Positions 1 to 52,813 of a DNA stretch of 52,813 nucleotides are shown here, piece after piece. The notes under the pieces were generated by a model. The model saw only the letters and a program-made list of their open reading frames with translations. It was not told the origin of the DNA and ran no database searches. Both the position numbers and the translations under genes were made by a program. The DNA is taken from positions 1 to 52,813 of the IMG/VR virus record IMGVR_UViG_3300037502_004181. One strand, written 5' to 3'. Source of the stretch: a virus. Taxonomy: Duplodnaviria; Caudoviricetes. The number at the start of each line of letters is the position of its first letter. Position 1 is the stretch's first letter.

Positions 1-1335
1 ATGAGCCAAGCCCACTGGCAAACCAGGCGCGAGCCCAATAACAGTCAGCGCCGAGACGATAATCGCAGTCCCTATCAGAGAGACAGAGCCAGAATTCTGC
101 ACTCCGCCGCCTTTCGGCGCTTACAGGCCAAGACTCAGGTGCTTGGAGTGGGCATGAACGACTTTTACCGCACCCGCCTGACCCACTCTCTGGAAGTCTC
201 ACAAATAGGTACGGGCATAGCCGCCCAGTTGAAGCAGCGCTATCCCGAAATGGCCTTTTTGCTCGACTCCATGAGTCTGCTCGAAGCCCTGTGCCTGGCC
301 CATGATATCGGCCACCCACCCTACGGCCATGGTGGCGAGGTGGCACTCAACTACATGATGCGTGAGCACGGCGGCTTTGAAGGCAATGGCCAGACCTTCA
401 GAATCCTTACCCGGCTTGAACCCTATACCGAACACTTTGGCATGAACCTGACCCGCCGCACCCTACTCGGTGTACTCAAATACCCGGCGCCGGTACGCAC
501 ACTGAAAGTGGATAGACCCCAGCCAGAATTGAGTCACTATCGTCAGCTAAGGCCGAGCCAATGGCCACCTGTCAAAGGGGTTTTCGATGACGATGAAGCT
601 ATCCTCGATTGGGTACTTGAGCCGCTGGACAGTAAAGACAAGCAAAGCTTTCTCAGCCATTATAGTCCGGGCGATGGGCTGCACCGCCGTACCCGTTACA
701 AGTCATTCGACTGCACTATTATGGAGCTGGCTGATGATATCGCCTATGCGGTGCACGATCTCGAAGATGCCATAGTGATGGGAATTGTCACCGGCTCCAA
801 TTGGCAAGAGGATATGCATGCCCCGCTGCAAGCCATTGAAGATGAGTGGATCCAAAGCCAACTCGGAAATATTGAGCTCAAGCTGTTTTCCCGCAAACAT
901 CACTTGCGCAAGGATGCCATTGGGACTCTGGTAAATGCGCTGGTCACCGCCATCAGAATCGACCAGACCCCGGACTTTGCCGAACCCTTGCTCAGGTTTA
1001 ACGCCAAGTTGGAACCGGCCTTTGCTGAGCTATTGGAGCTACTGAAGCAGTTTGTCCTTAAATATGTGGTGCGTAAGCCCGAGATCCAGATGCTGGAGTA
1101 CAAGGGGCAGCAGATAGTGATGGAGCTGTTTGAAGCCTTTGCCTCGGATCCTCTGAGACTCCTGCCCCACAATACCCAATCACGCTGGCAACAGGCCAAC
1201 AATAAAGGCGAAAACAGTCACAGAGTAATAGCAGATTATATCTCAGGTATGACTGATGAGTTTGCCGCCAGGTTACATCAACAACTGTTTAGCCCAAAGG
1301 GCGGTGCCATCATAGACTTGAGCCAGAATTATTGA
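1..1335 (+). CDS. dgt: Deoxyguanosinetriphosphate triphosphohydrolase (dGTPase) family HD-domain protein, host gene
   Basis: [56 protein letters not shown] and DYISGMTD motifs typical of the dGTPase family. Confidence 0.9.
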
Positions 1336-1703
1336 CCTCAGCATACAAGTGCCGATCAGTTAATAAGGGGCCAAAAAAGTTAAACTGTTAAAGGGATCCC
1401 ATTCATTTATTTCACATGAGTGAGATGCTATTTACACAGGCTTTGCCATATCGCTGTAAAGGGGCGCCAATAACCCGAGCTCATCAAGGCAGGTATATAA
1501 TAGCTGTTATTTTTTGATGATTTATACCAAGGGGAACATGGCGATAGTTTTACCATCATGAATCACTACATGATTGACCATGACCAACCACTATAGATGG
1601 CTGTATAGCTGCGCTGCTGCCTTTTACCTTGATGTATGAAAAAAGAGGTTACTTTTGTTGGGTAGCCATCTTAGAAAATATTCGGAATGCTAGCTGTGAA
1701 AAT

Positions 1704-1739
1704 AAAAAAGAGGCCGCAAAATTGCTTGGCCTCTTTTTT
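1704..1739. terminator. Bidirectional intrinsic terminator, probably the original tRNA terminator
   Basis: aaaaaagaggcc-N12-ggcctctttttt inverted repeat directly 3' of the tRNA CCA end on the minus strand. Confidence 0.75.
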
Positions 1740-1743
1740 AATA

Positions 1744-1805
1744 TGGTACCCGAGGACGGACTTGAACCGTCACGCTGTTACCAGCGAGGGATTTTAAATC
1801 CCTTG
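1744..1805 (-). tRNA. 3' fragment of tRNA-Leu(TAA), prophage attachment junction; not a complete tRNA
   Basis: Minus strand CAAGGGATTTAAAATCCCTCGCTGGTAACAGCGTGACGGTTCAAGTCCGTCCTCGGGTACCA has an anticodon arm (TAA), long variable arm, T arm and CCA; the D arm and 5' acceptor strand are replaced by unrelated AT-rich sequence. Confidence 0.88.
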
Positions 1806-1925
1806 CCTATTCTATGAAAATCAGATATTTGCAAGGCAATTGCCTAATAAGTTTTCATTGTTTAAGGTGTTTAAACGCTTGTTTTTGTTGGTTTGATAAT
1901 TGAATATTAGGCCACTATTTATGAG

Positions 1926-2201
1926 TTAATTTTCAATCGATAGCGGATACCTAGCCTTTATCTCAGAAACTTTATCTCTCCATATCTTCTCCGCTTCCGG
2001 CGTGCCATCGTATTGCCACTCAAGAAAAAGAGGGTCTGATTCTTCCCTGTACGCCTTCTGCCTTTTTTCATAGTTTTGTGATAATTCAAAATCCCTTTGG
2101 CGTATCACCGACTCGATTTGTTCAGAATCCATTCCCAGAGATTTCATGTATTCTTCTGTAAAATCTGTGTGTGTTTTTCCTTTAAATATGTAACTAAACA
2201 T
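1926..2201 (-). CDS. Small phage protein, putative tail-fibre assembly/chaperone (91 aa from ATG 2201)
   Basis: GGAGG RBS before ATG 2201, which overlaps the RT stop; RQKAYREESDPLFLEWQYD...WRDKVSEIKARYP resembles small proteins found after phage tail fibres; function inferred. Confidence 0.55.
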   Translation of the reverse strand: MFSYIFKGKTHTDFTEEYMKSLGMDSEQIESVIRQRDFELSQNYEKRQKAYREESDPLFLEWQYDGTPEAEKIWRDKVSEIKARYPLSIEN

Positions 2202-3471
2202 CTGTTTTCCTCCTGAATGGCTCAGCAAAAAGAGCCTTTTTAAGGTTGTAGGTGCTGGCGTGACCCGCATGGCCAAGCCATGATTGAATGTTCTGATTTA
2301 TATCAGAGAGACTTATCTCGCCTTTAGCGAACTGAGACCGATACTTTTTAAGTTTTGTCTTAATTCGCTTGACGCTGCATTTTCTCAGCAACCTATGGCT
2401 CGAATAAATTCGATACCCGAGAAAGTCCAAGCTCCTGCCGTTACTCGTTGAGATGGGGAAAACCTGCGTCTTGCTGTTCGTTTTTAATCTCAGGTAAAGG
2501 TGCAGAAATTCCTCTATATCCTTTCTCCACTGGTGCAGCACAGCCTTGTCGTGGTGAATGATGGCAAAATCGTCCATGTAGCGGATGTAGTGTTTTGCGC
2601 CAAGTGCGTGCTTTGCATATCTATCAAGCTCGTGCAGATACACGTTTGCAAAAATCTGACTGGTAAGGTTCCCCAGCGGAATGCCCACGCCCATTGATTC
2701 GCAAGGGCTGTTATCAATGATGTAAAACAGCAGTTCAAGCGTTCTCTGGCATTGTATTTTTGCCGCAAGGATAGACTTCAATACCTGGTGGTCTATGCTC
2801 GAAAAGTAACGGCTAATATCCGCTTTTAACGCATACGCCTTGCCATGCTTTGACTCCACCTTCTTAATAAAATATTGAGCCCTGTCAGCGCCTTTGTGGG
2901 TGCCTTTTCCTCGTCTACATGCGTATGAGTCATAGATGTAGGTTTTGTCAAACAGCGGCTCGATAACATTGTATATAGCCCGATGGACAACTCTGTCCTT
3001 AAAGTGCGGGGCTGATATCAGACGGCGCTTCGGCTCGAATACGTAAAAATGGTGATAGGGTGACATTTTATACATACCCCACATCAGCTCGTTTTGTATT
3101 TCTATAATGTTCTCTTCCAGATTATTGAAGAAAACTAGCGTTGCGTTCGCCTTTGTTTTTCCTTTTCGGCATGAGTATGCCGCCGATAAAAGATTCTCAA
3201 AATCAAATATCTTCTCGAATGAGCAGCCCAGTGACGCATCAATGGGCTTTATATCTGTTCCGGCTATGGCCGAGGAGGCGGCATCCTTTTCATGATTGCA
3301 CTGACAGCATCCCTTGGGATGGTTGTTTCTGGCTACATCAAGAGCGGGGCGAAAACCGATGTTACTGTTCGAGTTCGACCGCGCATTGTTCAGATTGAGC
3401 GCGCCCAGCCCGGCGTTCGAGCCATTGTTCCAGTTGCCCCCGCGAAGCGGGAACCGGTTCCGCGTATTCAT
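2194..3471 (-). CDS. DGR reverse transcriptase (bRT-like); ORF includes the TR in frame at its 5' end
   Basis: APHFKDRVVHRA, ACRRGKGTH, LKADISRYFSSIDH, GIPLGNLTSQIFANVYL (DGR-type SQ motif), RYMDD, DFLGY; no intron maturase or endonuclease extension. Confidence 0.95.
   Translation of the reverse strand: MNTRNRFPLRGGNWNNGSNAGLGALNLNNARSNSNSNIGFRPALDVARNNHPKGCCQCNHEKDAASSAIAGTDIKPIDASLGCSFEKIFDFENLLSAAYSCRKGKTKANATLVFFNNLEENIIEIQNELMWGMYKMSPYHHFYVFEPKRRLISAPHFKDRVVHRAIYNVIEPLFDKTYIYDSYACRRGKGTHKGADRAQYFIKKVESKHGKAYALKADISRYFSSIDHQVLKSILAAKIQCQRTLELLFYIIDNSPCESMGVGIPLGNLTSQIFANVYLHELDRYAKHALGAKHYIRYMDDFAIIHHDKAVLHQWRKDIEEFLHLYLRLKTNSKTQVFPISTSNGRSLDFLGYRIYSSHRLLRKCSVKRIKTKLKKYRSQFAKGEISLSDINQNIQSWLGHAGHASTYNLKKALFAEPFRRKTDV
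3343..3459 (-). repeat. DGR template repeat (TR), 117 bp
   Basis: Aligns without gaps to 3897-4013; holds 11 AAC/AAT codons and 24 adenines on the minus strand. Confidence 0.95.
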
Positions 3472-3824
3472 AATGCCGTCCCCTGTTGCTTGGCATTAAC
3501 GGAGCGTATCCAGCCGCCTATCATTTTTCCAAGCTCAACCAGTTGGCCGACCCATATTTCGTATCTCTTGATGTCGATATACCGCAAGTCCTTGGCGAGC
3601 CTGACTCGCCGTTTCAATATGGCAAGCTCGATATCTAAATCGGTCAGGGTCGTCTTCTTGTGGTATCGCTTAAATGCCGTGATGATCAATCTTTGAAGTT
3701 GCAGCATTGAAAGCCTGATTTCCGCGCCTAAAACATGGCGCTCATGTTTTGGAAATTGCTTTATTGCTTGATAGCCGTACATCATCATTTCCCGGCATTT
3801 TTCTTCAATGATTAGCGTTGTCAA
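3468..3824 (-). CDS. avd: DGR accessory variability determinant (Avd, four-helix bundle)
   Basis: Basic ~118 aa helical protein with FPKHERHVLGAEIR, LDIELAILK and ELGKMIGGWI motifs, between target and TR; GGAGG then TTG at 3824. Confidence 0.9.
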   Translation of the reverse strand: MTTLIIEEKCREMMMYGYQAIKQFPKHERHVLGAEIRLSMLQLQRLIITAFKRYHKKTTLTDLDIELAILKRRVRLAKDLRYIDIKRYEIWVGQLVELGKMIGGWIRSVNAKQQGTAL

Positions 3825-3845
3825 CTTGCCTCCGCACAACTAAAG

Positions 3846-3863
3846 GGCGCACTACCGTGCGCC
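3846..3863 (-). promoter_or_regulatory. DGR target-recognition hairpin/cruciform downstream of VR
   Basis: GGCGCAC-GGTA-GTGCGCC: perfect 7-bp stem with a GRNA tetraloop, 21 nt after the target stop codon. Confidence 0.8.
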
Positions 3864-3884
3864 ATCCAAAGAATCAGTTAACAG

Positions 3885-5255
3885 TTACACAAAGAAAGCG
3901 GGGCGAAAACCGATGCTACTGTGCGAGAACGACCGCGCAAAGTTCAGAATGAGCGCGCCCAGCCCGGCGCCCGAGCCATCGTGCCAGCCGCCCCCGCGAC
4001 GCGGGAACCGGTCACCATAGTTTCTAGTGTATAGCACCCCTCCAACAGTCTGGTCTGATGCAGTCTCTAGCAGCAGCTGTCTGAGCAGTTCAACAGGGGT
4101 ATAACCGGCCGATTTTTGCAGAATCTTGAATTCGACAGAGTTGCTATATCCAGAGTTTATGTCGTCACCGACATTACCCATGCGATTTGTCACTGTTGAA
4201 TTGAGGATAGGTGAGCCGCCGGTAGTTGAAGTTGAATCGTAATATGCTGTGTGACGGTTCCATCCAGCCTCTGTTAATGATGGGTTGTTATCCAGCGTTG
4301 TCAGGATTTGGCCGTCATCCAATTTCATCTGGTCAATCCATTCCCAGACGTTGCCGACCAGGTCGCAAATCCCAAACTCTGTATGATCATGGCTCCATGT
4401 TGATGGCCCCTTGCCGGTGCCTGTTGCCCCATTTCCACTGGTGTCGCCAGGTAGTCCGTTATCGGCGCGGCGAGCGGTTTCCCACTTAGCCTCATGGCTG
4501 CGGCCATAGTTCGTATTACCGCGAGGCACAGTGCCATTAGCCAGAGACCAGAGCGCAATGGCGGCCCACTCGTGAATCGACATAAGATGCCAATTGTCAC
4601 CCTTTTGTGTACAAAGCTGTTTTGCAGCGTCGTAGTTAACTGAGGTTCGCGGCTGATTGCCGCCGATAACGGCAGAGCCGCCCGCCGCCGATGATGCCAG
4701 ATATTTGCCGACAAGGATTTCGCCACGAGGCGCTCCGTTTGTGATGAATGCAGGATGCGTTCCGGTGCCAAGATTCAATGCCGGAAGATTTAGATCTTCA
4801 ACGTTGAACCTTGGTATCACACACATGATGTTGGGATTTCCCTGGGCATCATATACGACAGTGTTTCTTCCACCTGAATTTTGTTCGATCGACTTTCGAT
4901 AGCCATCCGTTGCGATAATAGTTAAGTTGCTGACGTTCTGGTTATAGTCAGTCTCAAGTGTGTTCAGCGCATCATCATAGTCATTTATCAGTTCGGATGC
5001 CTGGTCTGCCAATTTCTTGGTATAACCTTGGACAGGAATGATAGAGTACCCTTGGCCTGATTGAGAATTGCTTTTGTAACTCGGATAAATTGATAGTGCC
5101 GAATCACTGGCAATATTCGTTATCTCATAGGTCAGCCCATCAGGGCCAACGAATGCATCACCTACCCGGCTGTTTGCCACCCACGCAGTGCCGCTTCCTG
5201 TTACTGTGGTGGAACCATTGGTTACCGTTACTGTGCCTGTTCTATACCATGCCAT
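3885..5255 (-). CDS. DGR target: tail fibre/receptor-binding protein with C-terminal CLec (FGE-sulfatase-like, Mtd-like) domain
   Basis: N-terminal MAWYRTGTVTVTNGS fibre anchor; HPAF, WHLMSIHEWAA, GICDLVGNVWEW and RGGGW...IGFRPA motifs; VR in the last ~42 codons; follows J. Confidence 0.9.
   Translation of the reverse strand: MAWYRTGTVTVTNGSTTVTGSGTAWVANSRVGDAFVGPDGLTYEITNIASDSALSIYPSYKSNSQSGQGYSIIPVQGYTKKLADQASELINDYDDALNTLETDYNQNVSNLTIIATDGYRKSIEQNSGGRNTVVYDAQGNPNIMCVIPRFNVEDLNLPALNLGTGTHPAFITNGAPRGEILVGKYLASSAAGGSAVIGGNQPRTSVNYDAAKQLCTQKGDNWHLMSIHEWAAIALWSLANGTVPRGNTNYGRSHEAKWETARRADNGLPGDTSGNGATGTGKGPSTWSHDHTEFGICDLVGNVWEWIDQMKLDDGQILTTLDNNPSLTEAGWNRHTAYYDSTSTTGGSPILNSTVTNRMGNVGDDINSGYSNSVEFKILQKSAGYTPVELLRQLLLETASDQTVGGVLYTRNYGDRFPRRGGGWHDGSGAGLGALILNFARSFSHSSIGFRPAFFV
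3897..4013 (-). repeat. DGR variable repeat (VR), followed by IMH-like divergent 3' end
   Basis: 102/117 identical to TR; after the shared GGTTTTCGCCCCGCT, VR continues TTCTTTGTGTAA and TR continues CTTGATGTAGCC. Confidence 0.95.
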
Positions 5256-5267
5256 TTTTAGCCTCTA

Positions 5268-8200
5268 TTAAGTATTTTCTGTGGCGATTAGTGATAACCG
5301 CTGAGTTTTAAATGGGACGCTACCCGCGTTATAGGTCGTCACGCGAGCGCGGTAATAACGTGTTGCTGTTGTTTGGTCTGAGTCGGTAAAAGTGGCGCTA
5401 CCCGATAGGTTTGATGAGCCGATTCGGTCTGTTCCTTCTTGCGAAATTGTCCACGAACCACCGCATAAAATGGTTTGTACGACTGACCATGTTTTACCTA
5501 AATCTAGTGAGCGCTCTAATACGACAGTGCCGCTGGTTGAGCCGCTAGAAGATGTACCTGTTTGGTTTAAAAAGAATGAGCCGTGGCATTGCAGCGATAC
5601 GGCGATAGTGATGACGCCGCCTAAACTGCCGAACGTGGTTTCGACTGCTGCCGTTGAGCTGAGCTGAGATGATGTAACGGCATTTTTGTAGTCGCCAGTG
5701 GTGATGGCGCCACCGAAATAGGCGCTGCCATCTACTTTGCGGTATGACGTGGCATTAGCTTCGGTGCAGTTACTGATATCGCCCACATCAGGCCCAAACC
5801 ATTCCAAGAATTGATTGCTGCTACCAAACCCAATACCAAAGACCTGCAGCGAACTGCCAATACGTTGGATAATGGTTTTGTTATGAAGTGTTCCAATAAC
5901 GGCATTATTCATGTAGACCATGCCGTTCTGCACCACGAATGGTGACGTAACTGTGGTTGTTCCTGTGGTTTGATTGAGAATTGCAAATCTGTCAGCTAAA
6001 ACGAAAAAGTTAGACTGAAGGCCTGCAGAGCCGTTCTCATAGCTTAGCCCAAACCCTGAAGCATAGTATTTGCCATCAGCAGTGATATTCATGCTGACTT
6101 TCCACATTGCTTCGATATTGCCTTCAAGGTCTGCCTGAGCCTGAGACACTTGCTGAATCGCTGTGGTATTGTTGCCTACCGAGGATTGCAGCGTCGTTAT
6201 GTCCTGAGCAAGAGCGCTATCCGCATCAGCTCTGGCCGTAGCCTCAGACTGAATTGCGGCAGCGTTGTCTCCTACCGAGGATTGCAGCGTTGTTATGTCT
6301 TGGGCAAGAGCGCTATCCGCATCAGCTCTGGCTGTAGCCTCAGATTGAATCGCGGCTGCATTAGTTGATACGCCAATATTGGCCGCATCTGCGGCAGCTT
6401 GTGCCGCAGCAGCTGAAGCCTGAACAGTCGTTATGTTTTGAGCTAATGATTCATCAGCTGTAGTCCGAGCAGTACTTTCCTGCTGAATTGCTGCTGAGTT
6501 GTTTTTTGACTCTGCTGATATGGTAGTAATTTGACGCGCAAGCGCTTCATCCTCTGTTGCCCTGGCCTCCTGCTCTACGCGGATCGCAGCCTTTGACTTC
6601 CATCCGGAAAGAACATCAGCAAGGCGGCCATCGCCAGTGTCTTCCACCGTCGCCTGAACTGTATTTATTTTCCTGCTCAATACACTATCAGCATTGGCTC
6701 TGGCCGTAGCCTCAGACTGAATTGCGGCTGAGTTGTCTCCGACAGACGTTTGCAGCGTTGTTATGTCTTGCGCTAACGCACTATCAGCATTGGCACGGGC
6801 CGTAGCCTCAGACTGAATTGCGGCAGCGTTGTCTCCTACCGAGGATTGCAGCGTTGTTATGTCTTGGGCAAGAGCGCTATCCGCATCAGCTCTGGCTGTA
6901 GCCTCAGATTGAATCGCGGCTGCATTAGTTGATACGCCAATATTGGCCGCATCTGCGGCAGCTTGTGCCGCAGCAGCTGAAGCCTGAACAGTCGTTATGT
7001 TTTGAGCTAATGATTCATCAGCTGTAGTCCGAGCAATACTTTCCTGCTGAATCGCGGCTGAGTTGTTTTTTGACTCTGCTGATATTGTAGTAATTTGACG
7101 CGCAAGCGCTTCATCCTCTGTTGCCCTGGCCTCCTGCTCTACGCGGATCGCCGCTTTTGACTTCCAACCAGCAAGAACATCAGCAAGGCGGCCATCTCCA
7201 GTGTCATCATCGCGATAGGCGGCGATCATGGTGTCAGTGCGTGAAGTGTTGGCTTCTAGCTTGCCGTCAATCAAATCAACAGAGTTCTGAACATCTGTCA
7301 TTTGCGCCGTGAGTGCAGCTACCGCCTCACCAATACTGGCGTAATCACCTACATACTCCCAATAGTTGGTATCTGTTGGCAGAGTTCCAGCAGGAATGTT
7401 GTCCTGCTTTGCCCGGTATATTGATATACCTGTTCCGTCGTCGTAGGTGACGAATTCGCCGCTGTTATATACCGTTGAGGCGCTCCACTCTCCTGCCCCA
7501 GAAATGTCAGCCAGCTGCTGGTTTATACTGTCAATGTTTGCCTGGATCTGCGGTATTTTGTCTATTTCAATGTTTATGGAATCAAGGTTTGACTCAATTC
7601 CAGGTATTTTTTCTACCTCTATATTTATAGAGTCAAGGTTTGATTCGATTCCTGGTATTTTTTCAATGGGGTCAAGCAGACTCTGGGCCAGTTCGCTTTC
7701 TGATATCTGCCCAGTAAGGTAGTCGAGTATTGTGCCTGCATCTGATGATGATGCGCCCTGTACATAATCAGACCAGGGGCCAATGTTTCCTGTTCTATCG
7801 ACTATCCTGGCCCTGAACCAGAAGGCAATACCTGCTGCCAAACCGGTTATCGTGTGGTTGTCGAGTGGGTAAGCATACTGCCCAAGCAGAGCCTCATTGG
7901 CGCCATTGTTGTCAGTTGCATAGTTGATCTCGGTATAAAGCGTATCCTCAGACCCAGGTTGAAACGCCCACTTTAGGCCAATGCCAAATACCAATGAAGT
8001 GGCATTTAGGCTGGCAAGCGCAGGCGGTGACCCTGTTTTTCCTGTAATATCAGTAAGAACTGATGTTGCCGGTTTGGAGGATATGTCAGCAGCATTAACC
8101 GCGGTGACCCTGGCAATGTATTGGCCGGTGTACACTCCCCGCACATCAACGCTTCTTGTACCTGTTCTAGGCAGACGGATCCAGTCGCCAGAGTCTTTCC

Positions 8201-10208
8201 TCCACTCAACATCGTATGCCACGGCGTCCTCGGCTGCATCCCACTCTATTGTCATTACAGTCACAGACATCGTTTGCTCAATCAGCGTTTTTTGGCTGAT
8301 AACAACGTTGGTCGGTGGAGCCTGCACATTTGGCGGAATAACAGAAATAGGCCTGATATCTATCTGGGCGCCGTCATCAATGGCCTGGTGCTTTCCGGGC
8401 ACGCTGATAACCGCATTTATCTCATACTCGTGTTCTTCACTTCTTTTTATTGAAAGCACTCTGAACTGCATTACAGCGAGCTCGTCGGCGTCTACCGCCC
8501 AAACTGACTGAGCCTGAGGCACTTCTGAATAGTCAGCATCAACGGTAACTTGCGGTCCATTAACGGCGGTGATAGTTCGCCATTCGGCCTTGCCTGATGG
8601 CAAGTTTACAATCAGCCGGTTACCTACCGCTGCGGATGAGGTTTTATCCAGAGTGACTACGCTTGCAGTAGCAGAGCGGATCCTGCCGCCGTTAATTGCG
8701 CCCTGCAGCATTTCGTCTGCGACATTGATAATGTTGCCAGGGCGCGGAATTTGACCGTCAAGACCAACTCTGAAAGTTACCGTTCTTGTTTCAAGTTGCT
8801 CTGATTTAAGGGCCCACAGTCCGGCGCGCTGGGCCTGCCCTTCACTGGTGCAACCTATGGCCTCAACATCAAGCTGTGAAATGCCAAGAGTCACAGCTGA
8901 GTTGTCGAATACAACGGCTGTATCGTCCTTGAATGACTGTTCTGGGTTGCTCCAGCGCACGCTGGCAACACTGTGGCGATCACGCAGTGCGGTACCCTTG
9001 TACTCGAATATCCCGTCTATCACGTTGGCATTGGTGTATGTGTAGATTGGGTCTTCCGGCATGTCTGCCGTTACCATCATCTGCGAACCATCCCAGAAGC
9101 TGTTGCCGTGGAATATGCTCGTCAGTTGGTTTAGCAGCTGATAGGCCTGCCCCTGGTTCTGTATATACACGTTGCAGGTATAGCGCGGCTCTGTGCCTCC
9201 CTTGCCATCATCTACCATCACATCGCAATACTGGGCAATCTGGTACAGCTTCCACTTATTGACCATATTGGTATTGATGCGATTGCCAAGGCCAAAGCGC
9301 TTGTGAAGAACCAAGTCATACCAAACCCAAGCCGGGTTATTGGTGTACGCCTCTTTAAATGTTCCGTCCCAAACTCCGTTTGATGTTCCTGGGCCACTGG
9401 TTGCATAGGTTCTGGTCAGAGTATCGTAGTTAGCCGGCACCTTGATTATTCGCCCGCGGCAAAGCGCCGAGAACTTAGGAATATTGGAGAACTGCTCGGA
9501 ATCGTACTCAACTGCGATAAGTGCGGTGTGCGGGTATCTCAGCTTGGCATCAACCACCTCAGTGATTGAGTCAATTACCATCTTATCTTCTATCTTGAGT
9601 GATTCAGCGTTTGCCGTCAGCCTGCGCACTCTCACCTGCCAGCTGCTACCCTCTTGCGGCAAGTCAATTCTGTGGCTGCGCTCGTAACTCGACCCTGTTT
9701 TTCCATCAACGGCAGTATTGAGTACTTCAATAAAGCTGCCGCCATCGGTCGATACGTCAATGGCGTAGGCAATGCGATAGCCAACCAGGTCACCGTTATC
9801 CTTTTGTTCCAGAAGCCGTGGCCAGGCAAAGCGGATCCTGACAGCCGACAGCTGCGGATTGGTGAACTGGCGCACGAACGGGGTTCCGTAGCGCAGTTCT
9901 ACCCCAACAGACACCTCGTTGTTGGTTTCCGGGTACCCCTGAATATAGGTTTGATCAACAGTACCTGGGCGAAAGTCCACCTTAACGCCGTCAATATTCT
10001 CACCGCCGCCAGTGCTGCGAACCGGGGTGCCATCAAGCTTCACTGAGTTGTAGCCGTTTACCAGCCCTTCTATTTCGCCTTCACTGATGGCATATAGCAG
10101 TTTTGCGGTGGCGACAGAACGCAGCGTGTCAGGTGCTGTGTACGGCGTCTGAGAACCAGATCCACCAGATTTAGCGCCTTTTATTGGCTGCGCAGATTGC
10201 TGCATCAT
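5268..10208 (-). CDS. Tail tip / central fibre protein (lambda J-like)
   Basis: AISEGEIEG, LRYPHTAL, WDGTFKEAYTNNPAW, EPRYTCN, GCTSEGQAQRAGLW; Fn3-like region, coiled-coil repeats. Confidence 0.93.
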   Translation of the reverse strand: MMQQSAQPIKGAKSGGSGSQTPYTAPDTLRSVATAKLLYAISEGEIEGLVNGYNSVKLDGTPVRSTGGGENIDGVKVDFRPGTVDQTYIQGYPETNNEVSVGVELRYGTPFVRQFTNPQLSAVRIRFAWPRLLEQKDNGDLVGYRIAYAIDVSTDGGSFIEVLNTAVDGKTGSSYERSHRIDLPQEGSSWQVRVRRLTANAESLKIEDKMVIDSITEVVDAKLRYPHTALIAVEYDSEQFSNIPKFSALCRGRIIKVPANYDTLTRTYATSGPGTSNGVWDGTFKEAYTNNPAWVWYDLVLHKRFGLGNRINTNMVNKWKLYQIAQYCDVMVDDGKGGTEPRYTCNVYIQNQGQAYQLLNQLTSIFHGNSFWDGSQMMVTADMPEDPIYTYTNANVIDGIFEYKGTALRDRHSVASVRWSNPEQSFKDDTAVVFDNSAVTLGISQLDVEAIGCTSEGQAQRAGLWALKSEQLETRTVTFRVGLDGQIPRPGNIINVADEMLQGAINGGRIRSATASVVTLDKTSSAAVGNRLIVNLPSGKAEWRTITAVNGPQVTVDADYSEVPQAQSVWAVDADELAVMQFRVLSIKRSEEHEYEINAVISVPGKHQAIDDGAQIDIRPISVIPPNVQAPPTNVVISQKTLIEQTMSVTVMTIEWDAAEDAVAYDVEWRKDSGDWIRLPRTGTRSVDVRGVYTGQYIARVTAVNAADISSKPATSVLTDITGKTGSPPALASLNATSLVFGIGLKWAFQPGSEDTLYTEINYATDNNGANEALLGQYAYPLDNHTITGLAAGIAFWFRARIVDRTGNIGPWSDYVQGASSSDAGTILDYLTGQISESELAQSLLDPIEKIPGIESNLDSINIEVEKIPGIESNLDSINIEIDKIPQIQANIDSINQQLADISGAGEWSASTVYNSGEFVTYDDGTGISIYRAKQDNIPAGTLPTDTNYWEYVGDYASIGEAVAALTAQMTDVQNSVDLIDGKLEANTSRTDTMIAAYRDDDTGDGRLADVLAGWKSKAAIRVEQEARATEDEALARQITTISAESKNNSAAIQQESIARTTADESLAQNITTVQASAAAAQAAADAANIGVSTNAAAIQSEATARADADSALAQDITTLQSSVGDNAAAIQSEATARANADSALAQDITTLQTSVGDNSAAIQSEATARANADSVLSRKINTVQATVEDTGDGRLADVLSGWKSKAAIRVEQEARATEDEALARQITTISAESKNNSAAIQQESTARTTADESLAQNITTVQASAAAAQAAADAANIGVSTNAAAIQSEATARADADSALAQDITTLQSSVGDNAAAIQSEATARADADSALAQDITTLQSSVGNNTTAIQQVSQAQADLEGNIEAMWKVSMNITADGKYYASGFGLSYENGSAGLQSNFFVLADRFAILNQTTGTTTVTSPFVVQNGMVYMNNAVIGTLHNKTIIQRIGSSLQVFGIGFGSSNQFLEWFGPDVGDISNCTEANATSYRKVDGSAYFGGAITTGDYKNAVTSSQLSSTAAVETTFGSLGGVITIAVSLQCHGSFFLNQTGTSSSGSTSGTVVLERSLDLGKTWSVVQTILCGGSWTISQEGTDRIGSSNLSGSATFTDSDQTTATRYYRARVTTYNAGSVPFKTQRLSLIATENT
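6172..7205 (-). repeat. 564-bp-period internal duplication in J with nested 96-bp (32 aa) units
   Basis: DTGDGRLADVL(A/S)GWKSKAAIRVEQE... occurs twice 188 aa apart; NAAAIQSEATARADADSALAQDITTLQSSVGD unit recurs. Confidence 0.9.
7512..7665 (-). repeat. Three 51-bp (17 aa) tandem repeats in J
   Basis: EKIPGIESNLDSINIEV / EKIPGIESNLDSINIEI / DKIPQIQANIDSINQQL; ggtatttt at 7552, 7603 and 7654. Confidence 0.85.
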
Positions 10209-10234
10209 GGGGTAACGTCTCCCGACATTTAGGT

Positions 10235-10262
10235 ACAAAAAAACCGCTTTCGCGGCCGTTGT
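10235..10262 (-). terminator. Intrinsic terminator, 28-bp exact repeat copy 1
   Basis: acaaaaaaaccgctttcgcggccgttgt, identical to 16034-16061; minus strand CCGC-GAAA-GCGG then T7. Confidence 0.7.
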
Positions 10263-10264
10263 GT

Positions 10265-10804
10265 TTAGTTCTTTATTTCAACCAAAGGCAGGCTGAACTG
10301 CCCTTCTTGCTCAATCTTCTCTATTCTTGCCAGTAACTCGGGTTTCTTTACCCGGCCCCAGCGGTTAAGCAATCGGCCTGACATGCTGGCAACATCGCTC
10401 TCTTTCATATACTCAAGCATCAAAGCGTTGCGCTCTGCCTCGTAGTTGCGGCTTAGTTTTTGTAACTCTTCCGTCATCCAGTTAAAGGCATTTATGTATG
10501 CCTCTTTTACTGATGCAGCCTTGGCGCCATTAAATCCCATGACCACCATGACAAATCCACTGAAGTCCATGCGATAGAACCTTTGCTTTTTGTCAAATAT
10601 TCCTAAGTCATTGATTTTCTCGGAGGCCCAAAAGTGGGCCCTAAAGAAATCATCGGAGCACTTAAGGTTTTCAACCGCTCTGACAACATGTTGATGACGC
10701 TTTCCGAACGCGCTTGCTATTTGCACTGTATCTGTGGCTGGCGCCCCATTAGCCGCAGTCACAAGATCGCGAAAATCAAACGCAGTTTTTACTTGGCAAG
10801 TCAT
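10265..10804 (-). CDS. Rha-family phage regulatory protein
   Basis: IASAFGKRHQHVVRAVENL and YRMDFSGFVMVVMGFNGAKAASVKEAYINAFNWM; AGGAG RBS before ATG 10804. Confidence 0.85.
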   Translation of the reverse strand: MTCQVKTAFDFRDLVTAANGAPATDTVQIASAFGKRHQHVVRAVENLKCSDDFFRAHFWASEKINDLGIFDKKQRFYRMDFSGFVMVVMGFNGAKAASVKEAYINAFNWMTEELQKLSRNYEAERNALMLEYMKESDVASMSGRLLNRWGRVKKPELLARIEKIEQEGQFSLPLVEIKN

Positions 10805-10813
10805 GGCAAAACT

Positions 10814-10922
10814 CCTATAGAGAACGAGCCTGGTAGCACAGAGATTCCAGCCCCCAGAGATAACTGGATCTCTCAGGCTCATTCTCTATAGGCTCTGGTT
10901 TTATAGCGCGTGCTACGGCGCG
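10814..10922 (-). ncRNA. Putative structured leader RNA upstream of rha
   Basis: 19-bp stem (10814-10832/10874-10892), inner 10-bp stem, and a 7-nt bulge complementary to an upstream hairpin loop. Confidence 0.5.
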
Positions 10923-10935
10923 GTGAATTTCAGGC

Positions 10936-11063
10936 ACAAAAAAGCCCCGGCAGATGCCAGGGCTCAGAAACGAAAAAACCGCCAGAGTTTGGCGGCTTTG
11001 TTGGTAGTACTACTTTTCTTCCATCATTAGGGCGATTTAATCACCTACTATCTAAAATTGCAA
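10936..11063 (-). promoter_or_regulatory. Second pR'-like promoter followed by two tandem terminators
   Basis: TTGCAA-18-TAAATC-GCCCT-AATGATGG, then GCCGCC..GGCGG-T6-CGTTTCTG and GCCCTGG..CCGGGGC-T6; same layout as 30953-31080. Confidence 0.6.
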
Positions 11064-11069
11064 CAGTGG

Positions 11070-11846
11070 CTAATGCTGGAAGCCGATCAACCCGCTCATC
11101 TGCTCGAGTTCATTTTTCACTGTTGATGAAAATGACATGCCAGCGAGAACGTGATCACGCAGTTCGGCACCAATGGGTGAGCGCATCTGCCGCAATGCAG
11201 GTTCCAGCTCAGAGATCCACGTTTTGTATATCCGCTGCCAGTGGTGAAATGATCCATTGGCACTATGCACCAGCATCCGCATGTCGTCGCTTCCTCGCGG
11301 CAACAGCTCGCCTTCAAGGGCTAGCTTGTGCACATACTCAATCGCTTCAGTTAACTGATTCTTGTCGAGTTGATCCAGATGTTCAACGTTAAAGCGCTGG
11401 TGAACCATGGCGTAAGCATCTGGATACATTAAGCCTTTCTTCGACACCAACAGGTTAACCGCGTTGCGCAAACCTGTGCGATCGTCAGTGGTGGTCTTTT
11501 GACGAGAGGCTCCACTTAGCTGTTCGGCCATCCAATTAAAAGCATTGATATATGCTTCCTTGATCGCAGCAGCCTTCTTGCCTGTGAACCCCATGACCAA
11601 GAACATGAAGCCGTCCTTTGTCATCTGCCACATCGGTAATTTTCGCCCTGTAGAATCAAGGTATCCACTGGGCGTAAAATTGCGCTCAGTAAAATCAGTC
11701 GAGCAATCTAACGCTTGCAAGCGGCGTAAAACATCTTTGTGTTGCTTGCCAAAAGCTTCCGCAACATTAATAGACGTAGTTATTAATGCGCCATCTTGAG
11801 CGCATACTAGGTGATTTAATGATTGAACGGTGGTAATATTCTTCAT
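11070..11846 (-). CDS. Antirepressor-like protein: Rha domain plus P22 Ant C-terminal-like domain
   Basis: TTSINVAEAFGKQHKDVLR, MTKDGFMFLVMGFTGKKAAAIKEAYINAF, and TGLRNAVNLLVSKKGLMYPDAYAMVHQRFNVEHLDQL. Confidence 0.8.
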   Translation of the reverse strand: MKNITTVQSLNHLVCAQDGALITTSINVAEAFGKQHKDVLRRLQALDCSTDFTERNFTPSGYLDSTGRKLPMWQMTKDGFMFLVMGFTGKKAAAIKEAYINAFNWMAEQLSGASRQKTTTDDRTGLRNAVNLLVSKKGLMYPDAYAMVHQRFNVEHLDQLDKNQLTEAIEYVHKLALEGELLPRGSDDMRMLVHSANGSFHHWQRIYKTWISELEPALRQMRSPIGAELRDHVLAGMSFSSTVKNELEQMSGLIGFQH

Positions 11847-11916
11847 GTCAGTTTTCTCGTTGTTAACTGGTAAACCAGAAACCTCGTTGGTGCCAGCCTC
11901 CGGGGTTTCGCCGTTT

Positions 11917-12078
11917 TTACGCCTTGATATACCCATCCTCCCTAAGGCTCCTCTCAATTCGTTTAATCACCTCTTTGTTTAGAGACCGCCCCTCTTCTTT
12001 CGCAACGCTTTTCAACAACCCCTTAAGTTGATCAGGAAATCTGATGCCAGTTGGCGGTATATCACGAACATTCTTCAT
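11917..12078 (-). CDS. Arc-like ribbon-helix-helix repressor, 53 aa (below the ORF-track cut-off)
   Basis: My translation: MKNVRDIPPTGIRFPDQLKGLLKSVAKEEGRSLNKEVIKRIERSLREDGYIKA; GGAG RBS; same length and pattern as P22 Arc. Confidence 0.85.
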   Translation of the reverse strand: MKNVRDIPPTGIRFPDQLKGLLKSVAKEEGRSLNKEVIKRIERSLREDGYIKA

Positions 12079-12093
12079 ACCATACTCCATAGT

Positions 12094-12141
12094 TACATGC
12101 TGTAGTCATTGAAATACTACATGCTGTAGCTATTAAGTCAA
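12094..12141. promoter_or_regulatory. Arc/Mnt operator pair and Pant-like promoter
   Basis: tacatgctgtag at 12094 and 12118 (CTACA-N3-TGTAG dyad); minus-strand TTGACT-16-TAGTAT. Confidence 0.6.
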
Positions 12142-12159
12142 GGCGTAAATGGCTACATT

Positions 12160-12456
12160 ATGAAATCATTTGCTAAGAATGAGTTTGTTATGAAAGGTGC
12201 TAGTAACATCGCGCCGTTTGGCTTGCGAATGCCAGAAGGCGTAAAAAGCCATATTGCTGAAATGGCAAAGGTACATGGGCGTTCTATGAACGCTGAAATA
12301 GTCTATAGGCTAGAGACTACAATCAAAAAAGAAGACGTTATCTGCCACAAACTAAACCTTCACAAGATACAGAACCCAGCAATAGCTGAGTTAGAGGCGA
12401 TCAAGGAGCAGATTGAGCGGGCCATAGAGAGACTAAAGGAAACTTCGCCGGGTTAA
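12160..12456 (+). CDS. Mnt/Arc-family DNA-binding protein
   Basis: [33 protein letters not shown]; divergent from arc; start may be 12190. Confidence 0.85.
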
Positions 12457-12575
12457 TACTGAATAGCCAACCGTTCAGCTTGCGCAGTGGGATGCATAAA
12501 ACTTCTCGAATTTTGCTATCGGAAGCAACCATATTCATATGAATACAGTTGAATTTTCAACAACCAAGGACGTAG

Positions 12576-13007
12576 ATGATGAAGAAAGTAGCTTTAATCG
12601 CCGCCATGGCTTTGGCTGGGTGTGCAACTTCTCCAGTACCCATAGAACAGGCTCAAATTGCACCGCAGAACAAACTCCTGGCTTATCAAAACAAATCAGC
12701 AGTGAACAATTCTACTATTATTGTAGTTCGTGACTCTGGATTGTTTGGTGTTGGATGCGCACTTGCGGTGTACGTTGACGGAAAAAAGTCAGCCTTTCTC
12801 GATGCTGGCGAAAAAGCAGTTTTTTATGTTCCAGCAGGAACCCATAATGTTGGTGTTGGATCTTCAGAAAACGGCCTTTGCTCTGGAATGGTCATCAGAA
12901 ACCTGTCGGCAACAACTATCCCTGGAGTTCCGCAGAACTTTCGGATTAGCATGGACGGAAGTGGATTGTATTTCACTCCATATTTTATAAATGAAGGCGA
13001 GCTTTAG
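12576..13007 (+). CDS. Moron lipoprotein
   Basis: Signal peptide with lipobox LAGC; antisense to the tail operon. Confidence 0.75.
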   Translation: MMKKVALIAAMALAGCATSPVPIEQAQIAPQNKLLAYQNKSAVNNSTIIVVRDSGLFGVGCALAVYVDGKKSAFLDAGEKAVFYVPAGTHNVGVGSSENGLCSGMVIRNLSATTIPGVPQNFRISMDGSGLYFTPYFINEGEL

Positions 13008-16000
13008 CGGTTCCTGTCTAATAAGCCCATCGGGCGCTGTTCCTCGATGATTATCTTGCGAACAGCGTTCCCTATCATTACCCCAAGCTGTTTATAGTCT
13101 GCTTGAGGATCCCCACTTACTGTTGTTTCACCTGACTCGGCATCAATATTGACGCTTATGTAAACGTCTCCTTTCCCTCCACCAGCAGCCTGCTTCAAAA
13201 TGTCAGCAGTTGTTTGCCTGCTTGTCACATTGGCACCAGATACAATCTCAGGGCCGTACTCGCCAACGATCCCCCATTTGTTTGATGGAATACTCCCGCC
13301 ATTATCAAACATGCCAGCAAATGCAGATGACGATATCATTGTCACAAGAGGTGTCGTAGCAGCTATTGCAGCCGTAGCTGCGGCAGGTGCTGCTGCTGGA
13401 CCATAGACAGGAATTGCTGCTGTAGAGGAATAAGCGTTCAGGGCAGCCATTTGCTGAGTCGCCAAAGCATTAGCAACCATCCCCTGGCCAGCCATAGTCT
13501 GCGTAGTCTTTCCGACTAGAAGCTGAACGGCTTGGTAAACCAGCCACTGAGCAGCTATATCACTCAAGGCTTGCAACATCGATGAAGCAAATCCTTTAGC
13601 CATGTTCTGAAGAGAATCGCCAATTGATTGCGTTCCTGATGCCAATTCATAAAGATTGCTACTGATCGCTGACGTGGTTTCACTCAACACATCAGCGGTA
13701 GCATTCTGTACGTTCTGGTATATATTCGCTGCACTATCGGCATAATTTTGCAATGCCTCTCTTGAGCCGGTTATCCAACTCTGTTCTGCTGCTGCTTTTT
13801 GTAAAGCAGCTTGGCGAATGATCTCTATCTGCCTGCTTTCCTCATACTGAATATTTGCCAGTCTTTGCTGGTATGCCTCCTGGCTGATCCGTGTTGACTC
13901 AGATTGCTGATCCCGCTGCAGCTTCAGAACGGCATCCTTGGCCTGCTGCCTGATAATCAGTTCCTGCTCTTGCTGTTGGCGAAACTTATCTCCCATGCCC
14001 ATGCCGGTTATTGATAAGTTTTGTCGTTCCTGGAATACAGCGAGCTTCCTCTGGATTGCTGCGTATTCTTCTGCAGCTGCCTTTTGTTGTAAAAGCGCGT
14101 CCTTGGCCTGCTTGCGGCGATGGATTTCATCAACCAGTAGCTCAGCTTCTATTTTTTGCTGATCACTTAGGTTTGATGAAGCTATGGCCGCTTTTATCTT
14201 TTCGCTATTGTACTGCTCAAGCTGCTGCTTGTTCAGGGTTACAGCTGCGTATTGATCCTGCAGCTTGTCAATGAGGCTCTGAGTTGCACGGTCAAGCTGT
14301 GTTGTTGTGGTAGTTACCGTGTTACCTGCGCTATCCACGCCAGCCAGCGCATCTTTCAGCTTTTGCAGATCATCCTCTGCTTTTTGAAGCTGTTGAGATA
14401 ATTCTGAATAGGCTTTCGACCTTTCTGCATTCGCTTTACGTTCTGCCGCCCTATTCTCTTCCGTACTGGATAAAAGCCGCTTGCCGGCAGAAACCACCCC
14501 ATCTAGATAATCGCCGACACTGTCATATTGGGTGATCCTGTCAAATCGAACATCCTTGATTTGCTCTTTGAGGTTGGCGATAGCATCTGTTTGCTTTGTG
14601 ATAGCTTCGCTAAGCTGTTTTTTTCTGAGTTGATCCATTCGGCCAAGAAGGCTATCAATCTCATCGCTAAGCCCGGCAGTTTTCTGTTGTGAGTCCTGCG
14701 CTGAGGTAGCCCAGTAAGTCAGAGCTGCTGCGCCAAGAAAAACCAAACCTGCAGGGCCGCCGACGAGAGACATTGCTCCGTTAAATGCCCTGGTAGCAAT
14801 TGTGGCTTGGTTGGTTACAGCTGCCAAATTGGTGCGAGCTGCTGCGAGGCGCTGATCTGCGACTATTGCCTGGCCAGCAGTAAGCACTGATGCCCTTTTT
14901 GCCGTGGCAAGTCTGAGCTCTGCCTCTGCTGCAGCCACGGCCGCCATGCGCTCACGCTCTTTGGAAACAGCGTTGCGTATGGTTTCAATAGTGTTTGAGG
15001 TGAGGACGCCAGCATAGCGACTGAAAGCTGCTACGGCCGTTACCCCCACCATGGTAACCAGAGTGTCAAAGTTGTTTGATAGTCCGTTTATCCCATCAAC
15101 CATCTTTGCAGTGATGCCATAGACCTTATTCTGCTGACCGACGTATTCGGATATGGTGTTATTCATTTTGGTGAAAGCATCACGCACTGTGGTTGGCATT
15201 TTCTCCACTTGCTCGATGATCCGCCCATAATCCTCAGCCAGCGCTTTTGCCAGTTCTGCCCCGGTTATCTTACCTTCTGCACCAAGCTTTCGGAGTTCCT
15301 GTGCTGATTTACCGGTACTCTTTGCCAACGAATCAACAATCGTGTCGGCCGTACTGTAGATAGTGATCCAGGCATCGGCATCAACTTTGCCTTTTTGCAT
15401 TGACTTGGCCAGCGCCTGAATGGCTGCCGCGCCCCTCTCGGCATTGGCGCCGTTAACAACCAGCAACCCAGAAAAGGCATCCACGGCGTCTATTGACTGT
15501 GACAGTGTTAGGCCCATGTCACGCAACACTGGTGACAGGTTAATAAATGACTCTTTTGTCTCGTTGATACTCCGGAAGGTGTCTGCTGATGATTGCAGGA
15601 GGCGTTCGTTTACATAGGTGTACTCTTCAGTGCTTCTGATTGCTCCCCTTATGCGGGTGTCATACTGGCCCCATTGGTCTGCTATATCGATGATCTGCAT
15701 CGTGCTGATGCCTGCAAATGCGCCAATGAGCGTTCTTCTCATAGTGGCCGCAGCCGATGCCGCAGCAGAGTCAGTCTCTTTGAGTGACTTGTTGATCCGG
15801 TCTACACCTGACGCGCCGTTTTTTGCCTTTGAACCGGCCTCACCCATTGCGCTACCGGCGTTTTTGCTGCTGCTTGATACCTTGCTGTTGGTGTTGGTCA
15901 GTCTTACTCCGGCGCGCTCAAGCAGCTCAAGGGACTTCTGCATATCTTCGGCGCGCTGTTCAGCGGTGCGGCTGTCAATGGTAATCGACAGTCTTGATTC

Positions 16001-16009
16001 GTATGCCAT
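13004..16009 (-). CDS. Tail tape measure protein
   Basis: 1001 aa, Ala-rich and helical; tape-measure N-domain (ALAKSMQKGKV, LRKLGAEGKITG), ends IEEQRPMGLL. Confidence 0.9.
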   Translation of the reverse strand: MAYESRLSITIDSRTAEQRAEDMQKSLELLERAGVRLTNTNSKVSSSSKNAGSAMGEAGSKAKNGASGVDRINKSLKETDSAAASAAATMRRTLIGAFAGISTMQIIDIADQWGQYDTRIRGAIRSTEEYTYVNERLLQSSADTFRSINETKESFINLSPVLRDMGLTLSQSIDAVDAFSGLLVVNGANAERGAAAIQALAKSMQKGKVDADAWITIYSTADTIVDSLAKSTGKSAQELRKLGAEGKITGAELAKALAEDYGRIIEQVEKMPTTVRDAFTKMNNTISEYVGQQNKVYGITAKMVDGINGLSNNFDTLVTMVGVTAVAAFSRYAGVLTSNTIETIRNAVSKERERMAAVAAAEAELRLATAKRASVLTAGQAIVADQRLAAARTNLAAVTNQATIATRAFNGAMSLVGGPAGLVFLGAAALTYWATSAQDSQQKTAGLSDEIDSLLGRMDQLRKKQLSEAITKQTDAIANLKEQIKDVRFDRITQYDSVGDYLDGVVSAGKRLLSSTEENRAAERKANAERSKAYSELSQQLQKAEDDLQKLKDALAGVDSAGNTVTTTTTQLDRATQSLIDKLQDQYAAVTLNKQQLEQYNSEKIKAAIASSNLSDQQKIEAELLVDEIHRRKQAKDALLQQKAAAEEYAAIQRKLAVFQERQNLSITGMGMGDKFRQQQEQELIIRQQAKDAVLKLQRDQQSESTRISQEAYQQRLANIQYEESRQIEIIRQAALQKAAAEQSWITGSREALQNYADSAANIYQNVQNATADVLSETTSAISSNLYELASGTQSIGDSLQNMAKGFASSMLQALSDIAAQWLVYQAVQLLVGKTTQTMAGQGMVANALATQQMAALNAYSSTAAIPVYGPAAAPAAATAAIAATTPLVTMISSSAFAGMFDNGGSIPSNKWGIVGEYGPEIVSGANVTSRQTTADILKQAAGGGKGDVYISVNIDAESGETTVSGDPQADYKQLGVMIGNAVRKIIIEEQRPMGLLDRNR

Positions 16010-16033
16010 GACTGGGCTCCGTAAATTCCAGGC

Positions 16034-16061
16034 ACAAAAAAACCGCTTTCGCGGCCGTTGT
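16034..16061 (-). terminator. Intrinsic terminator, 28-bp exact repeat copy 2
   Basis: Identical to 10235-10262. Confidence 0.7.
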
Positions 16062-16082
16062 ATTTGGATTGATGAATAGGGG

Positions 16083-16271
16083 TTACATTTTCAGGGCAGT
16101 GATGATTTCTGCAAGATTGAACATCAGTGGCGCAGACGCTACCAGCAGCACCGAGAGCGCCACAATAACCACTGCAAACCCAATACATTTGCGGATCCAC
16201 TTGTCTGTGACTAATTCCATCTTCAAACCTCTTTTGGGATGAATTTCTACTTTTGACTTGCTATCATTCAT
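16083..16271 (-). CDS. Small single-pass membrane protein (moron)
   Basis: AGGAG RBS; hydrophobic stretch IGFAVVIVALSVLLVASAPLMF. Confidence 0.6.
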   Translation of the reverse strand: MNDSKSKVEIHPKRGLKMELVTDKWIRKCIGFAVVIVALSVLLVASAPLMFNLAEIITALKM

Positions 16272-16305
16272 TTATGCTTTGCTCCTAGTGTGGATAGGGG
16301 TAAAT

Positions 16306-16345
16306 GCAAAAAACCCCGAATGTTCGCCGCATTCGGGGTTTTGCT
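16306..16345. terminator. Bidirectional hairpin terminator
   Basis: aaaaccccgaatg-ttcgccg-cattcggggtttt. Confidence 0.7.
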
Positions 16346-16368
16346 TTTGGGATAAGTTAATTTGTTTT

Positions 16369-16953
16369 TTAGGCTTGGTCTTCTGTGTAGATGCCGCCTG
16401 ATAACACAGCTCCACCAACTTCAAACTCGCCATAAAGCAAGGGCACAGGGTGCCCGGCTGACGTTGTAGTTACCGGGCCGCCAAAGCCTGTGCTTGGATT
16501 GTTGCCATCCTCCTCGCCTGTTCCAGTAGTTTTTGGCATCGGAGAAAGCATTTGCACTACGCCGCCAAGTGCGACACCAAGGCCAGCAGCAATCAATCCA
16601 ACACCGTAGGCAGATGTGGTCCCAAATGTGAAATACCCCACGACCACCAGAACCACGCCAAGGATTACCTGAAACACACCTCCTTGTTTGCTTCCCTTGA
16701 TAATCGGCGCAATGCGGATCACCTCATCCTCGGTGCCACTGAATATCAGCTCGTCCTCAGATAGGTTTCGTTTGCCACTGAATACGGCAAACACCAACCC
16801 TTTTTGGTCTGCGGTTCTCATGAACTGCTCGAACCCTGGAACCATGTTGCACAGGGCCTGAACGGCATCTGCCGGCGAGTTGCAATCCAGTCGATATTCT
16901 CTGCCGAACTTGGAGCCCAGAACGCCATAAAGGCGGATAGTACGCATTCCCAT
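16369..16953 (-). CDS. Tail assembly protein (lambda I-like)
   Basis: MRTIRLYGVLGSKFGR, IRIAPIIKGSK, GHPVPLLYGE. Confidence 0.9.
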   Translation of the reverse strand: MGMRTIRLYGVLGSKFGREYRLDCNSPADAVQALCNMVPGFEQFMRTADQKGLVFAVFSGKRNLSEDELIFSGTEDEVIRIAPIIKGSKQGGVFQVILGVVLVVVGYFTFGTTSAYGVGLIAAGLGVALGGVVQMLSPMPKTTGTGEEDGNNPSTGFGGPVTTTSAGHPVPLLYGEFEVGGAVLSGGIYTEDQA

Positions 16954-16960
16954 GGTTACC

Positions 16961-17740
16961 TCACATTTTCGATTGGTGGCGCAGCACTACTTCGGTGCGG
17001 TTTGCCCAGCTGTGGCCGTATATCTCGCGGGTTGATAGCCGCCCGTACAGGTGGTGAAAGAAGAATGGCCCTGGGCCGTATAGCGTTGGAGCCTGCTCGC
17101 TCTTCAGTTGCGGATCGCTTCCGAGGAACACGGCGGCATGGTTTGGGTGGTGACAGGTAACCCCTGGTGTTTTGATGCGCATGATTAGAATGTCGCCGTA
17201 CTGGGGAGAGTCAACCTGCACAAAGCCCTCTTTCCTGAAATTATCCAGGTACAGGCTGGGGCCGTCTTGACGCTCCCACCAACCATCTTCCCTGTCGTAG
17301 TGACCAAGGTTGATATCAAACTCTCTGGCGTAGAAGTCTGAAATTGCCTGGTAGCAATCAAGCACGCCATGTACGAATTTGCGCCCAAGCAGCGGTGCTA
17401 TGAATCCGCAAGGCTCAAGCCATTCAGTTTCGTTGTCTCTGCCGATAATTAGCCACGGCAGCCGGTGTTTTTCACATTCAAGCCTATCGACAACTGATGG
17501 CCGTGGCAGCGCGTCAGGATGGCTGTGAACGATGGCAATCACTGTGCCGGCATCCTCAGCCTTGCAGTAATCAACCGGGTCAATGTGGAAGTGATTTTGC
17601 GGATCTGCTGCAATATTGGTGCATTGGTGGTAGCTGACTTTTCGCCCCACCATTACAAGCAAGCCGCAGCACTCATTTGGTGCGCACTCTTCGGCGTGCC
17701 CAGCTATATCTGCCATTACTTTCTTTGATAGTTTAATCAT
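16961..17740 (-). CDS. Tail assembly protein K-like (JAB + NlpC/P60)
   Basis: ECCGLL, IVHSHPD, DCYQAISDFY, PNHAAVFLG. Confidence 0.9.
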   Translation of the reverse strand: MIKLSKKVMADIAGHAEECAPNECCGLLVMVGRKVSYHQCTNIAADPQNHFHIDPVDYCKAEDAGTVIAIVHSHPDALPRPSVVDRLECEKHRLPWLIIGRDNETEWLEPCGFIAPLLGRKFVHGVLDCYQAISDFYAREFDINLGHYDREDGWWERQDGPSLYLDNFRKEGFVQVDSPQYGDILIMRIKTPGVTCHHPNHAAVFLGSDPQLKSEQAPTLYGPGPFFFHHLYGRLSTREIYGHSWANRTEVVLRHQSKM

Positions 17741-17744
17741 GGTT

Positions 17745-18443
17745 CTACCTCAATAAACCGGCGCTGGGGAAGCCGCCGAATGGCAGCTCGGCATCGGCGC
17801 CAAATCGCGGCTTGCATCCTGAATCGAGCAGACCTGAGCACTTGTCTTGCTCCGGATCCGTGGTTGGATTGCCATCAACATCAACATAAGGCCCGGTGTA
17901 ACCGCATGAGTCGCCTCGATACTCACCGCGCACGCACCAAGTGCAACGATTGGTAATCTGCCTGGTGGGAATAAGCATGTCGGCGTAACTCGTAGGTGAA
18001 GCCAGCTCAAACTGCACCTGCTGCACGTTCTCTGATGTTTTCTGCTCTATGTACCAAATGCTTATTGCTTCGCTGTCAGAGGCGTTTGGGTTGCCTTCCG
18101 GGAAATTTACCGCGTCAAGATAATGAGCAAATGTCTCATGCACAGTCAGCTTGGCGCCGACAAAGTCGTTGAAGTACAGGCACAGTGCCGACACCGCACC
18201 TCGCTGGCCGTTTATCATGTTGCCGATACTCAGAACCGGTGCGACAGTCTTGCCGCCGTTCATTTCCATACCGGTAACATCGATGGCTATTGGCGCATAC
18301 TCGAGACCCTGCCAGGTAATGATCCCGCTTTGCATGTGGCCATGAAAACGCTGAATGCCGCCGCTGTATTCGCTTAGGTCAAGCTCAAACAGCCTGATAA
18401 GGTTGCCGGGTTCCAGTTTTTGAACATCTGATTCCATACTCAT
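17745..18443 (-). CDS. Minor tail protein L-like
   Basis: VQKLEPG, ETFAHYLDAVNF, CTWCVRGEYRGDSCGY, LPFGGFP. Confidence 0.92.
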   Translation of the reverse strand: MSMESDVQKLEPGNLIRLFELDLSEYSGGIQRFHGHMQSGIITWQGLEYAPIAIDVTGMEMNGGKTVAPVLSIGNMINGQRGAVSALCLYFNDFVGAKLTVHETFAHYLDAVNFPEGNPNASDSEAISIWYIEQKTSENVQQVQFELASPTSYADMLIPTRQITNRCTWCVRGEYRGDSCGYTGPYVDVDGNPTTDPEQDKCSGLLDSGCKPRFGADAELPFGGFPSAGLLR

Positions 18444-18793
18444 GGCTGGAAGGTCTCCTGCATGGTCCAGGTGATTGTTGTTTTACCGTTCTGGGAGTCG
18501 TTGGCCGTTGAGTAGTTCTCAGCCCTGAACAGGCCAATATCACCGCCCGGCGTTGTCCAATAGAATGACTGATAGCCCTGACGGGCCTTGAGGAAGTCGA
18601 GCACTGGCTTGATGTTTGGCGTGCGGATCCCGTCAACAAACCCTGAAACAGAAACGCTCCAACTGGTTGAGCGGTTGTTGATTCCTACACCAAACGCCTG
18701 GGTGTAGCCGTCACCAAATTCGTTTTTGAGAACCTTGTGCGTAGTTTCGCCGGTGGCTCCGACGTTTACAGGCCAGATGAATGTTTCAGTCAT
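18440..18793 (-). CDS. Minor tail protein M-like (distal tail)
   Basis: ETFIWP, FGDGYTQAFGVGINN, SFYWTTP. Confidence 0.88.
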   Translation of the reverse strand: MTETFIWPVNVGATGETTHKVLKNEFGDGYTQAFGVGINNRSTSWSVSVSGFVDGIRTPNIKPVLDFLKARQGYQSFYWTTPGGDIGLFRAENYSTANDSQNGKTTITWTMQETFQP

Positions 18794-19106
18794 TTGCTAA
18801 TGCTCTCCATGTACTCGCAATCCATAGCAAAGATGATGCTGTCAAGCGCTGGGCGGGCCATCACATCACCAAGCACAGCCACCACAGAGGTGATTTCTGA
18901 CATGGTTATGCGAGACGGAACAGCAGAAACCGGAGTCGCCAGCCAACGCCTGCCAGAGTCAAGCTGCCAGAACATCGAAATGATGTAGTCAGTTAGCGGA
19001 TCCGTTTCAGGCTCGTCTGGTATTTGAACGCCAAGTTTCTGATGGATTAGTGATTTCTTTTCCGTCTTGCCGACCCAGTTACGCTCCCAATCGAACCTGG
19101 CTAAGA
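18790..19106 (-). CDS. Tail chaperone T-like segment, reached by -1 frameshift from the G-like gene
   Basis: The -1 frame is open from the slippery site (VLARFDWERNWVGK...) into the track ORF 18790..18975. Confidence 0.7.
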
Positions 19107-19517
19107 CTTTTTTTTAATCTGCGCCACATCAGCTTTCTTTTCGATTGCGACTACTGTGGACTTCTCCAACACCCAGGCAAAGAATGCCGCGTTGCTTTTC
19201 AACAGCTTCTCGGCAGCCTCGGCGCTGAACTCGGCTTCGCTGCCGTCTTCGTTTACAACACCATCCCAATCGCGGATCAGGAACTTGGCCATCAGTTGGC
19301 ACTGCACATCAAACTCAGTGGTGTCTGCATCAGATACTGAAATGTTGTGCAGCGACTGCCTGGCATCGGACTGGGTTATCAGCCTGCGGGCCCGGTCAAC
19401 TGCAATCTGGTATTTGTTCTCATCGATGCCGGCGACTTTTACGCGAGTGGTTTCATCAAAGTTGAACCAGCGGACGCCTGAGGCTACCAAATCAGAATTG
19501 GCAAGAGATAAGGTCAT
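19101..19517 (-). CDS. Tail assembly chaperone (G-like)
   Basis: Follows the major tail gene; LIRDWDGV motif; ends AAA AAA AAG TCT TAG. Confidence 0.75.
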   Translation of the reverse strand: MTLSLANSDLVASGVRWFNFDETTRVKVAGIDENKYQIAVDRARRLITQSDARQSLHNISVSDADTTEFDVQCQLMAKFLIRDWDGVVNEDGSEAEFSAEAAEKLLKSNAAFFAWVLEKSTVVAIEKKADVAQIKKKS

Positions 19518-19560
19518 GCTTCTCTCCAAGAAAAAGCCCGGGCGGTGCCGGGCGCTGAGA

Positions 19561-20712
19561 TTAAGAAACGGTAACTTCCACGCTGTCGCTGACAGTCTTG
19601 TTTACCGAGCTGGTTGCTGTGATAGTGGCTGTTCCGGAAGAAACACCGGTTACCAACCCTGCCGAGTCAACAGTGGCCACGGCTTCGTCAGAAGAGGTCC
19701 ATGTCACTGATGTGTTTCCGTTGGCCGGGGTTGCCGCAACTGATAGCTGCAGTGTTGCGCCGGTACCAACAGCAGAGCCGCCGCTAACTGTCAGAGCGGT
19801 GGGTGCAGGAGTGCGGATGATGACCGGGCTTTGCTTGGCAATCATCATGTTCAATTCCATTTGCAGAATGTCAGTCCGTCCACCGCTTGGCAGATCCCCA
19901 TCAACCTCAACTTTAGGCAGCTGTATCATGTACTGGTTGCCAAGGCTGTCGAGGATTGGGAACTCAACCGATACTGTTTCCCTGGTGAACTGGTTTTTCC
20001 AGATTTCCCAGGCCTTGGCAGAAAATGCCAGAGTCATGGTGCCGGTAAAGTTGGCCGCGGTCTCAATCAAGGCACCTGGGCCCAGTTTTGAGGTGCCAAG
20101 ACAGCGCTGGGTTTGCAGTGAGTTATCCAAAGACAGACTCATTGCTGAGATACAAGCAACGCCTTCAAGGCTCTGGCCATCAACTTTCACGTTGCCGACA
20201 CTCAGAGAACTCATGAACGGCGTGTCTGTTGCCTGGTCTGCGCCAACAACTATGGGCGCGCTTGCGTCTTCATAATCGAGGCACGACATGGTGAATGTGG
20301 TAGTCACCTTGCCTTCCTCCGGGATATCCAGAGCCCAAGTGGACACATGGGCGCCTTTGAATAATGCGTATACGCCAATATCCTTGAAGCCCTTTGCGAT
20401 TGAGTGGGTAATTCGGGTTTCACCGATAGTAAGCTGGTCTGCTGCCCAATCATTGTAGAAAGCAGCAGCCAGCAGAGAGTCGAATGTCTGATAAGACAAC
20501 TCACCGGCCAAATCGCCGCCGATATCAACACTGGTGGCAATACTGCCCTGGCCAATACGGGTGTCGGTGATCTCTTCGGACTCTTCAGTGTTTACTGTTG
20601 GTGTCATGGCATTACTGGTCAGGCGCATAACCTGCCAAACTGCCGGATCCGGGACTACCCCGGGAGTGGTTTCTCTCACGATGTGAGAAATAACTTTTGC
20701 CCCAGACGACAT
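19561..20712 (-). CDS. Major tail tube protein with C-terminal Ig-like (Big_2) domain
   Basis: MSSGAKVISHIVRETTPG; C-terminal VTWTSSDEAVATVDSAGLVTGVSSGTATITAT. Confidence 0.88.
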   Translation of the reverse strand: MSSGAKVISHIVRETTPGVVPDPAVWQVMRLTSNAMTPTVNTEESEEITDTRIGQGSIATSVDIGGDLAGELSYQTFDSLLAAAFYNDWAADQLTIGETRITHSIAKGFKDIGVYALFKGAHVSTWALDIPEEGKVTTTFTMSCLDYEDASAPIVVGADQATDTPFMSSLSVGNVKVDGQSLEGVACISAMSLSLDNSLQTQRCLGTSKLGPGALIETAANFTGTMTLAFSAKAWEIWKNQFTRETVSVEFPILDSLGNQYMIQLPKVEVDGDLPSGGRTDILQMELNMMIAKQSPVIIRTPAPTALTVSGGSAVGTGATLQLSVAATPANGNTSVTWTSSDEAVATVDSAGLVTGVSSGTATITATSSVNKTVSDSVEVTVS

Positions 20713-20802
20713 AATTGCTCTCCTGTTTCTGGTGCCCACGGAACGCGGGCAATAAAAAAGGCCAGCACAATGGCTGACCTTTGTTTTGGTGGCTGTGGCC
20801 TG

Positions 20803-21204
20803 TTAGTCGGCAACGAACCTGATATTCACGTTGATTTGATAAAACTGGCCGGTCTGGTCTTTACCAATGTCTAATTGGTTGGCCTCCCAGCATTCGAATT
20901 TTCCCTGCGACCAATAGGCAAAATGCACTTCAAGTGCAGAGGCTAGTTCGTTCAGGGCCCTGGTTCCCGTTTGCAGTCTTGCAAAGCACTGGATTACTAT
21001 CAGCCCTGGCTTTCTGGTGCATGGCTTATCGCCGACACCAGAGAAAAACGAGGTGCCATGCTGAATGCCCAAGCGACACCACAGCCCGGTTTCAGGTGGA
21101 TCGAATCGCTGAGGCTGGTTTGGGTACTCAATGCGCGATTGCTCAATGCCGGTGAATGTCACCATTCGGCCGACAATGGTTTGGCGTATTTCTTCAAATG
21201 TCAT
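20803..21204 (-). CDS. Tail terminator-like protein
   Basis: Position before the tail tube gene; EYPN..FDPP, GLIVIQCF, FYQINVNIRF. Confidence 0.7.
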   Translation of the reverse strand: MTFEEIRQTIVGRMVTFTGIEQSRIEYPNQPQRFDPPETGLWCRLGIQHGTSFFSGVGDKPCTRKPGLIVIQCFARLQTGTRALNELASALEVHFAYWSQGKFECWEANQLDIGKDQTGQFYQINVNIRFVAD

Positions 21205-21599
21205 TGCTTGCCACCATATTTGGCTGCGAGAGTTGCCATTGCTGGGCCGTAAATGCCTTGCGGTGCTTGCTGTGAGTGCCCCACTTCCAAAGACTCGCCG
21301 TATGGCAGGTTGTTCTGAATAACGATCTCTTTGTAAACCAGATTGGCACCATCAATCACGCTTGTTCCTCGGCTAATGGTTTCCTGCCCAGCCTTATCAA
21401 CATCATCCAGCGAGTAGCTGATATCGATGCCGTTAATGGTGACCCGATGATTGCCACGGTAAGCCCCTTTATCAACTGGAGAACCCATTACCACCATCGA
21501 TAGCGCATCCGTGGCTATGCGGCGCTGGAATCCGTTGATATACCCTTCCACCTCTGACATGAATCCAGATGGAGGATTAGACCAACCGCCCTTAGCCAT
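21201..21599 (-). CDS. Neck / tail completion protein (HK97 gp10-like)
   Basis: SPVDKGAYRGN and NNLPYGESLEVGHSQQAPQG. Confidence 0.75.
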   Translation of the reverse strand: MAKGGWSNPPSGFMSEVEGYINGFQRRIATDALSMVVMGSPVDKGAYRGNHRVTINGIDISYSLDDVDKAGQETISRGTSVIDGANLVYKEIVIQNNLPYGESLEVGHSQQAPQGIYGPAMATLAAKYGGKQ

Positions 21600-21975
21600 T
21601 GACCTTCTCGCTTTCTTCAAACGCTTCAAAAAGGTCTTGGGCTATAGCCTGGATAGAGTAAGCCTCAAATTCTGAACTTGGCTTTTCCTCACCCATGCAT
21701 GTCCTTACTTCTTGCCATATGTGTACTGCCTCATGCAGTAGCAGCCCATGCACCTGCAACAATGAATGCTCAGTCACATCGCCAATCTGAGCAACACAAA
21801 GAGTCTCTTTCTTTTTGTCTGAAAAATGAGTCACACATGCATCAGCGCCAGAATCTAGAAACTTATCTCTTTTTCTGCCGGTGATTTTATTGTACTGCTC
21901 TTGGTTTCTGGCTAATGCGTACAACACATGCTGAAAAGGTGTTCTGTAAATGTAGGGACGATACTTAGCCATCAT
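21592..21975 (-). CDS. Hypothetical protein with HExxH motif
   Basis: LLLHEAVHIWQ...EFEAY; overlaps both neighbours. Confidence 0.6.
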   Translation of the reverse strand: MMAKYRPYIYRTPFQHVLYALARNQEQYNKITGRKRDKFLDSGADACVTHFSDKKKETLCVAQIGDVTEHSLLQVHGLLLHEAVHIWQEVRTCMGEEKPSSEFEAYSIQAIAQDLFEAFEESEKVNG

Positions 21976-22343
21976 GCCTCCCTGAGCTGGATATTCCAGA
22001 TAACATCAGCCGGATCCTTACCCACCTTGATCACCTTCATTCCGTTGATAACGTCGTCAATTTCAGGTGTGAATTTTGATCCAGTAGAATCGACAGCTTC
22101 TGCCTGCAAGCACGTCAGTTTGGTGTCGGTGGCAAGGATATTTACACCGTCTATGATGTTGACAGCGTAGCTGCCGAACGTACCGCGACCTGTGTAGATG
22201 ATTTCTTGCTTTACTGGTTGCTCTGTGATGGGGTCATAGCCAGTTATCACCGTTCTTTTCCCGGTGAAAGATTTAACTGCATCGGCAAGATCACCATCAA
22301 ATGCATCAGCAATATCTGCTGCTATTTCGTCGCGTAAGCCCAT
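21972..22343 (-). CDS. Head closure / head-tail joining protein
   Basis: Position and size; GYDPIT and DPADVIWNIQLR. Confidence 0.65.
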   Translation of the reverse strand: MGLRDEIAADIADAFDGDLADAVKSFTGKRTVITGYDPITEQPVKQEIIYTGRGTFGSYAVNIIDGVNILATDTKLTCLQAEAVDSTGSKFTPEIDDVINGMKVIKVGKDPADVIWNIQLREA

Positions 22344-22344
22344 A

Positions 22345-22749
22345 TCAAACCCTCTTCAAAAACATGACATTTGGCATTTGGTTGATCCACGGCTTCAATA
22401 GAGCCAGGGCCAAAGATTCGCCAGCGGTGTATTTCTTGGAGTTGGTTGAGTATGTGCGGCTAGAAGAAACTGTGTCGGCCTTAACAGTTTTGCTGGTTAC
22501 ACCGGTTTCAGTTGCGCCATAAATATTGCCGGCGGCAGCATCCTTGGCCACTTCGGCACCGGCCTGTATCCATTCGTCTGGATACGGGACCTCATCAGGG
22601 TATGATTTGCCGTCGGCATCTTTCTGCGGCATGTTCAGATTGCTCAACCAGACGTTGGCGATCATCACTGCGCGTGACTTCTTGCCGGCATCGGCCCAGC
22701 CATCACCCAGCTTTTCATCAACATCCGCGACAGTGATGTATTCGATCAT
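22345..22749 (-). CDS. Head-tail adaptor protein
   Basis: EYITVADVD, SKTVKAD, LALLKPW; position after the capsid genes. Confidence 0.65.
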   Translation of the reverse strand: MIEYITVADVDEKLGDGWADAGKKSRAVMIANVWLSNLNMPQKDADGKSYPDEVPYPDEWIQAGAEVAKDAAAGNIYGATETGVTSKTVKADTVSSSRTYSTNSKKYTAGESLALALLKPWINQMPNVMFLKRV

Positions 22750-22751
22750 GG

Positions 22752-23075
22752 TTATTTGCCTTTATCCATGGCATCAACAAGAGCTTGGAGCTCCGGCCTT
22801 TTTGCGTCAGCAGGAAATTCAACCTCTGCGTCGGTAAGCAGCTTTCTCAGATCAGCAACGCCAAGCGGCTTGTCTTTTTTGGCATCGGCTTCTGGCTCTT
22901 CTACCGATACATTGACCTCAGCTTTTTCATAGGCTGCCACAATGATCGGATAGTCGCCGTTAACCAGCACCTCATCAACATTGTTTTCAACACCAGAGAA
23001 GTAGGCTGCATTACGGGCTGAGAAGCCTTCAGGAGCTTTCACTCCGCGCTTTGAGTAGTACAGTTTTTTCATCAT
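22752..23075 (-). CDS. Small head-associated protein with HeH/LEM-like C-terminus
   Basis: VADLRKLLTDAEVEFPADAKRPELQALV. Confidence 0.6.
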   Translation of the reverse strand: MMKKLYYSKRGVKAPEGFSARNAAYFSGVENNVDEVLVNGDYPIIVAAYEKAEVNVSVEEPEADAKKDKPLGVADLRKLLTDAEVEFPADAKRPELQALVDAMDKGK

Positions 23076-23172
23076 GAACTCCAATTTTTCAATTTAGGCT
23101 CAAATTTTTCATCATGAACTCCAAAGAAAAGGCGGGGAGAACCCCGCCAGTCAATGGTTTTCGAATTGTCGT

Positions 23173-24126
23173 TTAGGGGGTTACCGGAGACAGGTCAATC
23201 AGCACGCCAGCCGTTGCCTTGTCGCTGGTAGCGTACTTGGTCCAGTTGGCTGTTGCCCCAAGAGCAGCCAGGTTGGGGTTGGTACTGCCTGCGGTCTCGT
23301 TCCAGCTGTATCCGAGCAGATCGACGTTGAACGTACCTTCACCACGATAACCAAGCGCCAGGTTTTCCTGGGTATTGATATCGTATGAACGAATACCTGG
23401 AGCCTGGGACTCAGTGACGGTCACTGCACCGGCCTGAAGGCCAAAGATAGACTCTTCAGGAATGGTGTCTGAAACCAGCACGGGCTTGCCCATAGTTCCC
23501 GGAACGCCGCCATAGATCACGATACCGGCTTCTTCATAAACCTTTTGGTCGATAGCGTCATCAACCAGGTCGAAGTAGACAGCACTGTTCATGCCAAACA
23601 TGGAGATCCTGTTGAAGCGGTCACCAAACTTACGCATGCCCTTGGTGAGCACTTTCTTGTGATCGGTTGCAAACGCAGCCGTAGTTACCATGTTGGCATT
23701 GGAGCCGATGGCACCAGACAGACCAGCGAATGCTGCCTGAATGTAGTAATCCAAAACCGCATCAGCCATGTCCTGGCCAACCAGCTCTGAAAACTCTTCA
23801 GGCGAGCGAGCCCGGCGCTTAAACGCTTCTTCCGTGGTTTCATAAGGGCCGTACTTCCATGGAGACTTAACGCCGATCATCTCACCAGAGCCGATTTTTG
23901 AGCCTGAAGGAGCTGCAGTGGAGTTGACGTCGCGGTGTGCCAGTGAGCCGCCAATTTTGTAGAAGGCTCGCTTACGCAGGTCGCCTTCGATCAATTCGTT
24001 GCGCAGCACAATCGCACCATTTGACGCAGTGTTAAACACCTCAAGAACGTCTTGAAGGCGCTCGAGGTATGCGGTCTGAGCCAGATCGTTGTAGATGATC
24101 ATGTCAGTATTTACGGTAGTAGCCAT
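23173..24126 (-). CDS. Major capsid protein
   Basis: 317 aa after the scaffold gene; QTAYLERLQD, GKPVLVSD, KATAGVLI. Confidence 0.85.
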   Translation of the reverse strand: MATTVNTDMIIYNDLAQTAYLERLQDVLEVFNTASNGAIVLRNELIEGDLRKRAFYKIGGSLAHRDVNSTAAPSGSKIGSGEMIGVKSPWKYGPYETTEEAFKRRARSPEEFSELVGQDMADAVLDYYIQAAFAGLSGAIGSNANMVTTAAFATDHKKVLTKGMRKFGDRFNRISMFGMNSAVYFDLVDDAIDQKVYEEAGIVIYGGVPGTMGKPVLVSDTIPEESIFGLQAGAVTVTESQAPGIRSYDINTQENLALGYRGEGTFNVDLLGYSWNETAGSTNPNLAALGATANWTKYATSDKATAGVLIDLSPVTP

Positions 24127-24136
24127 TTAGACACTC

Positions 24137-24901
24137 CTATTCTTTCGGTAATTTAAGAAACGCTTCCTGACCGTGCTTTTGAATGTATGCACGTTTTTCT
24201 TCAGGATTCATTTGTGAACGTGGTTTCACAGCCTTACCGTTACCACCACCTGAGGCGCCGCCTCCCTGAGCTCTTGGGAACAGATGAGGAGCACTTTCGC
24301 GCAAAGACTCAGCCCACTCCTTCGGTGTAAGCGGAGTCTTGGCATCCTTGCCGTAGACAATCTCGTCGTCCTTCATGGCGACAAGGTTCCCTTCGTCGTC
24401 CAGCTGCCAGAATCCTTGGCCGCGGAAAACGAAATCATCCAGAGCCGACTTTTCAGCTCCAGCTTCAATCGCACCGCTTTTGATTGCATCAGAAATTGCC
24501 CGGCCTTCGAGCGATTTGGCCTTCTTCTCGGCCTTGGTTCGCCCTTCCACTTCGGTATTGAGTTTTTTGTCGAGCTCAGCGCGCAGTCGCTCAGTACGGC
24601 GTGAGATAACCTCGTCGAGCTTGCCCTCGGCAATCAATTTGGTCTCTTCATCCTGTGATGCTCGCTGGAGCAATCCTTTGACTGACTCAATATCCAGGCC
24701 ATCGAACTGGGACTTTAGCGCCTCCAGCTCTTGCTTAGTGGCCTTACTGCTTTGGATTAGCTCACCGTTCTTGCTTTTAAGCCCGGTGACTTCCTTGTCC
24801 AGTGCGGATTGAAACAAACCGCTCAGTTTCTCCTTGAGTTCTGAGCCTTTGGTTTCATCCAGTTCTAAGCCGAGTTCGGCCAGGTCGATTTCTAATGCCA
24901 T
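24137..24901 (-). CDS. Capsid scaffolding protein
   Basis: Charged coiled coil; APHLFP and a C-terminal EKRAYIQKHGQEAFLKLP helix. Confidence 0.75.
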   Translation of the reverse strand: MALEIDLAELGLELDETKGSELKEKLSGLFQSALDKEVTGLKSKNGELIQSSKATKQELEALKSQFDGLDIESVKGLLQRASQDEETKLIAEGKLDEVISRRTERLRAELDKKLNTEVEGRTKAEKKAKSLEGRAISDAIKSGAIEAGAEKSALDDFVFRGQGFWQLDDEGNLVAMKDDEIVYGKDAKTPLTPKEWAESLRESAPHLFPRAQGGGASGGGNGKAVKPRSQMNPEEKRAYIQKHGQEAFLKLPKE

Positions 24902-24986
24902 TTTTCTATCCCCTTGGGACTGGTTGAGCCCGCCTGGCGGGCAATAAAAAACCCGCCGAAGCGGGTTGGTTTAAAATCTGTGTTGG

Positions 24987-26180
24987 TTATTCGCCAAATA
25001 TTTGCCGGAATGTATCGGCGTCTCGCATTCTCAGCTCATCAATTGAGTACTGCCGGCCTGTAAGCGGATCCGCGAATTTGCTAAGAGGGTATTTGCCCTC
25101 CGTATAGAGCTTGTATCGTGTTGGCCCGAGCCATTCACGCTTGAACTCGGCGTCTTGGTTAGCAAACCACTTGCTGTAGTTCGTTTTGGCATCTACCTGC
25201 CCTATCTCCAGGCCTGCTTTCTCTCGCTGTTTTTTTGTCATGTTGCCAATGCTGCGGAATGAGCGTTCGCCATCGCGCCCCCTGACCTTCAAAGCCCTGA
25301 CAAACGGCCTGGTGCCGATAACCTTCCCATCCAATGACGGGATCAACTGTGAGCGGCAATTAGGATGAAGTGGCGGCACAGGATGCGGATCACTCTTAAG
25401 CCACGACTTCCCGTCCAACGAGGCACATATTTTTGATGTTCGGCCATCAAGTGTTGCAAGAAAAACCACGTAATCAACACCAATTTCATCATACATTTGA
25501 TTGTATGCCTGGTTGCTGATGTGATTTCTCGCCGTTCGGATAAGCCTTTCCGCATCAATCTTGGCTTGGTATATCAGGCCGTCTTGATAGTTGAGTTTTG
25601 CAGTGCCTCTAATGGCTTTCACTATCTCGCTATTGGTGTTGCCCGCAACAACCCCGGCACGAATAGAGGCGTATATTGCATCTTGCTTTGGCTTGGAGAA
25701 CTCACTTAAAAGCGTGTCCACCAGCCTGCCACCAAAAGGCGCTGAACCAGAAAGCGGCCTGTCCATAGCCTTTTTATAGACCGTGTTATCTGCAATTTTT
25801 GGCTTTTTTATATCTTCAAAAACTCGGTCGAAAAGCTCATAAATGTATGTGGCTTCATATCCAGCAAGCGCAGCTGCTGAGTTGGACCAGTTGTTATTCA
25901 AAGCAGCTGACAGGCCTTGTCCGTAGTTATCAATCTGCTCCTTAATCCCTTTCAGTCTTGTTGTGTTGTACCTTCCAACAAGAAAACTCTCTAACTCTGC
26001 TAGGCCAATGCCATCCAACCGGTGAAGAAGTTCCTTTGCCAGCTCAATGGCGAGTTCATCAATTCTGGAGTTAACCTGATTGACTATCGCCGAAGATGCT
26101 CGATATTGGTAACTTGCGTGTTGTGATATGGCAGAGGCTATGGCATTTTGCGCTGCTCTGAGCTCACCACTTGTTGCCAT
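24987..26180 (-). CDS. Minor head protein (SPP1 gp7 / MuF-like)
   Basis: ATLDGRTSKICASLDG and PPLHPNCRS. Confidence 0.85.
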   Translation of the reverse strand: MATSGELRAAQNAIASAISQHASYQYRASSAIVNQVNSRIDELAIELAKELLHRLDGIGLAELESFLVGRYNTTRLKGIKEQIDNYGQGLSAALNNNWSNSAAALAGYEATYIYELFDRVFEDIKKPKIADNTVYKKAMDRPLSGSAPFGGRLVDTLLSEFSKPKQDAIYASIRAGVVAGNTNSEIVKAIRGTAKLNYQDGLIYQAKIDAERLIRTARNHISNQAYNQMYDEIGVDYVVFLATLDGRTSKICASLDGKSWLKSDPHPVPPLHPNCRSQLIPSLDGKVIGTRPFVRALKVRGRDGERSFRSIGNMTKKQREKAGLEIGQVDAKTNYSKWFANQDAEFKREWLGPTRYKLYTEGKYPLSKFADPLTGRQYSIDELRMRDADTFRQIFGE

Positions 26181-27532
26181 CAGATGCCGCCTGCATTATC
26201 GATCATCAGAAACTCATCTTCCCAGGAACGCTCAGGAAGCTTGCCTGTGCCAATGTATGTCCAGTAAGACTCATTACTTACCTTGCCAGCCATTACCGCC
26301 TGCAGAAGCTGTGCAGCCATCTGCGGATCAACGTCTGCAACAACAAAGTCTGGTTTAACTGCGAACTTCACTTCATCTGGATCTATATCCATAAACTGAG
26401 CCGCAAATCTGAGACACTGCTCAACAGCCTCTGCCGCATTCATGACTACTGTGTGGAGGGTGGCCTGCTGATCATCCTGTCTGGCGCGCCGTGCGTCACC
26501 TGACTCAATGCCTCCTACGTCCATAACCTTAGCGCCTGACTCAAGAGCGGAGCTTCGTTGCGTGTCCATGGCTGACTTGATCTTTTCTATTCCGTTCCCT
26601 GTGATTTCCAGATAACCACATTGAGCATCCTGAGGAAGAGCCCAAGCTGCAGAAGGCCCGGTAACCCTAAGGTTCTGATCCTCACTCAGGCCTGAAACCC
26701 ATGGTTGCGGGTGCGCAGTTCGGTGCAAAGCTTGGTAATAGTCTGCTGATAACTCGTAGTATTTCAGAGCGGCTTTGGCCATTGACAACAAGGGGATTTC
26801 ATCAGGATCGGGAGAGTTATCAGTTGATCCGGAAAACACAATAGGGATGTAGTTCAGCCCACGTACCAGATCACCATTGGCGCCATACATTCCTGGACGC
26901 TTTTCTTCATCAACATCAGCTCCGGCTGAATTAACTACCCTGGCCCGGTATATTCCATCTTCAAGATCCAGCACTCGATAAACGGTTTCTGATTCGTGAC
27001 TAAACTCGTCAGAGCTTTTGCTTTTAAGCTCCTGTAGCACTGTCAGGGTTAGGTCTTTGCGGCCATCGACCAAGCTCTCTTTCCAGTTAGTGGCGTCTTT
27101 GGCACCATAAACAGCGACAAATGGCAGTTGGTTATCGTCAACATCCACCAGCAACACATTGCGGCCATATCCAAGAGATGCAGCTACAGTTCTCTGAAAG
27201 AGCTGAACAAGCCCGAATCCATCTGCAGTAGCATTCTCCCGCATGGACTCCATTCGATCAGGCAGTACTATCTCAGGCGTTAGACGAGAAACAAGGCCCA
27301 TCATGGTTCTGAGCCCGTCTTTCACCCAGTGCGGATACTCGGCTCGGTGGAGGTAGCTTTTGTAAATATAGGCGTTATCTTGGCTTACTCTCTCAGCCTC
27401 CATCATCCCTTCGGTTTTTCTCAGCCGATTTGGGTTAGCCTTTACTGCATCTTCGCCTTCAAGGGCTTCGGCCATGATGTCCCAGTCACTTTCCATTTTC
27501 TTGTAAAGCGGGTGCAAGCTTGTAACTGGCAT
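26180..27532 (-). CDS. Portal protein (DUF4055-like)
   Basis: Between terminase and minor head gene; HPLY, YLHRAEYP, IPIVF, IPLLSMA; start likely 27532. Confidence 0.8.
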   Translation of the reverse strand: MPVTSLHPLYKKMESDWDIMAEALEGEDAVKANPNRLRKTEGMMEAERVSQDNAYIYKSYLHRAEYPHWVKDGLRTMMGLVSRLTPEIVLPDRMESMRENATADGFGLVQLFQRTVAASLGYGRNVLLVDVDDNQLPFVAVYGAKDATNWKESLVDGRKDLTLTVLQELKSKSSDEFSHESETVYRVLDLEDGIYRARVVNSAGADVDEEKRPGMYGANGDLVRGLNYIPIVFSGSTDNSPDPDEIPLLSMAKAALKYYELSADYYQALHRTAHPQPWVSGLSEDQNLRVTGPSAAWALPQDAQCGYLEITGNGIEKIKSAMDTQRSSALESGAKVMDVGGIESGDARRARQDDQQATLHTVVMNAAEAVEQCLRFAAQFMDIDPDEVKFAVKPDFVVADVDPQMAAQLLQAVMAGKVSNESYWTYIGTGKLPERSWEDEFLMIDNAGGI

Positions 27533-27533
27533 T

Positions 27534-28871
27534 TTATAAACCTCTGACTTGTAGAGTTCCGACAACTTTTTTGTTGATAGGCCACTCGACATCAATGCAA
27601 TAGCCTATGGCCGTTGTGATGTGCTGGTACTCATTTTTCTGGTCTTCTTGGAAGGTTGAACCCTTCTGAAGTTGAACTGTTGAAAGCCCCTTGTCACACC
27701 ATTTGGCTGTCACAGGGTTAACAAACAGGCTGCGGTGCCCGTCTGCAGTACATATCTTGGCTCTGACCGCGTTTTGCCTATCTTTAATGGCTGGGTGTGC
27801 TGGCTTTACCTTCCTGGTGTAGCGCCAGCCATTGGCCTTAAGAACGCCTTCAATATCGGTGTAGTCAGATGCGTGGCCATGCTTCTCACCAGCCTTGCCT
27901 GCAGGGTCTCCGTATATCAAAACGTGCTTGTTCTGGTGATTCTTGAACTTCTCAACGAATTCCATAGCGGACTGCTTTGAAATCGCACTTGTTAGAACAA
28001 TCTCATCGAGCAGGTAGAGATCCTTTCCGTCGTTTCTCCTAACTCCGATAGCAGAAGAAAGCGGCGTGTAGTTCTGGTCATGCATCCACATAAGCTGTTC
28101 ATGCGGTTTGATCCGCTCAGTTGTGTGATTCGCCTTGCTGTAGTCTTCGTATATTCGACCACTTGCTGTCTCAAAACTGGCTTCAAATTCTTGCCTGTAT
28201 TGCTTGAGTGACATGGCGCGCTTCATGGCGTCAATCACATCGGGAGGCAAAATCTCTGCTGATTTCCAGTGGAATACCCTAAAGTTTGGATCCTCACCTG
28301 AATCAGCTTTATGGCACAGGTCGTAGTAATGGTTTAGGCCATCAGGAACCCCAAGCAGCCAGCACCAGGCTCGATAATCAGGGTCCAATGGGTTAACAGT
28401 GTTAAGCGCCGGCAGGATGTTAGCCTCCCAGGCGTCAGGCTTAACATCGGCAAACTCGTCAATGCCACCACCCTTCCATGGGATCCCCTCAATACGCTGA
28501 GGCTTATCTAGCCCGAAAACATGAATTTCACTGCCGTTCGGCAAGTAAATTATCCTGTCTGACTCTGATGGCCGCTTAGGGTGCATGCACGAAAGCGTGA
28601 AAGCTTTCAGGTCATCCCAAAAAATCTTCTTTGCCTGGTCATGCGTTGGGGCTGCTGCAAAATACTGCCCTACCACCGCATTGGCCTGCTTTACCAGGAA
28701 GCGCTTAAATCTTTCTGTCTTTCCGCTACGGCGCCCGGCAGGAACAAGTGGGAACCTGATTCCACTTGGGACAGCGGCTATCAGGGCCAACTGTACCGGG
28801 TGATCCTTAAGCTCGTACCAGCGAGAAAGCTGCCTATCTAACAGCAAGTTTCCAGTTGTTAGCTGCACCAT
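27534..28871 (-). CDS. Terminase large subunit
   Basis: Walker A AGRRSGKT, Walker B GGIDEFAD, YRQEFEASF, IYGDPAG. Confidence 0.92.
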   Translation of the reverse strand: MVQLTTGNLLLDRQLSRWYELKDHPVQLALIAAVPSGIRFPLVPAGRRSGKTERFKRFLVKQANAVVGQYFAAAPTHDQAKKIFWDDLKAFTLSCMHPKRPSESDRIIYLPNGSEIHVFGLDKPQRIEGIPWKGGGIDEFADVKPDAWEANILPALNTVNPLDPDYRAWCWLLGVPDGLNHYYDLCHKADSGEDPNFRVFHWKSAEILPPDVIDAMKRAMSLKQYRQEFEASFETASGRIYEDYSKANHTTERIKPHEQLMWMHDQNYTPLSSAIGVRRNDGKDLYLLDEIVLTSAISKQSAMEFVEKFKNHQNKHVLIYGDPAGKAGEKHGHASDYTDIEGVLKANGWRYTRKVKPAHPAIKDRQNAVRAKICTADGHRSLFVNPVTAKWCDKGLSTVQLQKGSTFQEDQKNEYQHITTAIGYCIDVEWPINKKVVGTLQVRGL

Positions 28872-28873
28872 GA

Positions 28874-29401
28874 CTACCCCGGCAGCTTGTCTATAAGCTT
28901 CCCGAGAACGTCTGTCATGTCGTCGTTGCCGTCACTTGACTTGGCGATCATCTCAGCGCGTTTAGATTCAAGATCCCCAATTCGCCCTAGTAGAGTATTG
29001 ATAATTCCCTCGTACTCTCTGCGCTTGCGCTTTACTGTCGTCCTTCCGGCTGGAACATCTACACCTTCGGGAACTTCTATATCCTCTCCACCGCTCGAGG
29101 TGATTTCCTCAAACAGTTCAAGGTTGTCACCATCATCAGCCTTGTTCTGAGCCTTTAATGCTCGAAGAAGCTGAAGCTTTGCCACTTTTATCTCTTCATC
29201 AATGTTCCCGACCTCGATCGAATCGTAAATCTCCAATTCCTCAGGGATCATTGCCTTGGAATAAATGCCGTGTTTTCTGGCGTTCTGGTTACCCTTTGGA
29301 GCACCAGGGCTTGTTCCACCGTGCATCCTGCAGCGGCCATTCGCCATAGCCTTGCCTCTACACGGCTTACCGCTGCGAGTTTTAGCGCCACATAGTTTCA
29401 T
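28874..29401 (-). CDS. Terminase small subunit (HGGxSTG-like N-terminus)
   Basis: CGAKTRSGKPC...RCRMHGGTSPGAPKGNQNARKHGIYS directly upstream of the large subunit. Confidence 0.8.
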   Translation of the reverse strand: MKLCGAKTRSGKPCRGKAMANGRCRMHGGTSPGAPKGNQNARKHGIYSKAMIPEELEIYDSIEVGNIDEEIKVAKLQLLRALKAQNKADDGDNLELFEEITSSGGEDIEVPEGVDVPAGRTTVKRKRREYEGIINTLLGRIGDLESKRAEMIAKSSDGNDDMTDVLGKLIDKLPG

Positions 29402-29549
29402 GTGCTAGCCTCGCTTTCGTTAGGGGTTGTTTCGAGAAAAAAGGTAGTGTTTTGTTTTTGAGACAGTGCGCGCGGCATTATCTTCTGTTGTTTTCTGTAA
29501 AGTCTTTATTATTCAAATAATTAAAAACCTGATCGGTTAAGTATTTGAA

Positions 29550-29813
29550 TTACCGCTCTGCGCACTCGTCACCTTTAACTTGGCGCATCCTGGCTTCGTG
29601 GAATTCCCTCTCCATCAAACGCCTTTCATTATTCAGCTTGATTGCAGCTATCCAGTGCCGAAACTGAACCACACCAAGGACAATAGTCGTCAAAATACCG
29701 ATTAGAATTGCTATGTTGTTTAGTGACAACCACCCGCCAATGGCTGTTGACAGTGAAGCTACGTATGTCCAGAACGGCGTTGATTTGTCCATAATCTTCT
29801 CGACTATTCTCAT
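29550..29813 (-). CDS. Holin
   Basis: Two hydrophobic segments and a charged C-terminus; GGAGG before ATG 29813, second ATG at 29792. Confidence 0.65.
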   Translation of the reverse strand: MRIVEKIMDKSTPFWTYVASLSTAIGGWLSLNNIAILIGILTTIVLGVVQFRHWIAAIKLNNERRLMEREFHEARMRQVKGDECAER

Positions 29814-29844
29814 GGTGTTGGCCTCCGGTGGTGGCCCTATCGTT

Positions 29845-30120
29845 TCAGTTGGCTTTCTTTGACTCTCTCCAGTCGCGCAATGCCTTCCAGTCCACATTGC
29901 AGCGAACTAAAGCAGCAATAGCCTGGTTTGAGTACCTATAGAGCTCTTGATTGGTTTTGCCCTGGTATACTGGGATTTCGCATCGACTCATCAGAGACTC
30001 TGGCGGTAGCACATACACTGTTTCCGTTACGGTTACTGTCCGCACAATAGGAGTTGTGCCAGAGCAGCCGATTAAGCTCATCAGGAACAGCAGTGACAGC
30101 CCAAGCCTGTGCGTCTTCAT
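29845..30120 (-). CDS. o-spanin lipoprotein (Rz1-like)
   Basis: MKTHRLGLSLLFLMSLIGC lipobox, LPPESLMSRC; overlaps the i-spanin in another frame. Confidence 0.8.
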   Translation of the reverse strand: MKTHRLGLSLLFLMSLIGCSGTTPIVRTVTVTETVYVLPPESLMSRCEIPVYQGKTNQELYRYSNQAIAALVRCNVDWKALRDWRESKKAN

Positions 30121-30454
30121 CTTCCGGATCCTCGAGTAGTTCTCTTGTGGCCTGTTCGACAGCTTCAGCATTATCAGATGCTGCTAACCTGTCCCGCTCC
30201 CTGTCACCAAGTATTCGTTCAAGCCTGTCGGCATTGAGTCGCAAATCCGCTTTATCCTTCTCAGCTCTCAGCAGCTGTTTGGTGAGCAGATCCGCATCAA
30301 GCTGCAGCTGGGACTTCTGCAGTTCGGACGATTCGAGATTTGCCTTTGCAGTATCTAGGCTGGCGTTTGCCATCGATAAGGCGAAGACTAAACTCACGAC
30401 GATGAGCAACAGCAGGACCGTAGCCGGGCCCAACAGACGGTTTAAAGGGTTCAT
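29936..30454 (-). CDS. i-spanin (Rz-like)
   Basis: N-terminal TM helix, coiled coil, WAVTAVPDELNRLL. Confidence 0.8.
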   Translation of the reverse strand: MNPLNRLLGPATVLLLLIVVSLVFALSMANASLDTAKANLESSELQKSQLQLDADLLTKQLLRAEKDKADLRLNADRLERILGDRERDRLAASDNAEAVEQATRELLEDPEDEDAQAWAVTAVPDELNRLLWHNSYCADSNRNGNSVCATARVSDESMRNPSIPGQNQSRAL

Positions 30455-30950
30455 TGGCGTTTCCTTTCAGGTTTGATAAACAAAGTTCGCGCTCTTTTGC
30501 GCGGCGATTAACTAGGCCATTTAGTTTGCGGCCTTTGGAGTAAACCCAGCGCGTGAGCTCGTTACATGCGCCAATGTGGTCACCGGCCAGCAACTTTTTG
30601 CGCAAGGTCGAGGTGCGGAACGCCTCGGCGCCGACGTTGTAGACGAAACTGAGGTAAGCGGCATTTTCGCCTTCCGTAAGTTTCACCCCGTCGGTGAGGC
30701 GCAACAGCTGGCGATTATAGGTAGCCAGATTGTCTGCCAGTTGATCCAGGCAGTACTCCATTGAACGAGGTTGCCCAGGCTCCTGCCCGTCGGCTCTCTG
30801 GCCGAAACACTCTGTTACGATGCCAACAGGGTCAACATATGTTCCAAGCACCAAACCTTCATGCTCAGCAATAAAAACGCCACCGGTTAGGGTGGCGCCA
30901 GATAAACCAGCAGCGATGAGATAGAGTCGTAATTTTTTCAACTTGACCAC
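30297..30950 (-). CDS. Endolysin, T4-type lysozyme (GH24) with probable SAR anchor
   Basis: Gly/Ala-rich N-terminal hydrophobic segment; E-x8-D-x5-T triad (EGLVLGTYVDPVGIVT); FVYNVG, GLVNRRAKERELC. Confidence 0.9.
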   Translation of the reverse strand: MVKLKKLRLYLIAAGLSGATLTGGVFIAEHEGLVLGTYVDPVGIVTECFGQRADGQEPGQPRSMEYCLDQLADNLATYNRQLLRLTDGVKLTEGENAAYLSFVYNVGAEAFRTSTLRKKLLAGDHIGACNELTRWVYSKGRKLNGLVNRRAKERELCLSNLKGNANEPFKPSVGPGYGPAVAHRREFSLRLIDGKRQPRYCKGKSRIVRTAEVPAAA

Positions 30951-30952
30951 AT

Positions 30953-31080
30953 AAACAAAAAGCCCCTGAGTTACCCGAGGCCAGAAACGAAAAAACCGCC
31001 CAAATAAGGCGGTTTTCAGTGCTCAATGGGTTTTATCCCATCCTTGGGGCAATTTAATCACTATTAGTTAAATCTGTCAA
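30953..31080 (-). promoter_or_regulatory. Late promoter (lambda pR'-like) with pause element and tandem terminators
   Basis: TTGACA-18-TAAATT-GCCCC-AAGGATGGG (lambda pR' reads TTGACT..TAAATT..AACGATGGG), then two hairpin-T-tract terminators before the endolysin gene. Confidence 0.75.
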
Positions 31081-31475
31081 CATTTGCTCCAATAAGTCCT
31101 TGCTTTATAAATTATCGCAAGTCGCTGGCTAGGAGACATCTGCTTGATGGTCTCTATAAACAATTTTGATTGTTGTTCATCGCCCAAAAAATCCCTCACT
31201 TGATCGTCGAACTCGCATCCTTGCTCAATGTGCCAGGGAAGCATGTTAATCTCTTGGTTAATATCTGGGTGTGGAGCATACCCATTGAAACAGCAGTATA
31301 TCGCGTTCCACTGGTTTTCCTGCATCTCAGGCATGGCTTCTTTAATAAGCAGCTGGTATTGCTCAGCCATTGCGTTAATGCTTCCTGACCAGTTTACATC
31401 GCCTGCATCACTCAACGCTTTGCAGGTCTCTATTGTTGCGTCAGTCAAGCGAACTGATTTTTTTATTGATGCCAT
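31077..31475 (-). CDS. Hypothetical protein, possible RHH-like N-terminus
   Basis: AAGGA RBS; MASIKKSVRLTD; stop codon overlaps the -35 of the late promoter. Confidence 0.6.
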   Translation of the reverse strand: MASIKKSVRLTDATIETCKALSDAGDVNWSGSINAMAEQYQLLIKEAMPEMQENQWNAIYCCFNGYAPHPDINQEINMLPWHIEQGCEFDDQVRDFLGDEQQSKLFIETIKQMSPSQRLAIIYKARTYWSKC

Positions 31476-31548
31476 TCTATTTTCCTTAACGACGTATTTT
31501 TTCTGAGGTAAAACATAAAAAGGCCGCATTATGCGGCCCTATTGAATA

Positions 31549-31746
31549 TTAGCTACGACTTATGGTTTCTTCGCCCCAGTACAGCTCATCTTCTTCCGTC
31601 TTGGAGAACGCGATGTCTATAATTCTATCATCGCCATCTTCCCAGATTTGCTGAGCTTTGTTCTCATCGCCTTGGGCAAGCTCAAAAATTGCCTCAACTA
31701 CTTCGATTGATGTTTCGCGAGATACTGCCCATTCGTTGATATTCAT
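31549..31746 (-). CDS. YccJ-like protein
   Basis: EWAVSRETSIEVVEAIFELA..DE..AQQIWEDG...AFSKT..D.LYWGEETI matches my recollection of E. coli YccJ. Confidence 0.7.
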   Translation of the reverse strand: MNINEWAVSRETSIEVVEAIFELAQGDENKAQQIWEDGDDRIIDIAFSKTEEDELYWGEETISRS

Positions 31747-31851
31747 GATTCGTTCCTCTTACTTTCGCCCTGCATTTAGCGGGCTTCTCAGTTGGTTTGT
31801 TTGCACTCGTTCTTGAGTACGGCTTAATTATGTCGCACCCATATCGCACTG

Positions 31852-32046
31852 TCAATGGCTTTCGTTGGTATTTTTAGGAATGTTGTCACTTTTTTGACTT
31901 TGAAGAACTCCAAGTACAATGATATCGAACTGGTGAGGCCTGGTTTTGAATGTGTTCCTGATGTTCTGAGGTGTGCAACCCCAGGCATCAGTTATTTGTT
32001 GTAGGCTCTTAGCACCAAGCTCCTTTGCTCTTTTAGCTGCGGTCAC
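31852..32046 (-). CDS. Small hypothetical, HTH-like protein
   Basis: GGAGG RBS; AKELGAKSLQQITDAWGCTPQNIRN. Confidence 0.55.
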   Translation of the reverse strand: MTAAKRAKELGAKSLQQITDAWGCTPQNIRNTFKTRPHQFDIIVLGVLQSQKSDNIPKNTNESH

Positions 32047-32060
32047 TGCTAGCCCTCCAA

Positions 32061-32420
32061 TTATGCTGGGATGTTTTTGTTAACGTGACGAACCACCATG
32101 CTGGCGAAGGCCACTTCTGGAGTTTCCATTGATTTACCCTCAACGGCGCACTCTAACATCAGCGAGTCCAGTTTATTTTCAATGATGGCAACTGCGTCAT
32201 CGCCGTTAAAGATCGCTTCCAGCTTTTCAATTTCAACCAGTTGCTGACGGTACAGAGGAGCAAATTTGCTTGGCTTCCCTCTTGCAGCTTCTTTTTCCAG
32301 TGTTTTTTCCAGCTTCTCGGCGATATCAGCTTTCAGGCCTGGCATAAATTCTGCGAAAAATGCGTTTGCTTTTGCTGCGATGTCTTTTGCGTATGATACT
32401 TGCTTCTCTGTGCCTTTCAT
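32061..32420 (-). CDS. Hypothetical protein
   Basis: GGAG RBS; MKGTEKQVSYAKDI motif seen in phage hypotheticals. Confidence 0.6.
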   Translation of the reverse strand: MKGTEKQVSYAKDIAAKANAFFAEFMPGLKADIAEKLEKTLEKEAARGKPSKFAPLYRQQLVEIEKLEAIFNGDDAVAIIENKLDSLMLECAVEGKSMETPEVAFASMVVRHVNKNIPA

Positions 32421-32489
32421 TTTCTTATCTCCGTTGCGGTTGGCGTTTTGCCTCCCCATGAGTTAATAGTAGCAAATCTATTTTCCTTT

Positions 32490-32699
32490 TCAAGCCTTTT
32501 TGGAAAAAATATTTTCTTTATTTAGAAGCCCGGCTTTTGCCAGAGCTCTCGCTATTCCGTCAGCACTGGTTGTTCGGCAGCTCCGTATTACCTCAATGGC
32601 CTCGGATAATACATCGTGACAAGCTGGATTGCTCGATGCTGCATTCTGTCGCCTGGTTATGTTGTCGAATGCCTCCCTCTCTTCTGGTGTCTCTATCAT
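32490..32699 (-). CDS. Hypothetical protein
   Basis: ATGA overlap with the Q stop. Confidence 0.45.
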   Translation of the reverse strand: MIETPEEREAFDNITRRQNAASSNPACHDVLSEAIEVIRSCRTTSADGIARALAKAGLLNKENIFSKKA

Positions 32700-33277
32700 G
32701 CTGCACACTCCCCGGCCTCAATTCTAAGCAGCCTCTTGCATTCCCGTTCAGCGTCCCAAGACTCACGATGCAGCGCATCAACCGCAGAAGAAAACGTATC
32801 GTAAAACCCTGCTCTGAACTCTTCCTCTGTGACTTCTCTTTCAAGCTGTCTTCCCAGCTCGCCGGCAAGCGCTTTACAGTCCATGATGATACGCCCAACC
32901 CCGAAGCACTTCCGACACTCAAGCTGTCGCCGTGGCCCTTCCCTGTTAGTATGCGTATACCCGCGCCCATTGCACTTTGGGCAAACATTGGTGCCGCACA
33001 CTTCATGAATTACCATCTTCGACATGGCCTTGGCCACAGTCAGCTCCATGCCATCGCTAAGCAAAGCGCTTTTGATGGTTTCACGCAGAGTAAAGGCAGA
33101 CTGCTCAATCCCCGATATACTCGCCTCAAGCACTTTAACCCCAACGGGGAATTTCGACTGTGCCTGGGCAATAAGATTCTCTGCATCGTTCCGGCTGAAT
33201 ACGCCGCGTCCCTGGATAATTTGAACAGGCATACCGCTTGGTGAAATCAGTAAAAACAGTTTCTCGATAGATATCAT
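32696..33277 (-). CDS. Late antiterminator, lambda Q family
   Basis: CPKCNGRG...ECRKCFGVG zinc finger, lambda-Q-like length and ends, located upstream of the lysis genes. Confidence 0.8.
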   Translation of the reverse strand: MISIEKLFLLISPSGMPVQIIQGRGVFSRNDAENLIAQAQSKFPVGVKVLEASISGIEQSAFTLRETIKSALLSDGMELTVAKAMSKMVIHEVCGTNVCPKCNGRGYTHTNREGPRRQLECRKCFGVGRIIMDCKALAGELGRQLEREVTEEEFRAGFYDTFSSAVDALHRESWDAERECKRLLRIEAGECAA

Positions 33278-33289
33278 GGCGTCCTCCGG

Positions 33290-33976
33290 TTAGAACTTTC
33301 GCTCTTTTTCCATGCGGCGTAGACACTGTTCGACAGTCTCTCCTGGTAGCATGTCGTAACTGCAACCAATGCATCCTCCCTTCCAGCTTCCAGCCTCTTC
33401 TCCAACCTCTCCTGAAAATGATATGTCGATGCTGCGGCGGATCATTCTAGATAAACGAAACCACTTGCGATGCCATTGCCATAATTCTTCAGTACATGTT
33501 GCTTTTACTTTCTGTATGTCACCGTTGTTCAGAATATATGTGTAATCAAAAACCTCTTTCTTTGCTTGTGGCATATCATAGCTATATGTCTCAAATTCAC
33601 CGCTATCAGTTTTTACTAGATGAAAATCAAACTCCCAAGACACGAATGGAATATCCCACGATTTATAAAGATCCCCCCATCTCCATACAAAAGATTTTTC
33701 ATAGTACATCAGCCCATAAGTAAGCCATTCACATGATTCCTCTCGCTTTGTTTTAAATGGCAGCACTATATGAAATGCACCCCACAAAAAGCAGATGTTT
33801 ATTGAATAGTTCTGGCTAAAGTACCCACCTTGGTTCAACTGGAGTTCTAGCCCAAGCCTAGGCGCGAAATAGCCCCACTTGAAGTCGATTGAATCTTTAT
33901 TGATGCGCCACATAGTGGTTAGTTTTGCGAATAAACGCTGTGCCGAGTTAAATTCGTGTTTATAGGTTTCTTTCAT
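33290..33976 (-). CDS. Hypothetical phage protein (Trp-rich)
   Basis: 228 aa ORF with RBS, AT-richer than its neighbours. Confidence 0.65.
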   Translation of the reverse strand: MKETYKHEFNSAQRLFAKLTTMWRINKDSIDFKWGYFAPRLGLELQLNQGGYFSQNYSINICFLWGAFHIVLPFKTKREESCEWLTYGLMYYEKSFVWRWGDLYKSWDIPFVSWEFDFHLVKTDSGEFETYSYDMPQAKKEVFDYTYILNNGDIQKVKATCTEELWQWHRKWFRLSRMIRRSIDISFSGEVGEEAGSWKGGCIGCSYDMLPGETVEQCLRRMEKERKF

Positions 33977-33993
33977 GGTTCATCCCCTGTTAT

Positions 33994-34530
33994 TTAGCAG
34001 CAAAGTAATAGCGCTGGGTATTGCTTCCCAATCGGTGCAAACGGGATGTCATCATCCCAACCTTCCCCCAGATCAGGCGTGTAGTTTTGTGGTTGTGGTT
34101 GTTGTTGCTGCTGAGGCTTTGGCGCATAACCTTGGTTTTGCTTAGGCACTGGCATTTGGTTGCCGCCATGCTGATGGTTTTCAGGACGGCTGCCGAGCAT
34201 CTGCATCGTTCCACGCTGGTCAATCACGACCTCAGTAGTGAATCGCTCGACTCCAGAGCTATCTTTCCACTTGCGGGTCTGCAGCTTGCCTTCCAGGTAC
34301 ACTTGCGAACCTTTACGCAGGTACTCACCGGCAATTTCGGCCAGCTTCCCGTACATGACGACCCTGTGCCACTCGGTACGCTCTTGCTGTTGGCCCTGTT
34401 GGTCCTTCCATGACTCACTGGTGGCCACGGTGATATTTGCTACGGCGTTTCCGTTGGTCATGAAGCGAACCTCAGGATCCTGACCAAGGTTTCCAACCAG
34501 AATGACTTTGTTAACCCCTCTACTGGACAT
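33994..34530 (-). CDS. ssb: Single-stranded DNA-binding protein
   Basis: [34 protein letters not shown]. Confidence 0.95.
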
Positions 34531-34717
34531 TTTTGGTATCTCCTGAAATAGTTCTAGCCTCTATGTGCGTAGCTGCCAATACAGCGTTCTCAGAACCATC
34601 AGCATTACGGCATGCTAATGATTCAAATATGACCTCTTTGAGCACCACACCGTGCGCCTGCTTGCATTCATTGAAAGCGTCATCAAGAATTTGTTTAATT
34701 GATTTAGCCATACCCAC
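34520..34717 (-). CDS. Hypothetical protein
   Basis: Fills the gap in the operon; GAGG RBS. Confidence 0.5.
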
Positions 34718-34718
34718 C

Positions 34719-35021
34719 TCACCCTATCTGAATTAACCCGGCCTCAAACAGCCGCTCTTGTGTTTCTTCAAGCGCTCTCAGCTTTTCAGCATCCAAGTAC
34801 TCTGTGTCCATAATCCGGGTGCGCCTGTCGATCTCGTCATGACACGAGCTGCATGCATACACCCCGAAGTAATCATCACACTTGATACCCATTCCACGGC
34901 GCCGGCCGACATGAGCAAAAACCACTGTCTGCGGATCATGGTTGCAAATACCTGGCAACCTGAGAGTGCAGTTTTGCCCATTTGCGCTATCAGTTATCTT
35001 CTTGCTACGAGCTGTCATCAT
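34719..35021 (-). CDS. DUF1364 / YbcO-like putative nuclease
   Basis: SANGQNCTLRLPGICNHDPQTVVFAH...ACSSCHDEID. Confidence 0.8.
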   Translation of the reverse strand: MMTARSKKITDSANGQNCTLRLPGICNHDPQTVVFAHVGRRRGMGIKCDDYFGVYACSSCHDEIDRRTRIMDTEYLDAEKLRALEETQERLFEAGLIQIG

Positions 35022-35491
35022 GCATACCTCAGCAACTGCTCAACGGCCGCGTCCACCTCAGCCGATGATTTGAATTTCCCGAATAAAACGTGAGCCAGCA
35101 GTACATCAATCGTCGCGCTGTACAGCCCTGAAAACTCGTCTTCACCCATACTTGCGAAGCTTATGGACTTAGCCCTTACCCTCACGCTGCCGTCCGGGTA
35201 CCCAACAACGTCATAAAACCCAGCCTGAACCGCAATCCAGCGCCTGAACTCATCAAAGTTCTTGGCCGGTGTTAACTGATGGCCGCGATACTTGACCGGT
35301 TTAGGTTCGAAGTAGTCGAAAGCCAAATTGAGCAGCGACATGTATTTTCGGTGAAACTGCGGGTTGCGATCCTTCTTGAACTTGCCCCGGGCTATCTCAC
35401 CGATTTTCATCTTCTGAACATAATCCGCATCGTTAGCAGCAAGCGGTGCCAACTGGCCAGTGGCAGTTTTAATCAGAGCGAGTTCTGCCAT
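35018..35491 (-). CDS. DUF1367-family protein
   Basis: RNPQFHRKYMSLLNLAFDYFEP and AKSISFASMGEDEF. Confidence 0.8.
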   Translation of the reverse strand: MAELALIKTATGQLAPLAANDADYVQKMKIGEIARGKFKKDRNPQFHRKYMSLLNLAFDYFEPKPVKYRGHQLTPAKNFDEFRRWIAVQAGFYDVVGYPDGSVRVRAKSISFASMGEDEFSGLYSATIDVLLAHVLFGKFKSSAEVDAAVEQLLRYA

Positions 35492-35943
35492 GATTTCACC
35501 TCTGTATTTCCCCATAGCGCTATCAAAGCCGCGTCTCGACTGTCTGTGTTGCTTCGCCCTGTCCACCCGGTCAGCTTGTTGAAGTAAGCACCGTTTTTCT
35601 TGGCCTGCATCTTCACTTTTCCACGCAGCGGTTTGACCATGACGGGGGTGATCCCCTTGCTCTTGAGTTGCTCGACAATGTCCCTACCAGACTGTTTCAC
35701 CTGTCCGACGTTCTGCGCGATTTTTAGCATTTCAGCTCTACTAGCACCTGGTCTGGCGTAAGTAGGTTTTGAGGCCTCCACGTCCTCAATCTTGACGATA
35801 AGCTGATGGGTTGCAGCCAAACTGACTATGTGCTCAATCAGCTCAGGCTGTGGCATGCTACGCAGCTCAATGATTTTCTGCCCATGGGTAAGCGCGAAAC
35901 CAGGCTTGCTCGCGTCTGGGTCTATTCCAACCACGTAATTCAT
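35473..35943 (-). CDS. RuvC-like putative Holliday junction resolvase
   Basis: VGIDPD, KIED and RDAALIA acidic motifs. Confidence 0.65.
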   Translation of the reverse strand: MNYVVGIDPDASKPGFALTHGQKIIELRSMPQPELIEHIVSLAATHQLIVKIEDVEASKPTYARPGASRAEMLKIAQNVGQVKQSGRDIVEQLKSKGITPVMVKPLRGKVKMQAKKNGAYFNKLTGWTGRSNTDSRDAALIALWGNTEVKSWQNSL

Positions 35944-36320
35944 GAAGCCCTCCCAAGATAAAACTGCTTGGCCACACCCTTGAGCCAGGTGTTTGCCTGA
36001 CGGCGGCGATCCGCGTTTTTGGTGGTCAGAAAAATTCGCTCATACTCAAGCGAAGCGTTGTGTCTAAGCTTTGGCGGCTCGGCTGGTATGTAGCTCATGG
36101 TTTTGAGGATCCAGTCTCTGTCAGAGCTATGCGCTCGGCCGTGGTAAAACCGTGGGTATTCAAGCCATGGTTCAGCAGGTGTCCCGATGCTTGGTGAATG
36201 CACAAACTCGGGTATTTCGAAATCATGTGCATCATTGGCCGCTGTTACAGATCCGCTGTTGGCAGCCTTCAAGAATTCAAATCCGTCAGGCGCATCTTCA
36301 GGCAATGGCTTAACCAGCAT
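35940..36320 (-). CDS. Hypothetical protein
   Basis: GGAGG RBS; RRRQANTWL motif. Confidence 0.55.
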   Translation of the reverse strand: MLVKPLPEDAPDGFEFLKAANSGSVTAANDAHDFEIPEFVHSPSIGTPAEPWLEYPRFYHGRAHSSDRDWILKTMSYIPAEPPKLRHNASLEYERIFLTTKNADRRRQANTWLKGVAKQFYLGRAS

Positions 36321-37041
36321 TCGACCTCCGATACTTGAATGACTCGCCACGGCCCTTGCTGCGCTGCTGCTGGCGTAACGCAGCCATGCGCTGTTCGATT
36401 GGAGTCAGCGGCCTGCTGCTGCTTGCCATGCGCTCAGATATTTTCTGCTCGATGAAATCCCGGGAGCTCGGCGCAGCGTTCTCGAGTAACGGCGTTGACA
36501 TGCTCGGGATCCGCTCACCACGTTGCACCTGGGCCGTTATTCGGACGAATGCCGACTTGAACAGAGCCAAAGCCTTGTCAGCGGGTAGCTGGTTGCGGCA
36601 AGCAAACTGCACTTCAAGTCGGGTGGCGTATTCGATATCGTCTGCCGGTTCCTGGCGGTTGATCATCCTCTGAAACGCTGAGGTGATCTGCTCATCGCTG
36701 ACGCCGACTCCGAGGCACCATTGAACTACCTGGCCGATTGATGGCCACCATGGGCGACTATCAGCCCTGGCCGCAGCCAGTCCTCGCTCAATCTGTTCAA
36801 TCGTGTTGATACCGTTCTCAACCATCGCCTGACGCATCTGCTGCTTCCAGCGTTGGACGTCTTCGGTTGTTGGCAGAGACTGCTTCCAAGCCGGGTAAAT
36901 CGAACGCAGCTGCTTGCCAAGTTCGCCAAGCACAGCTTCAACCCTGTCGTTATGAGTTGATTGACTTGCTTGCTGTCGCTTATCGGGAAACTGGTTAATC
37001 TGGGCCAATGCACCGGTCATTGCTTGCTGAATAGACTTCAT
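36310..37041 (-). CDS. Replication protein P-like helicase loader
   Basis: QLRSIYPAW, AMVENGINTIEQIERGLAAARA..PWWPSIGQVVQWC; ATGA-coupled to the initiator. Confidence 0.85.
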   Translation of the reverse strand: MKSIQQAMTGALAQINQFPDKRQQASQSTHNDRVEAVLGELGKQLRSIYPAWKQSLPTTEDVQRWKQQMRQAMVENGINTIEQIERGLAAARADSRPWWPSIGQVVQWCLGVGVSDEQITSAFQRMINRQEPADDIEYATRLEVQFACRNQLPADKALALFKSAFVRITAQVQRGERIPSMSTPLLENAAPSSRDFIEQKISERMASSSRPLTPIEQRMAALRQQQRSKGRGESFKYRRSNAG

Positions 37042-37898
37042 ACAACCTCCCCTTCGATGTAATTGGAGTTGTAACCGTAGCTGGGTACATCCCAATCGAT
37101 GTTGTCCGATCCTTGTGGCTTGCTGGCGCTTCCGCCCCTCTGAACAGGAGCGTTATTTTGTGATTTGCTTAGCCAGCGCGTGATGAACGCCTTGATCCCC
37201 GTTTTCGTCTTTCGGTTCTTCGGTCTGGCATCAAGCCAGGCATACATGCCTCGCAGTTCCTGCATGACATCAAGCGCTGGGTACAGCTCTTGATATTTCA
37301 AAAGGTCAGATTTGCTTACAGGATAAAAACCATCTTGATGCACAAGCGGTAATGAAATAACCGGTGGTTCTTTGGTGGTGGCGTCGAGATTTTTTATCTC
37401 GGCGCAAGATCTTTTATCTTTCTTTCCTATTCCCTGTTCCCCTTCCCCTTCCACTTGTGCACTTCCGTGACGCGTGGATGACGCGTCGCTTACGCGTGAT
37501 TTTTCTTCGTTATTAGTCTCTTTTTTTGCAACAGATTCAGTATGTTGAAAATCCCCGTCATCAGGTGAAGGCAACTCGCTTTCTCTTTCCCTGTTATTTA
37601 TGACTTGGTGACGCTTGAATGTTGGTATGCACCCGTAGTCGGAGCCGTCAACGCGATATTTAACTATCAATCCACGCGTGGCCAACGCGTCAAGCACGCG
37701 TGAAAAATCGTGGTTGTCGTATGGCAAAACATCGAGCTTAAGCTGTCTCGGGCGCCATTCGAACCTGCCTTCTCTGTCGCAGCAGCAGAACAACCCTATA
37801 AATGCGATCCTCAAAGGAAGTCCTGTCTCCTGCTCTGCTTCGAACAACAGTTCATGCCTGAAAAGCTCAGGCTTGACTGTGCGGATACGTGTAGACAT
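37038..37898 (-). CDS. Phage replication initiator (O position)
   Basis: RIRTVKPELF, CCDREGRF, YQELYPALDVMQEL, FITRWL; lies between cII and P. Confidence 0.8.
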   Translation of the reverse strand: MSTRIRTVKPELFRHELLFEAEQETGLPLRIAFIGLFCCCDREGRFEWRPRQLKLDVLPYDNHDFSRVLDALATRGLIVKYRVDGSDYGCIPTFKRHQVINNRERESELPSPDDGDFQHTESVAKKETNNEEKSRVSDASSTRHGSAQVEGEGEQGIGKKDKRSCAEIKNLDATTKEPPVISLPLVHQDGFYPVSKSDLLKYQELYPALDVMQELRGMYAWLDARPKNRKTKTGIKAFITRWLSKSQNNAPVQRGGSASKPQGSDNIDWDVPSYGYNSNYIEGEVV

Positions 37899-37946
37899 AA
37901 GCTGTAACTCCGTCGGCTACGCGTCGCTGACGCGTGGTTCACGCGT
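37470..37946. repeat. Three arrays of 3x ACGCGT at 11-bp period (candidate iterons)
   Basis: ACGCGT starts at 37470/37481/37492, 37674/37685/37696 and 37919/37930/37941. Confidence 0.85.
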
Positions 37947-38420
37947 GATACTTCTAACCTGAGTGCTAACCACTGCATCAAGTTTCAGCACTTCATTGAC
38001 CGTCTTTCTCAGTTCAACGCGGATTCGGTCATACTCGTCAGTTGTGATCACACCATCCGCCCGGGCGTCTTTAACCTTGGCCAAGGCGCTACCAAGCTGT
38101 GATGTCAGGCCGAGAAGTTGATCGCTAAGGTCTTCATCACAAGCCACTTCCTCAGGCAGCGGAACGAACACCCCGCCACGCTTTGCGCACCAGGCTTCCA
38201 GGATCCGGTTGTCGTCGGTGAGCTCTGTCAGAAAAACGGCATCACGCAGATAGAGAAAATTGGTTTCGTTGTCCGGGTTCAGCTTGTTTGCCAGAACGGC
38301 CGGCCGAATGTTCATCTTCTCGGCCAGCTCCCGCACACCATGCTCCAGGCCAACCACGTGGGCCGCATCTTCCGGCTCGATACATGAGGTCTTGCGGTGC
38401 TTTAATGTTTGTTTAAGCAT
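37917..38420 (-). CDS. Phage regulatory CII-family protein
   Basis: ELAEKMNIRPAVLANKLNP, LTELTDDNRIL, ADGVITTDE; follows cro. Confidence 0.8.
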   Translation of the reverse strand: MLKQTLKHRKTSCIEPEDAAHVVGLEHGVRELAEKMNIRPAVLANKLNPDNETNFLYLRDAVFLTELTDDNRILEAWCAKRGGVFVPLPEEVACDEDLSDQLLGLTSQLGSALAKVKDARADGVITTDEYDRIRVELRKTVNEVLKLDAVVSTQVRSITREPRVSDA

Positions 38421-38438
38421 GAGTTTCTGTATCCTGTT

Positions 38439-38693
38439 CTACGTGGCCATTTGGGCAGGAGTTTGCCCGGCAGTATTGGAGTCAACTGGATTAGGGAACA
38501 CATCCATGAAAGAGCAATTCGCGCCGAGTTGATTTAGCGCATTCACAATCTTCCAGCATTGGTTGAAGTCAGGGGTTCTTCGCCCTGTCTCGTAGTGATA
38601 TACCGTCGAAACATCAGTTCCGATTACCTTTGAGAGGTCTTTTACGGAGATTTCTGCTCCAACTCTTACTTGTCGTATTTGCTGCATTTTCAC
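38439..38693 (-). CDS. Cro-like HTH repressor
   Basis: STVYHYETGRRTP HTH, LGANCSFMDVFP; divergent from cI. Confidence 0.85.
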   Translation of the reverse strand: MKMQQIRQVRVGAEISVKDLSKVIGTDVSTVYHYETGRRTPDFNQCWKIVNALNQLGANCSFMDVFPNPVDSNTAGQTPAQMAT

Positions 38694-38716
38694 CTCTGCA
38701 TTTAGGGTTTATTGCA

Positions 38717-38793
38717 AATGTACATTATGTATATTGAAGACGCAACAAAATGTACATTCTGTTCGTTGATTGATTTTGTACATAACGTACATT
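38717..38793. promoter_or_regulatory. OR-like operators and divergent promoters
   Basis: 15-bp dyads TGTACATTATGTATA (38719), TGTACATTCTGTTCG (38751), TGTACATAACGTACA (38777); minus TTGCGT-17-TACATT; plus TTGATT-16-TACATT. Confidence 0.75.
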
Positions 38794-38800
38794 TTGAGGA

Positions 38801-39466
38801 ATGAAAATGAATTGGACTGACCTGGTTAAATACAGGATTAAAGAGCTGCGCATTACTCAGGAGAAGCTTGCCGAAATGGTTGATGTTACTCCTGGGGGGA
38901 TGGGCCATTGGCTAAATAGGCGTAGAGAACCGTCACTTGAGCAGATCGCGAAGATACTTAAGGCCGTAAAACTTGATGCTCTTACCTTGCATTCTGACGG
39001 TTCTCTTGAGTATCCAGATGAGGCATTGGCCAACGTGAAGCATACGCCGTCACCAATTGAATATCAGAACTCATTCCCAGTAATTAGTGCCGTTCAGGCC
39101 GGTATGTGGACTGAGGCAGTTGAGGTATGTCAGCCATCGATGTCTGATGAGTGGTATCAGACCACGGAACGCACAAGCGGAAAGTGTTTCTGGTTAAGAG
39201 TTCAGGGAGACTCAATGACATCACCATCCGGGATCAGCTTTCCTGAGGGAACATTGATTCTGGTAGATACTGAGAAAGACTATCAATCAGGATCATTCGT
39301 GGTGGCAAAACTCACCGATGTAAATGAGGCAACTTTCAAGAAGCTGGTTATCGATGCTGGTCAGCGCTTCCTCAAGCCACTAAACACCTCATACCCCACT
39401 CTACCAATCAATGGGAATTGCAAGATCATCGGCGTTGTGGTCGATGCCAAGATCAAGATTTTTTAA
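38801..39466 (+). CDS. cI: CI repressor (HTH + S24 autoprotease)
   Basis: HWLNRRREP HTH, VQAG cleavage site, GDSM serine, ATFKKL lysine. Confidence 0.93.
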   Translation: MKMNWTDLVKYRIKELRITQEKLAEMVDVTPGGMGHWLNRRREPSLEQIAKILKAVKLDALTLHSDGSLEYPDEALANVKHTPSPIEYQNSFPVISAVQAGMWTEAVEVCQPSMSDEWYQTTERTSGKCFWLRVQGDSMTSPSGISFPEGTLILVDTEKDYQSGSFVVAKLTDVNEATFKKLVIDAGQRFLKPLNTSYPTLPINGNCKIIGVVVDAKIKIF

Positions 39467-39480
39467 GCAAAGGAGAGATC

Positions 39481-40014
39481 GTGTCTGCTGGGTTGAATAA
39501 GTTCGACAGGGAATTGCAGTTAGCAATATTGAAGGTAAGTACCGCTAAATATCCATGCACTACGGAGCCATCAGACTTCAATAAAACCGAAGTTGCTAGA
39601 TCATCTAGCGACGTGGACAAACTATTAGCCAATGTGCTGTATCTTGAAGAGCATGGTCTCATCAAGATTGAGCACCACATTAGGGGCTCTATAAGCGCCA
39701 TGAAAGAAAATCTCCGAATTCTTTCAAGCATCTCAGCGACTAAAGACGGCATAGATTTTATGCTTCAAGACGGAGGTTTGAGTGCAATACTCAAAGTGAC
39801 AACCATCAAATTGCATGACGACACACTTAGCCTTCTAACCGAATTCATAAACAAGCATGTTGAAAGCCAAGAAGATAAGCAGAAATTTTTCTCTCGGATT
39901 CGAGAGCTGCCTTACGAGTCGACAAAACACATCGCGCTTCAACTGGTGAGCAAGGGGCTTGATCAGATGCCGAACGCAGTTCAGTGGCTAAAAACAATGA
40001 TTCATTTGGCCTGA
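39481..40014 (+). CDS. Hypothetical protein co-oriented with cI
   Basis: AAGGAG RBS then GTG 39481; winged-helix-like ANVLYLEEHGLI...ATKDGIDF. Confidence 0.7.
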   Translation: MSAGLNKFDRELQLAILKVSTAKYPCTTEPSDFNKTEVARSSSDVDKLLANVLYLEEHGLIKIEHHIRGSISAMKENLRILSSISATKDGIDFMLQDGGLSAILKVTTIKLHDDTLSLLTEFINKHVESQEDKQKFFSRIRELPYESTKHIALQLVSKGLDQMPNAVQWLKTMIHLA

Positions 40015-40205
40015 GTCTTTCAAACTTAATCCAGCCCAAGCTGCTAGACAGCTTTAGCCAAAATGAGTCTTCTTTAGCGGCCGATTCAATGGTAACTGTG
40101 TCATTTATAAAAATAAGTGAGTCGATTTTCATACCCTACCCCCGTTTTTCTCTTATTCGTGATTATATTTGATGACAATTTAATTGTGTACAATCATTTA
40201 CACCT

Positions 40206-40290
40206 AACCCGCTTCGGCGGGTTTTCTTTTGCCTGATCCCCACCACTTAGCCACCAATACAAGCCCGCTAGTTCGCGGGCTTTTTTGTGC
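40206..40290. terminator. Two tandem intrinsic terminators after the cI operon
   Basis: aacccgc-ttcg-gcgggtttt and aagcccgc-tagttc-gcgggcttttt. Confidence 0.75.
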
Positions 40291-40304
40291 CCGCCTAAAA
40301 TAAA

Positions 40305-40380
40305 TGTACATTTTGTATTGACAGTAAAATATACGTATCGTACATTTACCACATCGGCAGAACGCCACGCTCTTTAACAA
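40305..40380 (+). promoter_or_regulatory. pL-like promoter with OL operators and boxA
   Basis: TTGACA(40318)-17-TACATT; operators TGTACATTTTGTATT (40305) and TATACGTATCGTACA (40330); cgctctttaacaa boxA at 40368. Confidence 0.8.
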
Positions 40381-40698
40381 TCAGCCCCATGAACGACTAA
40401 CCTTGGCACCCTCACGAATGAGGGAACCAAACTAGGTCACTCCGAGGAACACGCAGCGGAGGACAGAAATCTGCGTAAATAGACTTGTGCGCCTCTTGCG
40501 GCGACCGGGTATCAGATTGCTCAGATAGGCAAACAACGGCCGGAAAAACCGGCTGGCTGATAAGGATCTTGAGTCCGCCCTGAGAGCACGACCCGCAACG
40601 CGCACAACCCCGCCCAGTTCCGGCGGTGAGGTAGGAACAGGTTCTACAGCTGGCTCTTGCGAGAGTCAGCGATAAAGCCAACTGATAGGAGGGCTCCA

Positions 40699-41070
40699 AT
40701 GGCTAAACGTGATGTAAAAATCAAGCCGGAGCAGTGGGACATACAGTCTGAACTTATTTTTGAGGTTGATGATGAAAAGTTCACTGAGACTCTTGCTGAT
40801 GAAATACACAGCTTCTTGGGCGGTAGTGAATCCAGAGTTGAAGATTCTGGAGGTTCAGTAATAGATGCTGCTTTGAGATTGTACGCATGCGAATGTTTTC
40901 GGTTAGTGGCTTTCAACAACTTCATGGATGAATACTATGTGACTGAGAAGTTCAACTTGTCATCAGGACATGGCGTAGAAGGTTTTAGCAGCTTCGAAGA
41001 AGCCAGGTTGAAGCGGAAGGAAATTGAATACTGGCATATCGAATTTGATCATGTAGAAATCTCTAAGTAA
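40699..41070 (+). CDS. Hypothetical early protein (acidic)
   Basis: AGGAGG RBS before ATG 40699. Confidence 0.65.
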   Translation: MAKRDVKIKPEQWDIQSELIFEVDDEKFTETLADEIHSFLGGSESRVEDSGGSVIDAALRLYACECFRLVAFNNFMDEYYVTEKFNLSSGHGVEGFSSFEEARLKRKEIEYWHIEFDHVEISK

Positions 41071-41564
41071 TACAGTGCCCCTGGAAACAGGGCGCATTGG
41101 GAAGGTGGGTCAAGGATGTAACGCGAGAAGCGCCCTAGGGTAATGTACTCGGCCAGTGTGATATAGAGCCACCTTCGCCAATGCGATGACAGATAGCGCT
41201 GTAAGTTGGCGAATCTCTTAATAGTCGCGCAAGCCGCTAAACAACTTACCATCGCATTACCGGGTGACGCGGTTAACGGTCTGGTATTCGCGGAGTAACG
41301 AGGCGGCGCCGTGAATGCCGATACCGCCTAGAGCTCAAACTGTGAAAGCAGGTTCAAGCTCCACGCAGGCTGGAAGGTCTGCAACTCCCACACTGTATGG
41401 CACATGCAGGCCGCAGAAGTACCGAGCTGTTCCACCAAGCGGTGAGGACTTTTGACCACGGTGAATGTGCAAGCCAAGACTCCGCATAGCACTGGTAGCT
41501 GCGCCAGTGGCGACAGAGCAGCACCATTCTCTTTTAAACCCATCAGACAACACAGGAGAGCACT

Positions 41565-41948
41565 ATGGACGCTCGATTTACCGTACCCGAAAAACGCCTG
41601 CTGCACGCGCTGAAAATAGCGATCCTCAGCTGCCCACCTGGCGCGCTGATGGATTACGCAGCAGTGAAAAATTGCATGAGCTCATTTGAGACTCATTATC
41701 TCACCGGCAACCCAAGCCGAGCATTCCAGCGCACGTTCTGCGACTTCACCGGCTTCATAGTTCACAAAGACGAGCGCATCGCAACGCTGCGGATTAACTA
41801 TCTCGGTCATGCCAAGGTCATGCGCCAGCAGCGGATTGAAGCTGCTTTCGAGCTTACACGCGTTGACCGGCGCCAAGCGTACATTCAGCGACGGATGATG
41901 AGCGCTGATAGGCCGGAAATTCAATTTCAGGAGGTAGCGACATGTTAG
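41565..41948 (+). CDS. Hypothetical early protein
   Basis: AGGAG RBS; part of an overlapping gene chain. Confidence 0.6.
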   Translation: MDARFTVPEKRLLHALKIAILSCPPGALMDYAAVKNCMSSFETHYLTGNPSRAFQRTFCDFTGFIVHKDERIATLRINYLGHAKVMRQQRIEAAFELTRVDRRQAYIQRRMMSADRPEIQFQEVATC

Positions 41949-42262
41949 GTAATCAAGATGAAGCTAGCAGCGCAAGCAAATTTAGATGCTCAAAATGTTC
42001 AAAGTTCAAACTCCCAGACCCTACGTCTTTTTCTGTTGGTGACAGAGTCAAGTTTATGAGAATCAAGCACGGAGCTAGAAATAGCAGCTTCAGTTCCGTG
42101 TCTGGAAGAATTGTAGCGCTTGATGGTGATGATGCTGTTTTAGTTCGAGTTCGCGGTAAAGATACAAGGGTTTTGCGAACAGGTATCACCCATGAAAATC
42201 AACCAAGCCCTGTAAGTTACGCATTCATTGGAACATGCACCTGCGGAGGTGAATCATGTTAG
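41942..42262 (+). CDS. Hypothetical protein (CxxC, SH3-like)
   Basis: AGGAGG RBS; FSVGDRVKF. Confidence 0.6.
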   Translation: MLGNQDEASSASKFRCSKCSKFKLPDPTSFSVGDRVKFMRIKHGARNSSFSSVSGRIVALDGDDAVLVRVRGKDTRVLRTGITHENQPSPVSYAFIGTCTCGGESC

Positions 42263-42585
42263 TCGATGCAAATGCCGCCAGTGATTATCTGACTGACATG
42301 CTGGCCAGCGCCTCTGCAAACGATTCCCTGGAGCAAGAGGCTATTGACGCAAAGGCCGAGTGGATAGCGCGGGCCATTGCGAACGGCGGTGAGGTTGAAG
42401 GTCACGACATAGAAACCGTGCTTGAGACAGTGCTGCCTGAGCCCAAAGCGCTTGAGGCTCTAGCCCAGGTTTTCACGATTGATGATGCGCGCGAGTTCAA
42501 AGCGTTGGTTCAGGTCGAAATTGACCGTGTTGCACATGTGATAGCACCCGACCTTGTGCGCGCAGAACGTGAAGGAGGTTTTTGA
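42256..42585 (+). CDS. Hypothetical protein
   Basis: GGAGG RBS. Confidence 0.6.
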   Translation: MLVDANAASDYLTDMLASASANDSLEQEAIDAKAEWIARAIANGGEVEGHDIETVLETVLPEPKALEALAQVFTIDDAREFKALVQVEIDRVAHVIAPDLVRAEREGGF

Positions 42586-42836
42586 TGAAAAACGCAGACA
42601 TGCCAGCAATGCCAGCAGAGTACGATCATAACAAGGAATCGACAGGCAATATTGAGCAGTACACTGGACTCATGAAGCGTGAGGCTTTTGCCATGGCAGC
42701 ATTGCAGGGGCTTTCTGGGGCGCATAACCATGACGGAGAGTGGAGTCACGATTCAAAACTTGTAGCTGGAGTAGCTGTGGAATACGCAGACGCACTACTG
42801 GAAGAACTGGAGCGAACATCATGCAATTCAAACTGA
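42582..42836 (+). CDS. Conserved phage hypothetical protein
   Basis: GLMKREAFAMAALQG...AVEYADALL motif. Confidence 0.65.
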   Translation: MMKNADMPAMPAEYDHNKESTGNIEQYTGLMKREAFAMAALQGLSGAHNHDGEWSHDSKLVAGVAVEYADALLEELERTSCNSN

Positions 42837-44050
42837 CATTTGAACCCATGGCCGCGGCAAGAAAAGCTCGTGGCCTGGTCTCTATCAGCTACATAGTTGA
42901 AGCTGATACTCGAGTAAAAGCCGAGTTAATTGCCGTTGAAAATCTGGAGTCTGAGGGTTACGTCCGCACCGACTTCAAGCGCGCAATCAAGTGCACTGAA
43001 GTCGCGCCGGAACCTGCACCAGAGCCAGAGCCTGATGAAACTGAGCTGCCAGCTGCCGCAGTAGCTGACAAGAGTGATTCAAATCAGGAAGCGGCCAATG
43101 ATACCTGGGATAGCTGGGATGACTTTGATCTTGCGCCAATAGCCAATGCCGCTCCGGTTTGGACCATCGAAAGCCTCAACGCCAGGCTGGAGCAACTGAG
43201 GCCAGGTGAAATCCTGATAATCGACAACCTCAGTGACGAGATTTATCACGGCTCAATTGGCGTTAGCTGCAGCAAGATAAAGCTGTTTTTGGAATGCCCT
43301 CAGAAATATCACGCCAAGTACAACCTGGGTATCTGCCGTGAAACTGAAAAAGCGTACTTCGACTTTGGCAAGGCTGCGCACTGCGCACTGCTAGAGCCAT
43401 GGCGTCTAAATGAGTTTTTTATCCGCCAACCGGATGAAATCAAGGTGCGCAATGGCAACAAGTGGGCCGAATGCAAAGCAGCTGCTGAAGCTGCCGGGCA
43501 AACGGTTCTGACAGCTAACCAATGGGATGATGTGCAAATTATCCTCAATGCAGAAAAGCCGAAGGCGCTGCGCGAGCTGATCACAGGTGGCATTTGTGAG
43601 CGCAGCATCTTTAAGCGCGATGAAGAAACCGGCCTGATTATCAAGTGCCGCCCTGACTACACGATTGGCCGTCTTATAACTGACCTTAAAACATGTGCTG
43701 ATGGCGAGCCAAGCACATTCAGTCGCAATGCTAAAAAGCTGGGCTACCACATTCAGGATGCCATGTACTCCGATATTGCTGGCGCTGAAATGTTCGTTTT
43801 CCTTGCTATTGAATCAAGCAGTCCATTCGTTGTGACGGCACCAATAGTGATGGATGCAGACGCCAAGCGCCTTGGATATCTTCAGTACCGCAAAGGCCTG
43901 CGCGGGATCAAGCAATGTATTGATACCGGGGTCTGGCCACCGTACACCACAGACCACGTAAGCGTCAGCCTCAGCCAGTGGGAAAAGCAGCAGCTTGAGT
44001 ACCTCGAAGCTGAATTAATGAATCTCGAACATAAGGACGATGCAGCATGA
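42821..44050 (+). CDS. RecE/exonuclease VIII-like PD-(D/E)XK nuclease
   Basis: YH...VSCSKIK, FGKAAHCALLEP, KCRPD, DLKT, YHIQDAMY. Confidence 0.85.
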   Translation: MQFKLTFEPMAAARKARGLVSISYIVEADTRVKAELIAVENLESEGYVRTDFKRAIKCTEVAPEPAPEPEPDETELPAAAVADKSDSNQEAANDTWDSWDDFDLAPIANAAPVWTIESLNARLEQLRPGEILIIDNLSDEIYHGSIGVSCSKIKLFLECPQKYHAKYNLGICRETEKAYFDFGKAAHCALLEPWRLNEFFIRQPDEIKVRNGNKWAECKAAAEAAGQTVLTANQWDDVQIILNAEKPKALRELITGGICERSIFKRDEETGLIIKCRPDYTIGRLITDLKTCADGEPSTFSRNAKKLGYHIQDAMYSDIAGAEMFVFLAIESSSPFVVTAPIVMDADAKRLGYLQYRKGLRGIKQCIDTGVWPPYTTDHVSVSLSQWEKQQLEYLEAELMNLEHKDDAA

Positions 44051-44976
44051 ACGCATTTAACCACCCGACGCAGCCAAGCAGTATCAGCAATCAAACTCAT
44101 ATGAATGGTGCAGCCAAAGCGCCAACAGTGCAGCCTGCTCGCTTCCTGACACCAAGCAATTATCAGGAGGCATGGCAGATTTCAGAAATGCTGGCTCAAT
44201 CTGAAATGGTACCAAAGGACTATCGTGGTAAACCTGCGAATATCTTGATTGCCATGGCAATGGGTTCTGAGCTTGGATTTCAGCCACTTCAGTCGATTCA
44301 AAACATTGCAGTCATCAACGGCCGCCCATCTGTTTGGGGTGATGCGTTCCGCGCCATGATTGTTGGCTCACCGGATCTGGTGGACTTAAAAGAGTGGTTT
44401 GATGAAAACACACGCACTGCTCACTGTCATATCAAACGCCGCCTTAGTTCTGGCACCGTAGCGGAGTTCAACGGAGCATTCAGCGAACAGGATGCAAAAA
44501 CTGCCAATCTTTGGGGAAAGCAAGGCCCATGGACGCAATACCCACGGAGACAGCAGCAATGGCGAGCCCTGGGTTTTGCAGGTCGTGATGCTTACGCTGA
44601 CAGACTGCGCGGCATTTGGATTGACGCCGAAGCGCAAGACTTGCCGCCTGAAAAGGAGATTAACCCCAAAGAGTTTGCAAAAGACACCAGCATTCGCTGT
44701 GCTCTCGAAGAAGCAAAGCGGGTTATCCCGGAAGAAACTGAAGCTGTATCTGAGCAGGCACCATCGTTAGACAAGTTTCAAGAACTGTGTCTAGCAGTAC
44801 GTGACTGCACAGACATGGAGTCACTCACTGAAGTAAAAGAAGCTGCAATTAAGGCTGGAAATAACGGCGAATTTAACAAGGAGCAAGGTGAACAGCTCAA
44901 GAAAGCGCTAAATAGCCAGCGGTTAAAAATAACAGCTCCGGTCGACACCGAAACAGGCGAAGTAGCGACAGCATAA
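44047..44976 (+). CDS. RecT-like single-strand annealing recombinase
   Basis: VPKDYRGKPANIL, IAVINGRPSVWGD, LWGKQGPWTQYPRR; paired with the exonuclease. Confidence 0.8.
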   Translation: MNAFNHPTQPSSISNQTHMNGAAKAPTVQPARFLTPSNYQEAWQISEMLAQSEMVPKDYRGKPANILIAMAMGSELGFQPLQSIQNIAVINGRPSVWGDAFRAMIVGSPDLVDLKEWFDENTRTAHCHIKRRLSSGTVAEFNGAFSEQDAKTANLWGKQGPWTQYPRRQQQWRALGFAGRDAYADRLRGIWIDAEAQDLPPEKEINPKEFAKDTSIRCALEEAKRVIPEETEAVSEQAPSLDKFQELCLAVRDCTDMESLTEVKEAAIKAGNNGEFNKEQGEQLKKALNSQRLKITAPVDTETGEVATA

Positions 44977-45022
44977 CCTCTACCCATATAGCCAGGCGTA
45001 TGTCGGGCCACAAGGATCACCA

Positions 45023-45595
45023 ATGAAAATCGCATTCTTAGACACAGAAACCACGGGTCTTCCAGATTGGAAGTCACCAAGCGACGCAGAACACCAGCCG
45101 CACCTTGTACAGTTGGCCTGCATTCTAGCCGATGACCAAACAGGCGAAACGCTCGAGAAGTTTGAAGTGATAGTGAAGCCTGACGGCTGGATCATCCCTG
45201 ACGAAGTTGCTGCTATCCACGGTATTACCACTGAGCGAGCTCTCGCCGAAGGCGTCCCGGAACGCGATGCGCTGGACAAACTGCTTGAACTGGTGAGCAA
45301 AGCGGATAAGCGCGGCGCCCACAACAAGACATTCGATCAACGCATTATTCGCATTGGGCTCAAGCGTTACGGCTACAGCGAAGAAGTCCAAGAAGCCTGG
45401 GCGCAGAAGGACGACTTTGAATGCACCATGCGCCTTTTTCAGAAGAAGTTTGGAGGCAAAAGTACTGCGTTGTCCAAGTGCTTTGAACAGCTGACCGGAA
45501 AGACGCTGGAAGATGCGCACACCGCCATGGCTGACACCAAGGCGTGTATGGAAGTTTACTTTTCACTTAACGACAACCAAGGCACCCCAGCCTAA
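45023..45595 (+). CDS. DEDDh 3'-5' exonuclease
   Basis: FLDTETTG, IHGIT, AHNKTFD, AHTAMAD. Confidence 0.9.
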   Translation: MKIAFLDTETTGLPDWKSPSDAEHQPHLVQLACILADDQTGETLEKFEVIVKPDGWIIPDEVAAIHGITTERALAEGVPERDALDKLLELVSKADKRGAHNKTFDQRIIRIGLKRYGYSEEVQEAWAQKDDFECTMRLFQKKFGGKSTALSKCFEQLTGKTLEDAHTAMADTKACMEVYFSLNDNQGTPA

Positions 45596-45711
45596 CCCAC
45601 CACAAGCCCGGCTCTTGGCCGGGCGACACCTCACAACAACTGCATATCAGAGTGCGCTCACAATCGAGTGCGCTGCGCTATGTATTTGTCTATTGCAGCA
45701 AGGAGCAATCA

Positions 45712-46890
45712 ATGACTGAGAAAACCACCCTGCCTGTACCATTTGAGGAAATCACCGAAGCCAAAGCCGTCGAACTGGGCCCCAAACTTTACTCGGTAGC
45801 AGGCGCACTGGACGCCTACTTTGAACACATCCGCACCGAAGCCACCAGCGAAGTGCCGGACTTAACAACCAAAAAAGGCCGCGACCGCATCGCTTCACTG
45901 TCAGCACAGGTAAGCCGCAGCAAGACAGCCATTGAAAAACCCGGCCGCGCCTACCTCAAGCACATCAAGGAATCGGTAAAGCCGGTCGAAACCAACCTGC
46001 GAAGTTTTGTCAATGGATGCGACCAGCTGCGCGATGACGTGCGCAAGCCTTTGACTGACTGGGAAGAAGAACAGAAAGCCAGAGCCCAGCGGCTACAAGC
46101 CATGGTCGATGAGTTTGGCGATCAAGTGCAGTCTATGCGCCAGACGCTGCTCAGTATCGACGTCCACGAGCGTGAAGCGTTTATCGACGAGATCATTGCA
46201 GAGGTACAAGAAACCCCTGTGGATGAGTCATTTGAAGATTTTCAAGAGGCCGGTCAACAGGCGAAGGACGCAGCACTGCGTGACCTGCGGCAATCTCTTG
46301 AAGTCGCGATCATTGAGTCAGACAAAGCTCGAAAAGCCGAGGAAGAAGCCGAGGCACAACGCCAGCGCGAAATCAAAGAAGCTGCCGACAAGGCAGCTGC
46401 TGATGAAAGGGCCAAGGCCGAAGCGGATAAAGTCGAGCGCGAGCGACAAGAACAGCTGGCAAATGAGCACCGAATGACCGCAGATGCGGCCATTACCAAC
46501 CTCACAGACAAGCTATCGCAAATAGGTAGCATCAAAACTCGGGTCGATGCCTCGGCGTTTTATCAGGCTATTGCAGGGGCTGACTTCACTATCGGAACAG
46601 GCCAAGAGTCCGGGCGAGTACTGGATGCTTACGACAAGGTTTATGACGCAGCTCAAGCCAAGTTAGACGAGCTTACAAAGGCCGAGGAAGAATCAGCGCG
46701 CCAAGCTGAAGCTGAGCGCTTGCAGCGTGATGAAGAAGAACGCAGAGCATCAAACGTAGCTCACCGCAAGGCTGTAAACAACGATGTGCTGAGCAAGCTC
46801 AAAGCGCTTGGACTCGATGAACAGACTGCCAAGATGGTAATCACCGCGGCAGCCAAGGAAGAGACTGGCGCCCTTAAGATGATTTACTGA
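45712..46890 (+). CDS. Coiled-coil phage protein
   Basis: PDLTTKKGRDRIAS...VRKPLTDWE, HRKAVNN. Confidence 0.75.
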   Translation: MTEKTTLPVPFEEITEAKAVELGPKLYSVAGALDAYFEHIRTEATSEVPDLTTKKGRDRIASLSAQVSRSKTAIEKPGRAYLKHIKESVKPVETNLRSFVNGCDQLRDDVRKPLTDWEEEQKARAQRLQAMVDEFGDQVQSMRQTLLSIDVHEREAFIDEIIAEVQETPVDESFEDFQEAGQQAKDAALRDLRQSLEVAIIESDKARKAEEEAEAQRQREIKEAADKAAADERAKAEADKVERERQEQLANEHRMTADAAITNLTDKLSQIGSIKTRVDASAFYQAIAGADFTIGTGQESGRVLDAYDKVYDAAQAKLDELTKAEEESARQAEAERLQRDEEERRASNVAHRKAVNNDVLSKLKALGLDEQTAKMVITAAAKEETGALKMIY

Positions 46891-46898
46891 GGATTGCC

Positions 46899-47078
46899 AT
46901 GCAACATCAAAAGACAAAGCCGCAGCCACTGCCAGATGGAAGTATCCATTTAGGCAAGGCTGTTATATGCGCCACAAGCACCGGCGACTGGATAGCACCA
47001 GGGCGCCGGGTAATCACTGACAGAGCCACAGCTGTTGAAGTGGCTCGACGCATGCACAGGATGATGTGCAAGGAGTAA
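46899..47078 (+). CDS. Small protein, DUF1317-like (not in ORF track)
   Basis: My translation MQHQKTKPQPLPDGSIHLGKAVICATSTGDWIAPGRRVITDRATAVEVARRMHRMMCKE; GAGG RBS. Confidence 0.5.
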   Translation: MQHQKTKPQPLPDGSIHLGKAVICATSTGDWIAPGRRVITDRATAVEVARRMHRMMCKE

Positions 47079-47082
47079 TCCG

Positions 47083-47262
47083 ATGTCACCACTTGATGAA
47101 GCTTTTGGTCGCCGGGTTGGCGGCTTCAATAATAGACACGCTCTGGGCGACATGCGACAGTCCGCTGAAGTCCATCAAACTCAACTGAAACGCGGCCAGG
47201 TTCGCCGGCGGATCGAAGATATTCTCGAAGACCGCGAGCTCAATAAGCAATTAGAGATATAG
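47083..47262 (+). CDS. Small hypothetical protein (not in ORF track)
   Basis: AAGGAG RBS; MSPLDEAFGRR...VRRRIEDILEDRELNKQLEI. Confidence 0.5.
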   Translation: MSPLDEAFGRRVGGFNNRHALGDMRQSAEVHQTQLKRGQVRRRIEDILEDRELNKQLEI

Positions 47263-47270
47263 GAGGCAGA

Positions 47271-47861
47271 ATGAAAGTAACCCCTATTAAATTCAACACC
47301 GAAATGATGGATGCCATCATTGCCGGCCGCAAGTCACAAGCTCGCTTACTTGTTAATCCAAAGATTGTTTCGTTCATCGAATTTATGGGCGGTAGCGATG
47401 AAGAAAACTCCAGTTTTGATTTTGTCGGGCTCAGACATGGGGAATGGGAAAGTGACGACGGGACTGTTTGGGGCCCTGAATGGCTTGTTTACTGCACCGA
47501 ATATCCTGAAGAAGGCGTGGTGCCTGTTGGAAGTCTTTACGGCGCCATTGGTGACCAGTTGCTTGCTACTGACGGTGAGCGCAACACCACAATTGAAATA
47601 GCTGGTTTCCGAGTCGAGCGCTTACAGGATATCAGTGAGCAAGATGCAATTGCTGAAGGTGTTTTAGCCGATGAAGATCCCTATTGGATTCCTTCTTTTA
47701 ACGATCCAGACAGTGGTGGCAGGCCATCATTTAAAAAGTCTTTTGAATACCTTTGGTCATCAATTTACAGCGATGTTGGCTGGCATTCAAACCCTTGGGT
47801 ATGGGTAATCGAGTTCAAGGTGTTGACAACTAACGGTGTCATTGGGGAGGAGACAGCATGA
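47271..47861 (+). CDS. Phage ASCH/PUA-like hypothetical protein
   Basis: PIKFNTEMMDAIIAGRKSQAR, ERLQDISEQDAIAEG, NPWVWVIEF. Confidence 0.7.
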   Translation: MKVTPIKFNTEMMDAIIAGRKSQARLLVNPKIVSFIEFMGGSDEENSSFDFVGLRHGEWESDDGTVWGPEWLVYCTEYPEEGVVPVGSLYGAIGDQLLATDGERNTTIEIAGFRVERLQDISEQDAIAEGVLADEDPYWIPSFNDPDSGGRPSFKKSFEYLWSSIYSDVGWHSNPWVWVIEFKVLTTNGVIGEETA

Positions 47862-48178
47862 CCAAACCGCGCCAAATGAACTACCTGCTTCCTGGCGGAG
47901 AATCGGAAAAGCGCTTTGAGCTGTTGCTTTCACGCACCAAGATCCGCTCTGAGGCCGTCATTGGCGCACTGCGTGAAATATACGTCAATGGGCTGCCACA
48001 GGAGAGAGCAGCGGCACGGTTCGGACTCGATAAAAGCAACCTGTCACGCGACATGAGCAAGCTCGAAGAAGTAGCCGCAACGGTTGAGGCTATCAAAGAG
48101 ATTGATTACTGCCACCTCAGTGAGCGCAAGATTCTGCGCGTTCCAGTCCCACAAGTTAAATCCATTCCAGTTAAATAA
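47858..48178 (+). CDS. PapB/FocB-like transcription regulator
   Basis: LLPG.ESEKRFELLLSRTKIRSEAVIGALREIYVNG...AAARFG. Confidence 0.7.
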   Translation: MTKPRQMNYLLPGGESEKRFELLLSRTKIRSEAVIGALREIYVNGLPQERAAARFGLDKSNLSRDMSKLEEVAATVEAIKEIDYCHLSERKILRVPVPQVKSIPVK

Positions 48179-48221
48179 ATTCAAGTCAGTTAACTGACAA
48201 CTTTCAACAAGGATTTACCGA

Positions 48222-49136
48222 ATGAACAACTATGCCCGCCGCTTGGCTGAGCTGAAGGCGAAGCCTTGCCATTTACTCAAAGAGGTCGGTGACCAATGGC
48301 GCACACCGGATGAACTGTACTGGGGGATATTCGCTAAGTTTGGCCCGTTCATCCTCGATATATTCACCGACGGCGACAATGCTAAATGCCCTAACTTCTA
48401 CACAGTTGAAGATAACGCCCTCACCCAAGACTGGACCAAAGACCTAGCTGGCGGCAAAGGCTTCGCTAACCCTCCATACTCGCGCTCAAGCTATGAGGAT
48501 GAGCAGGCTGTCACCGGCATGCGCAACATCATCGCCAAGTCTATCGAGGAACGTGCCAAGGGTGCCAAGTTCGTCTACCTCATCAAGTCGGCCACATCAG
48601 AGGTTTGGTGGCCAGAGGATGCCGATCACATCTGTTTCATCCGTGGACGCATCAGCTTTGACCTGCCTACATGGTTCAAGCCAGCCAACAAGAAGCAAGA
48701 ATCATCAAGCGCCGGATTCGCCTGCGCAATTGCGGTATTCGATAAGACCTGGCGCGGCGAGCGTATGAGCTATGTCAATCGCGACGACCTACTGCGCGAC
48801 GGCCAAGTAATGCTCGATATGATTGCTGCGGCGGCCGAGAAAAAAGCCTCAACCTGCATCACTGGTACAATTGAAACGCGACCGAATGATTCAGCGCCAG
48901 GCACTAGAATCGACCAGCAAGTCGATATGGAGAAACAGATATCACAAGCAGAAAACAACGTCTGGTCTGCAGAGGTCAAGGAGCTAGTTGAGGCTGCTTT
49001 GGATATTGAACCATGCGAGCCAACAGACAGCTTTTATCAGGCTCTGTGCTTTATAGCTAACGAGCGATTGCTGTCGCAATGTGGCAAGCAAGAGATTGTC
49101 AGTTATCTTGTTACCCATCTAAAGGAGGCAGCATGA
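48222..49136 (+). CDS. Phage DNA N6-adenine methyltransferase
   Basis: DQWRTP, LDIF, DNALTQDW, NPPYS, FIRGRISF. Confidence 0.9.
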   Translation: MNNYARRLAELKAKPCHLLKEVGDQWRTPDELYWGIFAKFGPFILDIFTDGDNAKCPNFYTVEDNALTQDWTKDLAGGKGFANPPYSRSSYEDEQAVTGMRNIIAKSIEERAKGAKFVYLIKSATSEVWWPEDADHICFIRGRISFDLPTWFKPANKKQESSSAGFACAIAVFDKTWRGERMSYVNRDDLLRDGQVMLDMIAAAAEKKASTCITGTIETRPNDSAPGTRIDQQVDMEKQISQAENNVWSAEVKELVEAALDIEPCEPTDSFYQALCFIANERLLSQCGKQEIVSYLVTHLKEAA

Positions 49137-49360
49137 AAAACAAACTGATAGACCTCAATAACCATCTATTCGCCCAGCTTGAGCGCCTGAATGATGAAGA
49201 TCTGAAAGGCGATGAACTGCAAGCTGAGATAAACCGCTCCAAGGCCGTTAGCGGTGTTGCAACACAGATAATTGGAAACGCCCGTCTCGCACTCGATGCG
49301 CAGATTGCTGCCAGTGACATGGGTATCAGGCAGGAAGGTTTACCTAAAATGCTGGAGTAA
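49133..49360 (+). CDS. Conserved phage hypothetical protein
   Basis: MKNKLIDLNNHLFAQLERL; ATGA-coupled. Confidence 0.7.
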   Translation: MKNKLIDLNNHLFAQLERLNDEDLKGDELQAEINRSKAVSGVATQIIGNARLALDAQIAASDMGIRQEGLPKMLE

Positions 49361-49365
49361 TCAAA

Positions 49366-50163
49366 ATGAGCCGGTTTATATACACCGAACCTATGATTGA
49401 GTTCTTGAAAGTCACATACCCTGAATGCTCTATTGCTGACACGGCAAGGCTATTCAACTACGCATTTGGCACCAGCAAGAGCGAGAAGGAAATAAAGTCT
49501 TGCATCAAGAATCATGGCATCAAGTGCGGCAGAGTTACCGGCAGCATCAACAAGGGTAAGCTGCGCCTGTTTACTCGAGAGCAATTCGAATGGGTAGAGG
49601 AAAACTATAAGCAGCTATCGCTTCCTCAGTTAACTGAAGCCTTTAACCTAAAATTCGGTACTGAGAGAACCGAAAAGCAGATACGGTCATTTACCCGCAA
49701 CCACGGCATAAAAAGCGGTCGCACTGGCCGTTTCGAGAAAGGTTCCGATTCATGGAATAAAGGAATGAAGGGGTGGCAAGCAGGAGGTAACGCGAAGAAA
49801 ACTCAGTTCAAGAAAGGAATCATCCCACTAAACCACAGGCCAGTAGGCAGTGAACGGGTCAATGTTGATGGCTATATCGAGATAAAAGTTTCAGAGCCAA
49901 ACAAGTGGCGTCTGAAACATCGTGTTGTTTGGGAGCATCACAACCAACAAATTCAGCCTGGACAGATGATCTGGTTCAGGGATAACGACCCCAAAAATTG
50001 CAGCATTGATAACCTGATGCTTGTCACTAGAGCTCAGCATGCAGTGGTTAATAAGCTCGGTCTCCAGTGCGCCACACAGGATTTAAAGGAAACTGCGGTT
50101 TTGCTTGCTGACATAACTATGGCGGCCACAAGACGCAAGAATTCAAGGTGTGGCCCAAGTTAA
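49366..50163 (+). CDS. HNH endonuclease-domain protein
   Basis: PVGSERVNVDGYIEIKV, KHRVVWE, NCSIDNLMLV. Confidence 0.75.
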   Translation: MSRFIYTEPMIEFLKVTYPECSIADTARLFNYAFGTSKSEKEIKSCIKNHGIKCGRVTGSINKGKLRLFTREQFEWVEENYKQLSLPQLTEAFNLKFGTERTEKQIRSFTRNHGIKSGRTGRFEKGSDSWNKGMKGWQAGGNAKKTQFKKGIIPLNHRPVGSERVNVDGYIEIKVSEPNKWRLKHRVVWEHHNQQIQPGQMIWFRDNDPKNCSIDNLMLVTRAQHAVVNKLGLQCATQDLKETAVLLADITMAATRRKNSRCGPS

Positions 50164-50357
50164 TCGGCCAACATCTTACCTGCGCTGATCACTTTCTTTC
50201 TCATAAAACCACCTGAAACCAAACCAAACATGGAGGGCCCTATGCGCATCGACAAACGTGAAACCGACAGAGGATTGCATGCGATAGCCTGCATTATAGC
50301 CTCTGTCATTCTCGGCGCGCTGGTGCTCGCCTTTCACTTCCTTATGGGGGATATACC

Positions 50358-50738
50358 ATGGATATGAGCCAACAACTCGCAGAAGCTCGGCGAGAAATAG
50401 AATCGCTTAAGGCCGCCGTCAGGCTTTCAAACCAGATAATTCACGATCAGGTTGTTGCTAACCAAGCGGCCTGGATTGAGTGGCGCCACGGTAAAGGTGC
50501 TGAAGCGGCTATGAACTGGATCCAGAATGGACTCTTTGGCCCTGTCCATATACCGGATGAAAACGCTCTGTGGGGGAAGGATGCGCAAGCATGGTTTGAT
50601 GCCTACCAATATGAGCCATTCCCAGAGTGTGCCTGCGGCAGACCATCAAACATTCTGTGGATGGGGAAAGGTGCATGTAGTTCAGAATGCTTAACAGTTA
50701 TGAAAGAACAGGCGGTACCAAATGACAGACGCAAATAA
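50358..50738 (+). CDS. Hypothetical protein
   Basis: QAAWIEWRHGKGAEAAMNWI. Confidence 0.6.
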   Translation: MDMSQQLAEARREIESLKAAVRLSNQIIHDQVVANQAAWIEWRHGKGAEAAMNWIQNGLFGPVHIPDENALWGKDAQAWFDAYQYEPFPECACGRPSNILWMGKGACSSECLTVMKEQAVPNDRRK

Positions 50739-51024
50739 TGACTTCCTGCACCGTCAGCTGATAAAGCTAGGTGACATGATGGGGGACGGCCTTCACCATG
50801 AGCCAGATGGCAAATGGATCTCTAAGGAGTACACCAGAATATTGAAGGAGCTGGGGATGCTCCCAAAAAGAAAGCGGGTTAACAGTGACAAAGTCAACGA
50901 AGCCATGCTGCGCCGGGTATCAGACGTTAACTGCGGAAAATGTGGCGGCAAGCTCACCCAAACCCGTTCAGGCTCAAAACGCGCCATCTGCCAAAACGGG
51001 CACAAATGGCAACTTTTAAAATAA
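50722..51024 (+). CDS. Hypothetical zinc-ribbon protein
   Basis: LGDMMGDGLHHE, CGKCGG...C..GH. Confidence 0.6.
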   Translation: MTDANNDFLHRQLIKLGDMMGDGLHHEPDGKWISKEYTRILKELGMLPKRKRVNSDKVNEAMLRRVSDVNCGKCGGKLTQTRSGSKRAICQNGHKWQLLK

Positions 51025-51032
51025 GGCGGTGA

Positions 51033-51380
51033 GTGATGTTTGTTTACAGGGTCCAAGACAAGCGAGGCCGAGGGCCGTTTGGTCCATGGTTGGCCATTAA
51101 GTGGCTCGAGCCAAGAGCGGATCATGACAACCTGACGCCATACTATATCCAATGGCCTGAATTTAGGCCTACCGCGGAAAGTAACCACGGCTGTGCTTGT
51201 ATCAACCTGAACCAGCTCAGGCGTTGGTTTACAGAGTCTGAATACAAGAAGCTTCAGGCATTGGGGTTCAAGGCTGTAAGAATGAAGGTTGATGAAGTCC
51301 TTCGGCAAAGCGAAATCCAGTGCATTTTCAGGAGAAAAAAAGCATTGAGAAAGGATGTTGAGCCCATAGCTCTTTATTAA
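51033..51380 (+). CDS. Hypothetical protein
   Basis: VYRVQDKRGRGPF. Confidence 0.55.
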   Translation: MMFVYRVQDKRGRGPFGPWLAIKWLEPRADHDNLTPYYIQWPEFRPTAESNHGCACINLNQLRRWFTESEYKKLQALGFKAVRMKVDEVLRQSEIQCIFRRKKALRKDVEPIALY

Positions 51381-51513
51381 CCAACTATCCGGTGAGTTCA
51401 GTCTCGATAAGCTGGATAAGCCACTTCTTCAATAGACCTTAATTTGGTACCGACACAGATGTCGGTACCATCCAACTATCCGGAATCTCCGGATCCTTCA
51501 ATTGCCACCATAC

Positions 51514-51538
51514 AACCCGCTACGGCGGGTTTCTTTTT
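51514..51538 (+). terminator. Intrinsic terminator before xis
   Basis: aacccgc-tacg-gcgggtttcttttt. Confidence 0.65.
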
Positions 51539-51550
51539 GAGGTAATCAGA

Positions 51551-51799
51551 ATGCAAACAGCAACGGTACTACCAGAAATCGACTCAATGCGCACGCTGAT
51601 GACCCATGAGGACATTAGCGAGATTACTGGCGCCAAGCAGCCATCAAAGCAAATCGCTGTATTGTGCCGAAACGGCATCCCTCATACTGTAGACGCTAAT
51701 GGGCGGCCAAAGCTCACTTGGTACCAGTACAACAACGCGCACTTGATGCGCCAGCCGGCAAATGATGGGCCAGACTTTGGAGCCCTGGACAGGAGGTAG
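51551..51799 (+). CDS. Putative excisionase (DUF4224-like)
   Basis: EITGAKQPSKQIAVLCRNGIPH..GRP; directly upstream of int. Confidence 0.7.
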   Translation: MQTATVLPEIDSMRTLMTHEDISEITGAKQPSKQIAVLCRNGIPHTVDANGRPKLTWYQYNNAHLMRQPANDGPDFGALDRR

Positions 51800-51802
51800 T
51801 AA

Positions 51803-52813
51803 ATGGGCAGGAAGCGCCTAAATGCAGCAGACAACAAATTGCCGCCCCGGGTGTACCGCGGGCGAGCATCTTTTGAGTGGCATCCAAAGGGAGGCGGATC
51901 AATTCGACTATGCTCACTTGATGCGCCTCTATCTGAAGTTTGGCTGCAGTATGAGCACCATGCAGAACGCCTGAGCAAAACTAACACTGTAGAGCACTTG
52001 GTCAATGCTTTCATGGCCAGTGCCGAGTTTTCAGAGTTGGCCAGGGAAACCAGAAAGGACTATGAGAAGTACAGCAAGCCCCTGTTGAAAGTTTTTTGCG
52101 CCATGCATGTTGATAAAGTGGAACCTCAGCATGTGCGGATTTACATGGACAAGCGAGGCCTGCACAGCGCGATACAGGCTAACCGTGAGCATGCATTTTT
52201 CAGTCGATGTTATCGGTATGGGTATGAGCGCGGCATGTGCAAAGGCAATCCCTGCAAAGGGGTTCGAAAATTCAAGGAGAAAGCTCGCACCCGCTACGTG
52301 ACCGATATTGAATATCAGGCGCTGTACGATGCTGCTGATCCTGTGGTTAAGGTGGCCATGGAGCTGGCATATCTGTGCTGCGCCCGTCAGCAAGACGTGC
52401 TTTCCATGCGCACCAGCCAGTTACTGGAGCGCGGGATCTTCATTGCACAGAGCAAAACTGGCGTTGAGCAAATCAAGCTGTGGACGCCAAGACTCAGAGC
52501 AGCCGTCACCCTGGCAAAATCACTGGCACCGGCCGGAGTGGTATCAACTTTCGTGATCTGCAAGCCTGATGGCGGTTCTTGGACAAGGGACGGATTCAAC
52601 ACGCGCTGGCGTAAAGCGAGGCAGCAGGCCAGAGCGATATCTGGATTGCCACTTGATTTCACGTTTCACGATCTAAAAGCAAAGGGAATATCTGACCTAT
52701 CAGGGAGCCTTCAGGATAAGCAGGCAGTATCCGGTCACAAGCACATAGGCCAGACAGCAAGATATGATCGAAAGGTCAAAGAGGTTCCGGTGGTCGGAGG
52801 CGACAGCAAGTGA
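51803..52813 (+). CDS. int: Phage integrase (tyrosine recombinase)
   Basis: CARQQDV (R), QSKTG (K), FHDLKAK, SGH and Y catalytic residues. Confidence 0.92.
   Translation: MGRKRLNAADNKLPPRVYRGRASFEWHPKGGGSIRLCSLDAPLSEVWLQYEHHAERLSKTNTVEHLVNAFMASAEFSELARETRKDYEKYSKPLLKVFCAMHVDKVEPQHVRIYMDKRGLHSAIQANREHAFFSRCYRYGYERGMCKGNPCKGVRKFKEKARTRYVTDIEYQALYDAADPVVKVAMELAYLCCARQQDVLSMRTSQLLERGIFIAQSKTGVEQIKLWTPRLRAAVTLAKSLAPAGVVSTFVICKPDGGSWTRDGFNTRWRKARQQARAISGLPLDFTFHDLKAKGISDLSGSLQDKQAVSGHKHIGQTARYDRKVKEVPVVGGDSK

Follow-up and report, generated by a model that had tools for sequence, protein, structure and literature searches.

The window, by which we mean the whole stretch of 52,813 nucleotides analysed here, carries, with a probability of about 0.87, a canonical DGR of the VHML/VP58.5 clade at the att-proximal end of a lambda-like Shewanella algae prophage, where it rewrites a probable trimeric side fibre. 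The cassette belongs to a minus-strand operon in the order J, target, avd, a single ORF holding template repeat (TR), spacer and reverse transcriptase (RT), and a small ORF (Table 1). An earlier note had described a complete DGR in which RT, avd and target are all open. Our ORF check found no frameshift or stop in any of the three genes, and RT, Avd, TR and a variable repeat (VR) at the C terminus of the target were all present, bearing out both points.

Table 1. Features of the cassette and its surroundings (positions in the window)
Feature	Position	Strand	Basis
Approximate prophage left end	1730		breakpoint versus contigs L010, L011
Small conserved cassette ORF, 91 aa	1926-2201	-	phrog_5714, 3.7e-32 (category: unknown function)
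DGR reverse transcriptase ORF, 425 aa	2194-3471	-	Pfam RVT_1, 1.1e-19
Structured spacer RNA, TR to RT domain	3225-3344	-	resemblance to Rfam RT-14 (RF02921)
Template repeat (TR)	3343-3459, homology proper 3343-3458	-	repeat alignment; 24 A
avd (accessory variability determinant), 123 aa as program-called ORF	3468-3839	-	Pfam bAvd, 4.5e-31
Target-site hairpin/cruciform	3846-3863	-	folding and terminator scan
DGR target, 456 aa	3885-5255	-	Pfam FGE-sulfatase, 4.7e-8; homology to 5VF4
Variable repeat (VR)	3897-4013	-	repeat alignment; target aa 415-453
J-like central tail fibre, 1656 aa	5268-10238	-	FNIII-A_GpJ, 6.4e-48; Phage-tail_3, 2.4e-19; Phage_Tail_Tip, 9e-26

The first ~43 codons of the RT ORF are the TR and the following ~40 are the spacer. 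The RT begins at 3471 with an ATG that overlaps the stop codon of avd (ATGA) and is preceded by AGGGGA, and the ORF has no other in-frame ATG, GTG or TTG ahead of codon 130. Both the open frame through the TR and the ATGA overlap are kept in all clade members examined, and the codon-position counts of the spacer (70, 73 and 145) show an excess at the third position. RTs of DGRs carry the signature (I/V/L)GxxxSQ in domain 4 (PMC3521204, PMC7826257), which here reads LGNLTSQ (2656-2676; aa 266-272), and the catalytic box YxDD is intact as YMDD (2569-2580; aa 298-301), so that by motif match the enzyme belongs with the DGR clade. Avd scores 108.6 bits against the NCBIfam equivalog NF033474 (DivGenRetAVD; cut-off 80), the family match beginning at aa 9 of the ORF. 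The ATG of the small ORF, at 2201, overlaps the final RT codons and is preceded by GGAGGA. This ORF matched no Pfam or NCBIfam family and gave a weak XkdW lead, at 0.90, in Atlas; of 22 related loci, 20 have it directly after RT and the other two are truncated. Its counterparts are gp21 of VP58.5 and ORF38 of VHML, and in phage ACA1 a protein named gp45 (PMC10612066).

Two structured elements accompany the coding sequences. A hairpin with a 7-bp GC-rich stem (GGCGCAC/GTGCGCC) and a 4-nt GGTA loop, a form of GRNA, lies 33 nt downstream of the VR end (folding energy -11.3 kcal/mol, z = -2.4) and is identical in VP58.5 and VHML. It falls within the limits given by Guo et al. 2011 (a GC stem of 7-10 bp, a GRNA loop and a distance of 4-34 bp to the VR), where VHML is named in the legend of Fig. 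5. The spacer scores 37.4 bits against RF02921 with coverage of the full model (E-value 0.014 over 5.4 kb, 0.0011 over 401 nt), which is below the gathering threshold of 48.1 for RT-14 membership, as are the spacers of two relatives, L012 (40.6 bits) and L015 (35.6 bits). A distant DGR (L027) reaches 49.6 bits immediately after its TR, above the threshold. Folding the spacers of eight clade members with RNAalifold gave 34 pairs, six of them with compensatory changes. Position just 3' of the TR, full-length model coverage and the six covarying pairs indicate that the spacer is a divergent relative that functions like RT-14, short of established membership, and it is presumably the counterpart of the BPP-1 'Sp' region.

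Prophage setting and tail tip

The prophage is a ~51-kb lambda-like temperate siphovirus integrated in S. algae, and positions 1-1335 of the window are host flank, made up of the dGTPase gene of that species. Down to 1730 the window matches contigs L010 and L011 at 99% identity; the contigs run ~92 nt past that point and then into window position 52813, at the integrase end, which corresponds to a circular or attP form. With the left end at ~1730, the DGR is therefore the last module before the attachment site. Homologues of M, L, K, I and J (phrog_14, phrog_18, phrog_30 and phrog_32, and the Pfam domains of J) form a lambda-like tail tip and substantiate the earlier assignment to a lambda-like siphophage; a tape measure (phrog_339) and a chaperone (phrog_313) are also present. 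No VP58.5-type sheath gene flanks the cassette, unlike in the myovirus loci. The order of the tail genes is atypical, with a tape-measure-like gene after I.

J is intact and its stop codon lies 12 nt before the ATG of the target. Because J retains its own Phage_Tail_Tip domain (aa 1360-1462), host range may not depend on the DGR fibre alone, which could instead act as an accessory adhesin. Taken further, the J tip would be the essential, fixed receptor binder and the fibre would tune the first, reversible adsorption, with no tropism switch of the BPP-1 kind; we hold this to be possible, at somewhat worse than even odds. In lambda the side-fibre gene follows J, and Stf acts in the first, reversible step of adsorption; the target occupies this same post-J position, and its anchor is of a kind also present in fibres whose genes follow J-like genes in other siphoviruses. 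Such a limited role sits less well with related ACA phages, in which VR differences accompany different host species (PMC10612066), or with BPP-1, whose DGR target is reported to set tropism.

Template and variable repeats in the window and its relatives

Read on the minus strand, TR (3459 to 3343) and VR (4013 to 3897) align without gaps over 117 nt and differ at 15 positions (seven A>G, five A>T, two A>C and one T>G, the last at repeat index 13). Fourteen of these mismatches stand at TR adenines, all of them within AAC or AAT codons, and with 24 adenines among the 117 positions this has a hypergeometric probability of 5.8e-11; our realignment thus reproduced the count in the earlier note. 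Its figures of 24 adenines and 4^24, or ~3e14, DNA variants also held. The adenines are spread over 11 AAY codons plus AGT and ATC, and the theoretical diversity comes to 2.8e14 DNA variants and 9.2e12 proteins, or 1.4e14 proteins counting codon 0. At index 0 the TR has A and the VR has G; since the VRs of all eight close relatives also have G here and the upstream flanks are unrelated to the TR, this position probably lies just outside the homology. Without it the pair is 116 nt long, the same length as in the repeat search, and 13 of 14 mismatches are at adenines (P = 2.6e-10). The single T>G is not a random error: four relatives (L005, L007, L012 and L022) have this G in their VRs as well. 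No third copy of the repeat was found within the 52.8-kb record. The VR encodes the final 39 residues of the CLec domain of the target, with the stop codon 9 nt beyond it, and its 3' end, A-free and GC-rich (TCGGTTTTCGCCCCGCT), is the presumed IMH.

By analogy with the BPP-1 family, a transcript spanning avd, TR, spacer and RT would be bound by RT-Avd, and cDNA would be copied from the TR with random nucleotides placed opposite adenines. Replacement of the VR by this cDNA would begin at the IMH, close to the hairpin, and extend to an upstream crossover of variable position. Ten or eleven AAY codons, one AGT and one ATC would be randomised, yielding ~1e13 protein variants on a solvent-exposed ligand-binding face. 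The protein would most likely be a trimeric side fibre beside J, and its rewriting would alter the surface structure to which the phage adsorbs; in this way, we infer, the DGR fibre may vary receptor specificity.

An extension of this scheme that we regard as doubtful gives the reading frame itself a role. The TR and the structured priming spacer lie inside the translated RT frame, which the ATGA overlap couples translationally to avd, and ribosomes making RT would have to melt the RNA that serves RT-Avd as template, so translation and cDNA synthesis might be mutually exclusive and act as a switch on rewriting; together with the small ORF, the cassette might then be a mobile receptor diversifier independent of tail type. 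If this were true, a built-in switch would set the frequency of fibre rewriting, RT would carry a 40-residue copy of the C-terminal strands of the lectin, and the cassette with its small fourth ORF would form a self-contained unit that moves between contractile and non-contractile tails by recombination in the fibre helix.

The past activity claimed in the earlier note is supported by the VR comparison among relatives that it proposed as a check, in which VR variation proved almost wholly adenine-specific. Across nine close elements the TRs vary at only five columns, and any two VRs are separated by 11-20 differences over 116 nt; of the 112 TR/VR mismatches, 105 fall at a TR adenine, as do 22 of the 26 variable VR columns. 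The seven remaining mismatches comprise the index-13 T>G three times, a single change apiece in L006 and L007, and two changes in L008, an element whose own TR deviates. Changes in the TR have also passed into VRs: a C>T in the TR of L018 is present in its own VR, and at index 5, where the TRs of eight close relatives have A, the window TR has a private A>G and the window VR also has G, which points to TR-to-VR transfer after the change. The three closest siphovirus-type proteins (P0001-P0003) differ from the target at 3.6-5.3% of residues outside the VR and 23-28% inside it, with 8-10 of 9-11 VR differences at A-codons. Several relatives encode an RT protein 100% identical to the one in the window, yet their VRs are all different. 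Near-invariant TRs, differing VRs, the adenine bias and the copying of TR polymorphism into the VR suggest that the mechanism operated repeatedly and recently in this lineage, which is, or recently was, active.

The window cassette could in principle be an intact-looking relic that has lost retrohoming and whose VR was set in an ancestor. Contigs from a sequencing run (X1) that may have yielded this DNA show one VR sequence, which fits either view, and the window TR has its private A>G; however, relatives with the identical RT have VRs that are all different, no frameshift or stop interrupts RT, avd or target, TR, hairpin and spacer are conserved, and the index-5 G in the VR places a transfer after the TR change. 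We consider a relic unlikely.

The target protein

Sequence comparison shows the target to be chimeric, a siphovirus fibre anchor being joined to a C-type-lectin domain that resembles TaqVP. Residues 1-103 (4947-5255) correspond to the anchor, aa 77-126 to a long helix and aa ~115-456 to an FGE-type CLec domain. The N terminus is 47-55% identical to the N termini of Pseudomonas siphovirus tail fibres and matches tail-fibre PHROGs, and in phage Cruim01 an anchor of this type is encoded after a J-like gene. A profile search of the PDB returned 5VF4 (TaqVP) at E 1e-78 and EgtB at 0.0018, and Foldseek also found 5VF4 (E 5.5e-21, TM 0.54-0.65). The AF2 model, in which the long helix is seen, is of mediocre quality overall (mean pLDDT 63.9) and cannot be used for the VR (pLDDT 25), and the CLec assignment therefore rests on homology to 5VF4 and not on the model. 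The variable residues of TaqVP face the solvent and make up a putative binding site, and by that analogy the VR residues of the target are probably exposed at the surface. TaqVP homology, the tail-fibre N terminus and a start 12 nt after J agree with the proposal in the earlier note of a CLec-fold tail-fibre target beside J.

Prediction of aa 1-135 as a homotrimer gave an ipSAE of 0.83, compared with 0.28 for the best of three controls, with at least 71% contact agreement across runs and a pLDDT of at least 76; in calibration, which was done on two copies and not three, the mark for this score was attained by 20 of the 30 solved homo-pairs and by 1 of the 23 single chains. A search for a lambda Stf N-terminal domain returned no N-terminal Pfam family for the target at E <= 0.01, and by analogy the protein may behave as a side fibre.

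That the target is no virion fibre at all, and is instead a lysogen surface protein, an FGE/SUMF1-type enzyme or a superinfection factor, is highly improbable. Source records label its homologues 'SUMF1/EgtB/PvdO family nonheme iron enzyme', in line with the FGE-sulfatase match, and according to the authors of the ACA study DGR targets are mostly cellular proteins (PMC10612066). [quoted passage not shown] The ACA1 antireceptor had high spectrum counts, of the prophage variety, and the authors mention cellular contamination (PMC10612066). Finally, an ordinary duplication diverging by random mutation or selection without reverse transcription, which would account for the 116-nt direct repeat and nothing further, is refuted by the adenine-restricted mismatches here and, independently, in eight relatives, and is also at odds with invariant TRs beside hypervariable VRs and with a DGR-type RT and Avd encoded between and beside the repeats.

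Likeness to known DGRs

Between ~1940 and 4947 the cassette shares 88-91% DNA identity with the DGR of Vibrio phages VP58.5 (NC_027981) and VHML (NC_004456), genus Vhmlvirus, across the small ORF, RT, TR, avd, VR and the last ~350 aa of the target. The genes stand in the same order, there is a 1-nt difference from the window TR, and the TR is read as the N terminus of the RT ORF, as in the VP58.5 annotation; this extension, the high DNA identity and the small ORF after RT mark the cassette as VHML-type. Both phages are P2-like myoviruses of Vibrio, whereas the window phage is lambda-like and comes from Shewanella. In those phages the target gene lies between the gene for a separate short fibre-base protein and the sheath gene, whereas here it comes after J. 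The window target has a fused anchor of a different kind as its first 103 aa, similarity being lost at 4946/4947, and it also departs in type over an internal stretch (aa ~335-400). VHML is already listed among the phage DGRs by Guo et al. 2011. The cassette type has thus long been known from Vibrio phages; new are the lambda-like S. algae prophage, the position of the target directly after J and the swapped anchor.

With the prototype BPP-1 (mtd-avd-TR-brt) the window shares the order target-avd-TR-RT, adenine-specific TR-to-VR differences, a VR at the C terminus of a CLec receptor-binding protein, a structured TR-RT spacer and, according to Guo et al. 2011, a GC-rich hairpin with a GRNA loop after the VR. 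The relationship in sequence is only distant, however. The BPP-1 spacer belongs to another Rfam family (RT-10, as opposed to RT-14-like), its RT starts after the spacer whereas the window RT ORF includes TR and spacer, the trimerising domains of Mtd are unlike the anchor and helix found here, and the window adds a fourth conserved small ORF. TaqVP (5VF4), from a Thermus aquaticus prophage, resembles target aa ~115-456, VR included, at ~35% identity, with the same FGE-type CLec fold and variable AAY, AGT and ATC codons. It is a single-domain monomer of 381 aa with 9 variable codons, whereas the window protein has 12-13, adds the anchor and long helix, and is predicted to be a trimer.

The DGR of Pseudoalteromonas phages ACA1 and ACA2 is ~71% identical in DNA to the window cassette. 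Its module, described as antireceptor, avd, TR as an N-terminal extension of RT and then a protein of unknown function, moves as a unit and is related to Vhmlvirus, and the two phages differ mainly in the VR and infect different Pseudoalteromonas species (PMC10612066). They too are P2-like myoviruses, in which the baseplate-binding part is a separate polypeptide, whereas the window anchor is fused and the tail non-contractile. A kappa prophage of Vibrio cholerae HE-09 has received a DGR by transfer, with a fused target (DiGReF, PMC3521204). Although it involves another, BPP-1-like clade and another recipient phage, it provides a precedent for the spread between phages of a minimal unit (RT, avd, TR, VR and a portion of the target) through recombination within the target ORF.

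Repeat pair, operon order and spacer RNA

The template repeat (TR) and the variable repeat (VR), both on the minus strand, aligned over 117 nt without gaps and differed at 15 positions. Fourteen of these mismatches lay at TR adenines (A>G 7, A>T 5, A>C 2), all within AAC or AAT codons (P = 5.8e-11 for at least 14 of 15, given 24 adenines among the 117 positions), and the sole non-adenine mismatch in the window was a T>G at repeat index 13, counting from 0. The first position (index 0) probably lies outside the homology, because it is G in all VRs of eight relatives and the sequence upstream is unrelated to TR; leaving it out gave 13 of 14 mismatches at TR adenines (P = 2.6e-10). A repeat search of the whole 52.8-kb record returned just these two copies. 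The theoretical diversity is 4^24 = 2.8e14 at the DNA level and 9.2e12 at the protein level, or 1.4e14 counting codon 0, based on 10–11 AAY codons with 15 residues each and on AGT and ATC with 4 each. The adenine-specific pair described in the earlier note is thus borne out, as is its claim of completeness: with reverse transcriptase (RT), avd, TR, a VR at the end of the target gene and a hairpin all present, this is a real, complete diversity-generating retroelement (DGR).

Features of the retroelement and its neighbour, in order along the minus strand
Feature	Position	Strand	Description
J-like central fibre	5268-10238	-	FNIII-A_GpJ, Phage-tail_3 and Phage_Tail_Tip domains
Target, 456 aa	3885-5255	-	begins 12 nt after J, behind a GAGG motif
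VR	3897-4013 (read 4013->3897)	-	encodes target aa 415-453; target stop 9 nt further on
Hairpin	3846-3863	-	33 nt after VR; 7-bp GC-rich stem, GGTA loop
avd	3468-3839	-	NF033474 above cut-off; Pfam bAvd 4.5e-31
RT ORF	from ATG 3471	-	in frame: TR (codons 5-43), ~40-codon spacer, RT domain
TR	3343-3459 (read 3459->3343)	-	
Spacer matched to Rfam RT-14	3225-3344	-	
Small ORF, 91 aa	1926-2201	-	start within last RT codons, behind GGAGGA; phrog_5714

The hairpin fits the DGR target-site hairpin as set out in Guo et al. 2011 (7–10 bp GC stem, GRNA loop, 4–34 bp from VR), where Vibrio phage VHML is named in the legend of Fig. 5. The start codon of the RT ORF shares ATGA with the avd stop, behind AGGGGA, and no other in-frame ATG, GTG or TTG occurs in the window before RT codon 130. 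An internal start after the spacer was rejected, as the window has no canonical start there, though one related locus (L012) has an ATG at that place. The RT carries LGNLTSQ and YMDD motifs, the former in agreement with the (I/V/L)GxxxSQ signature given as setting DGR RTs apart (PMC3521204, PMC7826257). A TR inside the RT ORF is already known, because the section on Pseudoalteromonas phages ACA1 and ACA2 describes TR translated as an N-terminal extension of RT, called uncommon by its authors (PMC10612066, section 3.13), and the DiGReF survey includes one DGR class with TR overlapping the RT ORF (PMC3521204). The small ORF follows RT in 20 of 22 loci, the two misses being truncated loci; it belongs to a family of unknown function, and Pfam, NCBIfam, PHROGs and Atlas gave no function for it.

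The spacer matched Rfam RT-14 over the full model with 37.4 bits, under the gathering score of 48.1 (E = 0.014 with 5.4 kb searched, 0.0011 with 401 nt searched). RT-14 was found at the same place in two members of the clade of VHML-type DGRs (40.6 and 35.6 bits), so that the motif stays below threshold in this clade, whereas it passes, with 49.6 bits, in a distant DGR (L027, RT 46% identical), where it lies immediately after TR at 6704–6856. RNAalifold on the spacers of eight clade members gave 34 pairs in several hairpins, with compensatory changes in six pairs. The text of Weinberg et al. 2017 places RT-10 in the TR–RT spacer of BPP-1, the prototype DGR phage, and treats other RT motifs for other DGRs as speculation. 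We put the RT-14-like structure, as a candidate, in the BPP-1-type spacer role in the window, and RT-14 probably serves DGRs as a spacer RNA, in the way RT-10 does in BPP-1, because it lies between TR and RT in two unrelated DGR clades; this would give a location to an orphan Rfam motif known from the vicinity of RT genes. The spacer also has the look of coding sequence: in a comparison of five clade members, the three codon positions had 70, 73 and 145 substitutions in the spacer and 186, 92 and 564 in the RT body, all pairwise, non-independent counts.

Variation among related elements

A comparison of VRs among related prophages, which the earlier note had proposed as a check on past activity, was run on nine close elements (the window, VP58.5, VHML and contig loci L005, L006, L007, L008, L018 and L025) and gave adenine-specific variation. 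Their TRs have five variable columns in total and their VRs differ at 11–20 of 116 positions per pair; 105 of 112 TR/VR mismatches fall at TR adenines, as do 22 of the 26 variable VR columns. These near-identical elements with different VRs are now assembled as a set. The seven exceptions comprise the index-13 T>G three times, one mismatch each in L006 and L007, and two in L008.

G at index 13 recurs in the VRs of the window, L005, L007, L012 and L022. We therefore rejected a point mutation in the window, because four other VRs have the same base. On the best reading, the G is an old VR base, which would be kept whenever the upstream cDNA crossover falls 3′ of index 13, and on that reading the position would mark where the crossover occurred. 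The upstream junction of cDNA integration is variable in BPP-1. The direction of transfer, from TR to VR, appears visible at two further positions: in L018 a C>T change in TR recurs in the VR of that element, and at index 5 the window carries G in its TR as well as its VR, a position occupied by A in the eight other TRs.

Two loci have odd TRs. In the TR of L008 (6564–6680), A>G changes stand at three positions (indices 43, 69 and 70), and its VR has A at two of the three; since L008 comes from a metagenome, TR and VR may have been mixed during assembly of this contig. The ‘TR’ of L009 (325–441) is VR-like, with 19 differences of VR type, and its position near the contig start, together with this appearance, suggests an assembly collapse. 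Either these are both assembly mixes of the two repeats, or TR is sometimes overwritten.

At the protein level, the three closest siphovirus-type homologues of the target differ from it at 3.6–5.3% of residues outside VR and 23–28% inside, with 8–10 of 9–11 VR differences at adenine codons. VR populations were checked in four public sequencing runs over 2100–5400, all stored as contigs. A possible source run (X1) gave one contig over 3796–5400 with no differences and one VR, in a data type that loses rare variants; in two others (X2, X4) the listed contigs break around VR with uneven depth, for which strain mixtures and the TR/VR repeat are explanations too.

Target protein and prophage

A profile of the target built from 44 homologues matched PDB 5VF4 (E = 1e-78), with the VR segment inside the alignment, and Foldseek with an AlphaFold2 (AF2) model of the target also ranked 5VF4 first (E = 5.5e-21, TM 0.54–0.65). 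[quoted passage not shown] The AF2 model of the full target had a mean pLDDT of 63.9, and 25 in VR, too poor for mapping variable residues, so we dropped that mapping and used homology to 5VF4 instead; because of this weakness we infer from TaqVP that the variable residues of the target are solvent-exposed.

The first ~105 residues share 47–55% identity with the tail-fibre N-termini of Pseudomonas siphoviruses (47 records, among them phiPSA1, Medea1, Cruim01 and vB_Pae-series phages of ~38 kb) and also match several tail-fibre PHROGs; in Cruim01, the fibre gene sharing this anchor lies downstream of a J-like gene. Residues 77–126 form a single long helix in the AF2 model. Three copies of residues 1–135 were predicted to associate (ipSAE 0.83, the best of three controls reaching 0.28), with contact agreement of at least 71% between runs and pLDDT of at least 76, and the prediction supports a trimeric fibre; in calibration, which used two copies and not three, 20 of 30 solved homo-pairs attained the mark, as did 1 of 23 single chains. 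J retains a tip domain of its own, so the DGR fibre may play an accessory part. The authors of the ACA1 work report that the antireceptor had high spectrum counts, note that these belonged to the prophage variety and mention cellular contamination (PMC10612066).

The tail genes gave observations of their own. J holds a 300-nt duplication (6153–6452 versus 6717–7016, 92% identity) and shorter 20-nt repeats; the repeats (6153–7016) encode alanine- and glutamine-rich, coiled-coil-like units, which suggests an expansion of the central fibre shaft. Between J and tail gene I (16369–16953) lies a 5.8-kb block (10231–16065) with a gene for a 1001-aa tape-measure-like protein (13004–16009), a plus-strand lipoprotein gene (12576–13007) and two Rha/antirepressor genes (10265–11957), bounded by a 36-nt direct repeat (94%; 10231–10266 and 16030–16065) that resembles a terminator. 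The usual slot between chaperone (19101–19529) and M (18440–18793) has no tape-measure gene. In a related provirus (G001), I lies next to J, and the window’s tape-measure protein has no match. Either a genuine rearrangement or an assembly error at the repeat could account for the block.

Other products encoded in the window are an integrase, an S24 repressor, a lambda-P-like replication protein, a Dam methylase, terminase, portal, head, terminator and chaperone proteins, a major tail protein whose C-terminus is Ig-like (phrog_290, which bears the annotation ‘minor tail protein’), and M, L, K and I. The left flank (1–1335) is a dGTPase gene whose 90%-identity cluster is all Shewanella algae among the 15 members listed of 104, and S. 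algae is likewise the source of the homologue closest to the target (95%). Records of that species name this gene ‘anti-phage deoxyguanosine triphosphatase’, and the prophage adjoins a defence gene. The window has no tRNA genes, and 1336–1730 matched no Rfam family. Two independent viral contigs, L010 and L011, follow the window at 99% identity as far down as 1730 and, after ~92 nt (1591–1681 and 1544–1634, respectively), run on into the right end of the window at the integrase. The joint shows this same phage in circular or attP form, which makes the DGR the last module before the attachment site. For S. algae phage biology, these data predict a prophage with potentially fast-drifting adsorption specificity.

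Relatives of the cassette and exchange of anchors

Megablast of 4900–24900 found no match among 50,697 phage records and hence no close backbone relative there. A metagenome scan with the N-terminal 202 residues of the target returned 36 loci, none close (best 67% on the shared part), with anchor-only relatives at no more than 64%, bar one 27-aa fragment at 81%, and no further VRs of the same phage; a genome-contig scan with RT found no relative above 83% identity. S. algae isolate genomes carrying the prophage were seen as protein matches only (P0001, P0004).

We sorted 24 other elements of the clade (22 loci with RT at least 76% identical, and two phages) by flanking genes. P2-type fibre-base, baseplate or sheath genes flank 17 and the context is lambda-type in five, the remaining two being too short for classification. 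Among the five, a J-like gene occurs together with the window’s anchor type in L018 and L025, and the small ORF is followed by an integrase in L009, L010 and L011. Homologues from Proteus mirabilis and Providencia (P0005 and P0007 in protein alignment A2) carry a third, longer N-terminal anchor of ~165 aa on the VHML-type helix and lectin domain, so at least three different anchors carry the same DGR target core. Because P2-type, lambda-type and Proteus/Providencia anchors all occur, anchor swapping is common in the clade.

Much of this is already in print: the kind of DGR and its clade, the hairpin and the fourth ORF, the placement of TR within the RT ORF, and the transfer of such modules with fusion of the target, including a precedent for anchor swapping in the kappa prophage of V. 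cholerae HE-09 (PMC3521204). Our literature search, in listings and passages, found no paper that describes this cassette from a lambda-like prophage or from a prophage of S. algae. Modestly new are the siphovirus setting, with a fused anchor right after J, the placing of RT-14 as a putative DGR spacer and the candidate crossover marker at index 13; understanding of the DGR mechanism is unchanged. Large metagenome surveys of DGRs may well include the contig itself.

The comparison with the named phages is the closest. From ~1940 to 4947, the window is 88–91% identical in DNA to the DGRs of the Vibrio phages VP58.5 and VHML, and the similarity ends at 4946/4947, at target residue 103, within the helix. 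Those two phages (genus Vhmlvirus) are P2-like myoviruses in which the target follows a short fibre-base protein and a sheath gene follows the cassette, whereas in this lambda-like phage the target follows J. One DGR cassette thus equips contractile P2-like tails and a non-contractile lambda-like tail, with only the first ~100 residues of the target swapped, which makes the junction between anchor and lectin domain a natural ‘plug’ point for receptor-binding modules.

Follow-up and report, generated by a model that had tools for sequence, protein, structure and literature searches.

A DGR with its template repeat and spacer inside the RT reading frame, in a clade of marine phages

In the DGR carried by the stretch of Caudoviricetes DNA analysed here (IMG/VR record IMGVR_UViG_3300037502_004181, positions 1 to 52,813; this whole stretch of 52,813 nt is called the window), the template repeat (TR) and the spacer that follows it lie inside the reading frame of the RT, and comparison with related sequences supports a frame that is under selection. 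The RT has no start codon of its own and so appears to be translated straight through the TR and a folded spacer RNA. The classical layout of the BPP-1 type, in which TR and spacer are intergenic and the RT starts just before its N-terminal helix, is not the one found here. The explanation that best fits, and that is probably correct, is that the RT is translated from an ATGA overlap with the preceding gene, through TR and spacer, as a fused protein of 425 aa, its own start having been lost or never present. All features of the element are on the minus strand, and coordinates are those of the window.

Layout of the element and the start of the RT frame

The element is a phage DGR of the VHML/VP58.5 type, with the order target gene and VR, avd, TR, spacer and RT. 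The target gene (3885..5255) is a receptor-binding protein candidate with an FGE-sulfatase/C-type-lectin-like C-terminus (Pfam FGE-sulfatase, E = 4.7e-08), and its counterpart in phage ACA2 is annotated as “antireceptor.” A 1656-aa tail-fibre ORF occupies 5268-10238, with the target gene directly downstream of it. The VR (3897..4012) is found at the 3' end of the target gene, 12 nt from the stop codon, and is a direct repeat with 88% identity to the TR (3343..3458). Over 116 nt the two repeats differ at 14 positions, 13 of them at adenines of the TR, which has 23 A. Among contigs whose RTs are 99-100% identical, the number of TR/VR mismatches varies from 10 to 16, which, as a comparison of contigs and not an assay, fits active diversification. 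RT homologs from public collections adjoin A-biased TR/VR pairs in 225 loci. A GC-rich hairpin that would serve as the target-recognition element (3846..3863; 7-bp stem, loop GGTA) lies 33 nt downstream of the VR. PMC3240598 describes post-VR hairpins in phage DGRs, that of VHML included, with a stem of 7-10 bp, a 5'-GRNA loop and a distance of 4-34 bp, and the hairpin here agrees with that description in stem, loop and distance.

The avd gene (accessory variability determinant; 3468..3839 when the longest ORF is taken; Pfam bAvd, E = 4.5e-31) lies between the target gene and the TR. The annotation of VP58.5 gives avd a shorter start. The avd stop codon, TGA at 3470-3468, overlaps an ATG at 3471-3469, the two forming an ATGA (3468..3471); the longer string TTATGA (3473-3468), singled out in an earlier sequence-only reading of this DNA, is there as described. 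This ATG is the only canonical start of the RT frame. The overlap is invariant in all 14 aligned clade sequences, while the adjacent avd codons vary. A stop/start overlap of this kind is a feature of translationally coupled genes, and translation of the RT may be coupled to that of avd. A Shine-Dalgarno-like AGG is found 10-11 nt upstream of the RT ATG, which is a long distance, and lies inside the avd coding sequence.

From the ATG at 3471 the RT ORF (2194..3471) is open for 425 codons, of which 1-4 are a leader, 5-43 the TR, 44-84 the spacer and 85-425 the RT core. It had been proposed from the sequence alone that one frame runs from this ATG through TR, spacer and core, and that it holds no ATG, GTG or TTG before an internal LMWG; both proposals hold. 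Within codons 1-135, the only such triplets in frame are codon 1, codon 130 (3084, the Met of LMWG) and codon 133. Near-cognate codons in the RT frame are CTG at 3408, 3393 and 3231, ATC at 3360, ATA at 3267, 3252 and 3210, and ATT at 3243. The ORF also reads the TR in the same phase in which the target gene reads the VR, again as proposed. The RT core, from the conserved N-terminal helix onward (2194..3219), is predicted with confidence by AlphaFold2 from about residue 75-84, and the Pfam RVT_1 match covers residues 148-355 of the ORF (E = 1.1e-19). The translation also contains the stretch LGNLTSQ, which we take to be a DGR RT signature.

Two side observations can be added. RNA-library contigs bridge avd and TR (X12, 3363-3643) as well as TR, spacer and RT (X7, 3150-3405); these carry neither transcript ends nor strand, could stem from DNA carry-over and have no bearing on translation. 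Elsewhere in the window, the minus strand near 1745-1810 resembles the 3' part of a tRNA, and ARAGORN found no tRNA at 1500-2000.

The frame among relatives and in DGRs at large

In 115 of the 120 best homolog clusters (90% clusters, with 99-54% identity), the TR peptide, the spacer peptide and the RT are found in one ORF of 412-519 aa, and 2 further clusters start inside the TR, in frame; these counts come from gene callers, which prefer long ORFs, and full-length matches score higher. At the DNA level, where gene callers play no part, the 13 lineages with a core identity of at least 65% all have 85 or more open codons upstream of the fold. The same long RT ORF was called by GenBank/RefSeq annotators in VP58.5, in ACA2 and in Moritella and Photobacterium plasmids. 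The spacer peptide is mostly 41 aa long, and its length variants (37-46 aa) stay in frame. A Met within -12..+3 of the RT fold occurs in only 8 of the 108 clusters matched by regular expression. At least 115 protein clusters make up the clade, and they stem from phages of Vibrio, Shewanella, Pseudoalteromonas, Alteromonas, Moritella, Photobacterium and Aeromonas, from plasmids and from metagenomes. A metagenome scan gave at least one clade member (L239) among the matches listed, and scans with the proteins P0061 and P0104 added few clade loci. The fused arrangement is kept across a large group of marine phages. Whether the frame stays open in homologous DGRs had been put forward as a check, and in the clade it does; closures or changes of frame are found only in more distant relatives whose RT has a separate ATG at the fold, such as phiWae15. 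In the sister lineages with such an ATG, the upstream frame varies freely, being closed or out of phase in phiWae15 and L027 and open in phiARM81mr.

In DGRs at large, the canonical RT start falls within -12..+3 codons of the conserved RT N-terminus in 101 of 111 clusters, and 108 of 150 representative homologs start no more than 15 residues before the RT core. Outside the clade, the TR frame is in phase with the RT in 39 of 100 clusters, about one third, which is the chance expectation. It is open through to the RT in 9 of these 100, and only 3 have a start upstream of the TR. Inside the clade, a fused frame with an upstream start is found in 11 of 11. Of the clusters without a proximal start, 7 of 10 are fused, compared to 7 of 101 fused with an upstream start where a proximal start is present.

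One could consider the open frame an accident of descent and gene calling, in which a TR that is open by construction came to be in phase with the RT, with a short spacer that happened to contain no stop. AAY-rich TRs are indeed open in the VR frame by design, six of the nine open clusters outside the clade have no upstream start, and gene callers do extend ORFs (24 of the 150 representatives are extended by more than 60 aa). However, the frame of the clade has been kept in those 115 clusters over 46% protein divergence, with length changes only in frame; the ATGA is invariant, and the proximal start that most other DGR clusters have is missing. Summed over 14 relatives, the spacer has no stop in the RT frame, compared to 11 and 62 in the other two frames.

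Selection at the level of codons argues against an accident as well. Among 14 lineages, the NG86 pN/pS of the spacer is 0.46 in frame (bootstrap 0.34-0.60) and 1.02 and 0.90 in the shifted frames. A maximum-likelihood codon model gives an omega of 0.417, significantly below 1 (lnL -1217.93, compared to -1235.12 at omega = 1; 2dlnL = 34), a value that RNA constraint could distort, although the shifted-frame controls, which are not a full model, argue against this. When the variable sites of the spacer were sorted by codon position in 10 sequences (12, 15 and 22), only a weak excess fell on third positions. Synonymous diversity is 0.50 in the spacer compared to 0.86 in the core, pointing to an RNA-level constraint on the spacer. 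An accidental origin is extremely improbable in the light of these comparisons, which indicate that the open frame is not chance.

The RT could also be started internally, at a non-canonical codon near the fold (ATT 3243, CTG 3231, or ATA 3252 or 3267), giving a protein of about 345-357 aa and leaving the upstream frame tolerated or marginal. Such codons exist in frame, and 13 of 14 lineages have ATH or ATG where ATA 3267 stands. The RT frame of a different DGR lineage (L033-35 and L038) lacks a canonical start and seems, from its sequence, to use an ATT that follows a GGTGA motif, which suggests that non-canonical starts do occur in DGR RTs. In the clade, however, neither the CTG nor the ATT near 3230-3245, which the sequence-only reading had itself named as a rival start, is conserved in the 14 lineages. 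The position of ATT 3243 is GTT, CTC, GCT, GTC or ACT in 5 of them, and that of CTG 3231 codes for Leu, Ile, Met, Gly, Val, Ala or Ser. None of the candidates is preceded at 5-12 nt by a conserved purine-rich motif, and they lie inside helices 2 and 3 of the spacer RNA. An internal start would also leave unexplained the 84 open upstream codons in 115 of the 120 clusters, the in-frame indels and an omega below 1 in the RT frame only. An internal start as the main route is unlikely on this evidence, although ATA 3267, ATA 3252, ATT 3243 and CTG 3231 may serve as additional starts.

The spacer RNA and the N-terminal tail

The spacer (3225..3344) is 120 nt long and, by cmscan and covariation, resembles the RNA motif RT-14 (RF02921), one of RT-1 to RT-19 (Weinberg et al. 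2017). The full model (positions 1-144) aligns exactly to the gap between TR and RT with 37.4 bits, below the gathering score of 48.1 (E about 1e-3); two relatives also score below this threshold (L172 at 44.7 and L173 at 47.9). The spacer and RT-14 have in common the conserved bases GCCAGA, CAGUGC and AAAGG and three hairpins, but the terminal hairpin of the spacer is without the 19-nt insert of the model. The RT-1 to RT-19 motifs were found in intergenic regions, whereas the spacer RNA here is coding. The minimum-free-energy fold of the single sequence is no more stable than that of shuffles (z = 0.03), which counts against the folded spacer; the structure is argued from covariation. In 14 sequences, with a structure taken over from the window's own cmscan alignment, pairing holds in 89% of cells, and 14 pairs have changes on both sides; 0 of 500 shuffles match this, and slid controls pair at 28-42%.

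Helix 1 (3304..3326; columns 21-30 with 35-43 of alignment A2) has 9 pairs, 6 of them changed on both sides, and is 92% paired. Helix 2 (3261..3272; columns 75-78 with 83-86) has 4 pairs and is 100% paired; its pair 76-85 is A-U in 7 sequences and G-C in 7. Helix 3 (3225..3248; columns 99-108 with 113-122) has 10 pairs, 7 of them changed on both sides, and a UGCG loop. The 3' arm of helix 3 spans codons -8 to -2 before the RT fold, which is the site of the start codon in other DGR RTs. In all three helices, third codon positions pair with third positions (28-37, 76-85, 100-121, 103-118 and 106-115). By this register, the structure of the spacer RNA and the reading frame are fitted to each other, and it makes a compact case of such a fit.

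Residues 1-71 of the RT have an AlphaFold2 pLDDT below 50, and the N-terminal tail is predicted to be disordered, which gives no structural reason for the tail's own existence. That the extension may be regulatory, as the sequence-only reading had suggested, found no support at the level of the peptide. That reading had also listed a “CCQC linker” as a feature of the protein, and this was not supported; it coincides with consensus bases of RT-14 (CAGUGC). The “CQC” and EKD motifs are best read, from the alignment, as by-products of the conservation of the RNA (CAGUGC and AAAGG). A metal-binding role for “CCQC” was considered and set aside; the Cys codons fall on bases conserved in RT-14, one Cys is variable (G, V, Y, S, R, A), and the pLDDT is below 50.

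If translation from the ATGA gives the fused protein, avd, TR, spacer and RT would be made as one RNA. Ribosomes finishing avd at the UGA would re-initiate at the AUG within the AUGA overlap, pass through the TR in the VR frame, then through the folded spacer of ~120 nt and on into the RT core. The resulting RT of 425 aa would carry some 75-84 residues as an N-terminal tail, probably unstructured, and this full-length protein would be the active RT. The TR-spacer RNA would also be the template and, by analogy with the BPP-1 spacer, the RNA for RT/Avd binding and priming. With this double use, three layers of constraint would lie on one RNA, namely the target scaffold in the TR, the RNA structure in the spacer and an open, weakly selected frame. 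Passage of ribosomes and binding of RT and Avd would exclude each other on one RNA, which would leave room for feedback or cis-loading. The suggestion made from the sequence alone, that translation and template use may compete or be coupled in cis, is a reasonable inference.

It could be, of course, that the leader is translated only to open, clear or protect the TR-spacer RNA, the tail being removed or the fusion inactive, with the little active RT that is needed made otherwise. The predicted disorder of the tail would agree with this, and in three unfused relatives (phiWae15, L031/L088 and L259) an ORF through the TR ends 0-5 nt from the RT start, which suggests that delivery of ribosomes through the TR matters more than the peptide. 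However, the clade has no stop, so any ribosome entering at 3471 must make the fused protein, and no processing site is evident. By sequence data this reading is indistinguishable from translation into an active fused RT; it is very unlikely.

A more far-reaching version of the fused-protein explanation makes translation through the template a part of how the DGR works. The ribosome making the RT would unwind the TR and spacer as it passes, and the nascent RT and fresh Avd from this message would capture the same RNA after it refolds (cis-loading), and the loaded complex would block ribosomes, giving about one RT per template RNA. This is a tentative proposal and rather doubtful. If it were true, phiWae15, L031/L088 and L259 would have the same device in two pieces. 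In a bolder sub-case, the Asn-rich copy of the target loop on the RT would have a binding role of its own.

Comparison with known systems

The prototype DGR is that of the Bordetella phage BPP-1 (mtd-avd-TR-spacer-brt). The two elements have in common the gene order, an avd immediately before the TR, A-specific differences between TR and VR, a post-VR GC hairpin whose loop is GRNA and a structured spacer RNA that separates TR from RT. The spacer of BPP-1 is Rfam RT-10, according to PMC5737381. In BPP-1, the TR and spacer are non-coding, as the sequence-only reading had stated; its TR, read in the VR frame, is not in phase with brt and runs into a stop ~36 nt before the brt ATG. There, a 144-nt spacer precedes the ATG that brt has for itself, whereas here a spacer of 120 nt reaches right up to the RT fold and, like the TR, is part of the RT ORF. 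In DGRs generally, the TR “in most cases is intergenic” (PMC8144416), and DGR work treats TR and spacer as non-coding, the mechanistic model of BPP-1 having both intergenic. [quoted passage not shown] It offers a ready-made system for asking how one retroelement RNA is split between message and template, and whether the RT loads in cis. These elements will be mis-annotated by DGR finders in which an intergenic TR is required or the RT is cut back to the closest internal Met, and DGR tools reconstituted from the clade would need the leader in frame.

A parallel for linked translation and assembly comes from group II introns. The intron-encoded protein binds its own mRNA at domain IVa, where the high-affinity site overlaps the translation signals, so that synthesis of the RT is tied in cis to assembly of the RNP. 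Group II introns are a different class of retroelement, and the protein's site there lies over the ribosome-binding site instead of over 80 codons of an ORF, making this a mechanistic analogy only.

Close known relatives are the Vibrio phages VP58.5 and VHML (Vhmlvirus), with 98.3% and 93.6% nucleotide identity to positions 2150-3900 of the window. In VP58.5, the RefSeq RT of 425 aa begins at the avd stop. In the VHML record (2002), avd and RT contain an N and lose their frame at several points, and its annotated RT is an internal 303-aa piece; these breaks are read as a matter of record quality, not biology. The avd-TR-RT regions of the Pseudoalteromonas phages ACA1 and ACA2 have about 72% nucleotide identity to that of the window, the same ATGA and a 421-aa RT that includes the TR. 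Their TR-RT fusion was already remarked on in one sentence in 2023 (PMC10612066), a statement that rests on annotation; the mass spectrometry there was of virions. In the part of PMC10612066 consulted, no comparative, selection or RNA-structure analysis of the fusion and no protein evidence for the RT was found. Beyond this sentence, no published treatment of a translated TR was found in the sources available in part, and Table S1 of PMC5758913 may list TR/RT overlaps. The present analysis shows the frame and its conservation, the selection at the level of codons, the covarying helices and the ATGA overlap.

An in-frame template repeat in a bona fide DGR

A complete diversity-generating retroelement (DGR) occupies the minus strand in the left part of the window, where it closes a phage tail module. 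The region includes a tail-fibre ORF of 1656 aa (5268-10238), a target gene of 456 aa with an FGE-sulfatase/C-type-lectin-like end (3885-5255), the accessory gene avd (3468-3839; Pfam bAvd, E 4.5e-31), and a reverse transcriptase (RT) ORF of 425 codons (3471-2194), of which residues 148-355 match Pfam RVT_1. The template repeat (TR, 3343-3458) and the variable repeat (VR, 3897-4012) form a 116-nt direct repeat, and 13 of their 14 mismatches lie at TR adenines. A GC hairpin with a 7-bp stem and the loop GGTA (3846-3863), 33 nt after VR, agrees with the element described for phage DGRs, VHML included, in PMC3240598. The closest named relatives by nucleotide identity are the Vibrio phages VP58.5 (98.3%) and VHML (93.6%) and the Pseudoalteromonas phages ACA1/ACA2 (~72%). 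The defining sequence features tested are all present, so this is a bona fide DGR. It does not have the classical layout of a non-coding TR and spacer followed by an RT with its own start.

The sequence-only reading had proposed that the avd stop overlaps an ATG opening one frame into RT, and this is borne out: TGA at 3470-3468 overlaps ATG at 3471-3469, and the single frame runs through TR, the spacer, and RT, open to 2194. TR is read in the same frame as VR in the target gene. The claim that no internal start precedes the LMWG motif also stands; the next in-frame ATG, GTG, or TTG is codon 130 (3084), 45 codons into the conserved RT.

Other features adjoin the element. A 116-aa ORF (1926-2276, minus strand) overlaps the RT 3' end by ~80 nt and is the counterpart of VP58.5 gp21 and VHML ORF38; ACA1 gp45, in the same position, was counted in the DGR module by the ACA1 authors. 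Where a host dGTPase-like gene (1-1335) gives way to the phage genes, a minus-strand stretch (~1745-1810) resembles a tRNA's 3' portion, with an anticodon-loop-like segment, a long variable arm, a T arm, and ACCA. It would suit a prophage attachment site but is at most a tRNA fragment, since ARAGORN calls no tRNA in 1500-2000. A 238-nt contig from an RNA-library run (X12, depth 10.4) lacks 905 nt of RT (2280-3186): in it, 2217-2280 and 3186-3356 are separated by just three other letters. Chimeric assembly or a deleted copy could account for it.

A conserved frame and a missing start

Homologs were collected as 90% clusters. Among the best 120 of 3785 protein hits, whose identities run from 99% down to 54%, the TR peptide, spacer peptide, and RT share one ORF in 115 clusters (108 matched a pattern and 7 were recognized by eye), and 2 others start inside TR, in frame. 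The last three are P0109, with a leader frameshift; P0111, the error-ridden VHML record; and P0120, from a truncated contig. The spacer peptide is 41 aa long in most clusters, with variants of 37, 39, 42, 43, 44, and 46 aa, so its length changes in frame. Source names include Vibrio, Shewanella, Pseudoalteromonas, Moritella, Photobacterium, Aeromonas, and Marinomonas.

Because gene callers favour long ORFs, openness was retested on DNA, using the first conserved RT helix (residue F85 of the window protein) as the anchor. Upstream of it, the frame stays open for 85 codons or more in all 13 lineages whose core identity is 65% or higher. The one exception is the VHML record, in which avd and RT contain an N and several frame breaks; these are likely sequencing errors, since the near-identical VP58.5 is intact. 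That 2002 record (NC_004456.1, 26760-31618; locus L002) leaves avd unannotated and gives RT as a 303-aa internal piece. The ATGA overlap is kept in 14/14 aligned sequences, while neighbouring avd codons vary.

For comparison, 327 loci were gathered from IMG/VR, GTDB genomes, metagenomes, and phage and plasmid records. An A-biased TR lies 60-330 nt upstream of the anchor in 201 of them, giving 112 clusters, or 111 without the VHML record. A canonical start falls within -12 to +3 codons of the anchor in 101 of these 111, typically at -1, -2, -7, or -8. As an independent check against a library of 1.84 billion proteins, 108 of the 150 best representatives begin no more than 15 residues before the anchor. 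The window RT has no nearby start of this kind.

Of 100 clusters outside the clade of fused relatives, 39 have the VR frame in phase with RT, the share expected by chance; in 9 this frame continues open into RT, and in 3 it is open and has a start upstream of TR. In sister lineages with an ATG at -1, the frame is closed or out of phase in phiWae15 and locus L027 and open in phiARM81mr and an Aeromonas caviae locus. Thus, the frame varies freely where RT has its own start and is fixed where it has none.

Other arrangements occur as well. Three unfused relatives (phiWae15, L004:2812-3093; L031/L088; L259) carry a separate ORF over TR, in the VR frame, starting 4-16 nt before TR and stopping 0-5 nt from the RT start, with an ATGA- or TGATG-type overlap or a 2-nt gap; in these few cases, the arrangement resembles a series of coupled ORFs (avd, TR-ORF, RT). 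An N-terminal TR-like peptide is also part of the called protein in about 12 of 150 representative DGR RTs, which come from other lineages with 36-48% identity (P0121, P0124, P0131, P0135, P0142, P0144, P0176, P0177, P0243, and P0262 among them); four of these have no Met near the fold, and fused frames may have arisen more than once. In one IMG/VR contig (L010:313-565), an adenine-mutagenised, VR-like sequence occupies the TR position between avd and spacer. It differs from the window leader at 22 of 252 nt, and 16 of these differences are at TR adenines; on either side the two sequences are almost the same, with 6 differences over 250 nt upstream and 16 over 1000 nt downstream. Either TR was overwritten or assembly swapped VR reads into it; the RT frame is open whichever the origin. 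Similar non-Asn "TR" peptides occur in homologs P0092, P0098, P0133, and P0054.

Codon-level and RNA constraints on the spacer

Selection was measured across 14 clade lineages whose spacers align without gaps. Nei-Gojobori pN/pS is 0.11 for TR, 0.22 for the RT core, and 0.46 for the spacer in the RT frame (bootstrap 0.34-0.60), against 1.02 and 0.90 for the spacer in frames shifted by +1 and +2. The low TR value is expected regardless because TR is the master copy of the target scaffold. In a maximum-likelihood codon model on a fixed tree, spacer omega is 0.417, with lnL -1217.93 versus -1235.12 when omega is fixed at 1 (2dlnL = 34.4, one degree of freedom), a strong rejection of omega = 1. 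A frame open by chance is excluded for practical purposes by these tests together with the conservation, and we give that explanation almost no weight. Synonymous diversity is lower in the spacer (0.50) than in the core (0.86), which fits a second, RNA-level constraint.

The motifs RT-1 to RT-19 adjoin RT genes, RT-10 being the BPP-1 TR-brt spacer (PMC5737381). The window spacer resembles RT-14 (RF02921) with 37.4 bits, under the gathering score of 48.1 (E about 1e-3); two relatives score 44.7 (L172) and 47.9 (L173). When the RT-14 structure was carried onto the 14 clade spacers, aligned without gaps, 89% of cells were paired, and 14/30 pairs had changes on both sides. This pairing was reached by 0/500 shuffles, and slid controls paired at 28-42%. 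Covariation supports minus-strand helices at 3304-3326, 3261-3272, and 3225-3248 (helix 3); support for the outer helix is weak, with 73% pairing and no pair changed on both sides. Folded as a single sequence, the spacer shows no unusual stability (z = 0.03). Each of the three supported helices sets third codon positions against third positions, a register that allows compensatory changes to be largely silent. The conserved-looking peptide motifs Ala-Arg, Cys-Gln-Cys, Glu-Lys-Asp, and Asp-Ala-Ser overlie bases that either match conserved positions of the RT-14 consensus or make up the top of helix 3; the residues either side of Asp-Ala-Ser covary with this helix. Codons -8 to -2, the site of the RT start in other DGRs, lie within the 3' arm of helix 3, and this may be the reason the clade RT has no proximal start.

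Probable translation through the template, and known systems

We consider it likely that RT is translated from ATG 3471. The ribosome would probably re-initiate there after finishing avd and cross TR and the spacer before the RT core, yielding an RT with a floppy N-terminal tail, and the same RNA would act both as the template and as the element that binds RT and Avd. Modelled by AlphaFold2 with 72 homologs, the protein has a mean pLDDT of 81.7, with residues 1-71 below 50 and confidence climbing from about residue 75-84; no folded or metal-binding N-terminal extension is evident in this model. A variant in which translation is required solely for ribosome passage is not separable from this reading by the evidence, and we regard it as improbable. 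As the sequence-only reading suggested, translation and reverse transcription may compete on one RNA or be coupled in cis.

Internal initiation of RT at a non-canonical codon is unlikely, though it may serve as a minor route. That DGR RTs can be without canonical starts is seen in a lineage with ~45% RT identity (L033, 2768-2882; L034; L035; L038). Its RT frame has no ATG, GTG, or TTG from 37 codons upstream to 40 codons downstream of the conserved N-terminus, and an ATT at -12, 4 nt after a GGTGA motif, is a possible start. In the clade, however, no candidate codon is conserved, and internal initiation leaves a selected, open leader unexplained.

TR is described as intergenic "in most cases" (PMC8144416). 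The fusion itself is remarked on in a single sentence of a 2023 paper on ACA1/ACA2 (PMC10612066). In the literature searched, whose supplements may hold relevant coordinates, we found no trace of clade-wide frame conservation, a missing proximal RT start, codon-level selection on the spacer, or a covarying RT-14-like RNA inside an ORF. In BPP-1, brt has its own ATG, a start of the proximal kind that the window RT lacks, and TR, read in the VR frame, is out of phase with brt and meets a stop before the brt ATG; the spacer there is 144 nt long.
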